Below are positions 1 to 64,000 of a stretch of 64,000 nt of DNA, piece after piece. A model generated the notes under the pieces. It saw nothing but the letters and a program-made list of their open reading frames with translations. It did not search any database and was not told the DNA's origin. Origin of the DNA: Candidatus Altiarchaeota archaeon (GTDB lineage Archaea; Altiarchaeota; Altiarchaeia; IMC4; QMZM01); the NCBI GenBank assembly GCA_016931955.1, contig JAFGDV010000002.1, positions 1 through 64,000 on the forward strand, given 5' to 3'. Position 1 is the stretch's first letter; every line of letters begins with the position of its first letter. The translations under genes were made by a program, and so were the position numbers.

Positions 1-1
1 A

Positions 2-556
2 ACAAGCACCACAACTACTACATCAACAACTACAACAACTATGGAAACCACGACAACCTCGACAACAAGCCCTACTCCAACATCAACAACTACTTCAACA
101 ACCATAAAGAAAACAAAAAAGGATACCGACTCCCCCACAGAAAGCATTAGAGTCAATTTTGCAAAACCAAAGTTTACATGCTTTGATGGGATATTGAACT
201 GCCACGACGGCGGCTGTGAGACGGGAGTGGACTGTGGGGGGCCATGTGAGCCCTGCATGAGCTGTGAGGATGGGGTGCTGAATCAGGGAGAACATGGAGT
301 GGACTGCGGAGGGCCCTGTAGGCCGTGTCCGACGACGACCTCAACCTCGACGACTACAACACGGTCAGAGAAAACAACGACGACAACCACCAGTACAACC
401 ACTACGACGACAACACTCGAGCGGATAGATGTCACAGGAAAGGTTGCCGGCGGAATCACTTTGGAGGGGGGAATACTACTAAGCATACTGGCAATCCTGG
501 TATTGACTGGGTTCGCACTATACAGGGTTTATAGGAGAAAAGGTTCAGGAGTCTAG
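2..556 (+). CDS. C-terminal part of a Thr-rich membrane-anchored surface protein with Cys-rich repeats (5' end outside window)
   Basis: Frame is open from base 2 (TSTTTTTSTTTTT precedes the Met at 41). It has poly-Thr tracts, two CxDGxxN..ExGVDCGGPCxPC repeats, and a C-terminal TM helix followed by a basic tail (RVYRRK). Confidence 0.8.
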   Translation, partial: TSTTTTTSTTTTTMETTTTSTTSPTPTSTTTSTTIKKTKKDTDSPTESIRVNFAKPKFTCFDGILNCHDGGCETGVDCGGPCEPCMSCEDGVLNQGEHGVDCGGPCRPCPTTTSTSTTTTRSEKTTTTTTSTTTTTTTLERIDVTGKVAGGITLEGGILLSILAILVLTGFALYRVYRRKGSGV

Positions 557-1387
557 GCCGTAGAAGTGTTTGGCTTCGGCGACGATTTCCTTGAGCTTGT
601 TTCTGGATATTCCGGTCTTCGTCGACAGGAGACTGAAGTCGTTGTTCACCAGATCCTTTGCAAGAATCATGTTGGCGCTGAAAAGCCTCAGCTTAGATCT
701 CTTGTCGACTGTCTTCAATATGGTTACAGGATATAAACCCTTTGACTCGATCATGAATTCTAGGGTGTTCTCTGGGGGAAACCTCCAACCAAGCAACTTA
801 AGATTCTTGCACTGAGCATACTGTATGGCTTCAGGGGAAAACCTCGTGTTAGTCACAAGCCATATTTCGTCGAAGTGAGGACAGTGACCCAAATCGCAGC
901 CCTCATTCAAGTCAAGTAATCGCGCGTAAGTGTACATAGCCTCCTTCAACCCAGTGTTAAGCCCCTTCGTGTTATGGTACTTGCATTCAACAGCCGAAAG
1001 CCTGCCGTCAGAGGATTCCACGATGACATCAATCTCGTGGATGACGCACACTCCCATGACGTGCTGCCTCACCTTGGTACTGTAGCCATATTCCCTCAGG
1101 ATCTCCCCAACATAGGTTTCGAATGCGAAGCCTTCAGGCCCCAGACGCATGATGGCTCCCTTTAGGTCGTATCTTGAAGCGAGAGACGGCCTCTCCATGT
1201 GCAGCAGCTGATGGACTATTCGGAAGATCTCCTTCGTGGTTATGCCTTCATAGAGTTTATCATTCAGTTGATCGAGGATTTCAGAAGCCAGCTCCTCAGA
1301 GGCCCCGGAACGCAGAACAGCGCGGCGGACCTTCTCCGGGTTATATTCCTCCAATTCGCCAGAAGCCTTCCTAATCATAATTGCCAT
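545..1387 (-). CDS. ATP-cone domain fused to an Mrr-like PD-(D/E)xK restriction endonuclease domain
   Basis: N-terminal IRKASGELEEYNPEKV ATP-cone pattern, then GFAFETYV...HEIDVI...VECKYH nuclease motifs. Confidence 0.8.
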   Translation of the reverse strand: MAIMIRKASGELEEYNPEKVRRAVLRSGASEELASEILDQLNDKLYEGITTKEIFRIVHQLLHMERPSLASRYDLKGAIMRLGPEGFAFETYVGEILREYGYSTKVRQHVMGVCVIHEIDVIVESSDGRLSAVECKYHNTKGLNTGLKEAMYTYARLLDLNEGCDLGHCPHFDEIWLVTNTRFSPEAIQYAQCKNLKLLGWRFPPENTLEFMIESKGLYPVTILKTVDKRSKLRLFSANMILAKDLVNNDFSLLSTKTGISRNKLKEIVAEAKHFYGLDS

Positions 1388-1431
1388 TATCCTGTTTATT
1401 TATTTCTTATACGGGGATAAATTATTACTGT

Positions 1432-2415
1432 ATGGTTCTCACAAATCTTGCGCTTTTTGTGGTGGGATGTCTCGTGTTGGTGAAGAGCTCGGAAGCGCTC
1501 GTAGACACATTATCCAAGATTGCTGCTTATTTCAGGGTTACCGAGTTCGTGATCGGATTCATATTGATGGCGTTCGCCACATCCGTACCAGAGCTGTCTA
1601 TCGGGGTTTCCTCTGCCTTAGAGTCCACGTTGGAGAGACCTTTAACGTCACTGGCCCTCGGCAACATAGTGGGCGCGAACATCATAGATCTGACCCTTGT
1701 TATTGGAATAGGCGCCATACTGAGGAGAGACATAAAGGTCGAGACGAAGGCTGTCAGAACAGACACCATATACATGTTCTTGATAGCTTCTTTGCCCCTC
1801 ATCCTGATGATGGATTCGAAGATAACTCAGGCCGACGGCATATTTCTTATCTTCGTGTTTTTCATTTACATTCTCAGGCTGCTCAAACAGAGGAGCAGGT
1901 TCAGGGAGAAGAGCAAGATGCTGGTCTCCAGGAGAGAATTCCACAAAAACGTTACCATCTTTATGATAAGTATCATCCTCCTGTTCCTCAGCGCGATCTG
2001 CGTCGTCGAAAACGCGACCGAGTTAGCTGCGAAACTTGGGGTGCCGAACATACTCATCGGATTGTTTATGATATCGTTGGGCACGACGCTCCCAGAGCTA
2101 ACGTTCGGGACAAAGGCAGTCCTCTCCGAGCACCCGTATATGGCGCTTGGAAACGTTATAGGTAGCATAATCGTGAACTCAACCCTTATACTGGGCCTCA
2201 CAGCGATTATATTCCCCATCCAGACCGCGGATTTCCTCGTCTTTCTGACGAGCGCATTATTTATGTTAACTGTAGCGTTCATGTTCATGACATTCATAGA
2301 GGCTGAGAGGCACATCCTGTGGCAGGAAGGGGTTGGCTTGATCCTCCTGTACGTGCTGTTCGTAATCGTGGAATTAAGCATACATCAATTTGAGACAACC
2401 CAAATCGGTGCATGA
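1432..2415 (+). CDS. Ca2+/Na+ antiporter (CaCA / YrbG family)
   Basis: Two alpha repeats: ATSVPE...GNIVGAN and GTTLPE...GNVIGS. About 10 TM segments. ATG at 1432 preferred over TTG at 1381. Confidence 0.9.
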   Translation: MVLTNLALFVVGCLVLVKSSEALVDTLSKIAAYFRVTEFVIGFILMAFATSVPELSIGVSSALESTLERPLTSLALGNIVGANIIDLTLVIGIGAILRRDIKVETKAVRTDTIYMFLIASLPLILMMDSKITQADGIFLIFVFFIYILRLLKQRSRFREKSKMLVSRREFHKNVTIFMISIILLFLSAICVVENATELAAKLGVPNILIGLFMISLGTTLPELTFGTKAVLSEHPYMALGNVIGSIIVNSTLILGLTAIIFPIQTADFLVFLTSALFMLTVAFMFMTFIEAERHILWQEGVGLILLYVLFVIVELSIHQFETTQIGA

Positions 2416-2462
2416 CTGTAGACGGTTTTTAGTGTAGGAAACACAATAGTAGTAAGTCCAAA

Positions 2463-2954
2463 ATGTGTGCGGAAAAAAAGATGCCTAGGTTCCTTGCAGT
2501 CTCTATTATCCTGTTCGGATTCTGGCTGCTGTTGTCGTGGCACTTCGATCCACTACATCTAACGCTGGGACTGATCAGCTCTCTTCTGATAGCGTATTTA
2601 TCCAGCGACCTTCTAATAAGTGAGGAGGAGATCGGTTTCTCTCCGAGGAAGGTGTTTTCATTCATCCTTTATTCAATCTATCTGGCATACAACATAGTAT
2701 TGGCTAACCTCGACGTCGCATACAGGGTCCTTCATCCAAGGATGCCCATAGATCCGCAGATAGTAGAATTCAAGACGAAATTGAGGTCGGATGTTGGAAG
2801 GACCATACTAGCTAATTCCATCACATTAACCCCTGGAACGATCTCCGTGGACGTCAGAGGTGATGTGTTCTATGTACATGCCCTCTCAGAGAAGTCCGCC
2901 GAAGAACTCTTGAGGGGTAAGATGGAGGGCAAACTGATGAGGATATTCGAGTGA
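2463..2954 (+). CDS. mnhE: Mrp Na+/H+ antiporter subunit E
   Basis: ANSITLTPGT motif; first gene of the Mrp operon. Confidence 0.9.
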   Translation: MCAEKKMPRFLAVSIILFGFWLLLSWHFDPLHLTLGLISSLLIAYLSSDLLISEEEIGFSPRKVFSFILYSIYLAYNIVLANLDVAYRVLHPRMPIDPQIVEFKTKLRSDVGRTILANSITLTPGTISVDVRGDVFYVHALSEKSAEELLRGKMEGKLMRIFE

Positions 2955-2961
2955 ATGAAAG

Positions 2962-3273
2962 ATGGACCTATCTGAAGTAATCACCCTGCTATTCCAAGCA
3001 CTACCTGAAGTGATCACCCTGCTATTCCAGATAATCCCCCTTTTTTTGGTCTTCACGGCCTTCCTATGCCTCTACAGGGTCGTGATCGGACCCCGCGCAG
3101 GTAACAGGATAATTGCCATAAACGTGATCGGGACAAAGACTGTTGTATTGCTGGTATTGGTCGGATTCATATACGGCAGTCCATACTTTGTCGATGTCGC
3201 CTTAGTCTATGCATTGGTTAATTTCATCATGACCCTTGCGGTCGCAAAATACTTAGAAACTGGAGGGATATAG
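2962..3273 (+). CDS. mnhF: Mrp antiporter subunit F
   Basis: RVVIGP..NRIIA, DVALVYAL..F motifs; operon position. Confidence 0.88.
   Translation: MDLSEVITLLFQALPEVITLLFQIIPLFLVFTAFLCLYRVVIGPRAGNRIIAINVIGTKTVVLLVLVGFIYGSPYFVDVALVYALVNFIMTLAVAKYLETGGI
2968..3033 (+). repeat. 33-bp imperfect tandem duplication in the mnhF 5' end
   Basis: ctatctgaagtaatcaccctgctattccaagca / ctacctgaagtgatcaccctgctattccagata, encoding LSEVITLLFQA / LPEVITLLFQI. Confidence 0.9.
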
Positions 3274-3603
3274 GTGTTAGAATCAATAATCTTGGACTTA
3301 ATCAGCATTGGATTCATGTTAACAGGGACCTTTTTCTTCATCACTGCAACAATCGGTTTGCTCAGATTCCCAGACCTGTTCACAAGGCTTCACGCAACCG
3401 GGAAAGGCGACACATTGGGTGCGGGTCTGATTCTGATAGGCCTTGCTATACACGCCATAAACGCCGGTATGACATCAGAAACTGTAAAGATCCTGTCTAT
3501 ATGTGTCTTCGTGTTCGCGACTTCTCCAGTGGCTGCGCACGCCATATGCAGGGAGACCTATATTAAAGAGGGCAAACACTGGGTAAGGGGGGGTAAAGAG
3601 TGA
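3274..3603 (+). CDS. mnhG: Mrp antiporter subunit G
   Basis: GLLRFPDLFTRLHA..K.DTLG and PVAAHAI motifs. Confidence 0.9.
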   Translation: MLESIILDLISIGFMLTGTFFFITATIGLLRFPDLFTRLHATGKGDTLGAGLILIGLAIHAINAGMTSETVKILSICVFVFATSPVAAHAICRETYIKEGKHWVRGGKE

Positions 3604-3845
3604 TCTATCCACTAGACCTATTGCTCTTATTGTTTCTGGTAGTTTGCGCCTTGATGGCGGTAAAGCTACGGGACCTATTGGATTCTATCATAGTGTTAGC
3701 AGGCTATAGTCTGATTATGGCTTTAACGTGGGTGGAGATGAACGCACCGGATGTTGCTTTAACAGAAGCAGCAGTAGGTGCAGGAGTCACTACCTTCCTG
3801 TTCATCGCAGCCTTGAGTAAAACAGTGAGGAGGGAAAAAAGGTGA
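3600..3845 (+). CDS. Mrp/Mbh small subunit (DUF4040 / MbhD-like)
   Basis: APDVALTEAAVGAG motif; overlaps neighbours by 4 nt. Confidence 0.88.
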   Translation: MIYPLDLLLLLFLVVCALMAVKLRDLLDSIIVLAGYSLIMALTWVEMNAPDVALTEAAVGAGVTTFLFIAALSKTVRREKR

Positions 3846-4141
3846 TAAAGATCTTCTCGATAATCTCGCTCATACTCGTTGGATTGGTGTTCTTCTACAT
3901 CGCAGAGGAGATGCCTGATTTCGGCAACCCGGATAATCCAACGAACAACAACGTTTCTAGGAGGTACATAGAGAGATCCCTGGAAGAAACGGGTGTGCGG
4001 AACATGGTGACTGCTGTTCTTGCCAGCTACAGAGGCTACGACACGCTGGGGGAGACTACAGTAATATTCACTGCAGGAGTTGCTACCATGTTCCTATTCC
4101 AGAGATGGAAGAAAGAAAAACCGCCGGGGGTTAGGAAATGA
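3842..4141 (+). CDS. Mrp/Mbh small subunit (MbhE-like, part of split MrpA/B)
   Basis: NMVTAVLASYRGYDTLGETTV motif. Confidence 0.88.
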   Translation: MIKIFSIISLILVGLVFFYIAEEMPDFGNPDNPTNNNVSRRYIERSLEETGVRNMVTAVLASYRGYDTLGETTVIFTAGVATMFLFQRWKKEKPPGVRK

Positions 4142-4575
4142 CAGACCCGGGAGGAGTGTCCATTGTGGTGAGAACCGTTTCAAGGATTATGATTCCATTC
4201 ATCCAGTTGTTTGGTATCTACACCATAGCACATGGGGAGACGTCAGCTGGCGGGGGCTTTCAGGGGGGTGTGATTCTTGGGACAAGCATCATATTGCTGT
4301 CCATAGTATTTGGTTTAAAAGAGGCTGATAGGAGAATGCCAAGGGAACTACTAACAGCCTTCATGTGCGTTGGTTTGTTGATCTATTCAGGGATAGGCGT
4401 ATTGGACTTACTCTCCGGAGGCAGGTATCTGGAGTACAGCAGTCTTCCCCTTCCTCTGCCGCCTCATGAAATCAGTGCCCTGTCCATCTTGGGCGTGGAG
4501 ATAGGTATTGGAATCACTGTGATGGCAGTAATAATCCTGTTGTTTTTCTGTCTTGCGGGTGAAAGAGATGCTTGA
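4138..4575 (+). CDS. mnhB: Mrp antiporter subunit B
   Basis: HGETSAGGGFQGG motif and E-x-GIG near the C-terminus. Confidence 0.88.
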   Translation: MTDPGGVSIVVRTVSRIMIPFIQLFGIYTIAHGETSAGGGFQGGVILGTSIILLSIVFGLKEADRRMPRELLTAFMCVGLLIYSGIGVLDLLSGGRYLEYSSLPLPLPPHEISALSILGVEIGIGITVMAVIILLFFCLAGERDA

Positions 4576-4921
4576 GGATTTGATTCTGGCCAAATACAAT
4601 TACTGGATTTCCGCAGTGCTTATGTTGATTGGATTCTATGCGATGATGTCGAAGAAGAACTTCATAAAAAAGATCATAGGGATGAACATCTTTCAGACCG
4701 CAATAATCCTCTTCTATATATCCATTGCAGATGTCAAGGACGGTGCTGCTCCAATCCTCGTAGATGACGTTCTTGTATATGTAAACCCATTGCCCCAGGT
4801 TCTAATGCTGACAGCAATAGTTGTCGGCGTTAGTACTACAGCTGTTGCCCTTTCCTTGATCATGAAGATATATCAGGAATATCAAACAATCGAGGAGGAT
4901 GAGGTCTTAGAGGTGCGTTGA
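4568..4921 (+). CDS. mnhC: Mrp antiporter subunit C
   Basis: NFIKKIIG and NPLPQVLMLTAIVVG motifs; ATG at 4568. Confidence 0.9.
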   Translation: MLEDLILAKYNYWISAVLMLIGFYAMMSKKNFIKKIIGMNIFQTAIILFYISIADVKDGAAPILVDDVLVYVNPLPQVLMLTAIVVGVSTTAVALSLIMKIYQEYQTIEEDEVLEVR

Positions 4922-6405
4922 TGATCCAACACTCTCCTGTACTGGTTGTGATAATTCCATTAGTTACTGCATTTTTAATCCCCTTAATGGGGTTATTGAG
5001 GAAAAAATACTGCATCTACCTATCAGTCCTCTCTATGTTGTCCATCTTCGTCATCGCAGCCTCTATTGTGACTTCTTTAGTGTCTTCAGGCACAATCCAT
5101 TACTATCTCGGAGGCTGGGAGCCTCCTTGGGGTATTGAGTATGTCATAGACCCTCTGAGTAGTTTCATGGTCATCCTCATAACATTCATCAGCCTCATCA
5201 TTGTCGTGTATTCTAGGAGGAGCGTGGAGAAGGAGCTACCCAACAACGAGGTTGCGTTCTACACATTATTCATGCTGCTCATAACAGGGCTTTTAGGTAT
5301 AGTAGTAACTGGAGACCTCTTTAATCTCTATGTATTCCTTGAGATCGCATCACTAACAGCTTATGCGTTAATTGCAGTCGGTGAAAAAAGAGACGCACTG
5401 GTTGCAAGCTTCAACTATTTAATAATTGGTACCATAGCCGCCTGTTTCATCCTTCTGGGAATCGGCTTCCTCTATATGGTTACTGGCTCGCTGAATATGG
5501 CCGACGTGTCTACGCGGCTCCCTGAAGCATATGGCCAGTACCCTAAAGTCGTACTCGCCGCACTAGCCTTCTTCGTCGTGGGTTTAAGCATAAAAGTGGC
5601 GTTATTCCCCTTACATTTGTGGCTTCCAAATGCCTACACACATGCCCCTTCAACGGTCAGCGCATTACTCGCAGCCTTGATGACGAAGGTTGGGGCTTAT
5701 GTGATGATACGGATAATCTTCACCGTTTTTGGTTTCAGCTTCATTACACAGATCACGGATATCGCCCCACTCATGGATATCCTCTCCATTGTCGGGGCTT
5801 TGGCAATCATCGTAGGTGCTGTGTTCGCCATATCTCAGACTGACATAAAGAGGATGTTAGCCTACTCCAGTGTTAGCCAGATTGGTTACATCGTTTTAGG
5901 GATCGGGTTAAGTAATCCAATAGGGCTGACTGGAGGGATCCTCCATATACTGCATCACGCCTTCATGAAGGGTTGTTTGTTTCTGGCCGTTGGCGCAATA
6001 ATATACAGGACAGGCATAAGGGATATCTTCGACTTCCAGGGTATTGGGAGGAAGATGCCATACACGATGTTGGCTTTCTCCATAGCCGCACTCTCCATGG
6101 TGGGGATCCCCCCACTCTGCGGGTTCTTCAGTAAATGGTTTCTGGTCCTGGGAGCTATAGAATCAAAGAGTTGGAAGGTGTTTTTTTCCTTGGTGATCTT
6201 GTCGAGCAGTTTACTGAACGCTGGATACTTTTTCAGGATCTTGGAGAGGACGTGGTTTGGCGAATCACCTTACTCTCAGAGGGATGAGGCCCCGATCAGT
6301 ATGCTGCTCCCAACCCTGACTTTAGCAGCTGGTTGTATTTTACTTGGCGTATTGATATTTGTATCACACCCCTTTATCGTCTCCATTGTCGATACACTAT
6401 TCTAA
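4918..6405 (+). CDS. mnhD: Mrp antiporter subunit D (copy 1)
   Basis: GGWEPPWGI, GDLFNLYVFLE, KVALFPLHLWLP, KRMLAYSS motifs. Confidence 0.9.
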   Translation: MMIQHSPVLVVIIPLVTAFLIPLMGLLRKKYCIYLSVLSMLSIFVIAASIVTSLVSSGTIHYYLGGWEPPWGIEYVIDPLSSFMVILITFISLIIVVYSRRSVEKELPNNEVAFYTLFMLLITGLLGIVVTGDLFNLYVFLEIASLTAYALIAVGEKRDALVASFNYLIIGTIAACFILLGIGFLYMVTGSLNMADVSTRLPEAYGQYPKVVLAALAFFVVGLSIKVALFPLHLWLPNAYTHAPSTVSALLAALMTKVGAYVMIRIIFTVFGFSFITQITDIAPLMDILSIVGALAIIVGAVFAISQTDIKRMLAYSSVSQIGYIVLGIGLSNPIGLTGGILHILHHAFMKGCLFLAVGAIIYRTGIRDIFDFQGIGRKMPYTMLAFSIAALSMVGIPPLCGFFSKWFLVLGAIESKSWKVFFSLVILSSSLLNAGYFFRILERTWFGESPYSQRDEAPISMLLPTLTLAAGCILLGVLIFVSHPFIVSIVDTLF

Positions 6406-6406
6406 G

Positions 6407-7882
6407 ATGGAAATAACCTCGATAGAACCGCTGCTGGCTGTGTTGGTTTCATTGATATGCGCCTTTTTGGTAGTATTATCCCGGAAACGCCGAGATATCA
6501 GGGAATCATGGACCATCCTCGCATCTGTTGTGCAATTTCTTATCATAGTCTCTATGGTTCCCACAGTCCTCGAAGGTGACACAATATCCTTTGAAGTGAT
6601 CTCAATCCTGCCTGGAATCCCCCTCAAATTTAGAGTGGACGCCTTTGGTCTATTCTTCGGAGTCCTTGCATCCTTTCTGTGGATTCTAACATCAATCTAC
6701 TCCATCGGTTATATTAGATCGCTTCAAGAGCATTCGCAGACCAGATACTTCGCCTCCTTTGCGGTTTCATTATCCTCAACCATAGGAATCGCCTTCTCAG
6801 CCAACCTCATCACCCTCTTCATATTCTATGAGATGTTAACCTTCAGCGTCTACCCATTGGTCATCCACAAGGAGACTCTAAGAGCGAGGAGGGCGGGCGT
6901 AAAGTATCTGGTATACATTCTAAGTGGCGGAGTCGTTCTTCTGTTGGCGATAATCTTGGCATATTCCCTCGCCGGAACACTGGACTTCTCAGACCGCGGC
7001 TTTTTAGCCTTAGAACAAGCACCGAAAGAGATGCTTCAGATACTGTTTGTTTTATTCGTTGTCGGCTTCGGCGTGAAATCCGCCATAATGCCCTTCCACT
7101 CTTGGCTGCCCACTGCAATGGTCGCCCCGACTCCAGTATCTGCTCTACTGCATGCAGTGGCAGTGGTCAAGGCAGGAATCTTCGGTATTGTGAGAGTGAT
7201 TTACTTTGTATTCGGCCTAGACCTTATGTCCGAATTAGGGTTGGGGACTCCTCTGGCCTACTTTGTCTCTTTCACAATAATTGTTGCTTCCATGTTTGCA
7301 CTGACACAGGACAACCTGAAGATGAGGCTGGCGTATTCCACAATCAGCCAACTGTCGTATATCATACTTGGCGCAGCCCTCCTGACTCCCAGCGGATTAC
7401 TTGGAGGGGTTCTGCATATTGCACATCATGCCTTCATGAAGATAACCCTCTTCTTCTGTGCTGGTGCTATCTATGTTGTGACCCATAAGGAGAAAGTAAG
7501 CGAGATGAACGGCATCGGAAAAGAAATGCCCTTGACTATGGCGGCTTTTTCTATATGCGCTATAGGTCTGATAGGCATCCCCCCAGTTGCTGGCTTTCTG
7601 AGTAAGTGGTACCTTAGCCTAGGATCCATGGAAGCAGACAAGGTATTTTTTGTCTTCGTTTTGCTTCTAAGTTCCCTGCTGAATGCAGCATATTTCCTCC
7701 CCATCATCTTCAACGCCTTCTTTAAGGAGCCCTACGGGTTAGGGGGTAGGAGAGAAGCCCCATCCTTCATCTTGATCCCGTTGATAATCACGGCAATAGT
7801 CTCGATAATACTGTGTATAGCGCCGGAAGAATTCAACCCCTTTTTTCAGATGGCTGAATTAATATGGAATAGTGTGGTGTAG
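6407..7882 (+). CDS. mnhD: Mrp antiporter subunit D-like (copy 2)
   Basis: NuoL/M/N-type transporter: FYE, KSAIMPFHSWLP, LHAVAVVKAG, RLAYSTISQ. ATG at 6407. Confidence 0.88.
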   Translation: MEITSIEPLLAVLVSLICAFLVVLSRKRRDIRESWTILASVVQFLIIVSMVPTVLEGDTISFEVISILPGIPLKFRVDAFGLFFGVLASFLWILTSIYSIGYIRSLQEHSQTRYFASFAVSLSSTIGIAFSANLITLFIFYEMLTFSVYPLVIHKETLRARRAGVKYLVYILSGGVVLLLAIILAYSLAGTLDFSDRGFLALEQAPKEMLQILFVLFVVGFGVKSAIMPFHSWLPTAMVAPTPVSALLHAVAVVKAGIFGIVRVIYFVFGLDLMSELGLGTPLAYFVSFTIIVASMFALTQDNLKMRLAYSTISQLSYIILGAALLTPSGLLGGVLHIAHHAFMKITLFFCAGAIYVVTHKEKVSEMNGIGKEMPLTMAAFSICAIGLIGIPPVAGFLSKWYLSLGSMEADKVFFVFVLLLSSLLNAAYFLPIIFNAFFKEPYGLGGRREAPSFILIPLIITAIVSIILCIAPEEFNPFFQMAELIWNSVV

Positions 7883-7883
7883 T

Positions 7884-8075
7884 ATGGATGCGTGTAGATC
7901 AAAAATGGCCATAGTCTTGGGTTTCGGTTCACTATTGATGCTATGCTTGGAGCTGATCCAAGTAGGTGAGGGATACCTGTTTCTGGGGTACAACATTGTG
8001 CTGGCGATCATCGGATGCATTTATTTCATTACTGCGATTAAGATCTTTGGGATCATCCAGGGGGGGGTGTCCTGA
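7884..8075 (+). CDS. Small two-TM protein within the Mrp operon
   Basis: Hydrophobic 63-aa ORF filling the gap between two MrpD-like genes; its stop overlaps the next start (TGATG). Confidence 0.6.
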   Translation: MDACRSKMAIVLGFGSLLMLCLELIQVGEGYLFLGYNIVLAIIGCIYFITAIKIFGIIQGGVS

Positions 8076-9850
8076 TGGAAGTTGTTCCGCCCGCATCCAT
8101 ATTCCTACTGGGGGCTTTTCTGGTACCCCTCCTAAAAGGGAGATTAAAGAAGGCTTATCTATTGTCTATTCCGCTTCTTGCCCTTATCGATCTTGTTTTT
8201 ATTAAACCCCAGACCAGTTATGTCATCTCCTTCCTGAACATGGATTTGATTCTCCTCCAAGCAGACGGACTAAGCCTTTTTGTAGGCTCTATCTTTGTTA
8301 TAATAGGATTTCTGTGTATTCTCTATTCCCTCAACGTGAGGGAGGACGGTCAGCACTTCTCCTCTCTCTGGTATATTGGCAGCTCCCTGGGCGTGGTTTT
8401 TGCAGGAGACCTCTTTTCTCTCTTGTTTTTCTGGGAGATTATGGCGGTTTCTTCCGTATTCTTGATCTGGTACCAGAAGGGTAGGGAATCGATTGACGCC
8501 GGATTCCGATACATCCTGATGCACATCTTTGGGGGGAGCTGTCTGCTGGCGGGAACAGTAATACACTACTCAACCACGAAGTCTATTGCAGTATCATCCA
8601 TAGATCCTGGCATCTCTTACATACTTATCCTGATCGGCGTCGGCCTCAATGCCGTGTTCATACCCCTCCACACATGGCTTCCAGATGCCTATCCAAAGGC
8701 AACCATTACCGGAGCGGTCTTCATGTCGGTGTACACTACAAAAACAGGGGTATATGTTCTCGCCAGAATGTTTCCCGGGGTTGAAGCAGTGGCTTACATG
8801 GGTGGATTGATGGCGCTCTACGGCGTCACCTTCGCTCTATTGCAGAACGACGTGAGGAAACTGCTCTCCTATCACATCATCAGCCAGGTTGGCTACATGG
8901 TCGCAGGCATCGGCTTGGGAACCGCCCTAGGCATCAATGGGGGATTGGCTCACCTCTTCAACAACATCCTCTATAAGACCCTGCTCTTCATGTGTGCAGG
9001 CGCCATGATCTATAGGACAGGAAAGAGCAATCTAACAGAGCTCGGCGGCCTGGCGAGGAAGATGCCCATAACTGCTACCCTGTTTGTAATAGCTGCTCTC
9101 TCCATTTCAGGTGTCGTCGGATTCAACGGATTCGTAAGTAAGGGTATGGTATTAGAAGCGTCTCATTCCCTGTCAATTGTTTGGTTGTTGTTGGAGTTGG
9201 CTTCTGTTGGAACGCTCCTCTCCTTCCTGAAGGTAGGGTATTATGGATTCTTCAGAAAAAATGAAATCGATGCAAAGGAAGCCCCTCAGATCATGCTCGT
9301 CGCTATGTTGATAATTGCCTTCTTGTGCATCATTATTGGCCTCTATCCTGATCTACTCCTCAGCATTCTTCCCTACTCAACCGAGTATCATCCCTTTTCT
9401 CCGACGCATGTCTTGGGGGCTTCGCAGCTGCTGATGGTGACTGGCATATTCTTTTTGGTTGGTCTGCGAGTATTCAGCCCACATGACAGAGTCACCTTCG
9501 ACTTCGATTACATCTACGGGAAACTTGCTGGATTGTTTCTGTGGTTCTGTAGGGATCCTATGATTGAATTAGCGTCAGCCTTAGACAGGATGGCTGTAAA
9601 AGCAGCCAATTCTTTCCTCTGGTTTTGTATGAATCCTAGGAGGGCTATAGACTACCTCCCCCACAGACTCCACCTCTTCTATCTAGAATTGGTGAGGGCT
9701 GAGCATGCAATAGAGGTCAGGGTAAGGCTTGACGAACAGAGGATAAAGCACATGAAAAGACGCGAACAGATAAGCATAAGCGTCACAATACTTTTGGTTA
9801 TATTAATACTATTATTGTATCTATTTATCTACGAGTTCGGAATCATCTAA
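8075..9850 (+). CDS. Mrp antiporter subunit D/A-like (copy 3)
   Basis: FWE, PLHTWLPDAYP, TTKTGVY, RKLLSYHIISQ motifs, plus a long C-terminal extension ending in a TM helix. Confidence 0.85.
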   Translation: MEVVPPASIFLLGAFLVPLLKGRLKKAYLLSIPLLALIDLVFIKPQTSYVISFLNMDLILLQADGLSLFVGSIFVIIGFLCILYSLNVREDGQHFSSLWYIGSSLGVVFAGDLFSLLFFWEIMAVSSVFLIWYQKGRESIDAGFRYILMHIFGGSCLLAGTVIHYSTTKSIAVSSIDPGISYILILIGVGLNAVFIPLHTWLPDAYPKATITGAVFMSVYTTKTGVYVLARMFPGVEAVAYMGGLMALYGVTFALLQNDVRKLLSYHIISQVGYMVAGIGLGTALGINGGLAHLFNNILYKTLLFMCAGAMIYRTGKSNLTELGGLARKMPITATLFVIAALSISGVVGFNGFVSKGMVLEASHSLSIVWLLLELASVGTLLSFLKVGYYGFFRKNEIDAKEAPQIMLVAMLIIAFLCIIIGLYPDLLLSILPYSTEYHPFSPTHVLGASQLLMVTGIFFLVGLRVFSPHDRVTFDFDYIYGKLAGLFLWFCRDPMIELASALDRMAVKAANSFLWFCMNPRRAIDYLPHRLHLFYLELVRAEHAIEVRVRLDEQRIKHMKRREQISISVTILLVILILLLYLFIYEFGII

Positions 9851-11725
9851 CTATATGAATTTCTCAGGGGTTATGTAGTACCCATATTCTTCTCTTGCTT
9901 TTTCCAGCCTCTTTTCCTGCTCCTCCAGTGCCTTCAAGAGGGCTTCTGGTGTGTTCAACACCTTCTCTCTGTAGAACTCCTTCACCCTCTCGATCCTCGA
10001 CAGATTCTCTGGAACCCTGATAGTGAATATCTCAGCATAGGCCTCCTCCTTGAAGCCTTGGTTGACCACCTTCTTGAATAACGGTTTCAGGTCCTCATAT
10101 CTTGGTATTAATCCAACTGGTGTTTTTATGGCTTCGACGTCTTCATGTACTCGAAGCTCCATCCACTTAAGCCAGACCCGCTTCGCCACCTTATCCGTTA
10201 GAGGATTTCCTTCAAAGTCTCTCAGGAAGTAGTTCACTGCAAAAATCTTTGGCACATACCTCAGCCCCTTGCCGAAGTCCAAGTAATTCCAGATGTATCT
10301 GCTCAAGGGTATGGACAGGAAATCATGGTTCGACATGGGATCCAGTTTCCTGACACCTGATTTGCCGAGTGTTGCAGCAGTCGTCTCCGACTCCAAGGAT
10401 GCTCCCATTATAAGAATACCATGCTCCCAATTGAATGCCTCCATAACGGGAACAGAGGTGTGAGAGTCCCGCCCGCCATAGATTATTCCACCGACTTCAA
10501 CACCTTGTGGATCGTCGATCCTTGAATCGATATTAGGTAGAAGCTTCATGTCAAATGTGAACCTGGCGTTTGGGTGCGATGGAGGAATCTCCACGCCTTC
10601 TGAATCCAGTTTTCCGAGAAACCATTCACCTGAGTGGTTGAAGCCTTTTGTGGGTATTCTCCCATTTTTACCGACCCAGTAGGCTTCCCCCGTCTCATTT
10701 ACCAATATATTGGAAAATATTATTTCCCCCGGATGCGTGAGCACCTGATAGATTATGGGATCATCTCGCGAGTTTATTCCGCCGATTACGCCAAAGACGC
10801 CCCTTTCCACGTTCACCGCCCGCAGCTCACCGTCCATCTTCCGGAGGTATGCTATGTCGTCTCCTACGATGGTTTCTCCGGGCATCATCGAGGTCGAGGT
10901 TTTCCCGCACATTGAAGGAAAAGCCCCCAATAGATAGGTCACCCTGTCATTTGGACCATGTGCGCCCATAACCAGCATGTGTTCTGTGAGCCAGCCCTCA
11001 TGCGATGCCAGATGTATCGCAAGTCTCATCGATAGCTTCTTCAATCCAATAGTGTTCCCTCCATATTGTGTGTTCGCAGAGTATACGATGTTTTCTTTCA
11101 TGTCTATGTAGACCCTCCTCCCGTCTATGTTCTTGCTCACTCCCTTCTCAAGCTCGCCTGCGCTGTGAACTAGGAAAAAGAATCTCTCGCTTTCCCCTAT
11201 TTTCCTGAACTGCTCATATCCTGGACGGTAGAGTAGTCCCTCGCTGTGTGCGACATAGGCTGAGTCCGTCAACTGGGCTGCTGGAATCGAGAACTCTGAA
11301 TCTACAGGTCCTAGGCAGAAGAATTTTATGATCAGCTCCTTACCCTCCATGATGTTCTCTATTATTCCTCTGATCTCTCTAAGGCCTTCGTCTCTGTCGA
11401 TGGCGTTTAGGCTGGAGTCGGATTCAATATCTTTGGGTATGAGAAACATCGTCCCTCTCTTGTCTCTCGCCTGATCGTTGTAGCCGTCAAAGTGTACTGT
11501 ATGTCCCTTGATGGAAAGTTTTCTCTCCTCTCCCTTCCGGATGGCCTGCTCTCTTATGTATTCCTCACACCTCGGACTGTCGTCGCAGACGAACACCTTG
11601 GAGGGATTGCAGAGTTCTATGTATTCCTCAATCAATCTATGAAGTCTCTTGTTCCTTATCTCAGAGAGTTTTCTATAACCTTCTTCACCCAGTCTACCCC
11701 TAACCTTCTCTAACATTTTCGGCAT
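9851..11725 (-). CDS. pckG: Phosphoenolpyruvate carboxykinase (GTP)
   Basis: YGGNTIGLKK, GWLTEHM, AFPSMCGKTS P-loop, VGDDIA, HPNARF motifs. Confidence 0.95.
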   Translation of the reverse strand: MPKMLEKVRGRLGEEGYRKLSEIRNKRLHRLIEEYIELCNPSKVFVCDDSPRCEEYIREQAIRKGEERKLSIKGHTVHFDGYNDQARDKRGTMFLIPKDIESDSSLNAIDRDEGLREIRGIIENIMEGKELIIKFFCLGPVDSEFSIPAAQLTDSAYVAHSEGLLYRPGYEQFRKIGESERFFFLVHSAGELEKGVSKNIDGRRVYIDMKENIVYSANTQYGGNTIGLKKLSMRLAIHLASHEGWLTEHMLVMGAHGPNDRVTYLLGAFPSMCGKTSTSMMPGETIVGDDIAYLRKMDGELRAVNVERGVFGVIGGINSRDDPIIYQVLTHPGEIIFSNILVNETGEAYWVGKNGRIPTKGFNHSGEWFLGKLDSEGVEIPPSHPNARFTFDMKLLPNIDSRIDDPQGVEVGGIIYGGRDSHTSVPVMEAFNWEHGILIMGASLESETTAATLGKSGVRKLDPMSNHDFLSIPLSRYIWNYLDFGKGLRYVPKIFAVNYFLRDFEGNPLTDKVAKRVWLKWMELRVHEDVEAIKTPVGLIPRYEDLKPLFKKVVNQGFKEEAYAEIFTIRVPENLSRIERVKEFYREKVLNTPEALLKALEEQEKRLEKAREEYGYYITPEKFI

Positions 11726-11779
11726 AAACTCTAAGGCTGAATTTAACCCCTTATATACTGGTAGGTATTCTTTAAAAAA

Positions 11780-13408
11780 CTAACCACCGAACATCAGCAG
11801 CTCGGGTTTGAAGATCAGGATCAATCCAAGAGACAGCATTATAATGCCCCCCACCAACTTAAGGATCCTCCCCTGTGTTTCGTTCAGCCTCTCAGACTTG
11901 AAGGAGTATACGAAGCTTCCAAGGATTGCGAAGAGGGGTATGACGTAGACTGCTGCATAGAAGGCTGTGAGGATGATGTAGGACAGGGGATTGTTGGGGT
12001 AATTGACCAGCATGGTTTCTATGTACTCCATGGGCAGGATGAACGTGCACCCAAGCTCCACAAGGTTTACCATGGCAGCTAACGCCATTGTTGCCACCGC
12101 CGCGAACAGCAGGTCTCGCTTGGACCTTGCGTTATTCACTTCTCTGACGAGTGCGCCTATTCTCTTGAATATCTTGCCCTGTTTTTCGGCTGACATCGTA
12201 AGCGACACTCCTTTCTTGAAGAAGAAGAAGTCTTTGATGTTTATTATCCCAGCCACCATGGCTATCACTGCAACCAAATACCTGATTATCTCCTTGTATT
12301 CTCCCAGGAGCTCGGTTCTCAGGAACAACAAAACGATGATGAAGAGGAAGTACATGAAGCCAGATGTTAGGATGAATATGGAACCGATGAAGAGCATCTT
12401 TTTCCTTGAGCGCGTATGCGTTAGTATGGACAGCAGGAATGCGAGCACTGCGAAGGCGCATGGGTTGAAGCCGTCAACCAACGCTATGATGAAGGTGAAT
12501 ACTGGGAACGAGAACTGTTTTGCGTAGGCGACTATGTTCATTGAGGGAAGGGATTCAAAGTAGGTGAAGACAAGGGCTATTATAACAAGCAGATACAACG
12601 AGATCCAGTATCTCCTCTGAACGCATGCCCCGAAGACCATGTATGCTACTGGCACGAGCACAAGCAGGACTGCTACTGCAATCACCAGATAATTCGGCTC
12701 GTGGAGGGGGGGCTTCACCAATCCTTCTATCTTGCTCGTCGGTTCTTCGGCGCTTATAACATCCCCTGTCTTAGCATCAAGCTTTACAAGGATGTTAGGG
12801 TAGTTGATGTCTGATTTGATTCTTTCTGGAGTCCACCAGGCAACAAGGTAGACGTCATCGGTCAAGACGACATTCGCTATAACGTCTTTGTGTGAGGAAG
12901 TCAGGTTGCATACGAGGCAGTTTTTTCTCGCAGTCTCCAGTGCGTCTGCCTTTGAGATAACCGTCGAGAAATTCATCAGCTGCCTTACTGCGTTCTCTAT
13001 TTGGTTAGGGCATCCCACGTAGGCATTATATCCCTGATACCAGACGAGGTCGCAGTCCTCTGTATTAAAGCCCACAAATACCGTATTCCCTATGAATGTG
13101 CGAGGCACTCCAACCGCGATTGTATCATATCTCTCACAGAATTCCTCGAACAGCTCCCGGTTTTCTGCTGAATCATAGTAGTTTATCTTCAATTGAGGGT
13201 ACTTTTCCCCGAGTTTATGCAGGTATTCTTTTTCTTCAGCGCAGTGTGGACAAGATTTGTCGAAGAAGAAGTATATCTCCGCATCACTGTCGCTTATCTG
13301 AGCGTCTGCAAGGATGGATGCGATACATATAGACACCAGGGCCAGCGTAAGGAACAATACCATGCCATCCCTTAACCTGCTTTTAATCCCCTTATCAGGA
13401 TACAACAT
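11780..13408 (-). CDS. Thioredoxin/glutaredoxin-like domain fused to a CcdA/DsbD-type membrane domain
   Basis: Signal/anchor helix, CPHC and VP motifs, and a membrane domain with DGFNPCA and VELGCT cysteines. Confidence 0.8.
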   Translation of the reverse strand: MLYPDKGIKSRLRDGMVLFLTLALVSICIASILADAQISDSDAEIYFFFDKSCPHCAEEKEYLHKLGEKYPQLKINYYDSAENRELFEEFCERYDTIAVGVPRTFIGNTVFVGFNTEDCDLVWYQGYNAYVGCPNQIENAVRQLMNFSTVISKADALETARKNCLVCNLTSSHKDVIANVVLTDDVYLVAWWTPERIKSDINYPNILVKLDAKTGDVISAEEPTSKIEGLVKPPLHEPNYLVIAVAVLLVLVPVAYMVFGACVQRRYWISLYLLVIIALVFTYFESLPSMNIVAYAKQFSFPVFTFIIALVDGFNPCAFAVLAFLLSILTHTRSRKKMLFIGSIFILTSGFMYFLFIIVLLFLRTELLGEYKEIIRYLVAVIAMVAGIINIKDFFFFKKGVSLTMSAEKQGKIFKRIGALVREVNNARSKRDLLFAAVATMALAAMVNLVELGCTFILPMEYIETMLVNYPNNPLSYIILTAFYAAVYVIPLFAILGSFVYSFKSERLNETQGRILKLVGGIIMLSLGLILIFKPELLMFGG

Positions 13409-13460
13409 TTTAGAATATTAAGATTTTTCATTTAAGTATGACCGACAACGACTTCTTTTT

Positions 13461-14216
13461 TTGTCTCATACAATATTATTGACTGTGGCAGGAAATTTCA
13501 TAGGCACCTCGGGCTGGAGCTATGATCACTGGGCGAACCAGTTCTACCCCAAAGACTTGAACAAGAACCGGTGGCTTGAATTTTACACAGAAAACCTTGA
13601 TTCAGTGGAACTGAATGCCTCCTTCTATAGGCTGCCGAAGAAAAAGACCTTCGAGAACTGGTGGGAGAGAACCCCTGACTGTTTTACTTTCTCCGTTAAG
13701 ATGAGCAGGTACGTGACCCACGTGAAGAGGCTTCTCGACCCAGAAGATTCCCTCAAGGTCTTTTTTGACGCAGTCGGCGGCTTAGGAGAGAAATGCTCTA
13801 CAGTCTTGATCCAGCTGCCGCCCAGCCTCGGGTTCGAAACCGGAAGAGTCAACACATTCCTGGAAGAATTAACCGTCAAGTACGGAGACTACCGATTCAC
13901 CTTCGAATGCAGACATCAGTCCTGGTTCAATGATGGAGTCTATGACCTCCTCAGGAGGTATGGGATCGCCCTTTGTATCTCAGACACACCCTGTTATCCC
14001 TATTCTGAGGAGGTTACCTCTGGTTTTGTCTACGTCAGACTGCACGGCCACGAGCAGCTTTATGCCTCAGACTACAGCGACCAACAACTCAGGGAGTGGG
14101 CTGACAAGATCAGGGCCTGGAACATCGGGGGTAAAGATGTATTCATCTACTTCGATAATGACGCTAATGCTTATGCAGTAAAGAATGCTTTAAGGCTCAG
14201 GGAACTCCTAGAGTGA
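13461..14216 (+). CDS. DUF72 (YecE) family protein
   Basis: IGTSGWSY, VELNASFY, YVRLHG, YFDND motifs; the true start may be a few codons downstream. Confidence 0.9.
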   Translation: MSHTILLTVAGNFIGTSGWSYDHWANQFYPKDLNKNRWLEFYTENLDSVELNASFYRLPKKKTFENWWERTPDCFTFSVKMSRYVTHVKRLLDPEDSLKVFFDAVGGLGEKCSTVLIQLPPSLGFETGRVNTFLEELTVKYGDYRFTFECRHQSWFNDGVYDLLRRYGIALCISDTPCYPYSEEVTSGFVYVRLHGHEQLYASDYSDQQLREWADKIRAWNIGGKDVFIYFDNDANAYAVKNALRLRELLE

Positions 14217-14669
14217 TTACTTTCTTGCGCCGCCGATTACTGCGCCAATAGCTCCAACTATGAAGCCTAAAACAGGTCCTAAGAGAGCAAATATCACAAC
14301 CTTTGCAAAGACGCCCAGTAAAGCGCCGAGGAAGTACTCTATTAGTGGGTATCCAATCAAGAACTGCTCTATAACCCTGAGCGTTAATGCCTTAACCGCC
14401 TCAAAGAGGGCTGCGATAATCCCCGTAGAGAATCCAGCGAGTAATCCAGCAATCCCTCCGGCTGCTATGGTTCCGCTGTGTTTTTTGGCGGCAGACCATC
14501 CGATGTAGAGGTAGATCATGAGGCCAACTCCCATACCAAAGAGGGTTGGGAACCATGCAATGATCGTAAATATTCGAGAATCCATGCCCAGCATCCAGAG
14601 TAAAGCCAACAATCTGAGAACGAAATCGACAAAGGTATAAAGGAGAGACCACAGGAGGTATATCAACAC
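14217..14669 (-). CDS. Hypothetical Gly-rich membrane protein (possibly truncated by an upstream in-frame TAG)
   Basis: About four TM helices with GxxxG repeats. An upstream ATG at 14720 is in frame but separated by TAG at 14685-14687. Confidence 0.65.
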   Translation of the reverse strand: MLIYLLWSLLYTFVDFVLRLLALLWMLGMDSRIFTIIAWFPTLFGMGVGLMIYLYIGWSAAKKHSGTIAAGGIAGLLAGFSTGIIAALFEAVKALTLRVIEQFLIGYPLIEYFLGALLGVFAKVVIFALLGPVLGFIVGAIGAVIGGARK

Positions 14670-14828
14670 TGGAATCTTTATTATCTAGAGATACTCCCTA
14701 AATGTTTTGTCGCCGATCATGAGTCATCAAGCTATTATTTTCCCTCCCCGTTTAAATACTTGATGCCGAGATAATTTTTAAAGGACGAAACTCAATTATA
14801 GTGATAGATTACTTCTAAGGGGGATAAG

Positions 14829-15014
14829 ATGACTCAGATAAAGATTGACAAAGAGAAGTGTGTTGGCTGCGGCACCTGCGTTGAGACTTGCCCTGTCAAC
14901 TTGTATGCCATGGACGGTGACAAAGCCGCTTTCGTCGGCGACGTAGACGACTGTCTGATCTGCAGAGCATGCGAGGCCGCATGTCCGGCAGCAGCAATAG
15001 AGGTAATAGAATAA
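14829..15014 (+). CDS. 2[4Fe-4S] ferredoxin
   Basis: Two CxxCxxCxxxCP motifs in 61 aa; preceded by an SD-like GGGGG and an upstream TATA box. Confidence 0.95.
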   Translation: MTQIKIDKEKCVGCGTCVETCPVNLYAMDGDKAAFVGDVDDCLICRACEAACPAAAIEVIE

Positions 15015-15028
15015 GACTTTTTCTATCT

Positions 15029-15058
15029 AAAAAAAAGGGGGCAGGGTTTATACTGCCC
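15029..15058 (-). terminator. Hairpin plus T8 terminator of the downstream acs copy
   Basis: Stem gggcag (15039-15044) / ctgccc (15053-15058); A8 on the plus strand at 15029-15036. Confidence 0.55.
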
Positions 15059-16997
15059 TGTCCAGTTCTTCCACCGCTTCTGGGTTCGCAAGCGTTGATA
15101 TGTCTCCCACGTCTTCTCCAAGAACCTTGGCCTTGATGACTCTCCTCATTATCTTTCCGCTTCTTGTCTTAGGGAGGTCATTGACGAACTTCACAGTGGA
15201 AGGCTTCGCTATCGCTCCCAATTCTTTCCCAACATGGATCCTCAGTTCTTCCTTAAGCTCTGGTGAGGAATTAACTCCTCGTTTCAGTATGACTAAGGCT
15301 TCTATAGCTTCTCCCTTTATAGGGTCTGGCTTCCCCACCACAGCCGCCTCTGCAACAGCCGGATGGCTTACGAGAGCGGATTCGACTTCTGCGCTCCCAA
15401 TCCTGTGGCCTGCAACCTTCAGGACGTCATCAGACCTCCCCTGAATCCAGAAATATCCCTCCTCATCTCTCCTTGCCATGTCGCCTGTCAGATAAACCCC
15501 TGGAAACATAGACCAATACTGTTTATGGTATCTATCAGGATCCCCGTAGACTGTCCTTATCATGGAGGGCCATGGCTTCTTTATCACAAGGTATCCTCCC
15601 TTGTTGGTTATCGACTTACCGTCTTCGTTGTATATGTCTGCTTCAATCCCTGGAAGCGGCTTTGTCGCTGAGCCCGGTTTCAGGGGAGTAACTGGATAGG
15701 GGGATATCATAAAGTTTCCTGTTTCGGTCTGCCACCAGGTGTCCATGATGGGGCATCTTCCCCCGCCAATCATCTGGTGGTACCATACCCATGCCTCGGG
15801 ATTGATCGGTTCACCGACGCTTCCAAGCAGCCTCAAGGAGCTGATGTCGTGTTTCTTTAGCCATTCGTCGCCGAACTTCATGAACATCCGGATAAGTGTA
15901 GGAGCTGTATAGAATATGGTTACCTTGTATCTCTCCACTATCTCCCACATCCTATCCTGTGCCGGATAATCCGGGGCACCCTCGTACATAACTGAGGTCG
16001 CACCTGCCATCAGCGGTGCATACACTATATATGAGTGTCCAGTAACCCAACCAACGTCTGCTGTACACCACCACACATCCCCCCCCCTGAGGTCGAACAC
16101 GTACTTGAGTGTTGTATATACACCGACGGAGTAGCCTCCGTGAACGTGTACTACTCCTTTAGGCTTTCCTGTGGTTCCGGAGGTGTAGAGTATGAATAGC
16201 GGGTCCTCAGAGTCCATTACTTCCGTCTCACACTCTGTGCTTTCATTTTTTACCAGTTCATGCCACCACATGTCCCTGTCTTTCATCGCTACTTCGTTGC
16301 CTGCGTGCTTCACAACAATAAGTCGTTCAACGGCCGGCGCATTCTGTATGGCTTCGTCAGCGCTCTCTTTTAGTGGAACAACACCTCCCCTCCGATAGAA
16401 GCCGTCTACTGTAATTGCTATCTTAGCTCCCGCGTCATTGACCCTCTGCGCGAATGCCTTAGCACTGAACCCGGAGAATACCACTGAGTGTATGGCTCCG
16501 ATCCTAGCACATGCGAGCATGGCTATTGGCAGCTCTGGTATCATAGGCAGATAGATGCTTACCCTGTCTCCCTTCTTCACTCCCAGTCTTTTAAGTGCAT
16601 TAGCGAACCGATTAACCTCTTTATACAGGTCTTCATAGGTCAGTCTCCTGAGCCTGCCGTCCTCGCTCTCCCAGATGTATGCTATCTTCTCCCTCACACC
16701 GGTTTTCATGTGGCGGTCAAGTGCGTTGTGCACTATGTTGCACTTTGCGCCGATAAACCATTTAGCATCTGGAGGATTCCACTCTAGAACATCATCCCAT
16801 GGCTTGTACCATTCCAGCTCCTTGGCCATCTCCTCCCAAAACCATCTATGATCTTCTGCCTTCTCCAGCAGTTCATTGTATGACTTTATATTATGCTCAT
16901 CCATCCACTTTTTGATGTTGCTATCCTCAACTATCCCCTTGGAGGGTTTGAAAACCCTTTTTTCTTTCAATAAAACGTCTAGGTCTTTTTTCTCCAT
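15048..16997 (-). CDS. acsA: AMP-forming acetyl-CoA synthetase (copy 1)
   Basis: [42 protein letters not shown] motifs. Start is ATG 16997 or GTG 17006. Confidence 0.95.
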
Positions 16998-17158
16998 ATT
17001 TTGCACCCTACTACGGCTTTATAAGGAACCCCCTTAGGTAAAACACACAGGAGGTATTGCATCACAACGAATGCAGTTAATTATATGAGCCAGTATTTAA
17101 AGCCATCTGTTTCTGTTCTATCGACCTGTTTAAGTGAATTTTTTGCTTAGGTACTGGT

Positions 17159-17192
17159 AAAAAAAAGGGTGCGTCGGATCTATTCGACGCAC
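17159..17192 (-). terminator. Hairpin plus T8 terminator after the upstream acs copy
   Basis: 8-bp stem gtgcgtcg (17169-17176) / cgacgcac (17185-17192); A8 at 17159-17166; lies just past the stop at 17200. Confidence 0.7.
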
Positions 17193-17199
17193 ACCAATC

Positions 17200-19257
17200 C
17201 TATTTGCCAGTTTTTTCCATGACCTGTTTCAGGTATTTGTAGGCTTTCTCTGCTTCCTCGATGGCCGTTTTATCCTCTAAGGTGGTTACGTCCCCCATCT
17301 TTGCCCCGACAGCAACCGACTTCAGCAGTCTTCTCATGATTTTTCCGGATCTTGTCTTCGGCACCATGTCGACGAAGAGTATGCTTGCATCGGATGCTAC
17401 CATCGGACCGATGGTCTTCCTCAAGTGCAATTTGAGATCGGTTTCAAGATCCTGGCTTGCCATGAACCCCTGTTTTAGAACTGTGAATATCAACGGCACC
17501 TCGCCCTTCACTTCGTTGGGTCTTCCTATGCAGGCTGCCTCTGCGACTGCTGGATGTAGGATCATGGCTGACTCCACCTCAGCTGTTCCAACACGGTGGC
17601 CTGCTATCTTCAGGATGTCGTCAGCCCTTCCAAGAACCCACACGTATCCGTCTTTGTCCTTGACTGCGAAGTCTCCCGTATAGAAGTACCACTTTTTTTC
17701 CTCTTTTTTGCTGAACTTCGACCAATAGATTTCCACGTATCTTTCAGGGTCCTTGTATAGTGTCATGAACATGCCAGGCCAAGGTAGGGTTACTGCGAAA
17801 TATCCCCTGTCTCCAAGCTTGCATGGGTTTCCTTCTTCGTCGAGCACTTCCATTTTCACACCAGGGAACGGGTAACCGTTTGTTCCAGGCTTTAGCGGGA
17901 ATATCCTCCCTAATCCAGGGAAGTGTCCGGTCAACATCTGACCAGTCTCTGTCATCCACCAGGTGCTTGATGCGACAACATCTCCTCTGCCAACGTTTGA
18001 GTAATACCACCTGAACGCCTCTGGGTTTATCGGCTCCCCAACGGAATGGAATATCCTCAAAGTTGATATGTCATGTTTCTTTATGAGATCTAATGGAAAC
18101 TTCATCAGCATCCTTACCGCAGTCGGGCTTGTGTAGAAGACTGTTGTCCCATACCTTTCTATGATGCTCCACCACCTGTCTGGTGCAGGATAGTCTGGAG
18201 CGCCTTCATACATTATCGACGTTGCTCCTGTCATCAGGGGTCCGTAGACTATGTAGCTGTGTCCTGTAACCCAACCAACGTCTGCGGCACACCAGTAGAC
18301 GTCATCGTCTCTTATGTCAAAGATAAGCTTCATTGTCGCATAGAGTCCGACTGCATATCCTCCTATGCTGTGTTGAACCCCCTTCGGGGCACCTGTTGTT
18401 CCAGATGTATATAATATGTAGGAAAAATCCTCCGCTCCCATCTCTTCCACTTCGACCTTCACGTTCTCTGATATGTGTTTTATGAAATCGTGATGCCAGA
18501 CATCTTTTTTCTTGTTCCACGGCACTGCTGCCCTGTCTGTTCTCCTGACGACGATTACCTTTTCTATCTTATGCCCTCTTTCTTCACATATTGCTACGGC
18601 TTCATCAACAATCTCTTTGAGTTCCACTATCTTCCCTCTCCTGTATAAGCCGTCTGATGTAACGATTATCTTCGAGCCTGCTGCTATGGCTCTTTCAGCG
18701 AGTGCTAGTGCACTGAATCCACTGTAGACTATGCTGTGTTTAGCCCCAATCCTCTGAACTGCCAACATATATAGCGGCATTTCCGGGATCATTGGCAGGT
18801 AGAAGGTCAGTATATCCCCTCTTTTAACCCTCATTTCTTCTTTCAGTGCATATGCAATCCTGTTTGATTCCCTATATAAATCATAGAACGTGAACTTTCT
18901 GACTTCTCTTGGAGCTTTTAGTATTTCGTCGAATAGCTCTCCTTCCCATATCAGTGCTACCTTGTTTTTTCTTCCCTGCTGTATCTGCCAGTCCAAACAC
19001 AGATAGGCTATGTTTGTTTCCCCGCCAACAAACCACCTGTAGAATGGAGGATTGCTGTCGTCTAAGACGGTATTCCATTTTTTGAACCATGAAAGCTTTT
19101 CCGCCCAGTCATTCCACCATTTCTCTACCGACTTCTTGTTTTCTACTATCCCTTTATAAAACTTTTTGTAGTCTTCTACCTTCCACTCCCTGTCCTTCCA
19201 TGAGGGGGGTATCATATAATGCTCAAATTCTTCATAGACTTTCTCTCCATCTGCCAT
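17200..19257 (-). CDS. acsA: AMP-forming acetyl-CoA synthetase (copy 2)
   Basis: [42 protein letters not shown] motifs. ATG 19257 follows a GAGGTGA SD. Confidence 0.93.
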   Translation of the reverse strand: MADGEKVYEEFEHYMIPPSWKDREWKVEDYKKFYKGIVENKKSVEKWWNDWAEKLSWFKKWNTVLDDSNPPFYRWFVGGETNIAYLCLDWQIQQGRKNKVALIWEGELFDEILKAPREVRKFTFYDLYRESNRIAYALKEEMRVKRGDILTFYLPMIPEMPLYMLAVQRIGAKHSIVYSGFSALALAERAIAAGSKIIVTSDGLYRRGKIVELKEIVDEAVAICEERGHKIEKVIVVRRTDRAAVPWNKKKDVWHHDFIKHISENVKVEVEEMGAEDFSYILYTSGTTGAPKGVQHSIGGYAVGLYATMKLIFDIRDDDVYWCAADVGWVTGHSYIVYGPLMTGATSIMYEGAPDYPAPDRWWSIIERYGTTVFYTSPTAVRMLMKFPLDLIKKHDISTLRIFHSVGEPINPEAFRWYYSNVGRGDVVASSTWWMTETGQMLTGHFPGLGRIFPLKPGTNGYPFPGVKMEVLDEEGNPCKLGDRGYFAVTLPWPGMFMTLYKDPERYVEIYWSKFSKKEEKKWYFYTGDFAVKDKDGYVWVLGRADDILKIAGHRVGTAEVESAMILHPAVAEAACIGRPNEVKGEVPLIFTVLKQGFMASQDLETDLKLHLRKTIGPMVASDASILFVDMVPKTRSGKIMRRLLKSVAVGAKMGDVTTLEDKTAIEEAEKAYKYLKQVMEKTGK

Positions 19258-19271
19258 GTTTTTCACCTCAT

Positions 19272-20615
19272 TTATCCTTTTTTTTCAGGTTCCGGCGGTT
19301 TCACGAATAAAGCCATTAATGCAGCTATTCCAACCAACAAGCCGATGATAATTCCGGGCATCGTATAGCCTCCAACCGATGCTGTTGCTGGAACCATGTT
19401 TGCTGACAGCATTGGTCCGAGGATTCCTCCCACACCGTATGCAGTGAATACTGCGCCATAGTTGACACCAACGTTTTTAGTACCGAAAAAGTCCGCCGTC
19501 GCCGACGGGAACAGAGCGAAGTTGGCGCCGAAACATACCCCTATCAAGGCCATGACGGCATACACTGCAAGAGTGGACAACGTCGCAGTATATACCAGGG
19601 TGGATACAAGAACTGCCTGCACTGCAAACAGTACGAACATCGTCTTTGTCCTTCCTATTTGATCAGAAAGCCATCCAGCGAAGATCCTCCCAACCCCGTT
19701 GAATATGGCCAGCACGCTTACAGCCAAAGCCCCTTCCAAGCCAGCCGCAGCCGCCGGGAAGTCGTGCACCGTTTCGAAGGTCAACGAGGCGAAGTTCTTT
19801 AGAAACCCTATGACCATAAGGCCTGCTGATGCTGAAAACGTGAACATTACCCAGAGCAACCAGAACTGCCTCATCTTAATGATCTCTGAGATACTAAATT
19901 CCTTGTATGCGTGCGTAACCGCCTTCTTTACCTTCGTTGGATCCCAGCCCTCTGGTTTCCAGCCTTCGGGGGGGTTTTTTAGTAGCATTGCCCCAATACA
20001 GACTACTATGATAAATAAAACCCCCAATGTCAGGAATGTGCTCTGCAGCCCTATTCCCGCTAAACCATTTAACCCGGGGAGATTGAATATTGAAGCGACT
20101 ATTGGCTGTATTAATCCGGTTGGTTGGGCGGGCACGCCGCTTATCAATATCTCAGCCATCGGTGCTAGAAGCACCGAACCGAAGCCGAAGCCGAATACCA
20201 TTAACCCCATCACCAGCCCTCTCTTGTCTGGGAACCATTTACTTCCTGCGGCTATTGGTGCATTGTAAGCAAACCCTACACCAGAACCTGCTAGAACCCC
20301 GTATGTTATATACATCAGTATGTTGTCTTGTACAGATAAGCTTGAGGCTATGAATCCTAATCCGAGGAGCAGACCGCCTATTAGTGCTATTAACCTTGGG
20401 CCTTTTTTGTCTTGTATTCTGCCCGCTAGGGGCATGGTCACCGCGAAAAAGAGGAGCATGATGGAGAACGCCAGTCTTTCATCCGTCACCGCCCATTTGA
20501 AGTCCTTCTGTAGTGCGGCGCCGAAGATGCTCCATGTGTAGGTCACCCCGAGCATTAAGTTGATCAGTATTCCACCTACGACGATAAGCCACCTGTTGCT
20601 TTTAGAAGATCCCAT
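19272..20615 (-). CDS. MFS transporter, oxalate:formate antiporter (OFA) family
   Basis: YTWSIF, GRIQDKKGPR, KWFPDKRG, GWLSDQIGR, FFGTKNVGVNYG motifs; about 12 TM. Confidence 0.9.
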   Translation of the reverse strand: MGSSKSNRWLIVVGGILINLMLGVTYTWSIFGAALQKDFKWAVTDERLAFSIMLLFFAVTMPLAGRIQDKKGPRLIALIGGLLLGLGFIASSLSVQDNILMYITYGVLAGSGVGFAYNAPIAAGSKWFPDKRGLVMGLMVFGFGFGSVLLAPMAEILISGVPAQPTGLIQPIVASIFNLPGLNGLAGIGLQSTFLTLGVLFIIVVCIGAMLLKNPPEGWKPEGWDPTKVKKAVTHAYKEFSISEIIKMRQFWLLWVMFTFSASAGLMVIGFLKNFASLTFETVHDFPAAAAGLEGALAVSVLAIFNGVGRIFAGWLSDQIGRTKTMFVLFAVQAVLVSTLVYTATLSTLAVYAVMALIGVCFGANFALFPSATADFFGTKNVGVNYGAVFTAYGVGGILGPMLSANMVPATASVGGYTMPGIIIGLLVGIAALMALFVKPPEPEKKG

Positions 20616-20638
20616 GGTGTCACCTTCACAGTAATTTA

Positions 20639-20654
20639 TAATGATTAATCATTA
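20639..20654. promoter_or_regulatory. Perfect 16-bp palindrome, candidate repressor operator of the OFA-acs operon
   Basis: TAATGATTAATCATTA lies between the TATA box (TTTATAAA, 20665-20672) and the SD; a near-identical copy lies upstream of hdrA. Confidence 0.6.
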
Positions 20655-20704
20655 ACATTAAGCCTTTATAAATTATTGATAGGAAAAAAACGACAGATGA
20701 CGAA

Positions 20705-21007
20705 TTACCTCACGTTGCCCCGAACCCAATCAATGAACTCCCTGTTTGCTTCAACCCCCATCCTGAGGATGCACGGAACCCTGTGGCTGTGGATTTCTCT
20801 CACAGCCCCTGCGACTTCGCTGAATCTCTTCTTCAAGGTCTTCGCAATTACCACGTATTCTTTGTCTTCTGTGATCTTGCCTTCCCACCAGTACATGCTC
20901 TCTATTGGGAAGAAGTTAGCGCAAGCTATCAGTCTCTTATCCAGGAGATGCTTTGCTATCTTCTCTGCCTCGGCTTTGCCCCTGCAGGTTATATATACCA
21001 GAATCAT
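20705..21007 (-). CDS. cutA: Divalent-cation tolerance protein CutA
   Basis: VYIT..AEKIA..LL..RLIACAN, SMYWWEGKI, E..HS..VPCI motifs. Confidence 0.92.
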   Translation of the reverse strand: MILVYITCRGKAEAEKIAKHLLDKRLIACANFFPIESMYWWEGKITEDKEYVVIAKTLKKRFSEVAGAVREIHSHRVPCILRMGVEANREFIDWVRGNVR

Positions 21008-21014
21008 CTGTAGA

Positions 21015-21173
21015 TCAGTCCAGTTCCCCCGACCTTATCTTTTCCACCAAGGTCTTCCATTCACTCTTCTTCAGGGTGCATAGATTCCCTTTTTCCCCGA
21101 TCCTTACTTCTTCTTTATCTACTTCCACTGCGGGGCAGCACTTGCAGGAGCCGCATAAGCTGATTACCTTCAT
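21015..21173 (-). CDS. Small Cys-rich protein, 52 aa (not in the ORF track)
   Basis: MKVISLCGSCKCCPAVEVDKEEVRIGEKGNLCTLKKSEWKTLVEKIRSGELD; strong SD AAGGAGGT upstream; stops 7 nt before cutA. Confidence 0.8.
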   Translation of the reverse strand: MKVISLCGSCKCCPAVEVDKEEVRIGEKGNLCTLKKSEWKTLVEKIRSGELD

Positions 21174-21227
21174 CTTTTTCAACCTCCTTTTTTAATTATT
21201 GTAGACCAGAGATTATTAACTAAGAGG

Positions 21228-21905
21228 ATGAAGTCTAAGGCTTTCAGGTACGGACCCAATGGAGTAGAAGAAGAAAACGTCACCGTATCCGACGAAGAAG
21301 TCTTCACCGTTTTCATCAACAACAAAGAGATCACACTCTCTGCTTCTCCCAGAGACTTGAGAGAGCTTGCTGTGGGCTTTGTCGTGTCCGAGGGATTCTC
21401 ACTCCATGAGGGGATAACCGACGTTGAAGTGGACGACAATAGGATATTGGTTGAGACTGGAGTCTGCGAGAATATCAAAGCCTCTAGGGTGTCTCATGGG
21501 CAGAAATTCCGTAGAGAGGTTATCTTGGACTCCCTCCGCTTCTTCAGGGAGTGTTCTGTTGAGTGGAAGCTCACCGGCGGAACTCACTCTGCTGCATTGG
21601 TCTCATCGGAGGGGGAATTATTGCGTTGTTTTGAGGATATTAGTAGGCGTAACTCTCTATACAAGATCATCGGCTGGGCTTTGTTGAACAATCAATCGCT
21701 GAGCAATAGATTTGTTCTTTTCACGGGCAGGGTTTCAGGTGATGTGGTGGAAAAGCTCGCAAGAGTTGGTGTTCCGTTAATCGTCTCCAACACGGCGCCG
21801 CTGTCCAAGGCAATAGAGTTCGCAGAAGAATACAATGTAACATTGATCGGATTCGCCCGACATCCTAGATTCACTGTATACAGTAATCCCTGGCGGATCA
21901 TCTAG
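21228..21905 (+). CDS. fdhD: Formate dehydrogenase accessory sulfurtransferase FdhD-like
   Basis: SP.DL.ELAVGF..SEG, TGGTHSAA, EDISRRN...K.IG, TGRVS, TLIGFAR motifs. Confidence 0.85.
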   Translation: MKSKAFRYGPNGVEEENVTVSDEEVFTVFINNKEITLSASPRDLRELAVGFVVSEGFSLHEGITDVEVDDNRILVETGVCENIKASRVSHGQKFRREVILDSLRFFRECSVEWKLTGGTHSAALVSSEGELLRCFEDISRRNSLYKIIGWALLNNQSLSNRFVLFTGRVSGDVVEKLARVGVPLIVSNTAPLSKAIEFAEEYNVTLIGFARHPRFTVYSNPWRII

Positions 21906-22126
21906 ACGGCTTCGACTTTCACTATCTCTGGGGCTTCTTTTTTAACGGCTGTTTCGACTAAAGCCTTAAGGGTCATCTGAGCCATAGGGCAGCCGGCACA
22001 GGAACCCTGCAACTTCACCTTAACTACGTTGTCTTTCACGTCAACCAGCTTAATGTCGCCGCCGTCAATCTGCAAGGCAAGCCTCACCTTGTCAAGAGCC
22101 TTCTCAACCCTCTTTTTAGTGTCCAT
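21902..22126 (-). CDS. NifU/Nfu-type Fe-S cluster carrier domain protein
   Basis: VR..LQ.DGGDI.LVDV...GSCAGCPMAQMTLK; ATG at 22126. Confidence 0.92.
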   Translation of the reverse strand: MDTKKRVEKALDKVRLALQIDGGDIKLVDVKDNVVKVKLQGSCAGCPMAQMTLKALVETAVKKEAPEIVKVEAV

Positions 22127-22127
22127 T

Positions 22128-22628
22128 TTACTGCTGCATCTCAATCTCAGTCGTCGAAGACGCAATAACCTCACTATTATATATTACATCAACGTTTACA
22201 TTATATGAGCCCGGTTGTATGCCCGCACAACCATAACAGCGAGGCGTCTGATAGGAGAAACTCTTCTGGTTCAATCCCCTTAAAAGCGCCATAGACTCAG
22301 TCTTATCAATCCGGTAGTAACCAGCGCTGATGCCGTATATCCTAAGCAGAACATCAAGGTCATGGGAGCTGTCCACGACAACGTTAATGCTCATGAGCTC
22401 ATTGGAGTGGTAAACATCCTTGTCGGTTGAAAGAGATATGTTGATTTCAGGATTCTGCACAAGAGGGCGTGTGGTGGTAGTTGATTGTGCAGTAGTCGAG
22501 GTTGTGGTTGCCTTCGTCGTGGTCGTCATCTGAGAGGAAACCTGAGTTGTAGTGGCTTCATCCACTTTTTGCCGAATGCATGCACTGAATAACAGAATAA
22601 CAACGAACACATAAGCCCATTTTATCAT
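22128..22628 (-). CDS. Putative lipoprotein: Thr-rich linker plus beta-sandwich domain with CYGC
   Basis: Lipobox-like LFSAC, Thr tract, TDKDVY, PRCYGC; paralog of the next gene. Confidence 0.75.
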   Translation of the reverse strand: MIKWAYVFVVILLFSACIRQKVDEATTTQVSSQMTTTTKATTTSTTAQSTTTTRPLVQNPEINISLSTDKDVYHSNELMSINVVVDSSHDLDVLLRIYGISAGYYRIDKTESMALLRGLNQKSFSYQTPRCYGCAGIQPGSYNVNVDVIYNSEVIASSTTEIEMQQ

Positions 22629-22677
22629 ACTATATCTTAATGATTTTCTGTTTAAAAACTCGTGTTCGCTTAAGCTG

Positions 22678-23202
22678 TCAGCTTAACTCTATTTCAGTGA
22701 CTGCGGTGGCAAGGATCTCCTCTTCGTATATAACCTCCACGGTGATCGGGTAGACGCCCGGAGAGATTGCATTACACCCATAACAGTCAGGCAATCTGTA
22801 ACTGAATTCCACCACCGTGATGCCTTCCTCAAGACTTATCTCCCTGCTTCTCTCTATGTGATAGGGGTAGTAAAGCCCCTCAATCCCATAAACCTTGATC
22901 TGTGCACCTTCAAGGATACTAGAACTGTTGACCTCCACAGTGATGTTCATGAGCTCATATGGGCGATAGACTCTCTTGTCCGTGAACAATGTTACCGAGA
23001 TGTTCCAGTCAACGGGCAGTGTCGTGCTCGTTGTCGTAGTCGTTGTAGTTGTCGTAGTAGTAGATGTTGTCGTAGTGGTGGTCGTTGTCGTGGACGTCGA
23101 AGTCACAGTGGAAGACGTCGTATCACCCACTTGGTCTCCAATGCATCCACTGAATACCGCCTGAAAGAGTACCAAAGACACTAAAATACCTGCTTTTTTC
23201 AT
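22678..23202 (-). CDS. Putative lipoprotein: poly-Thr linker plus beta-sandwich domain with CYGC
   Basis: Lipobox FSGC, poly-Thr, TDKRVY, PDCYGC; paralog of the previous gene. Confidence 0.75.
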   Translation of the reverse strand: MKKAGILVSLVLFQAVFSGCIGDQVGDTTSSTVTSTSTTTTTTTTTSTTTTTTTTTTTSTTLPVDWNISVTLFTDKRVYRPYELMNITVEVNSSSILEGAQIKVYGIEGLYYPYHIERSREISLEEGITVVEFSYRLPDCYGCNAISPGVYPITVEVIYEEEILATAVTEIELS

Positions 23203-23239
23203 GAGTAAATAATCCTTTGATTAGCCAATTAAAAGTTCG

Positions 23240-24145
23240 CTAATGGTGGCCGTATTTCTCCTTCAGTCTACGCAAATCCTCATGTGTGTGCTCGTGCAGG
23301 TGGAGGTGAATGTGCCCGCCTTCAGTTTCAATGGAATCAGTAAGATACTTAACGGCTTCGTCCATGGAGAGGGGAAGACTAGAGCAGTTGTAGCCGAAAC
23401 AGGACAGGACCTCGAACAAGTAGGTGATTGGAGGAATTTCAAGGTTTGCCTTCTTCAACAACTCTGTGTTCAGGAATATTTCCTTAGGAGTGCCTTCAGC
23501 AATAATCTTTCTATCTAATACGTAGACCCTGTCCGCTAATCCTGGGACAAGGGATACGTCATGGGTTGAGATGATTACTGTCTTACCCCTCTCTTTGAGG
23601 TCTCTCATCACCCCCACAAGGTCTCTCCTGCTCTTGGGGTCGAGGTTCGCGGTAGGCTCATCCAAAACGATGATCTCTGGATCCATGGATAATATCGTTG
23701 CAAGAGCCGCCTTCTTTTTCTCCCCCAGACTCAGCTGATGCGGGTACCTGTTTTCGTATCCGCTCAGGCCGACTTTTTCCAGCGCCGAACTCACTCGCCT
23801 TTCAACTTCCCCACGATCCAGACCCATATTTATGGGACCGAATGCTACGTCATCGAAGATTGTAGGCATGAACAACTGGTCATCAGGGTGCTGGAAGACC
23901 ACGCCGATTTCTTTTATGAGCTCAGACCTCTTCTTCTCTCTTATGTTTCTGCCGAAGACTTCTATCGAGCCTTTACCGGATAATACGCCGTTCAGGTGCA
24001 GCAGCAGGGTGGATTTTCCGGCGCCGTTTGGTCCGAGAAGTGCAATTGATTCTCCTCTGAGTATATCCAGGGATACATCATTGAGGGCGACGGTTCCTCC
24101 AGGGTATCCGTAGCTTAGATTCTTTATTGATATTATCTCCTCCAT
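23240..24145 (-). CDS. cbiO: Ni/Co ECF transporter ATPase (CbiO/NikO) with His-rich tail
   Basis: GPNGAGKST, VFQHPDDQLF, LSLGEKK, LDEPT motifs; C-terminal HIHLHLHEHTH; ATG at 24145. Confidence 0.9.
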   Translation of the reverse strand: MEEIISIKNLSYGYPGGTVALNDVSLDILRGESIALLGPNGAGKSTLLLHLNGVLSGKGSIEVFGRNIREKKRSELIKEIGVVFQHPDDQLFMPTIFDDVAFGPINMGLDRGEVERRVSSALEKVGLSGYENRYPHQLSLGEKKKAALATILSMDPEIIVLDEPTANLDPKSRRDLVGVMRDLKERGKTVIISTHDVSLVPGLADRVYVLDRKIIAEGTPKEIFLNTELLKKANLEIPPITYLFEVLSCFGYNCSSLPLSMDEAVKYLTDSIETEGGHIHLHLHEHTHEDLRRLKEKYGHH

Positions 24146-24147
24146 CT

Positions 24148-24912
24148 TTAGATGAACCTCACCACAACTGCGGCTGCTATAAAGAAGGCTGCGAATATCC
24201 CATCCAGCGCCCTTATTTTGAAGTCGTCGAGCGTCTTTATGCTTCCGGTGAATCCGCGCGACAACATCGCATTGTAGATGCGTTCCCCCCGCCCATAGCT
24301 TCTGATGAAGAGGTTTCCTATTATATCCCCAACAGTCTCTATATGCCACCTTCTGTTTCCGCCGGAGCTCCGCAGATCCCTTGCGCGTTTCATTCTCATC
24401 GTCTCGTCGACTAAAACAGTCATGTAACGACACATGAATGAGATAGTTAAAACCATGATCTTAGGCATTTTGAGGCTTTCAAATCCTCGGATTAGCCTTG
24501 GAAAGGGCGTCGTCGACGTCAGGACTATCATCGACAGAACAGACAAGTAGGACTTGGCGAACACACCAATCAGGGTCTCCAAGCCCCTGTGTGTCACGTT
24601 AAGCTGCAAGAATCTGAGGTCGTATGATGCCATAACCTCACCTCCTTGGATGAATGGGAGGGATAAAAATACCAGTAGGACGAATGGAATCACTGTGAGG
24701 GAGCGCCTGAATACGAAGGAAAGAGGCACCCTCGACAGTATTACGACTGAGGATATGAGCAAGAAATAGGTGGAGAACCTGCTGCCTTCATCTGCCGGAG
24801 TTGAGACTACTAGGAAGATAAAAAAGATGAGGGATAGCGTCTTAATCCGAGGATCTATCCCATGTATTATGCTCTTAACATCGCCGTATTTGTTGGATAG
24901 GTCATGTTGCAT
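24148..24912 (-). CDS. cbiQ: Ni/Co ECF transporter T component (CbiQ/NikQ)
   Basis: IHGIDPRIK, ARDLR, AMLSRGF motifs. Confidence 0.9.
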   Translation of the reverse strand: MQHDLSNKYGDVKSIIHGIDPRIKTLSLIFFIFLVVSTPADEGSRFSTYFLLISSVVILSRVPLSFVFRRSLTVIPFVLLVFLSLPFIQGGEVMASYDLRFLQLNVTHRGLETLIGVFAKSYLSVLSMIVLTSTTPFPRLIRGFESLKMPKIMVLTISFMCRYMTVLVDETMRMKRARDLRSSGGNRRWHIETVGDIIGNLFIRSYGRGERIYNAMLSRGFTGSIKTLDDFKIRALDGIFAAFFIAAAVVVRFI

Positions 24913-25201
24913 TATTTGTCCCGCCCCTGAATGCCTTCCCCAAGAGTATGCCCGCCCCGAAAAGCATTAGGGTTCCTGTTACGCCTGCAAGTGAAGCAGA
25001 TAAAACCTCATTCTCTATTCCAGGTATGATGTAGTCGGGCATTGGAGATTCCATTACCTCATGCCCTTCCCCATGTTCGAGGAAGCCCTTGTCTTCTGCA
25101 ACCCTTTCGAGACCATCCGGGTCTGGTGACGCATACAGCGAGATCACGGCAGCCATTATTAATGCCACAACTAGTCCGAAAATCCAGTAGTTATCTCTCA
25201 T
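24902..25201 (-). CDS. PDGLE-domain protein (NikN-like ECF auxiliary subunit)
   Basis: ASPDPDGLERVA and PMPDY motifs, two TM helices. Confidence 0.9.
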   Translation of the reverse strand: MRDNYWIFGLVVALIMAAVISLYASPDPDGLERVAEDKGFLEHGEGHEVMESPMPDYIIPGIENEVLSASLAGVTGTLMLFGAGILLGKAFRGGTNNAT

Positions 25202-25213
25202 CTTTTTTCCACC

Positions 25214-25849
25214 TCATATTTTCTGAAGCTCCAAGAGGTCGGGTCTCGTCTTAAGTATGAAGGCGACGACTACAACACTCACAGCAGCCTCTATCAAACC
25301 TATTATCATGTGTATTGAAACCATCGCAGGCAGAACCACTCCTATAGGTATTATGCCAGATGCTGCAATCTCTATAGAAGTCGCTGCCGAGGCTAGGACT
25401 ACTGCAAGCCAAGCTGCAACAGCAATTGCTGGAAACCTTCCTGAGTCGCCTTTGACAATATTCTTTATTGTATAGTATATGTAGTAGCCGCCTACTGTCC
25501 CGATCAAACCCATGTTGAATATGTTCGCCCCAAGAGTTGTTATTCCCCCATCTTGGAAGAATACGCCTTGAACTATGAAGACTGTCGCCATTATTATAGA
25601 CGCAGAGAATGGTCCGAGGATAACTGCAGCCAAGACACCACCCAGCATGTGCCCGGATGTTCCTCCCGCAACTGGGGTGTTCAGCATCTGCGCTGCAAAG
25701 ATGAATGCTGCGAGAACACCCAGCATTGGGACGTGTTTTTCCCCTAATCGTTCGTTGGTCTTCCATATTGCGTAACCTAAAACAGCTACGGCCAATGCCC
25801 ACATTATGAGCCAAACCTCAGTGCTTAGAAATCCGTCAGGTATGTGCAT
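25214..25849 (-). CDS. cbiM: Ni/Co ECF transporter S component (CbiM/NikM)
   Basis: Metal-binding N-terminus MHIPDG at 25849, GTSGH, DGGITTLGAN. Confidence 0.93.
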   Translation of the reverse strand: MHIPDGFLSTEVWLIMWALAVAVLGYAIWKTNERLGEKHVPMLGVLAAFIFAAQMLNTPVAGGTSGHMLGGVLAAVILGPFSASIIMATVFIVQGVFFQDGGITTLGANIFNMGLIGTVGGYYIYYTIKNIVKGDSGRFPAIAVAAWLAVVLASAATSIEIAASGIIPIGVVLPAMVSIHMIIGLIEAAVSVVVVAFILKTRPDLLELQKI

Positions 25850-25890
25850 TTTTTCACCAGTAATATTTTTTTTGTAATGGTATAATTTTA

Positions 25891-25917
25891 GTAATACTAA
25901 TATAAAAATAGTAATAT
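25891..25917. promoter_or_regulatory. Putative NikR-type operator between the divergent cbiM/nikM and hypF
   Basis: GTAATAC-N13-GTAATAT, i.e. TAATA-N15-TAATA, matching the TRWYA-N15-TRWYA half-site spacing described for H. pylori NikR. The region is AT-rich. Confidence 0.45.
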
Positions 25918-25956
25918 TCGAGGTTTTCATTAAGAACTACCAATATAGGGATAGAG

Positions 25957-28197
25957 ATGCACAAGAACGCCATCATCCGGATCTCAGGGATAGTGCAGGG
26001 TGTCGGCTTCAGGCCCTTCATCTACAGGATTGCGAAAAAGCACAAGATAAAAGGCTATGTGAAAAACCTTGGAGACGCCGGAATCGAGATCCTTGCAGAG
26101 GGAGACATAGAAGCCTTCGTAAGGGATGTAGGGGAGAAGAAACCAGCTAACGCCCACATAGACAATCTGTCTATTGAACTTATTAAGTCCGAAAAAAAAT
26201 TCACCGACTTCCAGATCACCAAAAGCGGCGGCACAGGATATGGTGGAAGCATCCCGGCAGACACTGCCGTCTGCAATAGATGCCTAAAAGAGCTCCGCTC
26301 TAGGAAGAATAGGAGACACCTTTATCCATTGATTACGTGCACTGACTGCGGTCCAAGGTTCACGACACTTGATCACATCCCACTGGATCGAGACAACACT
26401 TCATTCAAGGATTTCCCCCCATGCAGAGAATGCCGAAGGGAATACAAGAATCCGGAGGATAGAAGATTCCATGCGCAGACCATCGCCTGCCCAGTCTGCG
26501 GACCCAGGTACTCTTTAGTGGATAAGGAGGGAAAAGAGATCCCTAATCCAGTGGATTCCGCAGTAAAAAAACTCAAAGAGGGGGGGATTCTGGCAATAAA
26601 AGGCATCGGTGGGATGCATCTGGCATGCCTGACTTCAAGGGATGACATCCTTGAGGAACTGAGGAACAGGCTTAGAAGACCACAGCAGCCATTCTCAATC
26701 ATGGCAACCCAAGAGATGGTAGAAGGCTTCACTGGGGTATCCAGGGAGGAGATAGGACTCCTGTCCTCAAAGGAGAGACCCATCGTAGTACTAAGAAAGA
26801 GCATAGACTACAGGCTTTCAGATCTTATCTCACCCGGACTGCACAATATAGGGGTGATGCTACCCTATACCGCCCTGCATCACCTACTGTTTGGAGGAAT
26901 AGATGAACCCTTGGTGATGACCTCCGCTAATGTCCACGGAGAACCCATGATAACAGGGGATGAGGACATATTCAAGTATAAGACAGCAGACTATTATCTC
27001 CTACATAATCTGGAAATCATCAACAGATGCGATGACTCAGTGATAAAATTGGTTAATGGGAAAAGTGCGTTCATCAGGAGAAGCAGGGGCTTTGTTCCTG
27101 TACCGATCAAGGTGGGCTTGGATAAGAACGTTCTTGCGTTGGGGGCTGAGATAAACAATACCTTCTGTCTTCTAAGGGATGGAAACGCTGTTCTGAGTCA
27201 GCATATAGGGAACACTCAACGTGCTGCGACCCTTGAATTTATGGAGAATACAATCGGAAGATTCCTCGAAATGATGCCCACGAGGATAGATTTAATAGCC
27301 TGCGACCTGCATCCAACATTCAACACAAGCCGCCTCGCCAAGGAGCTCGGCAGGGAGATGGGGATCCCAGTAGTCAGGGTACAGCATCATCATGCTCATT
27401 TAGCCTCCCTGTTGGCCGAACACCACCTGGAGGGAGTAGTTGGGATATGCTGTGACGGCGTAGGCTATGGGGAAGACGGTCGCCCATGGGGTGGAGAAGT
27501 CATCTCCTCCAAGAACGGCGTCTTCAAGAGGCAGGGTCACCTGAGGGAGCAGAGGATGCCTGGAGGGGATACTGCAGCCTATTATCCGGCTAGGATGGTC
27601 GCTGGGATACTCTATGGGAGGCTTAGTGTGGGGGAGCTTGTGAAGACCCTGGAGCCGCTCTACTTCAAACATGGTAGTCAGGAGGTCCAAGTTGTCGTTA
27701 AGCAGTTGGAGAATGATGTGAATGTTCAGTGGACGACTTCCGCTGGCAGGGTTCTGGATGCAGTATCAGCATTGCTTGGAGTCTGCCAGTATAGGAGCTA
27801 CGAGGGTGAACCAGCCATGAAGTTGGAGGCTGCCGCGATCGGTGGGAAAGAAATCGATTTCCCGGTGAAGGTGGAGGATAACGTGCTTAACACTACCTTG
27901 ATAGTGGAGAGGGTTCTCGAGCTCAGAGACTCACACCCTCTCAAGGATATTGCTTTCTCGGCTCAGAGGGCGCTGGCTGAAGGTCTTGCATTGATTGCTG
28001 TGGACGTTGCTGAAAAGAACACTATAGACACCATTGGTGTGTCTGGAGGCGTCGCATACAATAATCTTATTGTGAGGACCATCGCAGAATACGTGAGGGA
28101 AAAGGGCTTCAGGTTCGTACAAAACGAGAGCGTCCCCTGTGGGGATGGGGGAATCTCCTTCGGGCAGGCGGTTTATGCCGTGATTAGAAAAGACTGA
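25957..28197 (+). CDS. hypF: Hydrogenase maturation carbamoyltransferase HypF
   Basis: GIVQGVGFRPF acylphosphatase domain, two Zn fingers, KGIGG, QHHHAH, PCGDGGISFGQ. Confidence 0.97.
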   Translation: MHKNAIIRISGIVQGVGFRPFIYRIAKKHKIKGYVKNLGDAGIEILAEGDIEAFVRDVGEKKPANAHIDNLSIELIKSEKKFTDFQITKSGGTGYGGSIPADTAVCNRCLKELRSRKNRRHLYPLITCTDCGPRFTTLDHIPLDRDNTSFKDFPPCRECRREYKNPEDRRFHAQTIACPVCGPRYSLVDKEGKEIPNPVDSAVKKLKEGGILAIKGIGGMHLACLTSRDDILEELRNRLRRPQQPFSIMATQEMVEGFTGVSREEIGLLSSKERPIVVLRKSIDYRLSDLISPGLHNIGVMLPYTALHHLLFGGIDEPLVMTSANVHGEPMITGDEDIFKYKTADYYLLHNLEIINRCDDSVIKLVNGKSAFIRRSRGFVPVPIKVGLDKNVLALGAEINNTFCLLRDGNAVLSQHIGNTQRAATLEFMENTIGRFLEMMPTRIDLIACDLHPTFNTSRLAKELGREMGIPVVRVQHHHAHLASLLAEHHLEGVVGICCDGVGYGEDGRPWGGEVISSKNGVFKRQGHLREQRMPGGDTAAYYPARMVAGILYGRLSVGELVKTLEPLYFKHGSQEVQVVVKQLENDVNVQWTTSAGRVLDAVSALLGVCQYRSYEGEPAMKLEAAAIGGKEIDFPVKVEDNVLNTTLIVERVLELRDSHPLKDIAFSAQRALAEGLALIAVDVAEKNTIDTIGVSGGVAYNNLIVRTIAEYVREKGFRFVQNESVPCGDGGISFGQAVYAVIRKD

Positions 28198-28225
28198 GCT
28201 TGTTATTTATATCATCGAGGGTATA

Positions 28226-28247
28226 TTATAATGATTATTCATTATAA
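28226..28247. promoter_or_regulatory. Palindromic operator candidate upstream of hdrA-mvhD
   Basis: TTATAATGA-TTAT-TCATTATAA (9-bp arms), downstream of a TATA box (TTTATAT, 28206-28212). Confidence 0.6.
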
Positions 28248-28253
28248 ATATCG

Positions 28254-30395
28254 GTGAGCGTGTTGAAGGTCTTCATATGCACCTGTAGAGGGGGAATAAC
28301 CCTGCCCAAGGATCTGGATTTCGGGGAAGACGTTAAAGTTAGGGTTATTGAGGATATATTCTTTGATAAAGCCCAGGAGGAGATAGAATCCTTCGTCGGA
28401 AAAGAGAAGATAGTCATCGCAGGCCCCAGTCCAAGGATCATGGAAGGCTTCTTCAGCGACCCGAACATAGCCTTCGTGAACATCTGGGAGCAGGCCTCTA
28501 TGGTAGGCCACGGACCCGAAAAGATAAGAGACCTCATACATGGAGCTGTTGAGGGGCTCAGGAACACTGCGCCGGTGGAGAAGAAGGTCTTCGAGATAAA
28601 GAATAAAGATGCCTTAGTCATTGGCGGGGGCGTCGCCGGCCTTGAAGCTGCAAGACATATAGCGAACGCCGGATTCAAGGTGTACCTCATAGAGAAGAAG
28701 CCATTCCTTGGCGGAGTGGTCGCCGGCTTGGACAGGCTCTACCCAGAGGGGACGCCGAATTCCCATGTCCTCTACCCATTGATAAACGAGGTTGTTAGGA
28801 ACAAGGGCGTAGACATTCTAACGAACACCGAAGTGGAGGAAGTTGATGGATCCCTTGGAGACTATCGAGTAAAAATAAAGACGCACGGTAGAATCCCTAA
28901 GGGCTTGATGCTCAAAAAATGCGAGGAGGTCTGCCCGGTAACGGTTAACGACCACGGCATCAAGAGGAAGGCAATCTATTACATGCCGACCTACCCATAC
29001 AGTCATGGGATAGACTTCGATTCCTGCACACGTTGCGGAGAATGCGTTAAAGTCTGCGAGGACATAAGCCTGGAAGAAGAGGAAAAAGAGATAGAGGTTG
29101 GCGCAATTGTTGTGGCAACTGGTTTGAAGGAATACGACGCCTCAAAGATCATAGAATACGGTTACGGCAGATATCCTAACGTATTGACTCAGTGGGAGTT
29201 CGAGAGGAGGTTTTCTAATGGATTGATTAAGCCGAAGAGCGTCTCCATAATACACTGCGCCGGCTCAAGGGATAAAAACCACCTGCCCTACTGCTCTCGC
29301 GTATGCTGCATACTCGGCTTAAAGGAGGCGAAGCTGGTAAAGGATACAAGCCCCGATACTGAAGTCTATATAAACTACATCGACATGAGAAGCTACGGAC
29401 CCTTTGAGGAATTCTATAACACCATCAGAGAAATCTATGGAGTAAAATTCATCCAAGGTAGGCCTTCTGAGATCCTGCAGGACGGCGAAGAACTGGTCGT
29501 GAGGGCGGAAGACATCCTGCTGGGGAAGCAGATGGATAACCGGGTGGAATACGTTGTCCTGATGACGGGCTTTGTTCCAGATGATGAACTATTCCATAAG
29601 CTCGGGTTACCGGCGGATGGATGCTTTCCTACCGAGTATGTGAACTCCCAGCATTCAGTCGATGCAAATCCTAGAGGGATCTTCATCGCCGGAGCTGCTG
29701 CGTTCCCGAAAGGGGTGGCTGAGTCGATGATTGATGCAGGGGATGCGGCTCAGGGCGTGATAGACGTCCTGGACAGATACGCTGTAGAAAAGAAGACACC
29801 AACAGCAAGGATAAACAGCAGCATCTGTGGGGAGATAGACTGCAGGATCTGCCTCACGGCGTGCCCCTATGGAGCAGTATACCTTAAAGACGAGGAAGTT
29901 ACAGTCAATGAGGAGCTCTGCATGGGCTGCGGCATATGCACCGCAACCTGTGCCGCCGGAGCGAACCAATTGGATGGTTGCACGAACAACGGCATGCTGG
30001 CTCAGATAGCCGCAACAACCAAGGAGGGCGACGTGGTAGCGTTCCTCTGCAAGTGGAGTTCATATTCTGCTGCAGACAAGGCAGGCTACGAGCTTTTGAG
30101 ATATCCAGAAAACGTGAAGATTATAAGGATCCCATGCACTGGCAGAGTGGATGCCCAGATGATCCTGAAAGCGTTCAGCTCTGGCGCGAAAGGCGTATTG
30201 ATCGCCGGCTGTCCCCCTGATGGATGCCACTATTTTACGGGAAACCTTAAGGCGAGGAAGAGGGTTATCGCCTTGAAGAAATTGATTGAACAATTCGGCA
30301 TCAACCCGGAAGCGTTGGCTATTGAGTGGATAGGAAAGGATGAGTCAAAGAAGTTCGTGGAAATCGTCAACCGGCTTAACGGAGGAGGTAGGTGA
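28254..30395 (+). CDS. hdrA: Heterodisulfide reductase subunit A fused to C-terminal MvhD
   Basis: VIGGGVAG FAD motif, HCAGSRD, YCSRVCC, YIDMR, ferredoxin motifs, then an MvhD domain (FLCKWSSY, PCTGRVD, GCPPDGCHY). Confidence 0.9.
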   Translation: MSVLKVFICTCRGGITLPKDLDFGEDVKVRVIEDIFFDKAQEEIESFVGKEKIVIAGPSPRIMEGFFSDPNIAFVNIWEQASMVGHGPEKIRDLIHGAVEGLRNTAPVEKKVFEIKNKDALVIGGGVAGLEAARHIANAGFKVYLIEKKPFLGGVVAGLDRLYPEGTPNSHVLYPLINEVVRNKGVDILTNTEVEEVDGSLGDYRVKIKTHGRIPKGLMLKKCEEVCPVTVNDHGIKRKAIYYMPTYPYSHGIDFDSCTRCGECVKVCEDISLEEEEKEIEVGAIVVATGLKEYDASKIIEYGYGRYPNVLTQWEFERRFSNGLIKPKSVSIIHCAGSRDKNHLPYCSRVCCILGLKEAKLVKDTSPDTEVYINYIDMRSYGPFEEFYNTIREIYGVKFIQGRPSEILQDGEELVVRAEDILLGKQMDNRVEYVVLMTGFVPDDELFHKLGLPADGCFPTEYVNSQHSVDANPRGIFIAGAAAFPKGVAESMIDAGDAAQGVIDVLDRYAVEKKTPTARINSSICGEIDCRICLTACPYGAVYLKDEEVTVNEELCMGCGICTATCAAGANQLDGCTNNGMLAQIAATTKEGDVVAFLCKWSSYSAADKAGYELLRYPENVKIIRIPCTGRVDAQMILKAFSSGAKGVLIAGCPPDGCHYFTGNLKARKRVIALKKLIEQFGINPEALAIEWIGKDESKKFVEIVNRLNGGGR

Positions 30396-30396
30396 G

Positions 30397-31386
30397 ATGC
30401 CCGAAAAGAAACTGAGGCTCGCAATATGCCGGGGGGCGACATGCTCTGGTTGTGACATCGCAGTCCTCGACATCCATGAAAGGCTACTCAGCGTTCTTGA
30501 AAAGGCCGACATAGTATTTGCTCCAACGATAATGGATGCAAAATACGAGGACCTTGAAGCCATGGAAGACAACAGCATCGATGTTGGATTATACCACGGC
30601 TCCGTCAGGTTATCGGAGAACGAGCACATGGCGGAACTCATGAGGAAAAAATGTCGGCTCCTTATAGCATTCGGCGCATGCGCTTGCTTCGGGGGGATCT
30701 TCGGGTTAGCCAACGTCTCAGATAGAGAGGAAATCTTTAGAGAAGTCTACAAAAAGACTGCTTCGACGGAGAACCCGGATTTTGTAACACCAGAGGAGGT
30801 CTACAGAGACAAAAAAGGTCATGAGCTCACCCTCCCAAGGTTCTATGACGACGTTTATGCGTTAGACGATAAGGTCGACGTAGACTATTACGTACCACTG
30901 TGTCCGCCTGTTGCGGACCAGATCATGACGGCATTGAACGCCATAATCTCAGGCGACCTTCCGCCCAAGGGGGCAGTTATCGCCTTAGAGAAGACACTCT
31001 GCAGTGAATGCCCAAGAAAGAAGTCAGAGAGGCGGAAAATCGATAAAATCCATCGACCCCATGAGGTAGAACTCGACCCAGATACCTGCTTCCTCGACCA
31101 AGGGCTCATATGCATGGGTCCGGCGACCAGGGCAGGATGCGGCGGCATCTGTCTGACAGCTAATGTCCCATGCAGGGGATGTAATGGCCCCACAAAGGAG
31201 GCCTTCGACCAGGGGGGCAACATGCTGGGTCTGATTTCAACCATCTTCGGCATATGCGAGGAAGACCTGACTGAGGCGGATGTGGAGAAAATCTTTAAGC
31301 AGATAAAGGATCCACTAGGTACTTTTTACAGATTCACCCTACCGAAGTCGATGCTCCGCAGGGTAAGGAAGGGAGATTCAAGATGA
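30397..31386 (+). CDS. mvhG: F420-non-reducing [NiFe] hydrogenase small subunit
   Basis: CSGC, GACACFGG, CPP, CSECP, CFLDQG.ICMGPATRAGC, PCRGC motifs; ATG at 30397. Confidence 0.92.
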   Translation: MPEKKLRLAICRGATCSGCDIAVLDIHERLLSVLEKADIVFAPTIMDAKYEDLEAMEDNSIDVGLYHGSVRLSENEHMAELMRKKCRLLIAFGACACFGGIFGLANVSDREEIFREVYKKTASTENPDFVTPEEVYRDKKGHELTLPRFYDDVYALDDKVDVDYYVPLCPPVADQIMTALNAIISGDLPPKGAVIALEKTLCSECPRKKSERRKIDKIHRPHEVELDPDTCFLDQGLICMGPATRAGCGGICLTANVPCRGCNGPTKEAFDQGGNMLGLISTIFGICEEDLTEADVEKIFKQIKDPLGTFYRFTLPKSMLRRVRKGDSR

Positions 31387-32864
31387 GCAAGAAAGAGATA
31401 GTGATTGCGCCTGTTACACGGCTTGAGGGGCATGCTAAGATAGACATATTCCTCAACGACAAAGGCAATGTGGAGGATGCCTACTTCCAGGTCACAGAGC
31501 TGAGAGGCTTCGAGAGGTTCTGCCAGGGCAGGCCGATCGAGGAGCTCCCGAGGATAGTGCAGAGGATATGCGGCGTATGCCCCACACCTCATCATCTGGC
31601 TTCGGCTAAGGCAGCTGACAGCGTCTTCGGGGTCGAACCGCCTGAGACCGCAAAGAAGCTGCGGGAGCTTAGCTTGAACGCCCACATACTGCACAGCCAC
31701 ATAGCTCACTTTTATGCTTTAGCTGGTCCTGACTTCATCATGGGCCCTGACGCAAAACCAGAGGATAGGAACATTGTTGGGGTGATACGGAAGGTTGGCC
31801 TTGAGGTGGGTGGCAAGGTCATCAAGGCCAGGGCCCAGGCACAGAGGATTCAAGAGATCATCGGCGGACGGGGAACACACCCTGTGAACTCCCTCCCAGG
31901 CGGCATAGCCAAGGGCATAACACCCGAGCAGCGGGATGAGATTGAAGAGATGGCAGAAAACCTTGTGGACTTCGGCGGATTCACTCTAAAGGTATTTGAC
32001 GACTTCGTCTTGAAGAACAGGGACTACGTTGACCTGATTACAGGGGATGTTTACAGGCATGAGACCTACTATATGGGTACCGTCGACGACAGGAACAACC
32101 TAAGTTTTTATGAGGGCAGCATCAGGGTAGTCGACCAAAAGGGCAGGGAGGTGTTGAAGTTCCCCGCCAAGGACTACTTAAAGCATATCGCTGAGCACGT
32201 TGAACCATGGTCTTACCTCAAGTTCCCCTACCTGAAGAAATTCGGCTGGAAGGGTCTCATCGACGGTCCAGGTTCAGGCGTCTACCGGGTGGCTTCATTG
32301 GCCAGGTTAAATGTTGTGGAGGGAATATCTACCCCATTAGCCCAGGAAGCCTTCGGGGGGATGTTTGAAACGCTTGGTGAGAGGCCTTCCCACGCAACCC
32401 TGGCTATGAACTGGGCCCGCGTTGTTGAAATAATGCACGCTGCTGAGCGGGTGAGGGAGCTCATACAGAACCCTGAGATCACCAGCTCAGATGTCAGGAA
32501 TATTCCAACAGATGTCGTCGGCGAAGGTATCGGACATGTAGAGGCTCCAAGAGGCACATTGATACACCACTACTGGTCGGATGATGAGGGTATGACAACA
32601 AAGCTGAACATCATCGTTGCCACGGGAAACAACAATGCTGCAATATGTATGTCAGTGAAGAGGGCTGCTGAGAAGTTGATCCACAACTTCAAGGTCGATC
32701 AGGGCATACTCAACAGGATAGAGATGGCTTTCCGAGCGTATGACCCATGCTTTGCCTGCGCAACCCATTCATTGCCAGGGAAGATGCCCCTCGAGGTAAG
32801 GATCTTCAATCCGGACAAGACCCTCCACAAGAAGATTACGCGTGATGAGGAGGGAGAAAGATGA
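31383..32864 (+). CDS. mvhA: F420-non-reducing [NiFe] hydrogenase large subunit (group 3c-like)
   Basis: TRLEGH, RICGVC (L1), EAPRGTL.HHY, RAYDPCFACATH (L2) and a cleavable C-terminal extension. Confidence 0.95.
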   Translation: MSKKEIVIAPVTRLEGHAKIDIFLNDKGNVEDAYFQVTELRGFERFCQGRPIEELPRIVQRICGVCPTPHHLASAKAADSVFGVEPPETAKKLRELSLNAHILHSHIAHFYALAGPDFIMGPDAKPEDRNIVGVIRKVGLEVGGKVIKARAQAQRIQEIIGGRGTHPVNSLPGGIAKGITPEQRDEIEEMAENLVDFGGFTLKVFDDFVLKNRDYVDLITGDVYRHETYYMGTVDDRNNLSFYEGSIRVVDQKGREVLKFPAKDYLKHIAEHVEPWSYLKFPYLKKFGWKGLIDGPGSGVYRVASLARLNVVEGISTPLAQEAFGGMFETLGERPSHATLAMNWARVVEIMHAAERVRELIQNPEITSSDVRNIPTDVVGEGIGHVEAPRGTLIHHYWSDDEGMTTKLNIIVATGNNNAAICMSVKRAAEKLIHNFKVDQGILNRIEMAFRAYDPCFACATHSLPGKMPLEVRIFNPDKTLHKKITRDEEGER

Positions 32865-33304
32865 ACCTGCAAGAGGAGATCCTCTCGAATATAGATGGCA
32901 GGACACTGAATTACTGCTTCAGCTGTGGGATGTGCACTGGAGGCTGCCCTTCAGCAAGGGTGACGGACAGCATATACAACCCAAGGAAGATACTTCATAG
33001 AGCGGCCCTGGAAGGCAGGCTTGAAGAGGACATCTGGTTGTGCACCAACTGCTACACCTGCCAGGAGCGCTGCCCTACGAAGACCAAGGTCGCTGACCTT
33101 ATCAGCCTGATGCGTAGGATCTATGTCAAAGAAAAGGGCATACCTGGATTCATTAAACCGTTGATTGAGAACCTCGGGGCATGCGGTTTCACTGCTAGGA
33201 TAGGTGACCTCGAGAACAAGAGGCGTGAGAGGATGGGGCTCCCATCAGTCAAACAAAATCAAGAAGTCCGGAGGATTATAGAGAAGACTGGGGGCGGATT
33301 ATGA
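32861..33304 (+). CDS. hdrC: Heterodisulfide reductase subunit C
   Basis: CFSCGMCTGGCP and WLCTNCYTCQERCP motifs. Confidence 0.9.
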   Translation: MNLQEEILSNIDGRTLNYCFSCGMCTGGCPSARVTDSIYNPRKILHRAALEGRLEEDIWLCTNCYTCQERCPTKTKVADLISLMRRIYVKEKGIPGFIKPLIENLGACGFTARIGDLENKRRERMGLPSVKQNQEVRRIIEKTGGGL

Positions 33305-34182
33305 GAGAGTATGCCTACTTCATCGGATGCACGATTCCCTTCAGGGAGTCGAACTATGATCTCTCGACCAGGAAGGTCATGGAGAAACTGGACATAGGGT
33401 TGTTAGATATGCCCGACGCAGGCTGCTGCGGCCTCTACTATGAGCTGGTGAATGAGATGACTCACCTGGCCTTGGCTGCTAGGGTTATATCGATGGCTGA
33501 GGAACTCAAGCGTGACCTCCTAGTCCTCTGCAGCGGATGTAATGGCTCCCTCTACAGGGTGAACAAGAAACTGAAGGAGAATCCAGAACTCAAGGATAGG
33601 GTTAACGAGGTCTTATCTGAAGTGGACCGCGAGTTCAAGGGCACTGTGGAGGTGAAACACGTCATAAGGGTTCTGTGGGAGGACGTCGGCATCAAGGAGA
33701 TAAAAAAGCATGTCAGCAATCCAATAAACATCAAGGCTGCTGCACACTACGGCTGCCACTTCCTGAGACCCTCAGACGAGATGGATTTCGATGATCCGAG
33801 AGAGCCCATAAGCCTCGACAGGTTGATCGAGGTCACAGGTGCGGAGTCCATAGACTACTTCGAGAAATCACTTTGCTGCGGCGGCTATGTGCTCGCAGCA
33901 GACCAGAAAGCGGCTTACATGATGACTGGAACAAAGCTCAGGAACGTGAAAAAAGCTGGGGCTGATATCATAGTGACTGCATGTCCCTTCTGTCACGTGA
34001 TGTATGACGCGAATCAGAAGGCTGTTGAGGCTGAATTAGAGGAGAGTTTTGGCATCCCAGTACTGCATTACCCTCAGCTTCTGGGGCTTGCGATGGGTTT
34101 CGACCTGAAGGAGATGGGTTTGGAGCAGAACCGCGTCAGATTTAATCCTCAGATGTTCAATAATAAAAAGGAAGATGAGTGA
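33301..34182 (+). CDS. hdrB: Heterodisulfide reductase subunit B
   Basis: Two CCG domains: YFIGC, GCCG, CSGC, HYGCH, CCGG, TACPFC. Confidence 0.92.
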   Translation: MREYAYFIGCTIPFRESNYDLSTRKVMEKLDIGLLDMPDAGCCGLYYELVNEMTHLALAARVISMAEELKRDLLVLCSGCNGSLYRVNKKLKENPELKDRVNEVLSEVDREFKGTVEVKHVIRVLWEDVGIKEIKKHVSNPINIKAAAHYGCHFLRPSDEMDFDDPREPISLDRLIEVTGAESIDYFEKSLCCGGYVLAADQKAAYMMTGTKLRNVKKAGADIIVTACPFCHVMYDANQKAVEAELEESFGIPVLHYPQLLGLAMGFDLKEMGLEQNRVRFNPQMFNNKKEDE

Positions 34183-35524
34183 CCTCGTAATCATAGGCGG
34201 TGGTGGCGCAGGCATGACTGCAGCTTTGACCGCAAGGAAGATAAACCCCAGGGTTGATGTTACCATAATAACTAAAGAGTCTCTCTCTTATTCTTCCTGT
34301 GCGCTGCCTTTCGTGATAAGCGGCGAGATTCCTTCCATGGACGACATCACAAGCAGCATGGAGGCGATATGCCAGAAGAGCGGCATAAAACTAGTTCTGG
34401 ATTCTGCGACCTCCATTGACACAAAAAAGAAGGTCGTCTCCACAGAAAGGAGTGGGCTGATATCGTATGATTCCTTAATAATCGCGACCGGCGGGCGAAC
34501 TATGGTACCCCCCATCAAGGGCGCTGATTTAAGGAACATATTGACCCTTTACACGGTAGATGACGCAGAAAAGATCATGGCTCAAGCGAATAAGTCAAAA
34601 AAGGCGGTTGTCATCGGTGGGGGGGCTATTGGCATAGAAGCAGCAGCCGCCTTGGTCGGGTTGGGGCTTAAGGTCACCTTGGTGGAGGGCTTCCCCCACG
34701 TCCTTTTCAGGTTCTTCGATGACGAGTACCTTGCGATCATCGAAGATGAACTGAAGGCAAAGGGGATCGAAATCATCCTGAGCCACTTTGTCGAAGAGGT
34801 CATGGGAAAGGAAAAAGTCGACGCAGTAAAGGTTGCAGGTAAAGAGATACCCTCTGATCTTATTATCATGGCCACTGGCGTCAGACCGAACAGCGAAATA
34901 GCGGAGAAGGCTGGCATCAAGACCATGAAGTATGGTATATTGACTGACTGGCTGATGCAGACTAACATTAAAGATGTCTATGCTGCCGGAGACTGCGCCT
35001 ATTCCAGGTCTATGATCACTGGGGAACTGATGTTGAGTCAGCTTGGGACTACTGCGATAAGGCATGGGACCGTCGCCGGAATGAACGCCGTGGGTGAATC
35101 TGTCGCCTTCGAGGGCGCCCTGGGTTCGATGGCCCTCAAGATATTTGACCTGAAGGTTGGCAGGACAGGGCTTACCGAGAGGGAGGCGAAGGAGGCTGGA
35201 ATCGACGTCATTTCTGGAAGAGCTAAGGCGACGACTAAGGCGAAATACTACCCCGGCCATAAGGAAGTCGACGTCAAGCTGATCTTCGATGCTGCATCGA
35301 AGGAGTTGATCGGCGGACAGATCATTGGTGGGGGTGCGGTCGCCAAAAAAATCGACCTCATAGCGTTGGGGATAAGCAAGCATGCGACAGTAGAGGATCT
35401 GATTGGACTGGGTTACAGCTACACGCCTCCTCTGGCTCCAAGCCATAACGTCATCGTCCTCGCAGCCGAAAACGCCTACCGCAAGATGAAACGCGCTGAA
35501 GAAGCAAGGCGTAGACGATTCTGA
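34175..35524 (+). CDS. FAD-dependent NADH oxidase / CoA-disulfide reductase family flavoprotein
   Basis: IIGGGGAG, SYSSCALP redox Cys, IIATGG, IGGGAIGIE, YAAGDC, YTPP dimerisation motif; overlaps hdrB by 8 nt. Confidence 0.88.
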   Translation: MSDLVIIGGGGAGMTAALTARKINPRVDVTIITKESLSYSSCALPFVISGEIPSMDDITSSMEAICQKSGIKLVLDSATSIDTKKKVVSTERSGLISYDSLIIATGGRTMVPPIKGADLRNILTLYTVDDAEKIMAQANKSKKAVVIGGGAIGIEAAAALVGLGLKVTLVEGFPHVLFRFFDDEYLAIIEDELKAKGIEIILSHFVEEVMGKEKVDAVKVAGKEIPSDLIIMATGVRPNSEIAEKAGIKTMKYGILTDWLMQTNIKDVYAAGDCAYSRSMITGELMLSQLGTTAIRHGTVAGMNAVGESVAFEGALGSMALKIFDLKVGRTGLTEREAKEAGIDVISGRAKATTKAKYYPGHKEVDVKLIFDAASKELIGGQIIGGGAVAKKIDLIALGISKHATVEDLIGLGYSYTPPLAPSHNVIVLAAENAYRKMKRAEEARRRRF

Positions 35525-35648
35525 CCTGTAGTGCCTAACTTTTTTCTTTGTCCTTTCTACCTCGACATACTCAGATGTTGTTATATCAAGATGTTAAGAT
35601 GGTTGGATGTTGACACATAGGCCTTAAGGGTTGATGTTCTTGTATTTT

Positions 35649-36028
35649 ATGATGGAACAGATAGAAGACCATACAGTTGAAGGCTTGTTTCGAAACAGGC
35701 CGCAGGCATACGAACTGTTTTGGCCGTGCGAACTTATATTGAGTCCCTTGGGTCGGTAGAGATAGAGGCTGCGAAGACTCAAGTGTCATTCAAAAGAAAA
35801 AATAGATTTGCATGGGTGTGGCTGCCGCAGACATGGACTAAAAAAAGACCCCCGGAAAGCGTGACACTAACCTTCAGCCTCCCCAGGCAGATCAAAGATG
35901 AACGGATCGCGGAAGCCGTCGAGCCGCGACCAAGACGCTGGACCCACCAAATCGTCTTAGAGAAAAAATCCGACTTAGACGAAAAAGTGAAAAGTTGGCT
36001 GCAGGAAGCATACGAACAAGAAAGGTAG
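35649..36028 (+). pseudogene. DUF5655-like protein split by a 1-nt frameshift
   Basis: ATG 35649 frame reads MMEQIEDHTVEGLFRNRPQAYELF. It continues in the -1 frame at the T4 run 35718-35721 (AVRTYIESLG...KTQVSF...RWTH). Confidence 0.6.
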
Positions 36029-37312
36029 CTACTTCTCTTTGACCCCCGTCAGGGTCGTGCTGCCCTCCGGGATCACGAGGACTTTGGCGTCTTTTCCAAT
36101 CAGGTTGATGGCTTTCTCCAACGCCTCTTGAGGTGTCTCAGCGTATTTGAACAAGAAGACGCCCTCAACTTCTGCCTTGGGCATCTCCGACACCAGGAAG
36201 AGGGTGGCTTTCTCTCTTGCAAGATGATTATAGTATGCTTTGTGTCCGCCGATGTTGAATTCCTTTTCCAGTTCCGTCTTCATCTCATCCCCGCTCCCGT
36301 ATTTGCGCATCCACGCAGCATAGTTCCGATGACCTACGCCGTTGCCTGCGCCCTCAGGGCATTCCGCGACCAGTATCACGACGCCCTTATCCCTGACGAC
36401 GCCGAGAGAGAGATGCAAAGCCTTGTATGCCTGATATAGGTCTATGTCATGTGGTGCGCCGTTTGCTGCGGTAACGACGATATCTGCTTTTTTGGGAGTT
36501 TCTGCCTTATAGATTTTCTCCACCAATGCAGCGCCTCTTCTGAGGACTGAATCGAAGTCTCCTGCAAATGCGCCGACTATGCCTTTTTCGTCTTGGACCA
36601 CGTTTATGGTGAAATCAATGCCTGCAAGCCTTGCGGCTTCAGTCATGTTCTCATACATGGGGTTTCCATCGAGTCTCCCTGGTCTCGAATTGTGGTGGAA
36701 GAAATTCCGTTTATAGTTGTCTTGGATGGTTGAGTAGCTGCTTATACCGGGTAGGATGCTCTTCCTCCCGCCGCCGTAGCCCGCGAAGTAATGTATTTCG
36801 ACGTCCCCTGTGAGGATTCTGACATCTGCTTCAAGGAATGGCTTCTTCACCTCCACCCTCGTGCCTCTGGAGGTAGTACCAACGTAGACGAAATCCGACC
36901 CATTACAGTCGTTGCTGATGTACTCTATCCTTGAAGCGATTCCTTTTCCTAACAGGATTTCCGCCTCCTCTTTCTTTGTTGTTCTGTGTGAACCAGTAGC
37001 AAATATTATCAATATGTTGTCGTCCCCTATGCCCAAGTCGTAGAGTTCGTCAAGGAGTGGTGGGAGCATTTCTGCCGTGGGACACGGACGAGTGTGGTCG
37101 TCTACGACGATAGCCACCTTGTGTTTTTTTTCTTTTTTCGCGATTATTTCTGCAAGTTTTTCTGTGCCCACAGGGTTATCCAACGCATCCTCTATGATCT
37201 TCCGCGGAGACTTATCCACTCTGACGCCTTTCGGCTTCAATACACCCAAGAGATTCTCGTCTGGAACATCCAGAGGGAGCTTTTTACCCCCATAAGGCAG
37301 CTTTATCCTCAT
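36029..37312 (-). CDS. larA: LarA-family nickel-pincer-dependent racemase/epimerase homolog
   Basis: LPYG, NPVG, DDHTRP, ATGSHR, HYFAGYGGGRKS, DLYQAYK motifs; ATG at 37312. Confidence 0.88.
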   Translation of the reverse strand: MRIKLPYGGKKLPLDVPDENLLGVLKPKGVRVDKSPRKIIEDALDNPVGTEKLAEIIAKKEKKHKVAIVVDDHTRPCPTAEMLPPLLDELYDLGIGDDNILIIFATGSHRTTKKEEAEILLGKGIASRIEYISNDCNGSDFVYVGTTSRGTRVEVKKPFLEADVRILTGDVEIHYFAGYGGGRKSILPGISSYSTIQDNYKRNFFHHNSRPGRLDGNPMYENMTEAARLAGIDFTINVVQDEKGIVGAFAGDFDSVLRRGAALVEKIYKAETPKKADIVVTAANGAPHDIDLYQAYKALHLSLGVVRDKGVVILVAECPEGAGNGVGHRNYAAWMRKYGSGDEMKTELEKEFNIGGHKAYYNHLAREKATLFLVSEMPKAEVEGVFLFKYAETPQEALEKAINLIGKDAKVLVIPEGSTTLTGVKEK

Positions 37313-37376
37313 CCTCGACCCTCGACTTTTATGTTTGTCTACGGATATATAGTTACTTTGAATTAGATAGATTAAA

Positions 37377-38585
37377 ATGGACATCATCGAAGAAATCGAA
37401 TTAAAGGGGCATATCATAGATTCACTAATACTGCCCAGGGTATTGGACACGATAATGGACTTGAAGGGGGAATTCGAAATACTCCAGTTGGACGTGGGTA
37501 AGACCAAGGTAGATGAAAGCTACTGCAAGATACGAGTCACGGGTTCGCCTGAACTCTTTGATGAACTGGAGAGATTGGGGGCAATGCTACCGAAGAAGGA
37601 AGTAAAAACTGCCGCTGCTCCGAAAGACAAGGTTCTCCCGGACAATTTCTATGGAACCACACATCATCCAACCCACGTTTTCTTGGATGGTGGGTGGAGG
37701 CCCGTCAGAGAACTTGAGATGGACTGCGTCATAGTTATTGAGGGGGACAAGGCCGTTTGCAAACGCCAGGGTCTTGTGAAGAAGGGCGACCTCGTTGTTG
37801 TGGGCTTGGACGGCATAAAGGTTGAAGCCCCTCAGAGATCTAGAGCGCCGCAAGACATCTTCGGCTTCATGTCCAGCGAGGTTTCTCCAGAAAAGCCCAT
37901 CATATCATACATCAAAGGCCTTGCAAGGGAGATGAAGGCCATAAGGGATAACGGGGGTTTCATCATCTTCGTAGTTGGAACGGCTATGGCGCATACGGGT
38001 GCAGACGAAGCCCTCGCTGAACTTATAAGGATGGGTTACATCCAGGCCGTGTTTACCGGGAACGGCTTCGCTGTCATGGACATAGAAAAACGGCTTTACG
38101 GGACGACCCTTGGGATGGACAAGGACACGGGAAAGGTCCTCAAAAGAGGATACAAGAGCCATCTTGCAGCCATAAACGAGGTCTGGAAGGCTGGTAACAT
38201 AAGAAAAATGGTTGAGAAGGGCGTCATAAAGGGTGGTGTCTTATACGAGTGCGTCAGAAACAATACACCCTATGTGATCGGCGGCTCTCTCCGGGACGAC
38301 GGCCCACTGCCAGATACGATAACAGACGTAATGGAAGCTCAGGATGAGATGAGGAGATACGTCCAAAAAGCGGATCTCTGTGTAATCTGTGCATCAATGC
38401 TCCATGGAATCGCAACCGGAAACATGCTCCCCTCAAAGGTCAAAACGGTCGCGATTGACATAAACCCTTATGTGGTAACCCGACTCCAGGACAGGGGGAC
38501 AACCCATGCCTTGGGCATGGTAACGGATCCCGCAGTCCTATTACCTCAGCTGTTAACTGAACTGAAGAGGCTAAGAAAGGCTTAA
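37377..38585 (+). CDS. TIGR00300 family protein (LOR/SDH-like, ArgZ/AgrE C-terminal-type ornithine cyclodeaminase)
   Basis: GHIIDSLIL, FYGTTHHPT, EMDC, FGFMSSEVSPEK, GSLRDDGPLP, MLHGIATGNM, RLQDRGT motifs. Confidence 0.85.
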   Translation: MDIIEEIELKGHIIDSLILPRVLDTIMDLKGEFEILQLDVGKTKVDESYCKIRVTGSPELFDELERLGAMLPKKEVKTAAAPKDKVLPDNFYGTTHHPTHVFLDGGWRPVRELEMDCVIVIEGDKAVCKRQGLVKKGDLVVVGLDGIKVEAPQRSRAPQDIFGFMSSEVSPEKPIISYIKGLAREMKAIRDNGGFIIFVVGTAMAHTGADEALAELIRMGYIQAVFTGNGFAVMDIEKRLYGTTLGMDKDTGKVLKRGYKSHLAAINEVWKAGNIRKMVEKGVIKGGVLYECVRNNTPYVIGGSLRDDGPLPDTITDVMEAQDEMRRYVQKADLCVICASMLHGIATGNMLPSKVKTVAIDINPYVVTRLQDRGTTHALGMVTDPAVLLPQLLTELKRLRKA

Positions 38586-38586
38586 G

Positions 38587-40161
38587 ATGGACTGGAGATA
38601 CATTCAAGTGGGTTTTTTCCTTCTCTTATTGCTCTCAGGCCACGCTACTGCCGCAGATTATGGGGATATTGACATCAGTTTGACAACAATAGACTACGCA
38701 TACCCGAGCGGCTTCATCACATTCAATGTAAACTTGACCAACGTAGGCGACAGAGGGGTCTGCATAGATCAGGTATTCATCAGAGGCTCAACAAGATCCA
38801 ACAGGGGATGGAATCCAGGGCCATTCTGCGTTGACGTTAATGAATCAGGGACACTGCAAACCTGGACTACGGTATCGGGCAGAGAGTATACCGCAGAGGT
38901 CGTCTACCAACTGTCTTCCTGCGAGGGTGTGGAATGCTTGCCTGACAACAGGAATCGAGTTGCATACTCCAACACCCTCACGCTAGACTTCATAGAAAAC
39001 CCTCGTTCTAAGACGTATTATTTCTTTGTCGCATATGGCTACATCCTGCTGTTTTTGTTTATAGTCTACCTGCTTACTCAGCCGCGTGAGAAATATATCG
39101 TCAAATCTTTCCTTCTGTTGTTAGCAGTGGTTAATCTATCAACGGCGCTTCTTGACTTCATGTTTGACCTCCACGAGCGGTCTTTCTTTTTCTTCGTCTT
39201 GTTCAGTTTCTTTGTGATCGCTGTTTCAATATGGGTTGAGAAGATCCCTGGAAGGGAAATAAGGGAGTTATCTAAAGAGGAGGGGAAAAAGCACATAAAC
39301 CAAATAAAGAGGGATTATCTTGTCTGGAGCGGTCTATGGTTTGCGTTCGTCTCCCTTGAGTTGTTCGTACCGATCTTCTGGGGTTTGATCAAGCCATCCA
39401 TTGCAGCCTTTTATGCAACAACCATATTGGTTTTCTTCGTGTTCATACTCTTCAAGAGGGGCATAGTGGATGATAGGTTCTTCACCATAGTGACGTCCTT
39501 CGTTTTCGCGTTTTTCATTATAAACCAGGTAACTTCTCCCATATTTGAGCCCAGGGTGAACGTTATTGGGATAGAACCCATGTACGTCATTCAAAGCAGT
39601 TCAAGCAATATCAAAGGCGCTTCATACCATAGAGTGGACAGGATAGACCTGCAGGTTGAGCCTGCCTTCCTCGGCTTCCTGCCCTCCTTTGGCGAGAGGA
39701 GGGTATTCAACGAGGTCCTGCTTTCCTTACCCGACAGCTATATGATACGAGACCTTGCAGTAGAATACCCTTGCGGTATCAGGTTGAAAGAACAGAACAC
39801 TTATGGAGTGGTATTCGAGGTGGACTCATATTCGGCAAACAACAGATTCTGCCTCTGTCAACTGGGGTGTGAGAGATTGATTGACTTATCGGCTTTAGAT
39901 CTGGATTTGGAGAGAAATACGCCGTACCTCATAGACGAGGAGAATAGAACATGGGACTGCAGTAACGTGACCATTTCAAACAAGGGTATCTTAGACATCA
40001 GGGGATACAGACACTTTCTACCTCATATGAACGGAACCTTGACCTGTTTCGTCGACAACAAAGCGTCGGAATGCAGATACGATCCCTTAGCAGGGGGATA
40101 CTACATCTCAGCAGACATTGAAAGCGGTGAGGAAGTAACACTTGCCATCTGCGTTAGATGA
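38587..40161 (+). CDS. Hypothetical multi-pass membrane protein with Cys-containing extracellular domains
   Basis: Signal peptide, Ig-like N-terminal region, about 6 central TM helices, C-terminal beta-rich region with N-x-S/T sites. Confidence 0.7.
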   Translation: MDWRYIQVGFFLLLLLSGHATAADYGDIDISLTTIDYAYPSGFITFNVNLTNVGDRGVCIDQVFIRGSTRSNRGWNPGPFCVDVNESGTLQTWTTVSGREYTAEVVYQLSSCEGVECLPDNRNRVAYSNTLTLDFIENPRSKTYYFFVAYGYILLFLFIVYLLTQPREKYIVKSFLLLLAVVNLSTALLDFMFDLHERSFFFFVLFSFFVIAVSIWVEKIPGREIRELSKEEGKKHINQIKRDYLVWSGLWFAFVSLELFVPIFWGLIKPSIAAFYATTILVFFVFILFKRGIVDDRFFTIVTSFVFAFFIINQVTSPIFEPRVNVIGIEPMYVIQSSSSNIKGASYHRVDRIDLQVEPAFLGFLPSFGERRVFNEVLLSLPDSYMIRDLAVEYPCGIRLKEQNTYGVVFEVDSYSANNRFCLCQLGCERLIDLSALDLDLERNTPYLIDEENRTWDCSNVTISNKGILDIRGYRHFLPHMNGTLTCFVDNKASECRYDPLAGGYYISADIESGEEVTLAICVR

Positions 40162-40216
40162 CTATAGACACAACGTATATATACCTCGTTCTCTATAAAT
40201 ACTTACTGAGGGTAAA

Positions 40217-40432
40217 GTGACCATCAAGGCTTGTATGAAGTGTTTCGGTAAGAGGATTAGGCGGCATTTCCACAGTAAGAATGTTGATATTGGATACTTC
40301 CCATTAGTCATGGACTGGGTATGCGAAGACTGCGGCTATAAGGGAATCCCTATAGTGTTCTGTAATGAAGAGGACTACGTGAACTTCATCACAATACATG
40401 AAAGCCACGATGATAGAGATAAGAAGGTTTGA
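40217..40432 (+). CDS. Small zinc-ribbon protein
   Basis: CMKC...CEDCGY.G.P; SD GAGGG and a TATA box upstream. Confidence 0.65.
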   Translation: MTIKACMKCFGKRIRRHFHSKNVDIGYFPLVMDWVCEDCGYKGIPIVFCNEEDYVNFITIHESHDDRDKKV

Positions 40433-40691
40433 TTCAGCCCTCGGCATTAGGATAGAACTGCAGAACGCCAACCTGCTGCTCATTACTGCGGAGAGGGGCT
40501 ATGTCATGTGCGGCTACTTGGACATAAAAGCTGCTGAAAAACTGGGCGACTCCGCCTGCATTGTAACAGGGGTGAAAACATTCGACGACGTTCTTGAATC
40601 ACGGATAGTGGGAGTCAGCTCAAAGGCCAGGGAACTGGGGATAAGGGAGGGGATGAGTGGTAGAGAAGCCCTGTCTCTCTTATCTACTTGA
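40410..40691 (+). CDS. YunC / DUF1805 family protein
   Basis: GYVMCGYLD, GVKTFDD.L, GMSGREAL motifs. Start is 40410 or 40398. Confidence 0.88.
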   Translation: MIEIRRFDSALGIRIELQNANLLLITAERGYVMCGYLDIKAAEKLGDSACIVTGVKTFDDVLESRIVGVSSKARELGIREGMSGREALSLLST

Positions 40692-41427
40692 TCTTTATAT
40701 CTTCTAAGACTGGAAACTGGTTTCTGGTCTCCTTGACCCTCCGCCGATCCACCATGCACTTAAGCACCTCTTCTCTGTCGTCTCCAACAGCGAGAAGGTC
40801 GCCCCCAGGGTCAACTGCCATCGATCTGCCATTATATTTGTTAAGCAGATCCTTGCCAACGCGATTACAGGCTAGGACATAGAACTGGTTCTCTATCGCC
40901 CTCGCCTTAACCAGAACATCCCAGTGTTTCTCTCTGGTCTTCGGGAAGTTCGCACAGACTAATACGAAATCGGCTTCGTTTTCCATGAATCCCCTGAATA
41001 ACTCGGGGAACCGTATATCGTAGCACGTTGCCAATGCAATATTCCCGAATCTTGTTTGCGTTATCGACGGCTCACCGCCGGCTGAGAAGAAGTTTTTCTC
41101 TTTGTTGAAGAGGTGGATCTTCCGGTATTTACCTATGACGCCTGTTTCGTCCACGAGGATGAAGGTGTTGTATATCCATTTATCGTCAACTTCTATGAGG
41201 GATCCTGCGACCATCTTATTGCCGCAGGCGTCGGTTATTTCTTTCATGGTCTTCCCATCAAGGGGCTCTGCCAACTGCACAATGCGGTTGAAGTCGAAGC
41301 CCGTTGTGAACAATTCGGGGAATAAGATGAGGTCCGCCTTTGAGCCCCTGATTATCTTCAATGCCTTGTCAAGATTCACCTCCTTCTCCCCTAACTCGAT
41401 ATCCATTTGTGCGATTTCCACGTGCAT
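40684..41427 (-). CDS. Carbon-nitrogen hydrolase (nitrilase family amidase)
   Basis: Triad motifs FPE, YRKIHLF, CYDIRFPE, plus ARAIENQ; ATG at 41427. Confidence 0.92.
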   Translation of the reverse strand: MHVEIAQMDIELGEKEVNLDKALKIIRGSKADLILFPELFTTGFDFNRIVQLAEPLDGKTMKEITDACGNKMVAGSLIEVDDKWIYNTFILVDETGVIGKYRKIHLFNKEKNFFSAGGEPSITQTRFGNIALATCYDIRFPELFRGFMENEADFVLVCANFPKTREKHWDVLVKARAIENQFYVLACNRVGKDLLNKYNGRSMAVDPGGDLLAVGDDREEVLKCMVDRRRVKETRNQFPVLEDIKIK

Positions 41428-41428
41428 T

Positions 41429-42703
41429 CTAGCCCACCTCCCTTTTAACCGCCTCAAGCGTCGGCTTAATAACAGTCGGCTTGTTCGCGAATCTGGAGAA
41501 GATCCCATCTAGTCTAGATAGGTGGTAGTTGATTGTTGCGTCAGGGTCCTTCAGTATGTTGCCCGTTATCACACAAGCAACCCTTTCTTTGGGATCTATT
41601 ACACCCGCCTCCATGAGTTTCTTTGCGCCTGCGACTGATGCTGCGGACGCTGGTTCGCAGCCTATACCCGATGCATCGACGATTGCTTTGGCATCCATGA
41701 TCTCCTGGTCGGTGACCTGCTCCACAACCCCGCAGGTCAGCTTTATCGCCCTCAATGCCTTCTTCCAGCTCACGGGGTTGCCTATCTTTATAGCCGTCGC
41801 TATGGTCTCTGGGTTCTCCACAGCCTCCAACTCCTTCAGATTGTTCTTCCACAGGCCATAGAATGGATTGGCTCCAGAAGCCTGTATTGAAGCGATCCTT
41901 GGTATTGAATCTATCAGCTCAAGCTCTACAAGCTCGTAAAATGCCTTCCCGAAGGCTGCTGTATTCCCCAGGTTACCGGCTGGGACTATGATCCAATCGG
42001 GTGGCTCCCATTTGAATTGCTGGACTAGTTCAAATATTATGGTCTTCTGGCCTTCAATCCTCCAGGGGTTTATCGAGTTCAGTAGATACATTCCCAACTC
42101 CTCTGCGGACTCCTGTACCAGGGACATAGCGTCGTCGAAGTTGCCGTTGACCTGGAGAACCTTGGCGCCATAAGCGAGCGCCTGAGACAGTTTTCCGAAC
42201 GCTATCATGCCTTCTGGGATGAAGACGATAGACCTCAGACCTGCAAGGGAGGCGTATGCTGCCATGGAAGCTGACGTGTTCCCTGTGGATGCACATGCTA
42301 CCGCATTCATACCCAAGCGTTTCGCCTCAGAGATTCCAGAGGTCATACCGCGGTCCTTGAACGAACCTGTAGGATTTTCGCCCTCATGCTTCAGCACTAT
42401 GTTACTTATCCCAGTATATTCCCGAACTCTCTGATGCGAGTAGAGGAAGGTATTACCTTCAGACTTTGAGACGATGTCTTTATCCAATACGATCGGGTTA
42501 ACGAGCTCACGAAATCGCCAGACTCCGCTGGTGTAAGGGAACTCCCTTGAACCTATCCTCTTGTCGAATAGCTCTTTTGATACAACCCCCCTCAGGGATT
42601 CCAGGTCAGGTACTGCATCCAGCAGGCCGCCGCAGACACACCTATTTATCGCGCCCCCGTCAAACGATTTATCGCATTCTATGCACTTGAGTTTTACGTC
42701 CAT
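41429..42703 (-). CDS. thrC: Threonine synthase
   Basis: KHEGENPTGSFKDRG (PLP Lys), ASTGNTSAS, PAGNLGN, CEPASA motifs. Confidence 0.95.
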   Translation of the reverse strand: MDVKLKCIECDKSFDGGAINRCVCGGLLDAVPDLESLRGVVSKELFDKRIGSREFPYTSGVWRFRELVNPIVLDKDIVSKSEGNTFLYSHQRVREYTGISNIVLKHEGENPTGSFKDRGMTSGISEAKRLGMNAVACASTGNTSASMAAYASLAGLRSIVFIPEGMIAFGKLSQALAYGAKVLQVNGNFDDAMSLVQESAEELGMYLLNSINPWRIEGQKTIIFELVQQFKWEPPDWIIVPAGNLGNTAAFGKAFYELVELELIDSIPRIASIQASGANPFYGLWKNNLKELEAVENPETIATAIKIGNPVSWKKALRAIKLTCGVVEQVTDQEIMDAKAIVDASGIGCEPASAASVAGAKKLMEAGVIDPKERVACVITGNILKDPDATINYHLSRLDGIFSRFANKPTVIKPTLEAVKREVG

Positions 42704-42743
42704 CCTCTGTTATTATAGATTCTCATCAAAATAATATAACGTC

Positions 42744-43433
42744 ATGGAAGATAAAATCAAGGTGGTGTTCTTTGACATAGACGACACCCTCTATGATAGT
42801 AGCATGCAGACCGAACGGGCAAGGAAGAACGCCATTAAGGCGATGATAGAGGCCGGTCTGGATGTGGATGAGGATAAAGCGCTTGAAGTCCTCCATGGGA
42901 TGATCAAGAAATTCGGGTCCAATTACCAGTACCAGTTCGATGAACTGCTGAAGGAATTCGATTACGATCCCAATCCAAGGATAATAGCCGCTGGGGTTGT
43001 CGCATATCATACGACAAAGGTTGCCTATCTTGTCCCCTTTCCAGACACGGTGCCGATGCTTCTGAGGTTGAGGGATCTGAACTACAAGCTGGGCGTTATA
43101 ACGGATGGTATCGCAGTGAAGCAGTGGGAGAAATTGATACGCCTAGGAGTCCAACACTTTTTCCATTTTGTCACGATATCAGGTGACACTGGAAGTGAAA
43201 AACCCGACCCGGAGCTTTTTAGGAGAGCGATCGATAAGTCGGGTTGCGCCCCGGGCGAGACCATGATGGTTGGGGATAGATTAGACAAAGACGTCAAGGG
43301 GGCGAATGAGGCTGGCATGGTCACTGTCCAGGTTATGAGAGGAAAGTACCGTGAGGTTAAACCGAGGGAAGAAATCGAAAGACCTGATTATGTGGTATCC
43401 AAGCTGTCGGATATCCTGAGAATATTAGGTTAG
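42744..43433 (+). CDS. HAD-superfamily hydrolase (TIGR02253-like)
   Basis: FDIDDTL, ITDG, KQWEKL.RLG, KP, VGDRLDKD motifs. Confidence 0.9.
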   Translation: MEDKIKVVFFDIDDTLYDSSMQTERARKNAIKAMIEAGLDVDEDKALEVLHGMIKKFGSNYQYQFDELLKEFDYDPNPRIIAAGVVAYHTTKVAYLVPFPDTVPMLLRLRDLNYKLGVITDGIAVKQWEKLIRLGVQHFFHFVTISGDTGSEKPDPELFRRAIDKSGCAPGETMMVGDRLDKDVKGANEAGMVTVQVMRGKYREVKPREEIERPDYVVSKLSDILRILG

Positions 43434-43709
43434 TCGTCTATTCTCGATCTTGAGTACGTATCCTAACTTCATCGCCTCCTCTACTAGGAATTGATCAACG
43501 TCCATCGAGTAGGTTTTCGCTATGAGTATGTTGTTGAAGTAATAGAAGTTGTGCCCTTTCTCCGCAGTTGAAGGGGATGATAGTATCCCAAATACTATGT
43601 CGTTGTTTGGGAACTCATAGCGTGCTGTTTTCCCGTATTCCCCATCCCTCACGTGGCGTATCACCCTAACAACCGTCTTAGGTTTGACTATCCTATCCCC
43701 TTCGGCCAT
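43425..43709 (-). CDS. Hypothetical protein, 94 aa
   Basis: Starts 1 nt after the apgM stop and fills the gap; no family recognised. Confidence 0.6.
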   Translation of the reverse strand: MAEGDRIVKPKTVVRVIRHVRDGEYGKTARYEFPNNDIVFGILSSPSTAEKGHNFYYFNNILIAKTYSMDVDQFLVEEAMKLGYVLKIENRRLT

Positions 43710-43710
43710 T

Positions 43711-44919
43711 TTATGCCCCCAACAATAGTTTCATGAATTCCTCCCCCTCCTTAAGACCGAAAAGACCCTTTGCTGCTGATCTTTCGTCATATGAGTTCAC
43801 TTCATCCCCTGAGCTATCTGTTGAGTATATTGTGAATGGTACTGGGTCGCTTATGTGTGTTCTCTCCTTTATTGGGGTCGCATGATCAGCTAATACAGCG
43901 ATCTTGAATTCCTTATCCTTTAATGAATTAAGGAGTCTGCCTATAAGTCTTGAATCAAGGTCCTCGATTGCCTTTATCTTCTTTTCAAGGCTGCCTTCAT
44001 GTGATGCTTCATCCGGCGCTTCCACGTGTATGTAAACAAGGTCTTTTTTCTTCAGTGCAGATAATGCCGCATCCGCCTTCCCTTCATAGTTCGTGTCCAA
44101 GTAGCCGGTAGCCCCCGGAACATTTATTACCTCAAGGCCGATGTAGACCCCTAAGCCCTTTAGTAGGTCCACTGCAGATATCATGGCGCCTTGTTTGCCG
44201 AATCTTTCGTTGAATTTCGGCAGGTTCAGTCTTCTGCCCGCCCCCCAGAGCCACAGCATGTTTGCCATTGGTTTTCCTTCCTTCTTTCTCATGAGGTTTA
44301 TGGGGTGTTCCTCCAGTACCCTCTTTGATTTTATTATGATATTATTTAACATTTCTGCCGTTTCATGCGCGGAATCATTCAGGGGCCTGACCAGATTTTT
44401 TTCAACCTCTCGATCGATCACGTCATGAGGCGGCTTACATGATATGTCTTCAGAATACCTACTCGATCTTAGAACAAGGATGTTGCGATAACTAACCCCA
44501 CTATAGAACTCTATCTCAGGTGAGCCAAACTCCTCTCCAACAGCCCCCATCAGCTCACGAGCTTCCCCTGTAGTTATATGACCCCCACTATAATCCCTAA
44601 GGATTCCATCCTCCACAGTAACCAGATTACACCTAAATGCTATATCCTGGACTCCCAACCGTATGCCCTGGCTTGCGGCTTCCAGAGGCCCCCTGCCACC
44701 CGTATGATATTTCCTCGGATCATAGCCAAGAATGGAGAGATTAGCTACATCACTGCTAAGGGGCATGCCCTTGAATAGGGTCCTCAATAGTCCAGAACAT
44801 CCCATCTCTGCAATGTGGTCCATGTTGGGCTTTCTTGCAACCATTAAGGGTGTTTTACCACCTAACTCCTCTATTGGACGATCCGCCATACCGTCCCCAA
44901 CGACGACAATATACTTCAT
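43711..44919 (-). CDS. apgM: Cofactor-independent phosphoglycerate mutase (ApgM-type / proposed homoserine kinase subgroup)
   Basis: GDGMAD...GKTPL, SDVANLS.LGY, HVEAPDEASH, DHATP motifs. Confidence 0.9.
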   Translation of the reverse strand: MKYIVVVGDGMADRPIEELGGKTPLMVARKPNMDHIAEMGCSGLLRTLFKGMPLSSDVANLSILGYDPRKYHTGGRGPLEAASQGIRLGVQDIAFRCNLVTVEDGILRDYSGGHITTGEARELMGAVGEEFGSPEIEFYSGVSYRNILVLRSSRYSEDISCKPPHDVIDREVEKNLVRPLNDSAHETAEMLNNIIIKSKRVLEEHPINLMRKKEGKPMANMLWLWGAGRRLNLPKFNERFGKQGAMISAVDLLKGLGVYIGLEVINVPGATGYLDTNYEGKADAALSALKKKDLVYIHVEAPDEASHEGSLEKKIKAIEDLDSRLIGRLLNSLKDKEFKIAVLADHATPIKERTHISDPVPFTIYSTDSSGDEVNSYDERSAAKGLFGLKEGEEFMKLLLGA

Positions 44920-44961
44920 TTTATACTTTTAATTATGTTTTCACCTTAATAATTACTTAAC

Positions 44962-45426
44962 ATGCTCTCAGAGAAACTATCCATAAGAGCGTTCAAGGAA
45001 GACGATGCAAGACAGGTTGTGAGGCTTCACCACGAATCCTCGGAGAGATTTGAGGAATTAGAGATAACTGAGGACTTCATAAACAGCATCGCTCAGAGAA
45101 GTGACTTCAAATTTTTTGTCGCAGGCGATGGCGAAGAGGTCACAGGCTTCATAGGGCTTCTGTTTCATGTCAACGTTGGACGGGCGGAGGTAGGCCCAAT
45201 ATGCGTAAATCCACTGCATAGGAGGAGGGGCATAGGCACAAAGCTTCTGGACTACACTACCAACTTCCTAAAGCAAGCGGGTGTAAAGAGGATAATAGCC
45301 AAGGTGAAACTCAATAACGAAGAAGCTATCGACTTCTTCAAAGCCAACGGCTTCGTCGAGGAGGGACACTTCAAGGAATACACAGTCAAAGGCGAGGATG
45401 TGGTCCAGTTGAGAAGGTTCATCTGA
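44962..45426 (+). CDS. GNAT family N-acetyltransferase
   Basis: VNP.HRRRGIGTKLL motif A and N..A..FF...GF. Confidence 0.9.
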   Translation: MLSEKLSIRAFKEDDARQVVRLHHESSERFEELEITEDFINSIAQRSDFKFFVAGDGEEVTGFIGLLFHVNVGRAEVGPICVNPLHRRRGIGTKLLDYTTNFLKQAGVKRIIAKVKLNNEEAIDFFKANGFVEEGHFKEYTVKGEDVVQLRRFI

Positions 45427-45442
45427 TGTCTGAGTATTATGT

Positions 45443-45515
45443 TATACTTTTAAATCCCAGATACACATAATTTTACTATACTTTTTTAATCAAAGACACT
45501 CATAATTATAATTAT
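45443..45515 (+). repeat. Imperfect 34-35 bp tandem duplication of a promoter-like unit
   Basis: tatactttt at 45443 and 45477; cataatt at 45466 and 45501; palindrome ataattataattat at 45502-45515. Confidence 0.5.
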
Positions 45516-45536
45516 TGCTTACTAGTGACGATTACG

Positions 45537-47570
45537 ATGATTAAGCGGTTCACCCACATATCCCTGATCTTGCTCTTGCTAGCTTCTATAGCATCGGCAG
45601 CGTATATAGACGAGATAGAAACAAAACCAAAGGACATCGATCCTAATGGAGAATTCACCATCAAGGTGTATCTTGGGGGGGAAACCTGCGGTATTCAGAT
45701 GAAGATCTACGTAGACGACAAATTATTCTCCTCAAAGAACATCGGCTGTGAGAACGATGAGGTGGAGACGAACGAGTGGGATCTGAGCAAAGACATCCTG
45801 GAATGCGGAGTCCACAAGCTGCAGGTTGATCTGATCGACAGCGGATCCCTTATTCAGACAAAAAAAGTCGACCTGAACATAGGGAATGCTCCACAGATTA
45901 CGATAAGCCCAAAGGAGCCAATCCCCAACGCTGAAACAACGATAACCTTCAAGGACAGGGAAACAGGAAAGCTTTTGAGCGACATTGACGTCAGGATATT
46001 CAATATAAGAGATGGAGCCTCATCCGCCAAAGAATACTCAACAAACAATAAGGGCGAGATAAAATTCATATCAGATAGTGTCGGTGATTTCAGGCTCACT
46101 GTCGAAGACCCAAAGTACTGCGGAACCCTTGACTTCTGGATTAGAAAAACCATGCCATTTGCAGGCCCATTCCCCGAGGACCCGGTAGTCGGTGAAAGGA
46201 TAGGTGTCGCGGTCCCAGCTGGCGTCGGCGTAAAGTACATCGACTCCGAGGGCAACGTTTACCCCCTGAGAAACCTTGGTGGGGGGGTTAACCTCACCAT
46301 CAACGAGGCGGGCGATTACACGCTCATCGCGGGGGATGTGGGCATCATATACTGGAGGGTGGTGAAGAACTTCACCGTCTCCGATAAATCACGGATGAGT
46401 GCGAAGATTGAACCAGAAAAGGCAGTAACGAACAAGGTGGTTTTACTAACAGTAACAACTCGGGGAGAGCCCATATCCAACACACCAGTTAAGATAACAA
46501 AGCCCATAGGCGGCTCTGAAACATTAGAGACGAATGCCAATGGCGAGATAAGGTTCACTCCTGAAACCGTGGGTACATACCACTATAAGGTAGAGAAACA
46601 ACGCTATGAAACCCTTGAAGGGGACGTATCTGCTAATAACGCCTTCACTGTAGAGATAACGCCATATGAACCAACTGCAGACGAGGACATAACATTGAAT
46701 GTCACAAACCAATTGGGTAACAGGGTAGATAACGCGATGGTTTATATCGAAGACTCCTCAGGTATTGTTGTAACCGAGAGAACAGGCTTTGATGGCTCTT
46801 TTAAATTCAGGCTATCTGACCCCAGGGAGTACACGATTAGGGTACAGAAGGAAGGCTTCTGGGATCTTGAGGATAGGATAAGGGTCTATGGAGTAATATC
46901 AATCAAGCTGTGTCCAAATGAAATGGAGATAGGCGATGAAATGCGTATATCAATAACGGACAATGAGGGTATGGAGACCCCAGCAGGGATAACGGTGACC
47001 AAGCCAGACGGCAGAACAGAGACCATAAGGAATACCACGTATAAGCCGGCAAGGGTTGGCGTGTACACAATAGAAGCCTCGAAAACAGATTACAGAACAG
47101 TCTCGGCAGAACTGACCGTCAACCCGCACCCCATAGAGGTCACGCCCACCATAGTAGACAACAACATCATCGTAGTTTTAGAAAGCCACGATAAGCCTGT
47201 TTCAGGACTTACGGTCTTGATCACCACACCCAATGGTGAGGTGCAGGCTTTGACGGACGAAAACGGAATCGTTAAAGCGCCGGTGAACAAGGAGGGCAAC
47301 CTCACCATCAGCGTGAACAACATAGACACAAATGACGAATACGAGAATTTGATAATAAGGAGGCGAATAGCGAAACAATACGACTTCATCCTCTTGATCC
47401 TGCCAGTGTTCTTTGTAATCATCGTTACCTTCTTAACGATACTCGTAATAGAGTACTTCCACAGACAGAAAAAGAAAACAGACAAGGGAGAGGGACTATT
47501 CCATGGATCCAAGGAGACGAAAACAAGCGCCTATGGATCCAAGGAAAAGAAGACAAGCCTCCGGGGTTAG
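45537..47570 (+). CDS. Large secreted, membrane-anchored protein with repeated Ig-like (carboxypeptidase regulatory-like) domains
   Basis: Signal peptide, repeats of T(N/D)xxGxxxF...GxYxxxxxKxxY, C-terminal TM and basic tail. Start is ATG 45537 or GTG 45525. Confidence 0.8.
   Translation: MIKRFTHISLILLLLASIASAAYIDEIETKPKDIDPNGEFTIKVYLGGETCGIQMKIYVDDKLFSSKNIGCENDEVETNEWDLSKDILECGVHKLQVDLIDSGSLIQTKKVDLNIGNAPQITISPKEPIPNAETTITFKDRETGKLLSDIDVRIFNIRDGASSAKEYSTNNKGEIKFISDSVGDFRLTVEDPKYCGTLDFWIRKTMPFAGPFPEDPVVGERIGVAVPAGVGVKYIDSEGNVYPLRNLGGGVNLTINEAGDYTLIAGDVGIIYWRVVKNFTVSDKSRMSAKIEPEKAVTNKVVLLTVTTRGEPISNTPVKITKPIGGSETLETNANGEIRFTPETVGTYHYKVEKQRYETLEGDVSANNAFTVEITPYEPTADEDITLNVTNQLGNRVDNAMVYIEDSSGIVVTERTGFDGSFKFRLSDPREYTIRVQKEGFWDLEDRIRVYGVISIKLCPNEMEIGDEMRISITDNEGMETPAGITVTKPDGRTETIRNTTYKPARVGVYTIEASKTDYRTVSAELTVNPHPIEVTPTIVDNNIIVVLESHDKPVSGLTVLITTPNGEVQALTDENGIVKAPVNKEGNLTISVNNIDTNDEYENLIIRRRIAKQYDFILLILPVFFVIIVTFLTILVIEYFHRQKKKTDKGEGLFHGSKETKTSAYGSKEKKTSLRG
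47501..47560 (+). repeat. 30-bp tandem repeat in the cytoplasmic tail coding region
   Basis: ccatggatccaaggagacgaaaacaagcgc / ctatggatccaaggaaaagaagacaagcct (HGSKETKTSA / YGSKEKKTSL). Confidence 0.85.
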
Positions 47571-47614
47571 GGAGTAGATATTTATATCCATCTAACACAT
47601 AATCTTAGTGTAAG

Positions 47615-49762
47615 ATGAAGCCCATTATTTCTCATATCCTGTGGATCGGCATTTTTACATTACTTGTCTGGGGATTTCTCGCACCCCTGGTTGATGCTGC
47701 CTTTGATATTGGTATGGACATAGAATTAAGCGATACCGAGATCGACGCAGGCGATTCATTCAATGTCCGGATAAACATCACCAACAAAGACGATGAGGAT
47801 ATAGAAACATCAGATGACATACGGATAACGATCGAGGCCGATGGTGATGTAGTCCACTATGATATAGAGAACAGGAACATACCAGAGAATACATCAGAGA
47901 TCATAAGCATTTCATCAAGTAATTTTAAGACAGATGAGGGGGAGGATATATGGGGCGAGTCCCTCATGGGCTACGAATGTGGGAGTATCAGCTTAAAGGT
48001 GACCGTTTCAGGCGATGTTAAATCATCAAGTGATAGTGAAACCGTGAAGATCGTAGGCGATAAGCTCTACGTCGCCATGGAGCCTGAAAACCCCACCACT
48101 GGAAAAAATATAGGGGTTCAAGTCGAAGACGAAAACGGCGACCCACTTGATGACATATATGTGAGAATAGTGCGGCTTGGGGATGCAGGGTGGGATATCG
48201 ACGACGTGAAGAGGGAGAAAAAAACAGACAACGGTGAGGCAACATTCGACGCTGTGGATGAGGACTTTCGGTTCAAAGACGACCCCTACGGAAAATACCA
48301 ATTGAGTGTCTGGGAGGACGGCTACTGCCTTTACAGGAAGGCCTTCGAAGTCACAAACAAGCTCAAGATAACAGAGGCTCCTGAAAACCCATATGCCGGA
48401 GATGAGATAAAGGTGAAAATCCTGGACATAAATGACAACAGAGTGGAGGGAGCAAGGGTAGCGGTAAGCGGTGTAGGCGGTTTAGTCGGCTCATACAACT
48501 CGGACAGCAGCGGTTATGCTAAATTCAAATTAGAGAGCCAAGGAAGCTATACCCTCCTCGCCTCAAAGACAGGTTATGAGGATAGTGACATTGTCTCAAT
48601 AACGGTCAAGGACAGGAGGGGTATGGACGTTAGGATTGATCCAATAAAGCAAGCGATAGGGCAGGATGTTTCAATAACGATAACCTCTGGGGGGAATCCC
48701 ATAGAAAACGCCGAGGTCATGATAGAGAAACCCGACGGCTCAAAGGACACCCTGTCAACATCCTCAACAGGGAAGATGGTCTACAAGCCAAGCATGTCTG
48801 GCACATATGATATAACAGTCAAAAAACAGGGCTATGAAACAACAACTTCCAGTTTCATTGCTATGAATTTCTTCAATGTCTCAGTTCCAGAGAAGCTAGA
48901 GCTAAAAGATGAAGTAACCATTACAGTGAGGAACCAAGACGGCAGAAACATTGAAGGCGCTTCCGTCGAAATCGTGGGTTCGATCATCAACGGCTTGACG
49001 GATTCCGCGGGTAAATTTAGCTTCATCTTGGATAACGTAGGTGAGTACGTCTTATCGATAAAGAAAGAGGGCTACGAGGATTATAGTGAGAAGCTAACCT
49101 TTTATGGGAGCCTTACGGTGAGGGTAACCCCTGAGGTGATAGACCTGGGTGATTCAGTGGAGATAAGGGTACTGGATGAAGAAGGAAGAGAGATTGACGT
49201 AGACATGGTCATAGAGAAACCAGATGGTAGAAAGGAGAACATCAAGGGAAGCACTCATACATTAACGCCCAACTTGGCTGGATCCTACAACGTAACGGCG
49301 AACAAAAGGTATTACACACCATCAACAGCTGACTTCACGGTCAACCCCTACCAACTTGACCTTAACGTCTGGGTGAGTGGCAGTAATCTGATGATAAAGG
49401 CAACCAGGAACAATGAACCGGTTGGAAACATCAGCGTGTCTGTTCTGACACCCGACGATGACGAAATCTTCCTCAAAACTGATGAGGAGGGTGTTGCAAG
49501 GCTCAACATAAGGGAACTAAACCAGACTGGGACCTTCACCATAAGTTCTGTGGACATCAACTACGAGAAAAAAACAGTCACAAGGGAGATAACTGGTGCT
49601 GGAGAGAACCTTCTGCCACTGCTTCTGTTGATAATATTGGTCGTGGTATTGCTTATCATACTGATATCCCTTACCCTGTATATAAGCCACAAGAGCAAAA
49701 GAAGCGCCTTACCAAGTGAAAAAACAAAGAAAACAAAGGGTGGAGGCCTCGGTAGGCTCTGA
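47615..49762 (+). CDS. Second large Ig-repeat membrane-anchored surface protein (paralog of the upstream gene)
   Basis: Same architecture and shared motifs (ECG, YC, KPDG, GxYxxxxxKxGY, TVNP), C-terminal TM and basic tail. Confidence 0.8.
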   Translation: MKPIISHILWIGIFTLLVWGFLAPLVDAAFDIGMDIELSDTEIDAGDSFNVRINITNKDDEDIETSDDIRITIEADGDVVHYDIENRNIPENTSEIISISSSNFKTDEGEDIWGESLMGYECGSISLKVTVSGDVKSSSDSETVKIVGDKLYVAMEPENPTTGKNIGVQVEDENGDPLDDIYVRIVRLGDAGWDIDDVKREKKTDNGEATFDAVDEDFRFKDDPYGKYQLSVWEDGYCLYRKAFEVTNKLKITEAPENPYAGDEIKVKILDINDNRVEGARVAVSGVGGLVGSYNSDSSGYAKFKLESQGSYTLLASKTGYEDSDIVSITVKDRRGMDVRIDPIKQAIGQDVSITITSGGNPIENAEVMIEKPDGSKDTLSTSSTGKMVYKPSMSGTYDITVKKQGYETTTSSFIAMNFFNVSVPEKLELKDEVTITVRNQDGRNIEGASVEIVGSIINGLTDSAGKFSFILDNVGEYVLSIKKEGYEDYSEKLTFYGSLTVRVTPEVIDLGDSVEIRVLDEEGREIDVDMVIEKPDGRKENIKGSTHTLTPNLAGSYNVTANKRYYTPSTADFTVNPYQLDLNVWVSGSNLMIKATRNNEPVGNISVSVLTPDDDEIFLKTDEEGVARLNIRELNQTGTFTISSVDINYEKKTVTREITGAGENLLPLLLLIILVVVLLIILISLTLYISHKSKRSALPSEKTKKTKGGGLGRL

Positions 49763-49809
49763 CCAACTTCTTCTGCTATTTATCCTCTCTAGTCCATTCT
49801 TATAACACT

Positions 49810-50862
49810 ATGATAGAAGTAAACACCAACATACTGGGCTCATTTGCTTTAAAGGGAGGGAGGATAATAAAGAAGATACTCTTCCCAAAAGACACGATAA
49901 AACTCGCAGAAAAACTTATGGAAATAGAAAACGCCGTCTGTGATGAAGAAAAAGAGCTTATCTCTTATTTGTTGGAAACTGGAACGAAATCCATAAAGCT
50001 CAGGGACCCGGACAGATTCTCCATGTATCGTGGGGATATGGATTTACTTGAAGACAAGACCCCAACCAGTTTGTTGGATATCGCATCAGAGCTGGGGATA
50101 CCTGAGAAAGATGTTACCAAACTGCTGGATAGCGTTAATCTGGAGATAACCAAGGTAAGGATGAGGGAGATAAGCAGGGACCAGCTTATAATGCAGGCTG
50201 TCGCATCTATCGATGAATTGGAGGAATCAATAAATACACTTATAAAGAGGCTTCGTGAATGGTATTCCCTGAATTTCCCAGAACTCGATTTTTTGGTGAA
50301 AAAACATGACTTATATGCTAAGCTTGTGAGCTCTGACCTAAGAGATGCTGATGAGGGTCTAAGAAAGAGTATTGAGGAAGCTAGGAAGCAAACCCTTGGC
50401 GTGGACTTCTCCGAGGAGGACAAAAAATCAGTAAAGTACCTGTCAGATAGTATTTTAGGTCTTTACATGGCTGAACAGAACATTGAGTCATACATCGAAG
50501 AGGCTATGGGGGGTATAGCTCCGAACATGGCTGCACTGGCTGGCCCCATACTCTCCGCCAGGATTATCTCGCTTGCTGGAGGCTTAGAGAGGCTGGCTAA
50601 ACTGCCGGCGAGCACAATCCAGGTTTTGGGTGCAGAGGATTCCTTCTTTAGGTTCCTGAGGACTGGGGAGAGGCCACCCAAACATGGGGTGATATTCCAG
50701 CTCCCTGAGATAAGGTCCGCACCAAAGAAGGTCAGGGGTAAGGTATCTCGCATCTTTGCCGCTAAGATGGCCATCGCCGCTAGAACTGACTTCTTTAGGG
50801 GGGAATTTATTGGGGATAAGCTCAGGGGTGACTTTTTAGGGAAGCTAGAAAAGTTGAAATGA
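49810..50862 (+). CDS. nop5: C/D box sRNP protein Nop5 (Nop56/58)
   Basis: RLREWY..NFPEL, IAPN...LAG, LPASTIQVLGAE, PPKHGVIFQ, RGK..R..A.K motifs. Confidence 0.92.
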   Translation: MIEVNTNILGSFALKGGRIIKKILFPKDTIKLAEKLMEIENAVCDEEKELISYLLETGTKSIKLRDPDRFSMYRGDMDLLEDKTPTSLLDIASELGIPEKDVTKLLDSVNLEITKVRMREISRDQLIMQAVASIDELEESINTLIKRLREWYSLNFPELDFLVKKHDLYAKLVSSDLRDADEGLRKSIEEARKQTLGVDFSEEDKKSVKYLSDSILGLYMAEQNIESYIEEAMGGIAPNMAALAGPILSARIISLAGGLERLAKLPASTIQVLGAEDSFFRFLRTGERPPKHGVIFQLPEIRSAPKKVRGKVSRIFAAKMAIAARTDFFRGEFIGDKLRGDFLGKLEKLK

Positions 50863-51764
50863 ATCCGGAGGTTACTTCATTGGGTGATGTAAACGTCGAC
50901 ATCATCACAGCGAAGTTGGAGAACATGCCTGAAAGGGATTCCCAGACTCTTGTTCCAACTATTAGATTAAGCTCTGGGGGTTGTGCTGCAAACCTCGCTA
51001 AGGCCTTGAACAGGCTCGGAACAAAGGCGAGGTTAATCGGCAAGGTGGGGGATGACTTCTTCGGTGGTTTCCTTGGGGGTGACTTGGAAGGCGTCGACCT
51101 GAGGCTTTCAGTCGGCAGTAGAACTGGCATTACTGTTGGAATCACCTTCGAAGACAATACAAGGTCTTTTATAACCTATCCGGGATCGAATTCGGAATTG
51201 GTTTATGGGGACATAGACTTTGATCTTATCGAGGGTAGATGCCTCCACATCGCGAGCTTCTTCCTCCAAGGCCTAAGGGAGAACACGAAAAAAATCCTTG
51301 ATTTCGCCCACAGCAAGGGGATGGTTACCTCATTTGACACGGGATGGGATCCACGTGGTTGGTCTTCTGGGGACCAGGAATTGGTAAGAGAAACCCTGAA
51401 ACACGTTGACTTGTTTTTCCCCAACGTAAAGGAGGGAGAAGCGATTACTGAAGCTCGGGATGAGCGGACTATTTGCGGGAGGCTTCTGGATATGGGTCCA
51501 CGGGTTGTTGCACTGAAGGCTGGGAACAGGGGGTGTTATGTAGCCAGTGAGGGTGATTTTTTCTTTGTACCCTCTTTTAGGGTTGATTCCTTAGACACTA
51601 CAGGTGCAGGGGATGTGTTTGATGCGGGTTTTGTCTATGGTTATCTCAAGGGCTGGGATCTTGAACTGATGGGTAGATTCGCGAACGCTGCTGCCGCATT
51701 AAGCACCACAGGCTATGGAACCCAAAAGTACCCGACCCTTGAGGAAGTGGGGAAACTGCTGTAA
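50859..51764 (+). CDS. PfkB family carbohydrate kinase
   Basis: GG.AAN.A, GKVGDD.FG, FPN..E, DTTGAGD.F motifs. Confidence 0.92.
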   Translation: MNPEVTSLGDVNVDIITAKLENMPERDSQTLVPTIRLSSGGCAANLAKALNRLGTKARLIGKVGDDFFGGFLGGDLEGVDLRLSVGSRTGITVGITFEDNTRSFITYPGSNSELVYGDIDFDLIEGRCLHIASFFLQGLRENTKKILDFAHSKGMVTSFDTGWDPRGWSSGDQELVRETLKHVDLFFPNVKEGEAITEARDERTICGRLLDMGPRVVALKAGNRGCYVASEGDFFFVPSFRVDSLDTTGAGDVFDAGFVYGYLKGWDLELMGRFANAAAALSTTGYGTQKYPTLEEVGKLL

Positions 51765-51781
51765 GCCATCAGAAAAGGTGT

Positions 51782-52447
51782 TTAGGTGAAGAGTTTGTGG
51801 ACCCATGATTTTCCTTTTTTCTCTTTTATGTTCTCTTTGGTTTTTTTGTCGATGAGTGTCAGTAGTTTTGTCGCTGAGTTTGATTCGAGTAGTATGATAA
51901 AGTTTCCTGAGACTTCTCCCTTCAGACCCTTGAATTCTACCTCAACTATGAGACCGACGTTGACCTCTCTCCGCACCCCTAGGAGGACGAAGTTTACTAT
52001 GGAGCTTGCAAAATTAAAAACCGTTACTGGTTGTGATGGATAGATCTTTATTTCTACGAAATCGGCTATTGCATTCATGAACGTTGCCGTCAGGATGCTT
52101 CCAATCTCTTCCAGGATTGAACGACCTTCCATATCCACCATATCCGTGGTCCCGACCTCCCTGCCCTCTAGTGTGTCTATGAATATGAGGGCTGTTTTCC
52201 GCGGGAATATCAGGATGGTTGTACCAGAGATATCCCCCAGAACCCGTGAGTATACGCCTACAGACAGGACGTTATTTTTGCCGAAGTATTTTGGTATCTG
52301 GCTTATGGGTATGAGGCTTAGTTTAGTGAGCCTAACATTGACTCTCTCATCTATCATCTTTGAGAGAGCTGTGCTTGAATGCCACATCGCTATTGCTATA
52401 ACCTCTTTTAGAGCATCCTTCGCTAGTTCGGTTAAGTTAAGTGTCAC
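51782..52447 (-). CDS. cheC: CheC-like protein (both active-site Asn absent)
   Basis: CheC pattern: DALKEVIAI...ALSKM, G.I.G, SILEEIGSIL. Confidence 0.8.
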   Translation of the reverse strand: MTLNLTELAKDALKEVIAIAMWHSSTALSKMIDERVNVRLTKLSLIPISQIPKYFGKNNVLSVGVYSRVLGDISGTTILIFPRKTALIFIDTLEGREVGTTDMVDMEGRSILEEIGSILTATFMNAIADFVEIKIYPSQPVTVFNFASSIVNFVLLGVRREVNVGLIVEVEFKGLKGEVSGNFIILLESNSATKLLTLIDKKTKENIKEKKGKSWVHKLFT

Positions 52448-52648
52448 TTTTGATATTCCCGTTAAATATAAAGGGTTGCATTCATATTAAAACTTGATGC
52501 AGTTTAAACCGGTCTGGTCTGATTCCATGGGGAGCCTGATTACAGGAAAAAAAAGTCGCTAGGGTTTATGACGCAACGAGAGATAGGAAGAAAGAAATCG
52601 TCACTTTCGCTGAGTGCTTGGGGAAGAAACCTATTCTAGGAGAATGTT

Positions 52649-52691
52649 AAAAAAGGATGGATTCTCCATTCGATCAATGGAGAATGTATCC
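52649..52691 (-). terminator. Hairpin plus T6 terminator after cheW
   Basis: Perfect 10-bp stem attctccatt (52661-52670) / aatggagaat (52676-52685); A6 at 52649-52654; immediately after the cheW stop. Confidence 0.7.
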
Positions 52692-53237
52692 TCACTTTGG
52701 TTTCTTTTCCAGTGTTTTTAGCTCGTCTAACTGCTCTTCATCTAAGAGGTTTTCTCCTTCAATGGTCTTCTGTATGTTGTCTATATGTTCATAGTCTTCA
52801 TCAACCAAGACCTTGCTTAGATCCAACAGGATGAGCAGTCTTTCGCCTATTATACCCACGCCTTCCAGGTAGTCTGAACTGACCCTCTTCGCTATTATTG
52901 AGGGCGCTGGCTCAACCTGGTCACTGTTAAGCCTCATAACCTCTGTGGCTGAGTCAACTATCATACCAACTGTGTTTCCAACTACTTCAAGGACTATTAT
53001 CCTTGTGTCGGTGTTGGCCTTCCTCAGGGGGAGACCCAACTTCATGGCAAGATTTATGACTACCACGATCCCTCCTCTGAGGTTGATGACTCCTTCGATG
53101 TATTCTGCTGTATTGGGTATCTTCGTTATTTCCTCCATACGGATGATCTCTCGAACATCGCTTATGTTCACACCGAATTCCTCATCACTAAGGGTAAAGA
53201 CTACAATCTGCCTCTCCTCATCATCTCCTCCTTTCAT
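52692..53237 (-). CDS. cheW: Chemotaxis coupling protein CheW
   Basis: VVF.L..EEFG, V.EII, IP....YIEGVINLRG, VGMIVD motifs; ATG 53237 follows a GAGGGAG SD. Confidence 0.93.
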   Translation of the reverse strand: MKGGDDEERQIVVFTLSDEEFGVNISDVREIIRMEEITKIPNTAEYIEGVINLRGGIVVVINLAMKLGLPLRKANTDTRIIVLEVVGNTVGMIVDSATEVMRLNSDQVEPAPSIIAKRVSSDYLEGVGIIGERLLILLDLSKVLVDEDYEHIDNIQKTIEGENLLDEEQLDELKTLEKKPK

Positions 53238-53279
53238 TTCTCCCTCTAATCCTAGTCTTGCAGGCATTCTATGCACCCC

Positions 53280-55412
53280 TCAGATTCTTTCATTACCTAG
53301 TTTTAATCGTCCCGTGTTTCCTATGTCATCAAAGCTTCTAGCTCCAAATTGGCCTTGCTCTCTTATCTTGAACTTGGAAACAACGGTCTTCAGCTCCTCG
53401 GCGCTGAGGTTGAATTGTTGAGCTGTCTTTGACACCTGCTGCATGGAGGCTGTGACGCTCTGCACTGAAGAGGATACCTCCTCAGAGCTGGCCGCGTTTT
53501 CTTGAGCTACCTCTGCCATCTCAACCAGTGAGCTGGTCACACCCTGTACTAGGTCGGGTATTGCTTCGAATGACTTCATCGCCTCTTTTACGGCGGCTAT
53601 ACCTTCCTCGACCTGCTTTGTGTTGTCATCCATTGTGCTGACTGCATGTGATATCTCGTTCTGTATGTCCGTTATCAAACCCGCAATCTGTTCGCTTGCG
53701 CCTCTCGAGTCCTCGGCGAGCTTCCGTACCTCGTCTGCTACAACCGCGAATCCTCTTCCAGCTTCACCTGCTCTTGCGGCCTCAATCGCTGCGTTCAGCG
53801 CCAGTAGGTTGGTCTGCTCTGCTATGTCCTTGATCGTGTCCACGATCCTACCTATCTCCTCTGACTTTCCGCCAAGTGATCCGATCTTTGAAGCGCTTTC
53901 CTTTGATGTAACGCTTATCTGAGCCATCTTTTCGTTCACGAGCTTGGCTGACTTGCTTCCTTCTTCGGCGCTCTCTGCTGTTTTCTTGGCTAATTCCTGC
54001 GACTCTGTGGCCCCTTGTGAAACGATCTGCACCCCTTTGACGATCTCCTGCATTGTCGAAGCTACTTGTTCCATCGCCGCATTTGTTTCCTCGGACGACG
54101 CTGAAAGCTCCTCAGCAGCTACTGCTGTTGAAGTGGCGTTATTCTTTATGTTTCCTATCAGATCCATGAGGTTGCTGGCCATTGTCGCGAATGCATTACC
54201 TATCATACCTACCTCATTCTTAGCGGATATGCCAACGACATCTAGGGTAAGATCACCAGCTGCTACACGCTGCATCTGCCTGACTATCAGGTTAAGCCGG
54301 TTGGTCAGGAAGTTCGCGAAGAAGTAAGCCGCCAGTGAACCGAGTACTATAGCCAGTGCACACACCATTATCGTCATGTCCTGAATCTGTATTATCCCAT
54401 CATCGAAGTCTTCCCCGTAGGCGCTTGAAGCGATGACCCATTCCCACTCATCGAAATATGCGAAGGCTGCAAGCTTGCTCGAAGCCCTGCTTTCTCCTTT
54501 ATTCGCCCACGTGTAACGGTATACGTCTGTCTCTCCCTCACTCAGGGCTGTTGCCTTGTCTATTATCTCTTGTATGAAGAGGGTTCCATCATCCAACTTC
54601 GAATTGATGATGTTCTGTCCATCGCTCTCCCTCTTGTATGAGAGAACATAGTTCCCTTTTGTGTCAAGTATCCAGATGTATCCCCGCTCTCCTATGACTA
54701 CCTTGGCGAGGTTGCCCTTCAGTGTTTCCTGATACTCATTCTCAGGCACGCCAACGTATAGGACGCCTATCACCTTATTGCTTTCATCCTTTATTGGTTC
54801 ATAAGCGCTTAGGTAGTACCCAGTCACCACGAATGCTCTTCCGTAGTAGGTCTGACCCCTCATCACAGTCTGATAAACCTCTGAATCAGATGGGATGTAT
54901 GTTCCAACAGCCCTTGAACCATCCAGGTTAAGGACATTGGTTGATATCCTCAACAGCCCGTTAGGGATGACTTGGAATACTGTCGCTGTCCCGCCCACCA
55001 TGCTCTGGATTTCGTCAACGATCTCGTAGTTGTAAGCAAGCTGCTTTTCGCCTATCTTCATCTTTGAGATGGTTACTGGCTGGCTGCCTTGGGTTACCTG
55101 GTTTACGGCGGTGAACTCCATTGTCTCCATTGGATCCAAGTAGGGCCTGCCATAGCCATACATAACGCTGCTGGCAACCCTCAGATCAGAGTTCACCTTG
55201 CTCTGCGCCACCTCATAGATGTTCTGAACATCCTTTGAGATTATCAGGGCTTGCTCTTGCAGCATTCCTTCGATCTGATTGAAGGTCTCTCTACTGGTCG
55301 AATCATAGCTGATGTAACCAAGCGTTACTACTGGTATCGACACCAGCAAGATGCAGATAGCCATCAGTTGCCATCTAATACTTATATCATTAAATATGTT
55401 TTTGATGTTCAT
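53280..55412 (-). CDS. Methyl-accepting chemotaxis protein with tandem Cache domains and HAMP
   Basis: Two TM helices, Cache motifs ([29 protein letters not shown]; GYIWI..YRYTW), HAMP, and tip [37 protein letters not shown]. Confidence 0.95.
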
Positions 55413-55456
55413 CTATATCACCTTTTTCTTTCTTTATTTTGTTTTTTTAATCTTAT

Positions 55457-55505
55457 ATGGGCAGTTTGATAGCTGGGGTGGGTGCGCCCATCAGACCACC
55501 CTAAG
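55457..55505 (-). ncRNA. Candidate structured 5' leader (H-type pseudoknot) of the mcp-cheW transcript
   Basis: GC-rich island with two interleaved 6-bp stems, located between the TATA box TTTATATA (55536-55543) and the SD AGGTGA (55418-55423). Confidence 0.4.
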
Positions 55506-55716
55506 TTTTATCTTCTAAAGTTATTTCTGCAAACTTATATAAATATGTTTCTATATTTCTACGTCGGCATAGTGATATCTCAACATAATTATCATTTGAC
55601 TAAACGCTCATGAGCCACATTATAAGTCAAAAGAATGCATATAACATCTGAAGATGGCTGTATTAGATCAACAAAAAATAGGTTAAGTATTTACTTATTA
55701 CTGCCATCTTATGCTA

Positions 55717-56130
55717 TCACTTATAAAAGATAGGTTTACCTTTAGATCGGACCAACCAATACTCTACAGTCCTGCCAACCCTCTTCCTTGAGATAACACC
55801 CTTGCTCTCCAAACTCTTAAGATGTTTACTGAGGGTTGGTTTGGTTACCCTTGTTTTCCCGAGCAATTCAGTAAAATTCAGTTTACCTTTGTCTAAGGCT
55901 GCTAATATACTGTCTTCAAGATTTTCCTCCCCAATTGTCAACCTTTCTTTACCAATCATCGACTTGATCTCCATTACCTCCATAAACAACCGAGGGATTA
56001 TGCCAGAATCCTCACCCAGTAGCCTGCGATTCAAATCCCTCAAGTCCTCCAATATCTGGGCTATCCTCACATCATCCACACTTCTGCGCCCTATTTCCCC
56101 CCTCAATCTGCTAAGATCATCGGAATCCAT
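55717..56130 (-). CDS. Winged helix-turn-helix DNA-binding protein (ArsR/MarR-like C-terminus, helical N-terminus)
   Basis: LNFTEL...VTKPTLSKHLKSLESKGVISRKRVGR..EY; ATG 56130 lies 1 nt after the cheC stop, with a GGGTGAG SD. Confidence 0.85.
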   Translation of the reverse strand: MDSDDLSRLRGEIGRRSVDDVRIAQILEDLRDLNRRLLGEDSGIIPRLFMEVMEIKSMIGKERLTIGEENLEDSILAALDKGKLNFTELLGKTRVTKPTLSKHLKSLESKGVISRKRVGRTVEYWLVRSKGKPIFYK

Positions 56131-56131
56131 C

Positions 56132-56806
56132 TCACCCAAGCCCCTCCCCAAATGGAGAACCAAGCTTCGTTTGAATGGCTTTGAGGATATTCCCAATTGA
56201 TTTGTCATCAAGTAGGAAAACGAATTCCCCCCTCAGAGATCCCCCAGAACACATAAACTCGGTCTGGGATACTAGAGAATAATTTATTGACTCCTTCACA
56301 CTCAAAAGCACAAAATAGACAATAGCGCTTGCTATATCAAAGACTACTGACGGCACAGACAACTCAACCTCCAGATCCAAGAACTCAGCTAAGGTATTGA
56401 CATACGATGCAGAGAGTATGCTCCCCAGCTCGCCCAAGGCAGACCTATCAATGCTCTTCATAACATCCGTAGTTCCAGGCTCCCTACCGTTCAGTACATC
56501 AACCAGGGACAATGCGCTCTCCCTTGAGAAGAATAGGAGGCTTGTGCCGGCAAGATCCCCCCTCAACCTCACGTATATGCCAGTCACAAGCATATTTTTC
56601 TGTCCCACGCAGCTTGCAATCTGGTCTAAGGGGATCAGATCCATTCCAGACATCTCTATGTCGACCCTCCTATCAATCAATTCAGATAAAGCGATTGTTG
56701 CATGGCCCATACCGATAGTCGCTATCTCCTGTAGCGCGTCAAGCTGAAGCTCTGTCAACTTCCCATACAAGCTATCGCTCTCCACCGCTTCCTTCCTATA
56801 GGACAT
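56132..56806 (-). CDS. cheC: CheC-like protein (both active-site Asn absent)
   Basis: DALQEIATIG.GHA..ALS and SALGELGSIL motifs. Confidence 0.85.
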   Translation of the reverse strand: MSYRKEAVESDSLYGKLTELQLDALQEIATIGMGHATIALSELIDRRVDIEMSGMDLIPLDQIASCVGQKNMLVTGIYVRLRGDLAGTSLLFFSRESALSLVDVLNGREPGTTDVMKSIDRSALGELGSILSASYVNTLAEFLDLEVELSVPSVVFDIASAIVYFVLLSVKESINYSLVSQTEFMCSGGSLRGEFVFLLDDKSIGNILKAIQTKLGSPFGEGLG

Positions 56807-56819
56807 GTTGCTCCCCAGA

Positions 56820-57440
56820 TCAAAGAGACTTCAATTTTCTGTCAATCTTGTTAACCAGAACGCCCAACGAAGACGAATCCAAGAGGAATATGAAATCACC
56901 CGTTATCTCGCCCCTCTTCCCCCTGAATTTGACCTGGATAATCAAAACAGACTCTATCCTCTTATCAATGCCTCGAAGCACGAAATCTATCAGAGACTTT
57001 GCGACGTCAAAAACAATGCAGGGAGGAGAATGATACAAGGTAACACCTAAAAAGTTGCCCAACTCGGTGAGGTAACTTGCCGTCAATATGTTACCAACCT
57101 CTCCCAAGGCAGAGCGATCATCGTAACTTAGAATCTCCGTGGTCCCAATATCCCTGCCGTAGAGCAGGTCAGATAAAGCCAGTGAGCTCTCACGCGAGAG
57201 GACCAAGAGGCTTGTTCCGCCCAGGTCGCCCATCATCCTCAAGTAGATACCCATTGCAAGCGTATCTGGACCCCCCACCCTCTTCGGCACTTCCCCTATA
57301 GGCAGAAACTGCACCTTAGACATCTCTACCTCAACACGGCTTTCAACCATCTTGGAGAGCGACTTTGTGGCAGTGACCATGCCTTTATCCGCAACGCCCT
57401 TTAAAGCCCTCTTTTGTCCCTCCGTAAGTTGAGCAACCAT
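56820..57440 (-). CDS. cheC: CheC-like phosphatase (only site 2 intact)
   Basis: Site 1 is degenerate (RALKGVADKG); site 2 is SALGEVGNIL. Confidence 0.85.
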   Translation of the reverse strand: MVAQLTEGQKRALKGVADKGMVTATKSLSKMVESRVEVEMSKVQFLPIGEVPKRVGGPDTLAMGIYLRMMGDLGGTSLLVLSRESSLALSDLLYGRDIGTTEILSYDDRSALGEVGNILTASYLTELGNFLGVTLYHSPPCIVFDVAKSLIDFVLRGIDKRIESVLIIQVKFRGKRGEITGDFIFLLDSSSLGVLVNKIDRKLKSL

Positions 57441-57450
57441 CTTCTTTTAC

Positions 57451-57930
57451 TTAGATCGAGGTAGTCGGACCATGTATCCTGCTGACGACGACCTCACCTG
57501 TTTCGGTGTCGAACCAGATAGATCTGCCCTCGGTCCCGCCAACATCCTCGGCTACTATCTCAATGCACTTCTCTCTGAGCTTTTTTCTGACTGCTTCCAC
57601 ATTTTTCTTGCCTATGTCAGATATCCTTGGTACGTTGGGGAAAATCTCGGCTCCGCCGCATAGTTTCGCTTTTATATCATGTGTCTTGCAGCCGAGGATG
57701 AGCATGCTCTTTACCATGGCATCTACTGTCTTGTCGACGAACCTCAGGGGATTGATACCCTGAGCAGCCTCTTTGCTATCTGGGAGGATTATGTGAGCTA
57801 AAGCGGCTATCTTTGTCTTCTCGTCTCTTAGACAGATGGCTACGCATGAGCCCAAACCAAGAACCTCCAGTATGCAAGGATTATGTATTATCTTGAACTC
57901 TGCCATGCCGACTGTTATCTTCTTAGTCAT
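57451..57930 (-). CDS. cheD: Chemoreceptor glutamine deamidase CheD
   Basis: GLGSCV, AHIILP, AKLCGGA, IGKKN, EDVGG..GR motifs. Confidence 0.93.
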   Translation of the reverse strand: MTKKITVGMAEFKIIHNPCILEVLGLGSCVAICLRDEKTKIAALAHIILPDSKEAAQGINPLRFVDKTVDAMVKSMLILGCKTHDIKAKLCGGAEIFPNVPRISDIGKKNVEAVRKKLREKCIEIVAEDVGGTEGRSIWFDTETGEVVVSRIHGPTTSI

Positions 57931-58576
57931 CTTTTTTTTCTTCCATCTCCAAGAGGTACCTGACGTTTTTGATAAGCACGCCCATGTGAGAGTAAAACAG
58001 AACTACGAAGTGGCCGGTTATCTCCAACCCTTCTACGAGGAATCGGGTGTTGAACAAGAGGGCATTTTCGACATCGCAGGCATGTTGCGCTATTATGGGG
58101 TCCATCACAGAGTCGAGCATATCCGCTGCCAGCGCTGGAAGAGACTCCACAAGGCTCAGGTTAAGGTACTCTGCAATTGCAGAGAGATAGCTTCCTGCGA
58201 GGATGTTTCCGATCTCCATCAATGTGGAACGATCCATATCCGACAGCTCTTCAGCTCCAGTTGCTTCCTCCCCTTGCAGGATCTTCGCAAGTGTTGCCGC
58301 ATCCTTTACAGGGAGTACCAGAAGTAGACTGCATACCTCGAATTGGTTATCAAGGGATGTGCCATCAATATGCAGGTATATGTTGGTTATCTCCTTCTCT
58401 GGTCTGCCCATCTTGGATGTGACGGTTTCAAGGGGACACACCTCCATCCAAGGAAAGCTTACCTCGATCTTCTTGTCTGTAAGGGACGATAGGGCGATCG
58501 ATGCATGCCCAGCTCCAATGGAGGATATCTCCATCAGGGCATCTAACTCCAGTGGCGTCAGGTTCTTGAATTTCAT
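57923..58576 (-). CDS. cheC: CheC-like phosphatase (only site 2 intact)
   Basis: DALMEISSIGAGHA..ALS and STLMEIGNILAG motifs. Confidence 0.88.
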   Translation of the reverse strand: MKFKNLTPLELDALMEISSIGAGHASIALSSLTDKKIEVSFPWMEVCPLETVTSKMGRPEKEITNIYLHIDGTSLDNQFEVCSLLLVLPVKDAATLAKILQGEEATGAEELSDMDRSTLMEIGNILAGSYLSAIAEYLNLSLVESLPALAADMLDSVMDPIIAQHACDVENALLFNTRFLVEGLEITGHFVVLFYSHMGVLIKNVRYLLEMEEKKDD

Positions 58577-59577
58577 AGTATCTCAACGATTTTATCTGCG
58601 ATACCCAGCAAAGGCAGGATGAAATCCGCATCCCCGTTTCTTATAATCATTTTAGGCATTCCAAATATTAAACTTGTTGATTCATCTTGGACTATGATCT
58701 TTCCACCATTCTTTTTTACCCACTTCACCCCATTCGCGCCGTCATCTCCCATACCAGTTAATATAACCGCTATTACGTTTTTACCGCATACCTTCGAAAC
58801 GGACTTCAATGTGACGTCTATGCAAGGCTTTACTATAGTATGTTTTTTGTTTAATTGAGTAAATAAATGTTTCCCTTTTTGCACTACCTCCAGGTTGTAA
58901 CCCCCAGGAGCCACTAGAACCTTGCCTTTATCAAGTAGGCTGCCTTCTTTTGCTTCTTCCACCTTTAGTGGGCACACTGCATCCAGCGTCTCAGCGAACG
59001 CCTTAGTGAATCCCGCCGGCATGTGTTGTACGACTAGAACGGCAGCTGGAAAATCCTTTGGGAACGAAGACAGTATAGTTCTAATTGTGGCCACACCACC
59101 GCAGGAAGCACCCAATACCAAAACCTTCTCGGATATCTTAGGCGCAGACAATTTTTTCTTCGGCTTCTTTATCACGAGTTTTTTTATCTCAAGGGATGAT
59201 GCGACTCGCACCAATGCTATCAGCTCTTCCTTCATTTCCTCCAGATCGCTGAGCCGGTTAGGCATCACTATGAAGTCCACTGCCCCATAGCCTAAGGCAC
59301 TCAGCATCTCCCGCCTTCCCAGATCAGATTCTCGGCCGACCACTATCGTTGGAGTAGGATCAAGCAGCATTATGTTGTAGAGGATGTCCAATGCATGTAC
59401 TCCCTTCATCTCTATGTCTAGTAGAACAACATCCGGCTCAAGGAGCTCAATCTTGTCTAAAGCCTCCTCAGCTAGACCAGAGCGGTGGATGACCTTTATC
59501 TCTGGTTCGGACTCCAGCATACATGTAAGCTTGACCCCAAAAAAATAAGAATCCGCTATTATGAGGACCTTGATCAT
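58573..59577 (-). CDS. cheB: Chemotaxis methylesterase CheB with a degenerate receiver domain
   Basis: Catalytic GASCGG, VQHMP, LTGMGDDGA, plus FGMP; N-terminal REC domain. Confidence 0.92.
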   Translation of the reverse strand: MIKVLIIADSYFFGVKLTCMLESEPEIKVIHRSGLAEEALDKIELLEPDVVLLDIEMKGVHALDILYNIMLLDPTPTIVVGRESDLGRREMLSALGYGAVDFIVMPNRLSDLEEMKEELIALVRVASSLEIKKLVIKKPKKKLSAPKISEKVLVLGASCGGVATIRTILSSFPKDFPAAVLVVQHMPAGFTKAFAETLDAVCPLKVEEAKEGSLLDKGKVLVAPGGYNLEVVQKGKHLFTQLNKKHTIVKPCIDVTLKSVSKVCGKNVIAVILTGMGDDGANGVKWVKKNGGKIIVQDESTSLIFGMPKMIIRNGDADFILPLLGIADKIVEIL

Positions 59578-59586
59578 TCTCCCATT

Positions 59587-59955
59587 CTATGAGAATCTCC
59601 TGACAACATCAAGTATCTGCTCCCTCTTGAATGGTTTGGTTACGTAGGCCTTTGCACCTATCCTCATCGCTTCTTTCATAGGATCCCCATGGCCTATGGC
59701 GGTTACCATGACAATGACCGCTTTTGGATCTATTTTCATGATCTCGGCTAAGACCTGCAGACCATCCTTCTCTGCCATTATTATGTCCAGTAAGACGATG
59801 CCGGGCCTTTCTTTCTTGTAGACCTCAACTGTTTCAGTCCCGTTCTGGGCTTCAACGATATCGCGATAACCTTCCTCAGAGAGCATCGTCTTAAGCATAT
59901 TCCTCATGAAGGCAGAATCATCTGCCAACAATACCTTAGGTTTTGCCATTTTCAT
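59587..59955 (-). CDS. cheY: CheY response regulator
   Basis: ADDSAFMR, LLDIIM, VTA, KPF; stand-alone REC domain (the start may be 59949). Confidence 0.9.
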   Translation of the reverse strand: MKMAKPKVLLADDSAFMRNMLKTMLSEEGYRDIVEAQNGTETVEVYKKERPGIVLLDIIMAEKDGLQVLAEIMKIDPKAVIVMVTAIGHGDPMKEAMRIGAKAYVTKPFKREQILDVVRRFS

Positions 59956-60310
59956 CCAAGAGTTTGTTTATGTTTTTAATCAACTTTGCCTCAGTTATCG
60001 GCTTTGATATGTATGAGCACGCCCCTCGTTTGATGCAGTCCTCCATGGTCTTCTGATCCCTTATTATGCTCGACACTATAATCTTCACCTCGGGTTTGAT
60101 CTCCATCAGCCTATCGAGCACATACAACCCGTCATTGCCAGGCATCTTCAGATCGAGCAATACGATATCTGGATCCTCTACACCGCACTTTAGTATGCAA
60201 TCGTTTCCGTTAACGGCCTCGACGACATCACTGTACCCGTTTTTTTGGAGGATGCTAATCAACGCCCTGCGCTCGAACATGGAGTCATCTGCTACAAGTA
60301 TCTTGACCAT
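59936..60310 (-). CDS. cheY: Second CheY-like stand-alone response regulator
   Basis: ADDS, LLDLKMP, VSS, KPI motifs; ATG 60310 (or GTG 60319). Confidence 0.85.
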   Translation of the reverse strand: MVKILVADDSMFERRALISILQKNGYSDVVEAVNGNDCILKCGVEDPDIVLLDLKMPGNDGLYVLDRLMEIKPEVKIIVSSIIRDQKTMEDCIKRGACSYISKPITEAKLIKNINKLLDENGKT

Positions 60311-60396
60311 CAGCACCACTATCTTGACTAATTAAATATCTATCTTCTCATTTATATCCTTTTTGTTTTTCTCATTTAAAGTTCTATTCTATTATA

Positions 60397-60759
60397 ATGC
60401 ACGAGTTCTCGATAGCTGAAGACATCCTGGAGGTCGCACTGGATGAGGCGGAAAAGCATAAAGCTTCCAGGATAAAACACATCTCTGTGGAGGTTGGAGG
60501 GCTCATGATGGCGAACCTCGAGCAATTGGATTTCGCCCTCAGATCCCTGTCAGTTGGAACCCTTGCAGAGGATATGGAAGTCGACCTGAAGACGGTCCCT
60601 GGGAGATTCAAGTGCGACAACAACCACGTGAATGAGGTAAGTATTGAGGAGGATGACCTCTACCTGGCCCTAGCCTCTCTCAGATGCCCTGAATGCGGCA
60701 GCCCTCTAAGGGTGTTGAGCGGAAAAGAGTGCGTGCTGAAGAGGATAATCGCCGAATAA
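60397..60759 (+). CDS. hypA: Hydrogenase nickel metallochaperone HypA
   Basis: N-terminal MHE, CPECG, GKE motifs. Confidence 0.92.
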   Translation: MHEFSIAEDILEVALDEAEKHKASRIKHISVEVGGLMMANLEQLDFALRSLSVGTLAEDMEVDLKTVPGRFKCDNNHVNEVSIEEDDLYLALASLRCPECGSPLRVLSGKECVLKRIIAE

Positions 60760-60766
60760 CGCTAAA

Positions 60767-61417
60767 ATGCATGTGATAGACGTAGACAGGGATATCATGG
60801 AGATCAACAGGAGGATATCTGAAAGGAACCAAAGAGTCTTGGAAGAGAACAATGTCTTTGGATTCGATGTTTTGGGGGCTATCGGCTCTGGCAAGACCTC
60901 CCTGATTGAGGCCTTGGTTGGGAGGATCGGGAAAAAACTGGGGATCGGAGCGATAGCGGGTGACGTTATTAGTGACGCCGACGCCAGCCGTTTGAAGAGG
61001 TGTGGAATCCCAGTCATCGGCTTGAACACTGGAAGGGAGTGCCATCTTGACGCCCACCTCGTCGAGCATGCGCTTGAGAGCCTTCCATTAAAGGACCTCG
61101 ACATTCTGTTCATAGAGAACGTGGGGAACCTCATATGTCCAGTAGACTTCCCGCTTGGGGCACATCGGAGGATCGTTGTAGTAAGCGTGAGCGAGGGGGA
61201 CGACACCGTAGAAAAGCACCCCATGATCTTCCTGGACTCTGATCTTGCGGTGATAAACAAGATAGACATCGCAGAAGCGGTTGATGCGAGCGTTGAGAAG
61301 ATGGAATACGACGCCAAACGGATCAATCCACGGCTGCCTGTGATAAAAACAAGCATGAAGAAGGGTATCGGTCTAAACGAAATAGTCGATTGGATAAGAA
61401 AAGAATCCAATCTATAG
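60767..61417 (+). CDS. hypB: Hydrogenase nickel incorporation GTPase HypB
   Basis: GSGKT, ECHLDA, ENVGNLICP, EGDD, NKID motifs. Confidence 0.95.
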   Translation: MHVIDVDRDIMEINRRISERNQRVLEENNVFGFDVLGAIGSGKTSLIEALVGRIGKKLGIGAIAGDVISDADASRLKRCGIPVIGLNTGRECHLDAHLVEHALESLPLKDLDILFIENVGNLICPVDFPLGAHRRIVVVSVSEGDDTVEKHPMIFLDSDLAVINKIDIAEAVDASVEKMEYDAKRINPRLPVIKTSMKKGIGLNEIVDWIRKESNL

Positions 61418-61432
61418 TTTAATGGTGATATC

Positions 61433-61672
61433 ATGTGTCTGGCTATCCCAGGAAGGATCCTGGATATAAAGGACAATGAAGCATCTGTTGACTTCGGCGG
61501 CGTGAAAAGGCCTGTTAGGATTGACTTAGTCGACGCCAAGGTGGGAGACTACGTCATCGTCCATACGGGATACGCAATCGAGGTATTGGATGAAGAGGAA
61601 GCTCTTGAAAGCCTGAAACTGTGGAGACAAATCCTCTCCAAAATGGACGATGATCCTAAGAGATTTCCGTGA
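61433..61672 (+). CDS. hypC: Hydrogenase chaperone HypC
   Basis: MCLAIPG, VGDYVIVH.GYA motifs. Confidence 0.95.
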   Translation: MCLAIPGRILDIKDNEASVDFGGVKRPVRIDLVDAKVGDYVIVHTGYAIEVLDEEEALESLKLWRQILSKMDDDPKRFP

Positions 61673-62720
61673 TAGGGGGCTTGCCTTGAAGGCGTCAAAG
61701 GAGATAGGGGATATGGCATCAACCTTGGGCAAGGTAAAGATCATGCACGTCTGCGGAACCCACGAAGACACAATAACCCGTTTTGGGATAAGGTCTCTTC
61801 TCCCAGAGAATGTGGAGGTGATATCCGGTCCTGGATGCCCTGTCTGCGTTACGACGAACAGGGAGATAGATGAAGCCATATCGCTCGCACAAAAAGGCAT
61901 TACTGTGACGACGTTCGGTGACATGCTCCGGGTCCCTGGAAGCCGCTCCTCGCTGGCGGACTCGAAGGCTGATGGAAATGATGTGAGGATCGTCTACTCC
62001 GTAACTGACGCAGTAGAGATCGCCCATAAGAATCCGGAGAAAGAGGTTGCTCACATCGCCATAGGCTTCGAGACAACGATACCATCCAACGCGGTCGCCC
62101 TCCAAGACGCTCCTGAGAATTTCTCGATCCTATGCTGTCACCGGCTTATCCCTCCAGCGATGGAGTTGCTCTTGGAGTCTCACGAGGTGAGGATAGACGG
62201 CTTCATAGATCCTGGGCATGTTTCAGCCATAATAGGAGTAAAACCCTATAGACCTCTGGCGGAAAAATACAGGATACCTCACGTAATCGTCGGCTTCGAG
62301 CCCCTTGACGTTCTCTTCTCCATCATAATGCTGCTGGAGATGATAAAAAACCATGAATGTGAGGTAAGGAATGAGTACAGCCGCGTCGTCAAGGAGGAAG
62401 GCAATCAGAAGGCCTTAAGTATCATGGACGCTGTCTTCGAACCCTGCGACGTGGATTGGAGGGGCTTTCCTGTGATCCCAAGATCCGGGCTCATGTTGAG
62501 GGAACGATTCGCTGAACACGACGCAAGAGAGAGGTTCGAGCTTAGGGTAGAACCGACAGAGGATCTTCGGGGATGCAGGTGCTCTGATGTCTTGAAGGGG
62601 TTGATATATCCCAGAGAGTGCCCGCTCTTCGGTAAGGCGTGCACTCCCAAGAAGCCTGTCGGTCCCTGCATGGTCTCTGCTGAGGGCGCATGCTCTATAA
62701 TGTACAGACACACTAGCTAG
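61650..62720 (+). CDS. hypD: Hydrogenase formation protein HypD
   Basis: VCGTH, GPGCPVC, GFETT, PGHVS, GPCMVS.EG.C motifs. Confidence 0.97.
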   Translation: MILRDFRDRGLALKASKEIGDMASTLGKVKIMHVCGTHEDTITRFGIRSLLPENVEVISGPGCPVCVTTNREIDEAISLAQKGITVTTFGDMLRVPGSRSSLADSKADGNDVRIVYSVTDAVEIAHKNPEKEVAHIAIGFETTIPSNAVALQDAPENFSILCCHRLIPPAMELLLESHEVRIDGFIDPGHVSAIIGVKPYRPLAEKYRIPHVIVGFEPLDVLFSIIMLLEMIKNHECEVRNEYSRVVKEEGNQKALSIMDAVFEPCDVDWRGFPVIPRSGLMLRERFAEHDARERFELRVEPTEDLRGCRCSDVLKGLIYPRECPLFGKACTPKKPVGPCMVSAEGACSIMYRHTS

Positions 62721-62721
62721 G

Positions 62722-63720
62722 ATGGAAAGGATAAAACTCTTACACGGTGGCGGGGGGGAAGCCATGCAGGAATTGATCTCTGACGTGATTAAGAACCTCT
62801 CCCTCACAAAGGTTGAGGGTGGGATCGGCTTGGATGCCTTGGACGATTCAGCAACCATACCCTTTGGAGACAAGCACCTTGTCTTCACCACGGATGCGTA
62901 CACTGTAAAGCCGTTGTTCTTCCATGGGGGGGACATAGGCAGGCTCTCTGTTTCAGGGACCATAAACGACCTCGCTGTTATGGGCGCTAAACCAATCGCT
63001 CTCGCCTCTTCTTTCGTTATCGGTGAAGGCCTCCCATTTGAAGACTTGCGGAAGATAACGAAGTCCATGAACCAGGTCTGCAAGGAGGTCCCAGTACCTA
63101 TTATTACAGGAGACACCAAGGTCATGGAAGACCTTGATATGATCATAACAACGTCTGGCATAGGTTTAACAGAAAAACCGATACTGGACTCCGGGATGCG
63201 GCCAGGTGACAGGATAATAGTGAACGGCACCCTCGGCGATCACGGTATGGCGATCATGGCTCAGAGGGAGGGCATATCTTTCGAGACCGAACTGAGGTCT
63301 GACTGCGCACAGTTGTGGGGTCTTATAAAAAAGATCCTTAGATACGAGATACATGCCATGAAGGATCCTACGAGAGGCGGCCTAGCGAACGCCTTAAATG
63401 AGATGGCTGAGAAATCAAAATCAGGGGTTTTGTTGTATGAGGACCAGATACCCATGAAAGATGAAGTACTTGCGGCGTCTGAGATGCTTGGCATAGATCC
63501 CCTGTCTGTGGCAAACGAAGGGAAAGCCATTATTGTCACAAGCGAAAATGATACTGAGAAAATCCTAGAAACGATGAAGAAGACCCGCTTGGGTCGGGAT
63601 GCCTCCATAATAGGTGAGGTGACCGAAAAAGATAAGGGACGGGTGATAATGGAGACCCGCATAGGTGGCAGAAAGATCCTCAGCAAGCCTGCCGGCGACC
63701 CTGTCCCAAGGGTCTGTTAG
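62722..63720 (+). CDS. hypE: Hydrogenase maturation dehydratase HypE
   Basis: HGGGG, GDTKV, KDPTRGG, ANEG and C-terminal PRVC. Confidence 0.97.
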   Translation: MERIKLLHGGGGEAMQELISDVIKNLSLTKVEGGIGLDALDDSATIPFGDKHLVFTTDAYTVKPLFFHGGDIGRLSVSGTINDLAVMGAKPIALASSFVIGEGLPFEDLRKITKSMNQVCKEVPVPIITGDTKVMEDLDMIITTSGIGLTEKPILDSGMRPGDRIIVNGTLGDHGMAIMAQREGISFETELRSDCAQLWGLIKKILRYEIHAMKDPTRGGLANALNEMAEKSKSGVLLYEDQIPMKDEVLAASEMLGIDPLSVANEGKAIIVTSENDTEKILETMKKTRLGRDASIIGEVTEKDKGRVIMETRIGGRKILSKPAGDPVPRVC

Positions 63721-63721
63721 G

Positions 63722-64000
63722 ATGAAAACCCTGATACTGGGCATTGGGAATCCTATACTGACCGATGACGGCGTTGGTGTTTTGATTGCTGAACGCCTAC
63801 GTGATGTTGTCTCAGACCCGGAAATCGATGTCCGTGAGGAATCAACGTCTGGTCTTGACATCATAAGCCTTGTTAGGGGTTATGATAGGCTCATCCTCGT
63901 GGACGCTATAAAGACGGGTAAAGCCAGGGTTGGGGAGATACTCCGGCTCTCGCCTCAGGATATTACCAAGGAGCCTGCACTTCATTTCTCGACCCTTCAT
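63722..64000 (+). CDS. Hydrogenase maturation protease (HycI/HyaD family), 3' end outside window
   Basis: MKTLILGIGNPILTDDGVG...LILVDAI...STLH; open to the window end. Confidence 0.92.
   Translation, partial: MKTLILGIGNPILTDDGVGVLIAERLRDVVSDPEIDVREESTSGLDIISLVRGYDRLILVDAIKTGKARVGEILRLSPQDITKEPALHFSTLH

Follow-up and report, generated by a model that had tools for sequence, protein, structure and literature searches.

A split chemosensory pathway with a probable non-archaellar output in an Altiarchaeales archaeon

The chemosensory gene cluster described here is probably one half of a complete but split Che phosphorelay in an Altiarchaeales archaeon, with an output other than the archaellum. 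Archaeal chemotaxis is described as an F1-type Che system wired to the archaellum through CheF. What, then, might stand in for CheF? We tentatively propose that a CheC protein without active sites and an ATPase-dead KaiC/ArlH-like protein (iKaiC) form a previously undescribed output adaptor, which would replace CheF in archaellum-less lineages (the Altiarchaeales and one or more other lineages of Archaea) and couple CheY-P to a non-swimming effector, for instance a machine that builds type IV filaments or an ATPase hub of the KaiC type. If true, the CheC-iKaiC adaptor would give Archaea their first defined Che output other than the archaellum. The stretch of DNA analysed (the window) comprises bases 1-64,000 of a 112,470-base contig, C5, from a Candidatus Altiarchaeota MAG (G000, the source genome), and all genomes compared with it are likewise MAGs.

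Gene content of the cluster

Domain searches bear out the gene order given in a preliminary description of the window, cheY-cheY-cheB-cheC-cheD-cheC-cheC-wHTH followed by mcp-cheW and a further cheC, as well as its boundaries at pfkB (50859-51764, plus strand) and hypA (60397-60759, plus strand). All cluster genes, from cheY1 to cheC_d, lie on the minus strand. The stand-alone receiver cheY1 (59936..60319; Response_reg 84.9 bits) opens an eight-gene operon; its sequence has the acidic pocket, the phospho-acceptor Asp, the Ser/Thr and the Lys, and its nearest paralogue is CheY3, encoded beside cheA. The second stand-alone receiver, cheY2 (59587..59955; Response_reg 92.8 bits), is paralogous to CheY4 and finds its top NCBIfam match in the archaeal CheY_Halo model (118.6 bits, under the cut-off of 200). 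The operon continues with the cheB methylesterase gene (58573..59577; CheB_methylest 198.7 bits plus an N-terminal Response_reg domain), which has no second copy in the genome, cheC_a (57923..58576; CheC 46.2 bits), cheD1 (57451..57930; CheD 99.7 bits; paralogue cheD2 at C5:71618-72097), cheC_b (56820..57440; CheC 37.8 bits), cheC_c (56132..56806; CheC 49.5 bits) and the winged-helix gene, wHTH (55717..56130). An AT-rich spacer of 304 nt lies upstream of the chemoreceptor (MCP) gene (53280..55412; Cache_3-Cache_2 280.5 bits, HAMP, MCPsignal 151.4 bits), which is followed by cheW (52692..53276; CheW 123.3 bits), single-copy in the genome as phmmer returned no paralogue, and by cheC_d (51782..52447; CheC 24.2 bits, cut-off 22).

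The second half of the pathway

Within the 64 kb, cheA, cheR, cheF and archaellin are indeed absent, as had been reported, and the cluster appears kinase-less because the window stops at 64,000 while the contig continues. A full-length CheA of 529 aa with Hpt, dimerisation, HATPase and CheW domains, lacking the P2 domain, is encoded just past the window end (C5:69342-70931), and CheR follows at C5:72094-72915. With both genes 9-12 kb along the same contig, the label kinase-less is refuted, and the alternative that the preliminary description itself raised, a kinase encoded elsewhere, proves correct. The genome-wide searches it had suggested returned a sole match to the CheA dimerisation domain, at C5:69795, and a sole match to CheR, at C5:72121. 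As this case illustrates, a kinase can seem "missing" only on account of where the window ends.

The second half as a whole (C5:66.9-74.8 kb) consists of parA and cheC_e, then cheY3-cheY4-cheA-cheC_f-cheD2, cheR, and cheC_g-iKaiC-iKaiC; its portion from cheY3 to the last iKaiC gene (C5:68.6-74.8 kb) lies 8-14 kb past the cluster. The block that parts the two halves in the source genome starts on the plus strand with hypA, hypB, hypD and hypE (60397..63720; HypA, cobW/HypB, HypD and AIRS/HypE matches) and extends past the window to take in hycI, a trio of hydrogenase-like genes and parA. In a genome of the sister genus (G004), the halves are contiguous, the hyp block is absent, and there are also seven CheC genes.

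The source genome encodes one CheA, one CheR, one CheB, one CheW, two CheD, two MCPs, four che-linked CheY and seven CheC. The adaptation set of CheB, CheR, CheC and CheD is thus present, and the Pfam domains of the phosphorelay core (CheA, CheW, MCP and CheY) all exceed their cut-offs. A complete Che pathway is retained in six genomes spanning three Altiarchaeales genera. The ParA-like ATPase of the second half (AAA_31 161.9 bits) has orthologues beside cheC_e or cheY-cheA in three further genomes (G004, G013 and G017) and two metagenome loci (L068 and L069), and is a conserved member of the che cluster with a putative role in positioning the array.

CheC paralogues and the phosphorelay

CheC proteins carry two active sites with the motif D/S-x3-E-x2-N-x22-P, and we graded the paralogues by applying this motif as a pattern to both. 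The four CheC genes previously noted in the cluster are all real, but the total is seven, all on the same contig. Six of the seven exceed the Pfam CheC cut-off of 22 bits; CheC_g scores 20.2 bits, yet matches its paralogues with E values of 1e-23 to 1e-36. Both sites are intact in one paralogue (CheC_f, beside cheD), one site in three (CheC_a, CheC_b and CheC_e), and neither in three (CheC_c, CheC_d and CheC_g). In cheC_a the second site, S-x3-E-x2-N-x22-P, is intact and the first reads E-x2-S; in cheC_c, E-x2-T/S replaces E-x2-N at both.

Do these losses mark a system in decay? A remnant whose archaellum has been lost, and whose che genes are drifting to loss with no current function, would fit the missing P2 domain of CheA, the three CheC without active sites, the mere two MCPs, and the lack of any visible CheA in a genome of the same genus (G001, 73% complete). 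However, all 22 genes are open, all four CheY keep their phospho-acceptor residues, CheC_f keeps both sites, and CheA is full length, with orthologues that are 53-61% identical and free of stops in four more genomes from two other genera. The seven-CheC set and the CheC_g-iKaiC pair likewise persist from one genus to another, and the two members of that pair share a conserved predicted interface, so that we regard decay as unlikely.

In a working split phosphorelay, going by the known roles of these families, the Cache-type chemoreceptor and CheW would control CheA, and CheA would phosphorylate the four CheY and CheB. Receptor adaptation would fall to CheB, CheR and CheD, and CheY-P would be dephosphorylated by CheC_f with its two intact sites and by CheC_a, CheC_b and CheC_e with one each. 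Less certainly, the site-less CheC_c, CheC_d and CheC_g might serve as adaptors.

Searches for CheF and the archaellum

The preliminary description took as its premise that no signal goes to an archaellum, and this holds: searches for CheF, archaellin, ArlI, ArlH and ArlCDE drew a blank in G000 and in two other che-bearing genomes of its family, G004 and G013, the three of them representing three genera. CheF (PF04283) and archaellin gave no match across the whole source genome. The CheF search, which found the protein in three known archaea used as controls, gave nothing over the cut-off in any of 41 genomes, including the archaellated relatives G005 and G028, which served as positive controls for the other four families. 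ArlI scores 720 and 715 bits in these two relatives against about 284 in G000, G004 and G013 (cut-off 550), and FlaC_arch and FlaH exceed their cut-offs in the two relatives only. Archaellin occurs in 8 of the 41 genomes; the six che-bearing members of family f1 are not among these eight. Neither CheF nor archaellin was found in G041, an independent genome with che genes and iKaiC, where the ArlI family reaches an intermediate 392 bits at best.

An archaellum operon spans about 8-10 kb, and the source genome is 92% complete and in 46 contigs. An ordinary archaellum-directed system whose archaellum and cheF genes are merely missing from an incomplete assembly would accommodate these searches, the more so as archaella do occur in part of the order. 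Yet the same five marker families are absent from genomes of three genera, four of the five (CheF being the exception) clear their cut-offs by a wide margin in G005 and G028, and chance loss of the operon from all six che-bearing genomes is unlikely; we find this reading distinctly improbable.

In gene content, with CheC and CheD, the system would fit the F1 class. F1 systems strongly co-occur with archaella (PMC13747009), and in Halobacterium and Haloferax the F1-type system comprises MCP, CheW, CheA, CheY, CheB, CheR, CheC and CheD, with CheF linking it to ArlCDE (PMC7289035, PMC7534055). The core Che set, with several CheC plus CheD, is common to that type and to the system described here, and CheY2 and CheY4 match the archaeal CheY model best. 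By contrast, in our system neither CheF nor an archaellum was found, and the cluster is split. Its unusual but conserved parts are a CheA that lacks P2, the set of seven CheC, a ParA-like ATPase and a CheC-iKaiC pair. A survey of 352 archaeal genomes records no chemotaxis system in DPANN, and Che control of pili is there only a matter of speculation (PMC9680633).

The wHTH gene

The wHTH gene encodes 137 aa, a helical N-terminal half followed by an ArsR/MarR-type winged helix (HTH_5 29.6 bits against a cut-off of 22, HxlR 25.9 against 20.8, MarR 25.2 against 24.6), and the protein fits ArsR/MarR-type winged-helix factors, with putative DNA binding. The preliminary description had suggested that the cluster may be a rewired kinase-less system whose output is transcription via this protein, coupled to cheC_c. 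The ORF is real and the last of the operon, with its start 1 nt past the cheC_c stop (TGA-g-ATG); CheC_c, having lost both phosphatase motifs, could be an adaptor; no archaellum or CheF was found; and small HTH genes often adjoin archaeal receivers (PMC5847659).

Against this reading, in addition to the presence of CheA and CheR, stands the distribution of the gene. None of 40 relatives has an orthologue (best match E 2.4e-5, 24 bits, a generic HTH), a single homologue (68% identity) was found among 5.8 billion proteins, and look-alikes in the Atlas are generic small archaeal wHTH proteins. The gene is absent from the contiguous G004 cluster, where the largest ORF after the last cheC is 67 aa and unrelated, and none of the 80 metagenome loci examined has it, che genes being present at 14. 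A conserved cheC-cheC-wHTH linkage was accordingly not seen in any of these sets, transcriptional output as a property of the system is unsupported, and we consider the reading highly improbable. The wHTH gene is a lineage-specific add-on rather than a conserved output; it would have joined the operon recently, in this genus, and would act at most as a local regulator or side output. The combination proposed in advance as the mark of an ordinary, split chemotaxis system was cheA, cheR, cheF and an archaellum elsewhere in the genome, and a wHTH unlinked to che genes in relatives; half of it was found, namely cheA and cheR elsewhere and the unlinked wHTH, and the other half, cheF and the archaellum, was not.

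A candidate CheC-iKaiC output adaptor

The conserved candidate for the output of the split phosphorelay is the pair at the end of its second half, where the dead-site CheC_g is directly followed by iKaiC. The two genes adjoin in the source genome, in G004 and at an unrelated locus (L056). The AlphaFold model of iKaiC (pLDDT 90) has a RecA-like fold, with PH0284, KaiC and FlaH (PDB 4yds) among its top Foldseek matches (E about 1e-7 to 3e-8). Aligned with six active KaiC-like proteins, iKaiC has I-P-N-D/E-x-Y in place of G-x-x-G-x-GKT, and N-K in place of E-E; judged by sequence, it is an inactivated KaiC/ArlH-like protein in which neither Walker A nor the catalytic Glu-Glu survives. Like ArlH/FlaH, which ranks fifth in Foldseek, it folds as a single RecA/KaiC domain of about 200 aa, but it lacks the Walker A motif and catalytic glutamates, scores at most 19 bits to the FlaH equivalog model (cut-off 215), and is encoded in che operons rather than arl operons.

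Co-folding predicts that the pair interacts, with a model-confidence score of 0.87 for CheC_g-iKaiC against 0.00 for the best of three controls; solved complexes attained this mark in 58 of 80 cases and mismatched pairs in 2 of 110, counts that are rough because alignments made in this analysis were used. At least 97% of contacts agree between runs, with partner pLDDT of at least 88, and the predicted interface takes in the family-conserved iKaiC residues Y24, N48, K49, T75, S93, S120, S122, Y127, L156 and D159. CheC_g might thus bind the adjacent iKaiC through the former nucleotide pocket, and the pair might take the place of CheF in linking CheY-P to an effector. The CheC fold of the Bacillus subtilis and Thermotoga CheC-CheD-FliY systems is common to all seven paralogues here, whereas three of ours lack an intact site and one is predicted to bind a RecA-fold protein; we know of no CheC partner of that kind.

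What might the effector be? Candidates are one of six PilB-like type IV filament ATPases in the source genome and a KaiC-type signalling hub. Bacterial Tfp and ACF chemosensory classes (Pil-Chp and others) drive pili or other outputs. The present system likewise joins a Che phosphorelay with type IV filament ATPases in the absence of a rotary swimming organelle, although its che genes are unlinked to any pilus locus in the genome, and no type IV filament locus has a REC, CheC or iKaiC gene. Makarova et al. (mBio, 2017) reportedly described archaeal KaiC-like "signal transduction hubs". Such hubs, and REC-iKaiC response regulators, are described by Galperin et al. 2018 (PMC5847659). An inactivated KaiC domain is the signalling module in both cases, but here it stands alone, paired with a dead-site CheC at the ends of che operons, and our literature searches turned up no account of this arrangement. 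As the conserved candidate output pair consists of two small, soluble, testable proteins, Che output in non-swimming archaea becomes directly approachable.

The iKaiC family is wider than che systems, so iKaiC may be a signalling module of general use and no substitute for CheF. At 56 of 80 iKaiC loci there are neither che genes nor a nearby receiver, and some relatives carry a fused CBS domain, while others are encoded beside stand-alone receivers and histidine kinases; no high-scoring iKaiC was found in the che-bearing genomes G017 (75% complete) and G021 (60% complete). Of the 56 metagenome loci with enough upstream sequence for assessment, 12 have a CheC-like gene immediately upstream of iKaiC, and at the 14 che-bearing loci among the 80, iKaiC adjoins cheC in 12 and cheR in two. 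One protein, P0045, a singleton on a 2.4-kb contig that could be a sequencing frameshift, carries CheC and iKaiC as a natural fusion.

A chemosensory system in two halves on one contig

The gene order given in the preliminary description, on the minus strand, holds up in the ORF list and in Pfam scans: two stand-alone receivers, cheY1 (59936-60319) and cheY2 (59587-59955), are followed by cheB (58573-59577), cheC_a (57923-58576), cheD1 (57451-57930), cheC_b (56820-57440), cheC_c (56132-56806) and the gene for a 137-aa winged-helix protein (wHTH), whose ATG at 56130 lies one base past the TGA of cheC_c. Neighbouring genes in this block overlap or have at most 13 nt between them; beyond a 304-nt spacer (55413-55716) come the gene for a Cache-HAMP-MCP receptor (53280-55412), cheW (52692-53276) and, 244 nt past cheW, cheC_d (51782-52447). 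Pfam also bears out pfkB and hypA as flanking genes, and an Rfam scan of the window gave zero matches.

Is the cluster kinase-less, as was first claimed? That impression was an artefact of the window's end: the contig (JAFGDV010000002.1, here C5) has 112,470 bases, of which the window is bases 1-64000, and both cheA and cheR lie farther along it. Profile searches of the whole genome (G000) found exactly one CheA dimerisation domain (C5:69795-69968) and exactly one CheR (C5:72121-72702). The plus strand there carries cheY3 (C5:68598-68963), cheY4 (C5:68964-69323), cheA (C5:69342-70931, with Hpt, dimerisation, HATPase and CheW domains), cheC_f (C5:70867-71625) and cheD2 (C5:71618-72097); cheR follows on the minus strand (C5:72094-72915), and then cheC_g (C5:73019-73627) and two genes for 200-aa KaiC-like proteins (C5:73629-74231 and C5:74241-74843). 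The two halves are alike in layout, cheY-cheY-X-cheC-cheD, where X stands for cheB in the in-window half and for cheA in its counterpart, and phmmer identifies CheY1/CheY3, CheY2/CheY4, CheC_a/CheC_f and CheD1/CheD2 as paralogue pairs between them.

When the genome's 6,810 ORFs were all surveyed with phmmer, CheA, CheB, CheR and CheW proved to be single-copy, and there are two CheD and two MCP. The four CheC initially described are present in the cluster, but the genome total is seven, every one on C5. The second MCP (C17:953-1909; E 1e-126 to the in-window receptor) has merely 318 aa and may be truncated or a cytoplasmic receptor.

The first genes between the halves are hypA-hypB-hypD-hypE-hycI. 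Just past the window (C5:64178-67772; L003:4178-7772), cheC_e (C5:67866-68516), a gene for a ParA-like ATPase (C5:66897-67772) and a hydrogenase-like trio (MvhD-like, small-subunit-like and large-subunit-like) are packed closely into one unit on the minus strand. At neither end does the large-subunit-like protein have a CxxC (nickel-ligand) motif; a second hydrogenase on the contig (C5:83856-85292) retains CGVC and CLSC.

The closest records in the species-genome locus search are annotated "Candidatus Altiarchaeales archaeon". CheA occurs in six of 40 relatives, five from the same family (G004, G013, G017, G020, the last with fragments only, and G021) and one from another (G028). In G004, of a sister genus and with a CheA 61% identical, the entire system is one unbroken cluster: cheC-cheC-cheD-cheC-cheB-cheY-cheW-mcp, parA-cheC_e, cheY-cheY-cheA-cheC-cheD, cheR, cheC_g followed by a KaiC-like gene, and a seventh cheC. 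The seven-CheC set is thus conserved between G000 and G004. Glycogen-debranching and isocitrate-dehydrogenase genes come after the che system in both genomes, and the cheC_e-parA-hydrogenase unit as such, with its hydrogenase-like genes, is missing from G004's contiguous cluster. That cluster is unbroken and has the same downstream genes, so the hyp genes and the hydrogenase-like genes between the halves were inserted as a block in the lineage of G000.

Graded against the CheC phosphatase site pattern, CheC_f has two intact sites, CheC_a, CheC_b and CheC_e have one each, and CheC_c, CheC_d and CheC_g have none. All four CheY retain the acidic pocket, acceptor Asp, Ser/Thr and Lys. Compared with a 653-aa relative, CheA of G000 matches residues 2-109 with its P1 domain and residues 244-653 with P3-P5, and its P1-P3 link is about 10 residues long where the relative has about 134; the CheY-docking P2 domain is therefore lacking. 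The remaining four full-length CheA of the family have 528-529 aa.

A chemotaxis system without an archaellum

The proposal that this Che system has no archaellum to steer is upheld. G000, which is 92.4% complete, has zero matches to CheF (PF04283) and to archaellin (PF01917). Among all 41 genomes, none has a CheF match over cut-off, and the eight with archaellin include none of the family's six che-bearing genomes. In a five-genome comparison with two archaellated controls (G005 and G028), the ArlI equivalog model (cut-off 550) scores 720 and 715 bits in the controls and about 284 in G000, G004 and G013, and FlaC_arch and the FlaH equivalog exceed cut-off only in the controls. A Che system without an archaellum is real and conserved in this lineage. 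G028, of the other family and 85% complete, has cheY-cheY-cheB-cheA (L037, L039, L053) with no CheF match, and a full archaellum locus on its contig C6 (archaellins, ArlI, ArlH, ArlCDE).

F1 systems co-occur strongly with archaella (PMC13747009). A survey of 352 genomes reports no chemotaxis system in DPANN and treats Che control of pili as hypothesis only (PMC9680633), and passages of another paper report 'flagellar genes' in Alti-2 and make no mention of chemotaxis (PMC4975002). Literature searches on Altiarchaeales chemotaxis turned up no description of the present system; the supplementary tables of PMC13747009 may list archaea with Che and without an archaellum.

What else might be steered? 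Of the seven matches to the T2SSE family in G000, one is a PINA-like ATPase and the other six are PilB-like ATPases (on C9, C10, C14, C19, C21 and C41); PilC-like genes are present too, so type IV filaments exist. No receiver, CheC or KaiC-like gene of the type that follows cheC_g occurs at any of its type IV filament loci, and domain scans of those six ATPases and of a PilC-like protein turned up T2SSE and PilB3_C only, with nothing related to REC or CheC.

The winged-helix protein

The suggestion that the system's output is transcription through the wHTH finds no support. Across the 40 relatives there is no orthologue (best match E 2.4e-5, 24 bits; the matches are unrelated HTH genes), and the wHTH is not a conserved member of the system; in G004 no ORF above 67 aa lies downstream of the last cheC, and there is no match in any of 80 metagenome loci, of which 14 carry che genes. 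A search of 5.8 billion proteins gave, apart from the wHTH itself, a single homologue, which is 68% identical and a singleton on a contig of 5.9 kb. In an atlas, the language-model look-alikes of the wHTH belong to generic clusters of small wHTH proteins from archaea, at scores of about 0.9. It may be an operon regulator, or a side output in this genus; it cannot be the ancestral output of the system.

CheC_g and an inactivated KaiC-like protein

The KaiC-like proteins have a confidently predicted RecA/KaiC fold (pLDDT 90), with FlaH among the best solved-structure matches. In an alignment with six active KaiC-like proteins, I-P-N-D/E-x-Y takes the place of the P-loop and N-K that of the catalytic Glu-Glu, and we therefore named the G000 proteins iKaiC. 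The iKaiC profile reaches orthologue level (at least 330 bits) only in the che-bearing G000, G004, G013 and G020; the best score among 34 genomes without CheA is 181 bits.

The distance from cheC_g to iKaiC is 1 nt in G000 and 20 nt in G004. In L056, which belongs to the MAG of an unrelated archaeon, the two genes share 4 nt and stand at the end of a single operon (mcp-cheW-cheC-cheY-cheY-cheB-cheA-cheC-cheC-cheD-cheR-cheC_g-iKaiC). The genome holding L056 (G041) likewise lacks matches to CheF and archaellin, and the ArlI family scores an intermediate 392 bits there at best. Among the best 80 of 296 metagenome stretches with iKaiC relatives, 14 have che-specific genes; in 12 of these a cheC-like gene immediately precedes iKaiC, and in the other two its neighbour is cheR. 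A further 10 have a receiver within 1.5 kb and no che gene, and 56 have neither. Where at least 650 nt of upstream sequence exists (56 loci), the upstream gene is a CheC in 12, a receiver in three and nothing from the reference set in 41. A tree of 71 iKaiC proteins (the 80 metagenome rows minus 11 on length, plus two from G000) places che-linked rows in about four groups, with an unresolved backbone.

A profile-free CheC_g search of 1.84 billion representatives returned one 385-aa CheC::iKaiC protein (P0045), CheC_g-like over its first 202 residues and 42% identical to iKaiC over residues 208-378; we count it as a hint only, because this singleton comes from a single contig of 2,454 bp. A search for longer relatives found no larger iKaiC fusions, which is weak evidence. 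Co-folding of CheC_g with iKaiC scored 0.87, and the best of three controls 0.00; 58 of 80 solved complexes and two of 110 mismatched pairs reach that mark, a calibration only roughly valid with our own alignments. At least 97% of contacts agree between runs, partner pLDDT is at least 88, and the predicted iKaiC interface comprises the degenerate P-loop, the N48-K49 pair and further family-conserved residues. To our knowledge no complex between CheC and a RecA-fold protein has been solved, and a high score owed to memorised structures therefore seems unlikely. The model supports binding of CheC_g to iKaiC, and the pair is the best current candidate for the system's output link.

Of the non-Altiarchaeales che loci, five have downstream sequence; in four of these an active KaiC-type ATPase with intact GTGKT is encoded no more than 3.4 kb past iKaiC. 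The best G000 match to these ATPases (C33:5436-6146) is immediately preceded by a gene whose 151-aa product bears a class III (type IV pilin-like) signal peptide (L147:4916-6146). These observations fit a partnership between iKaiC and an active ATPase of the KaiC-like type, perhaps in a filament machine, and are a lead only.

Fusions of the REC-iKaiC and KaiC-REC types, and the idea of a 'KaiC hub', are documented in PMC5847659; the hub idea is said to originate in Makarova et al. 2017 (mBio). Literature searches on CheC with KaiC-like proteins gave no description of the pair; Makarova et al. 2017 may cover KaiC-like genes beside che genes. Some DPANN-type loci have iKaiC paralogues fused to pairs of CBS domains, and in others these paralogues are interspersed with receivers next to a HAMP-HisKA kinase. 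In DPANN-type MAGs (L058:8934-14410 and L057:199-1972), the receivers alternating with iKaiC paralogues are stand-alone, and a FIST sensor and a CBS protein accompany the HAMP-HisKA kinase, an arrangement that resembles a signalling module of receivers and iKaiC outside chemotaxis.

Other genes on the contig

Two proteins at C5:78871-81373 (L004:871-3373) carry chemoreceptor-like Cache domains without MCP signalling, kinase or other output domains. Some 12 kb past the che system (C5:86947-95862; L004:8947-17862) is a tandem array of five HisKA-HATPase kinases, paralogous to one another and 527-554 aa long, accompanied by two stand-alone receivers. Within the window, a 715-aa protein (47615-49762, plus strand) adjoining the Nop5 gene has repeated CarboxypepD_reg/Ig-like domains and a hydrophobic C-terminus, and is probably a surface protein.
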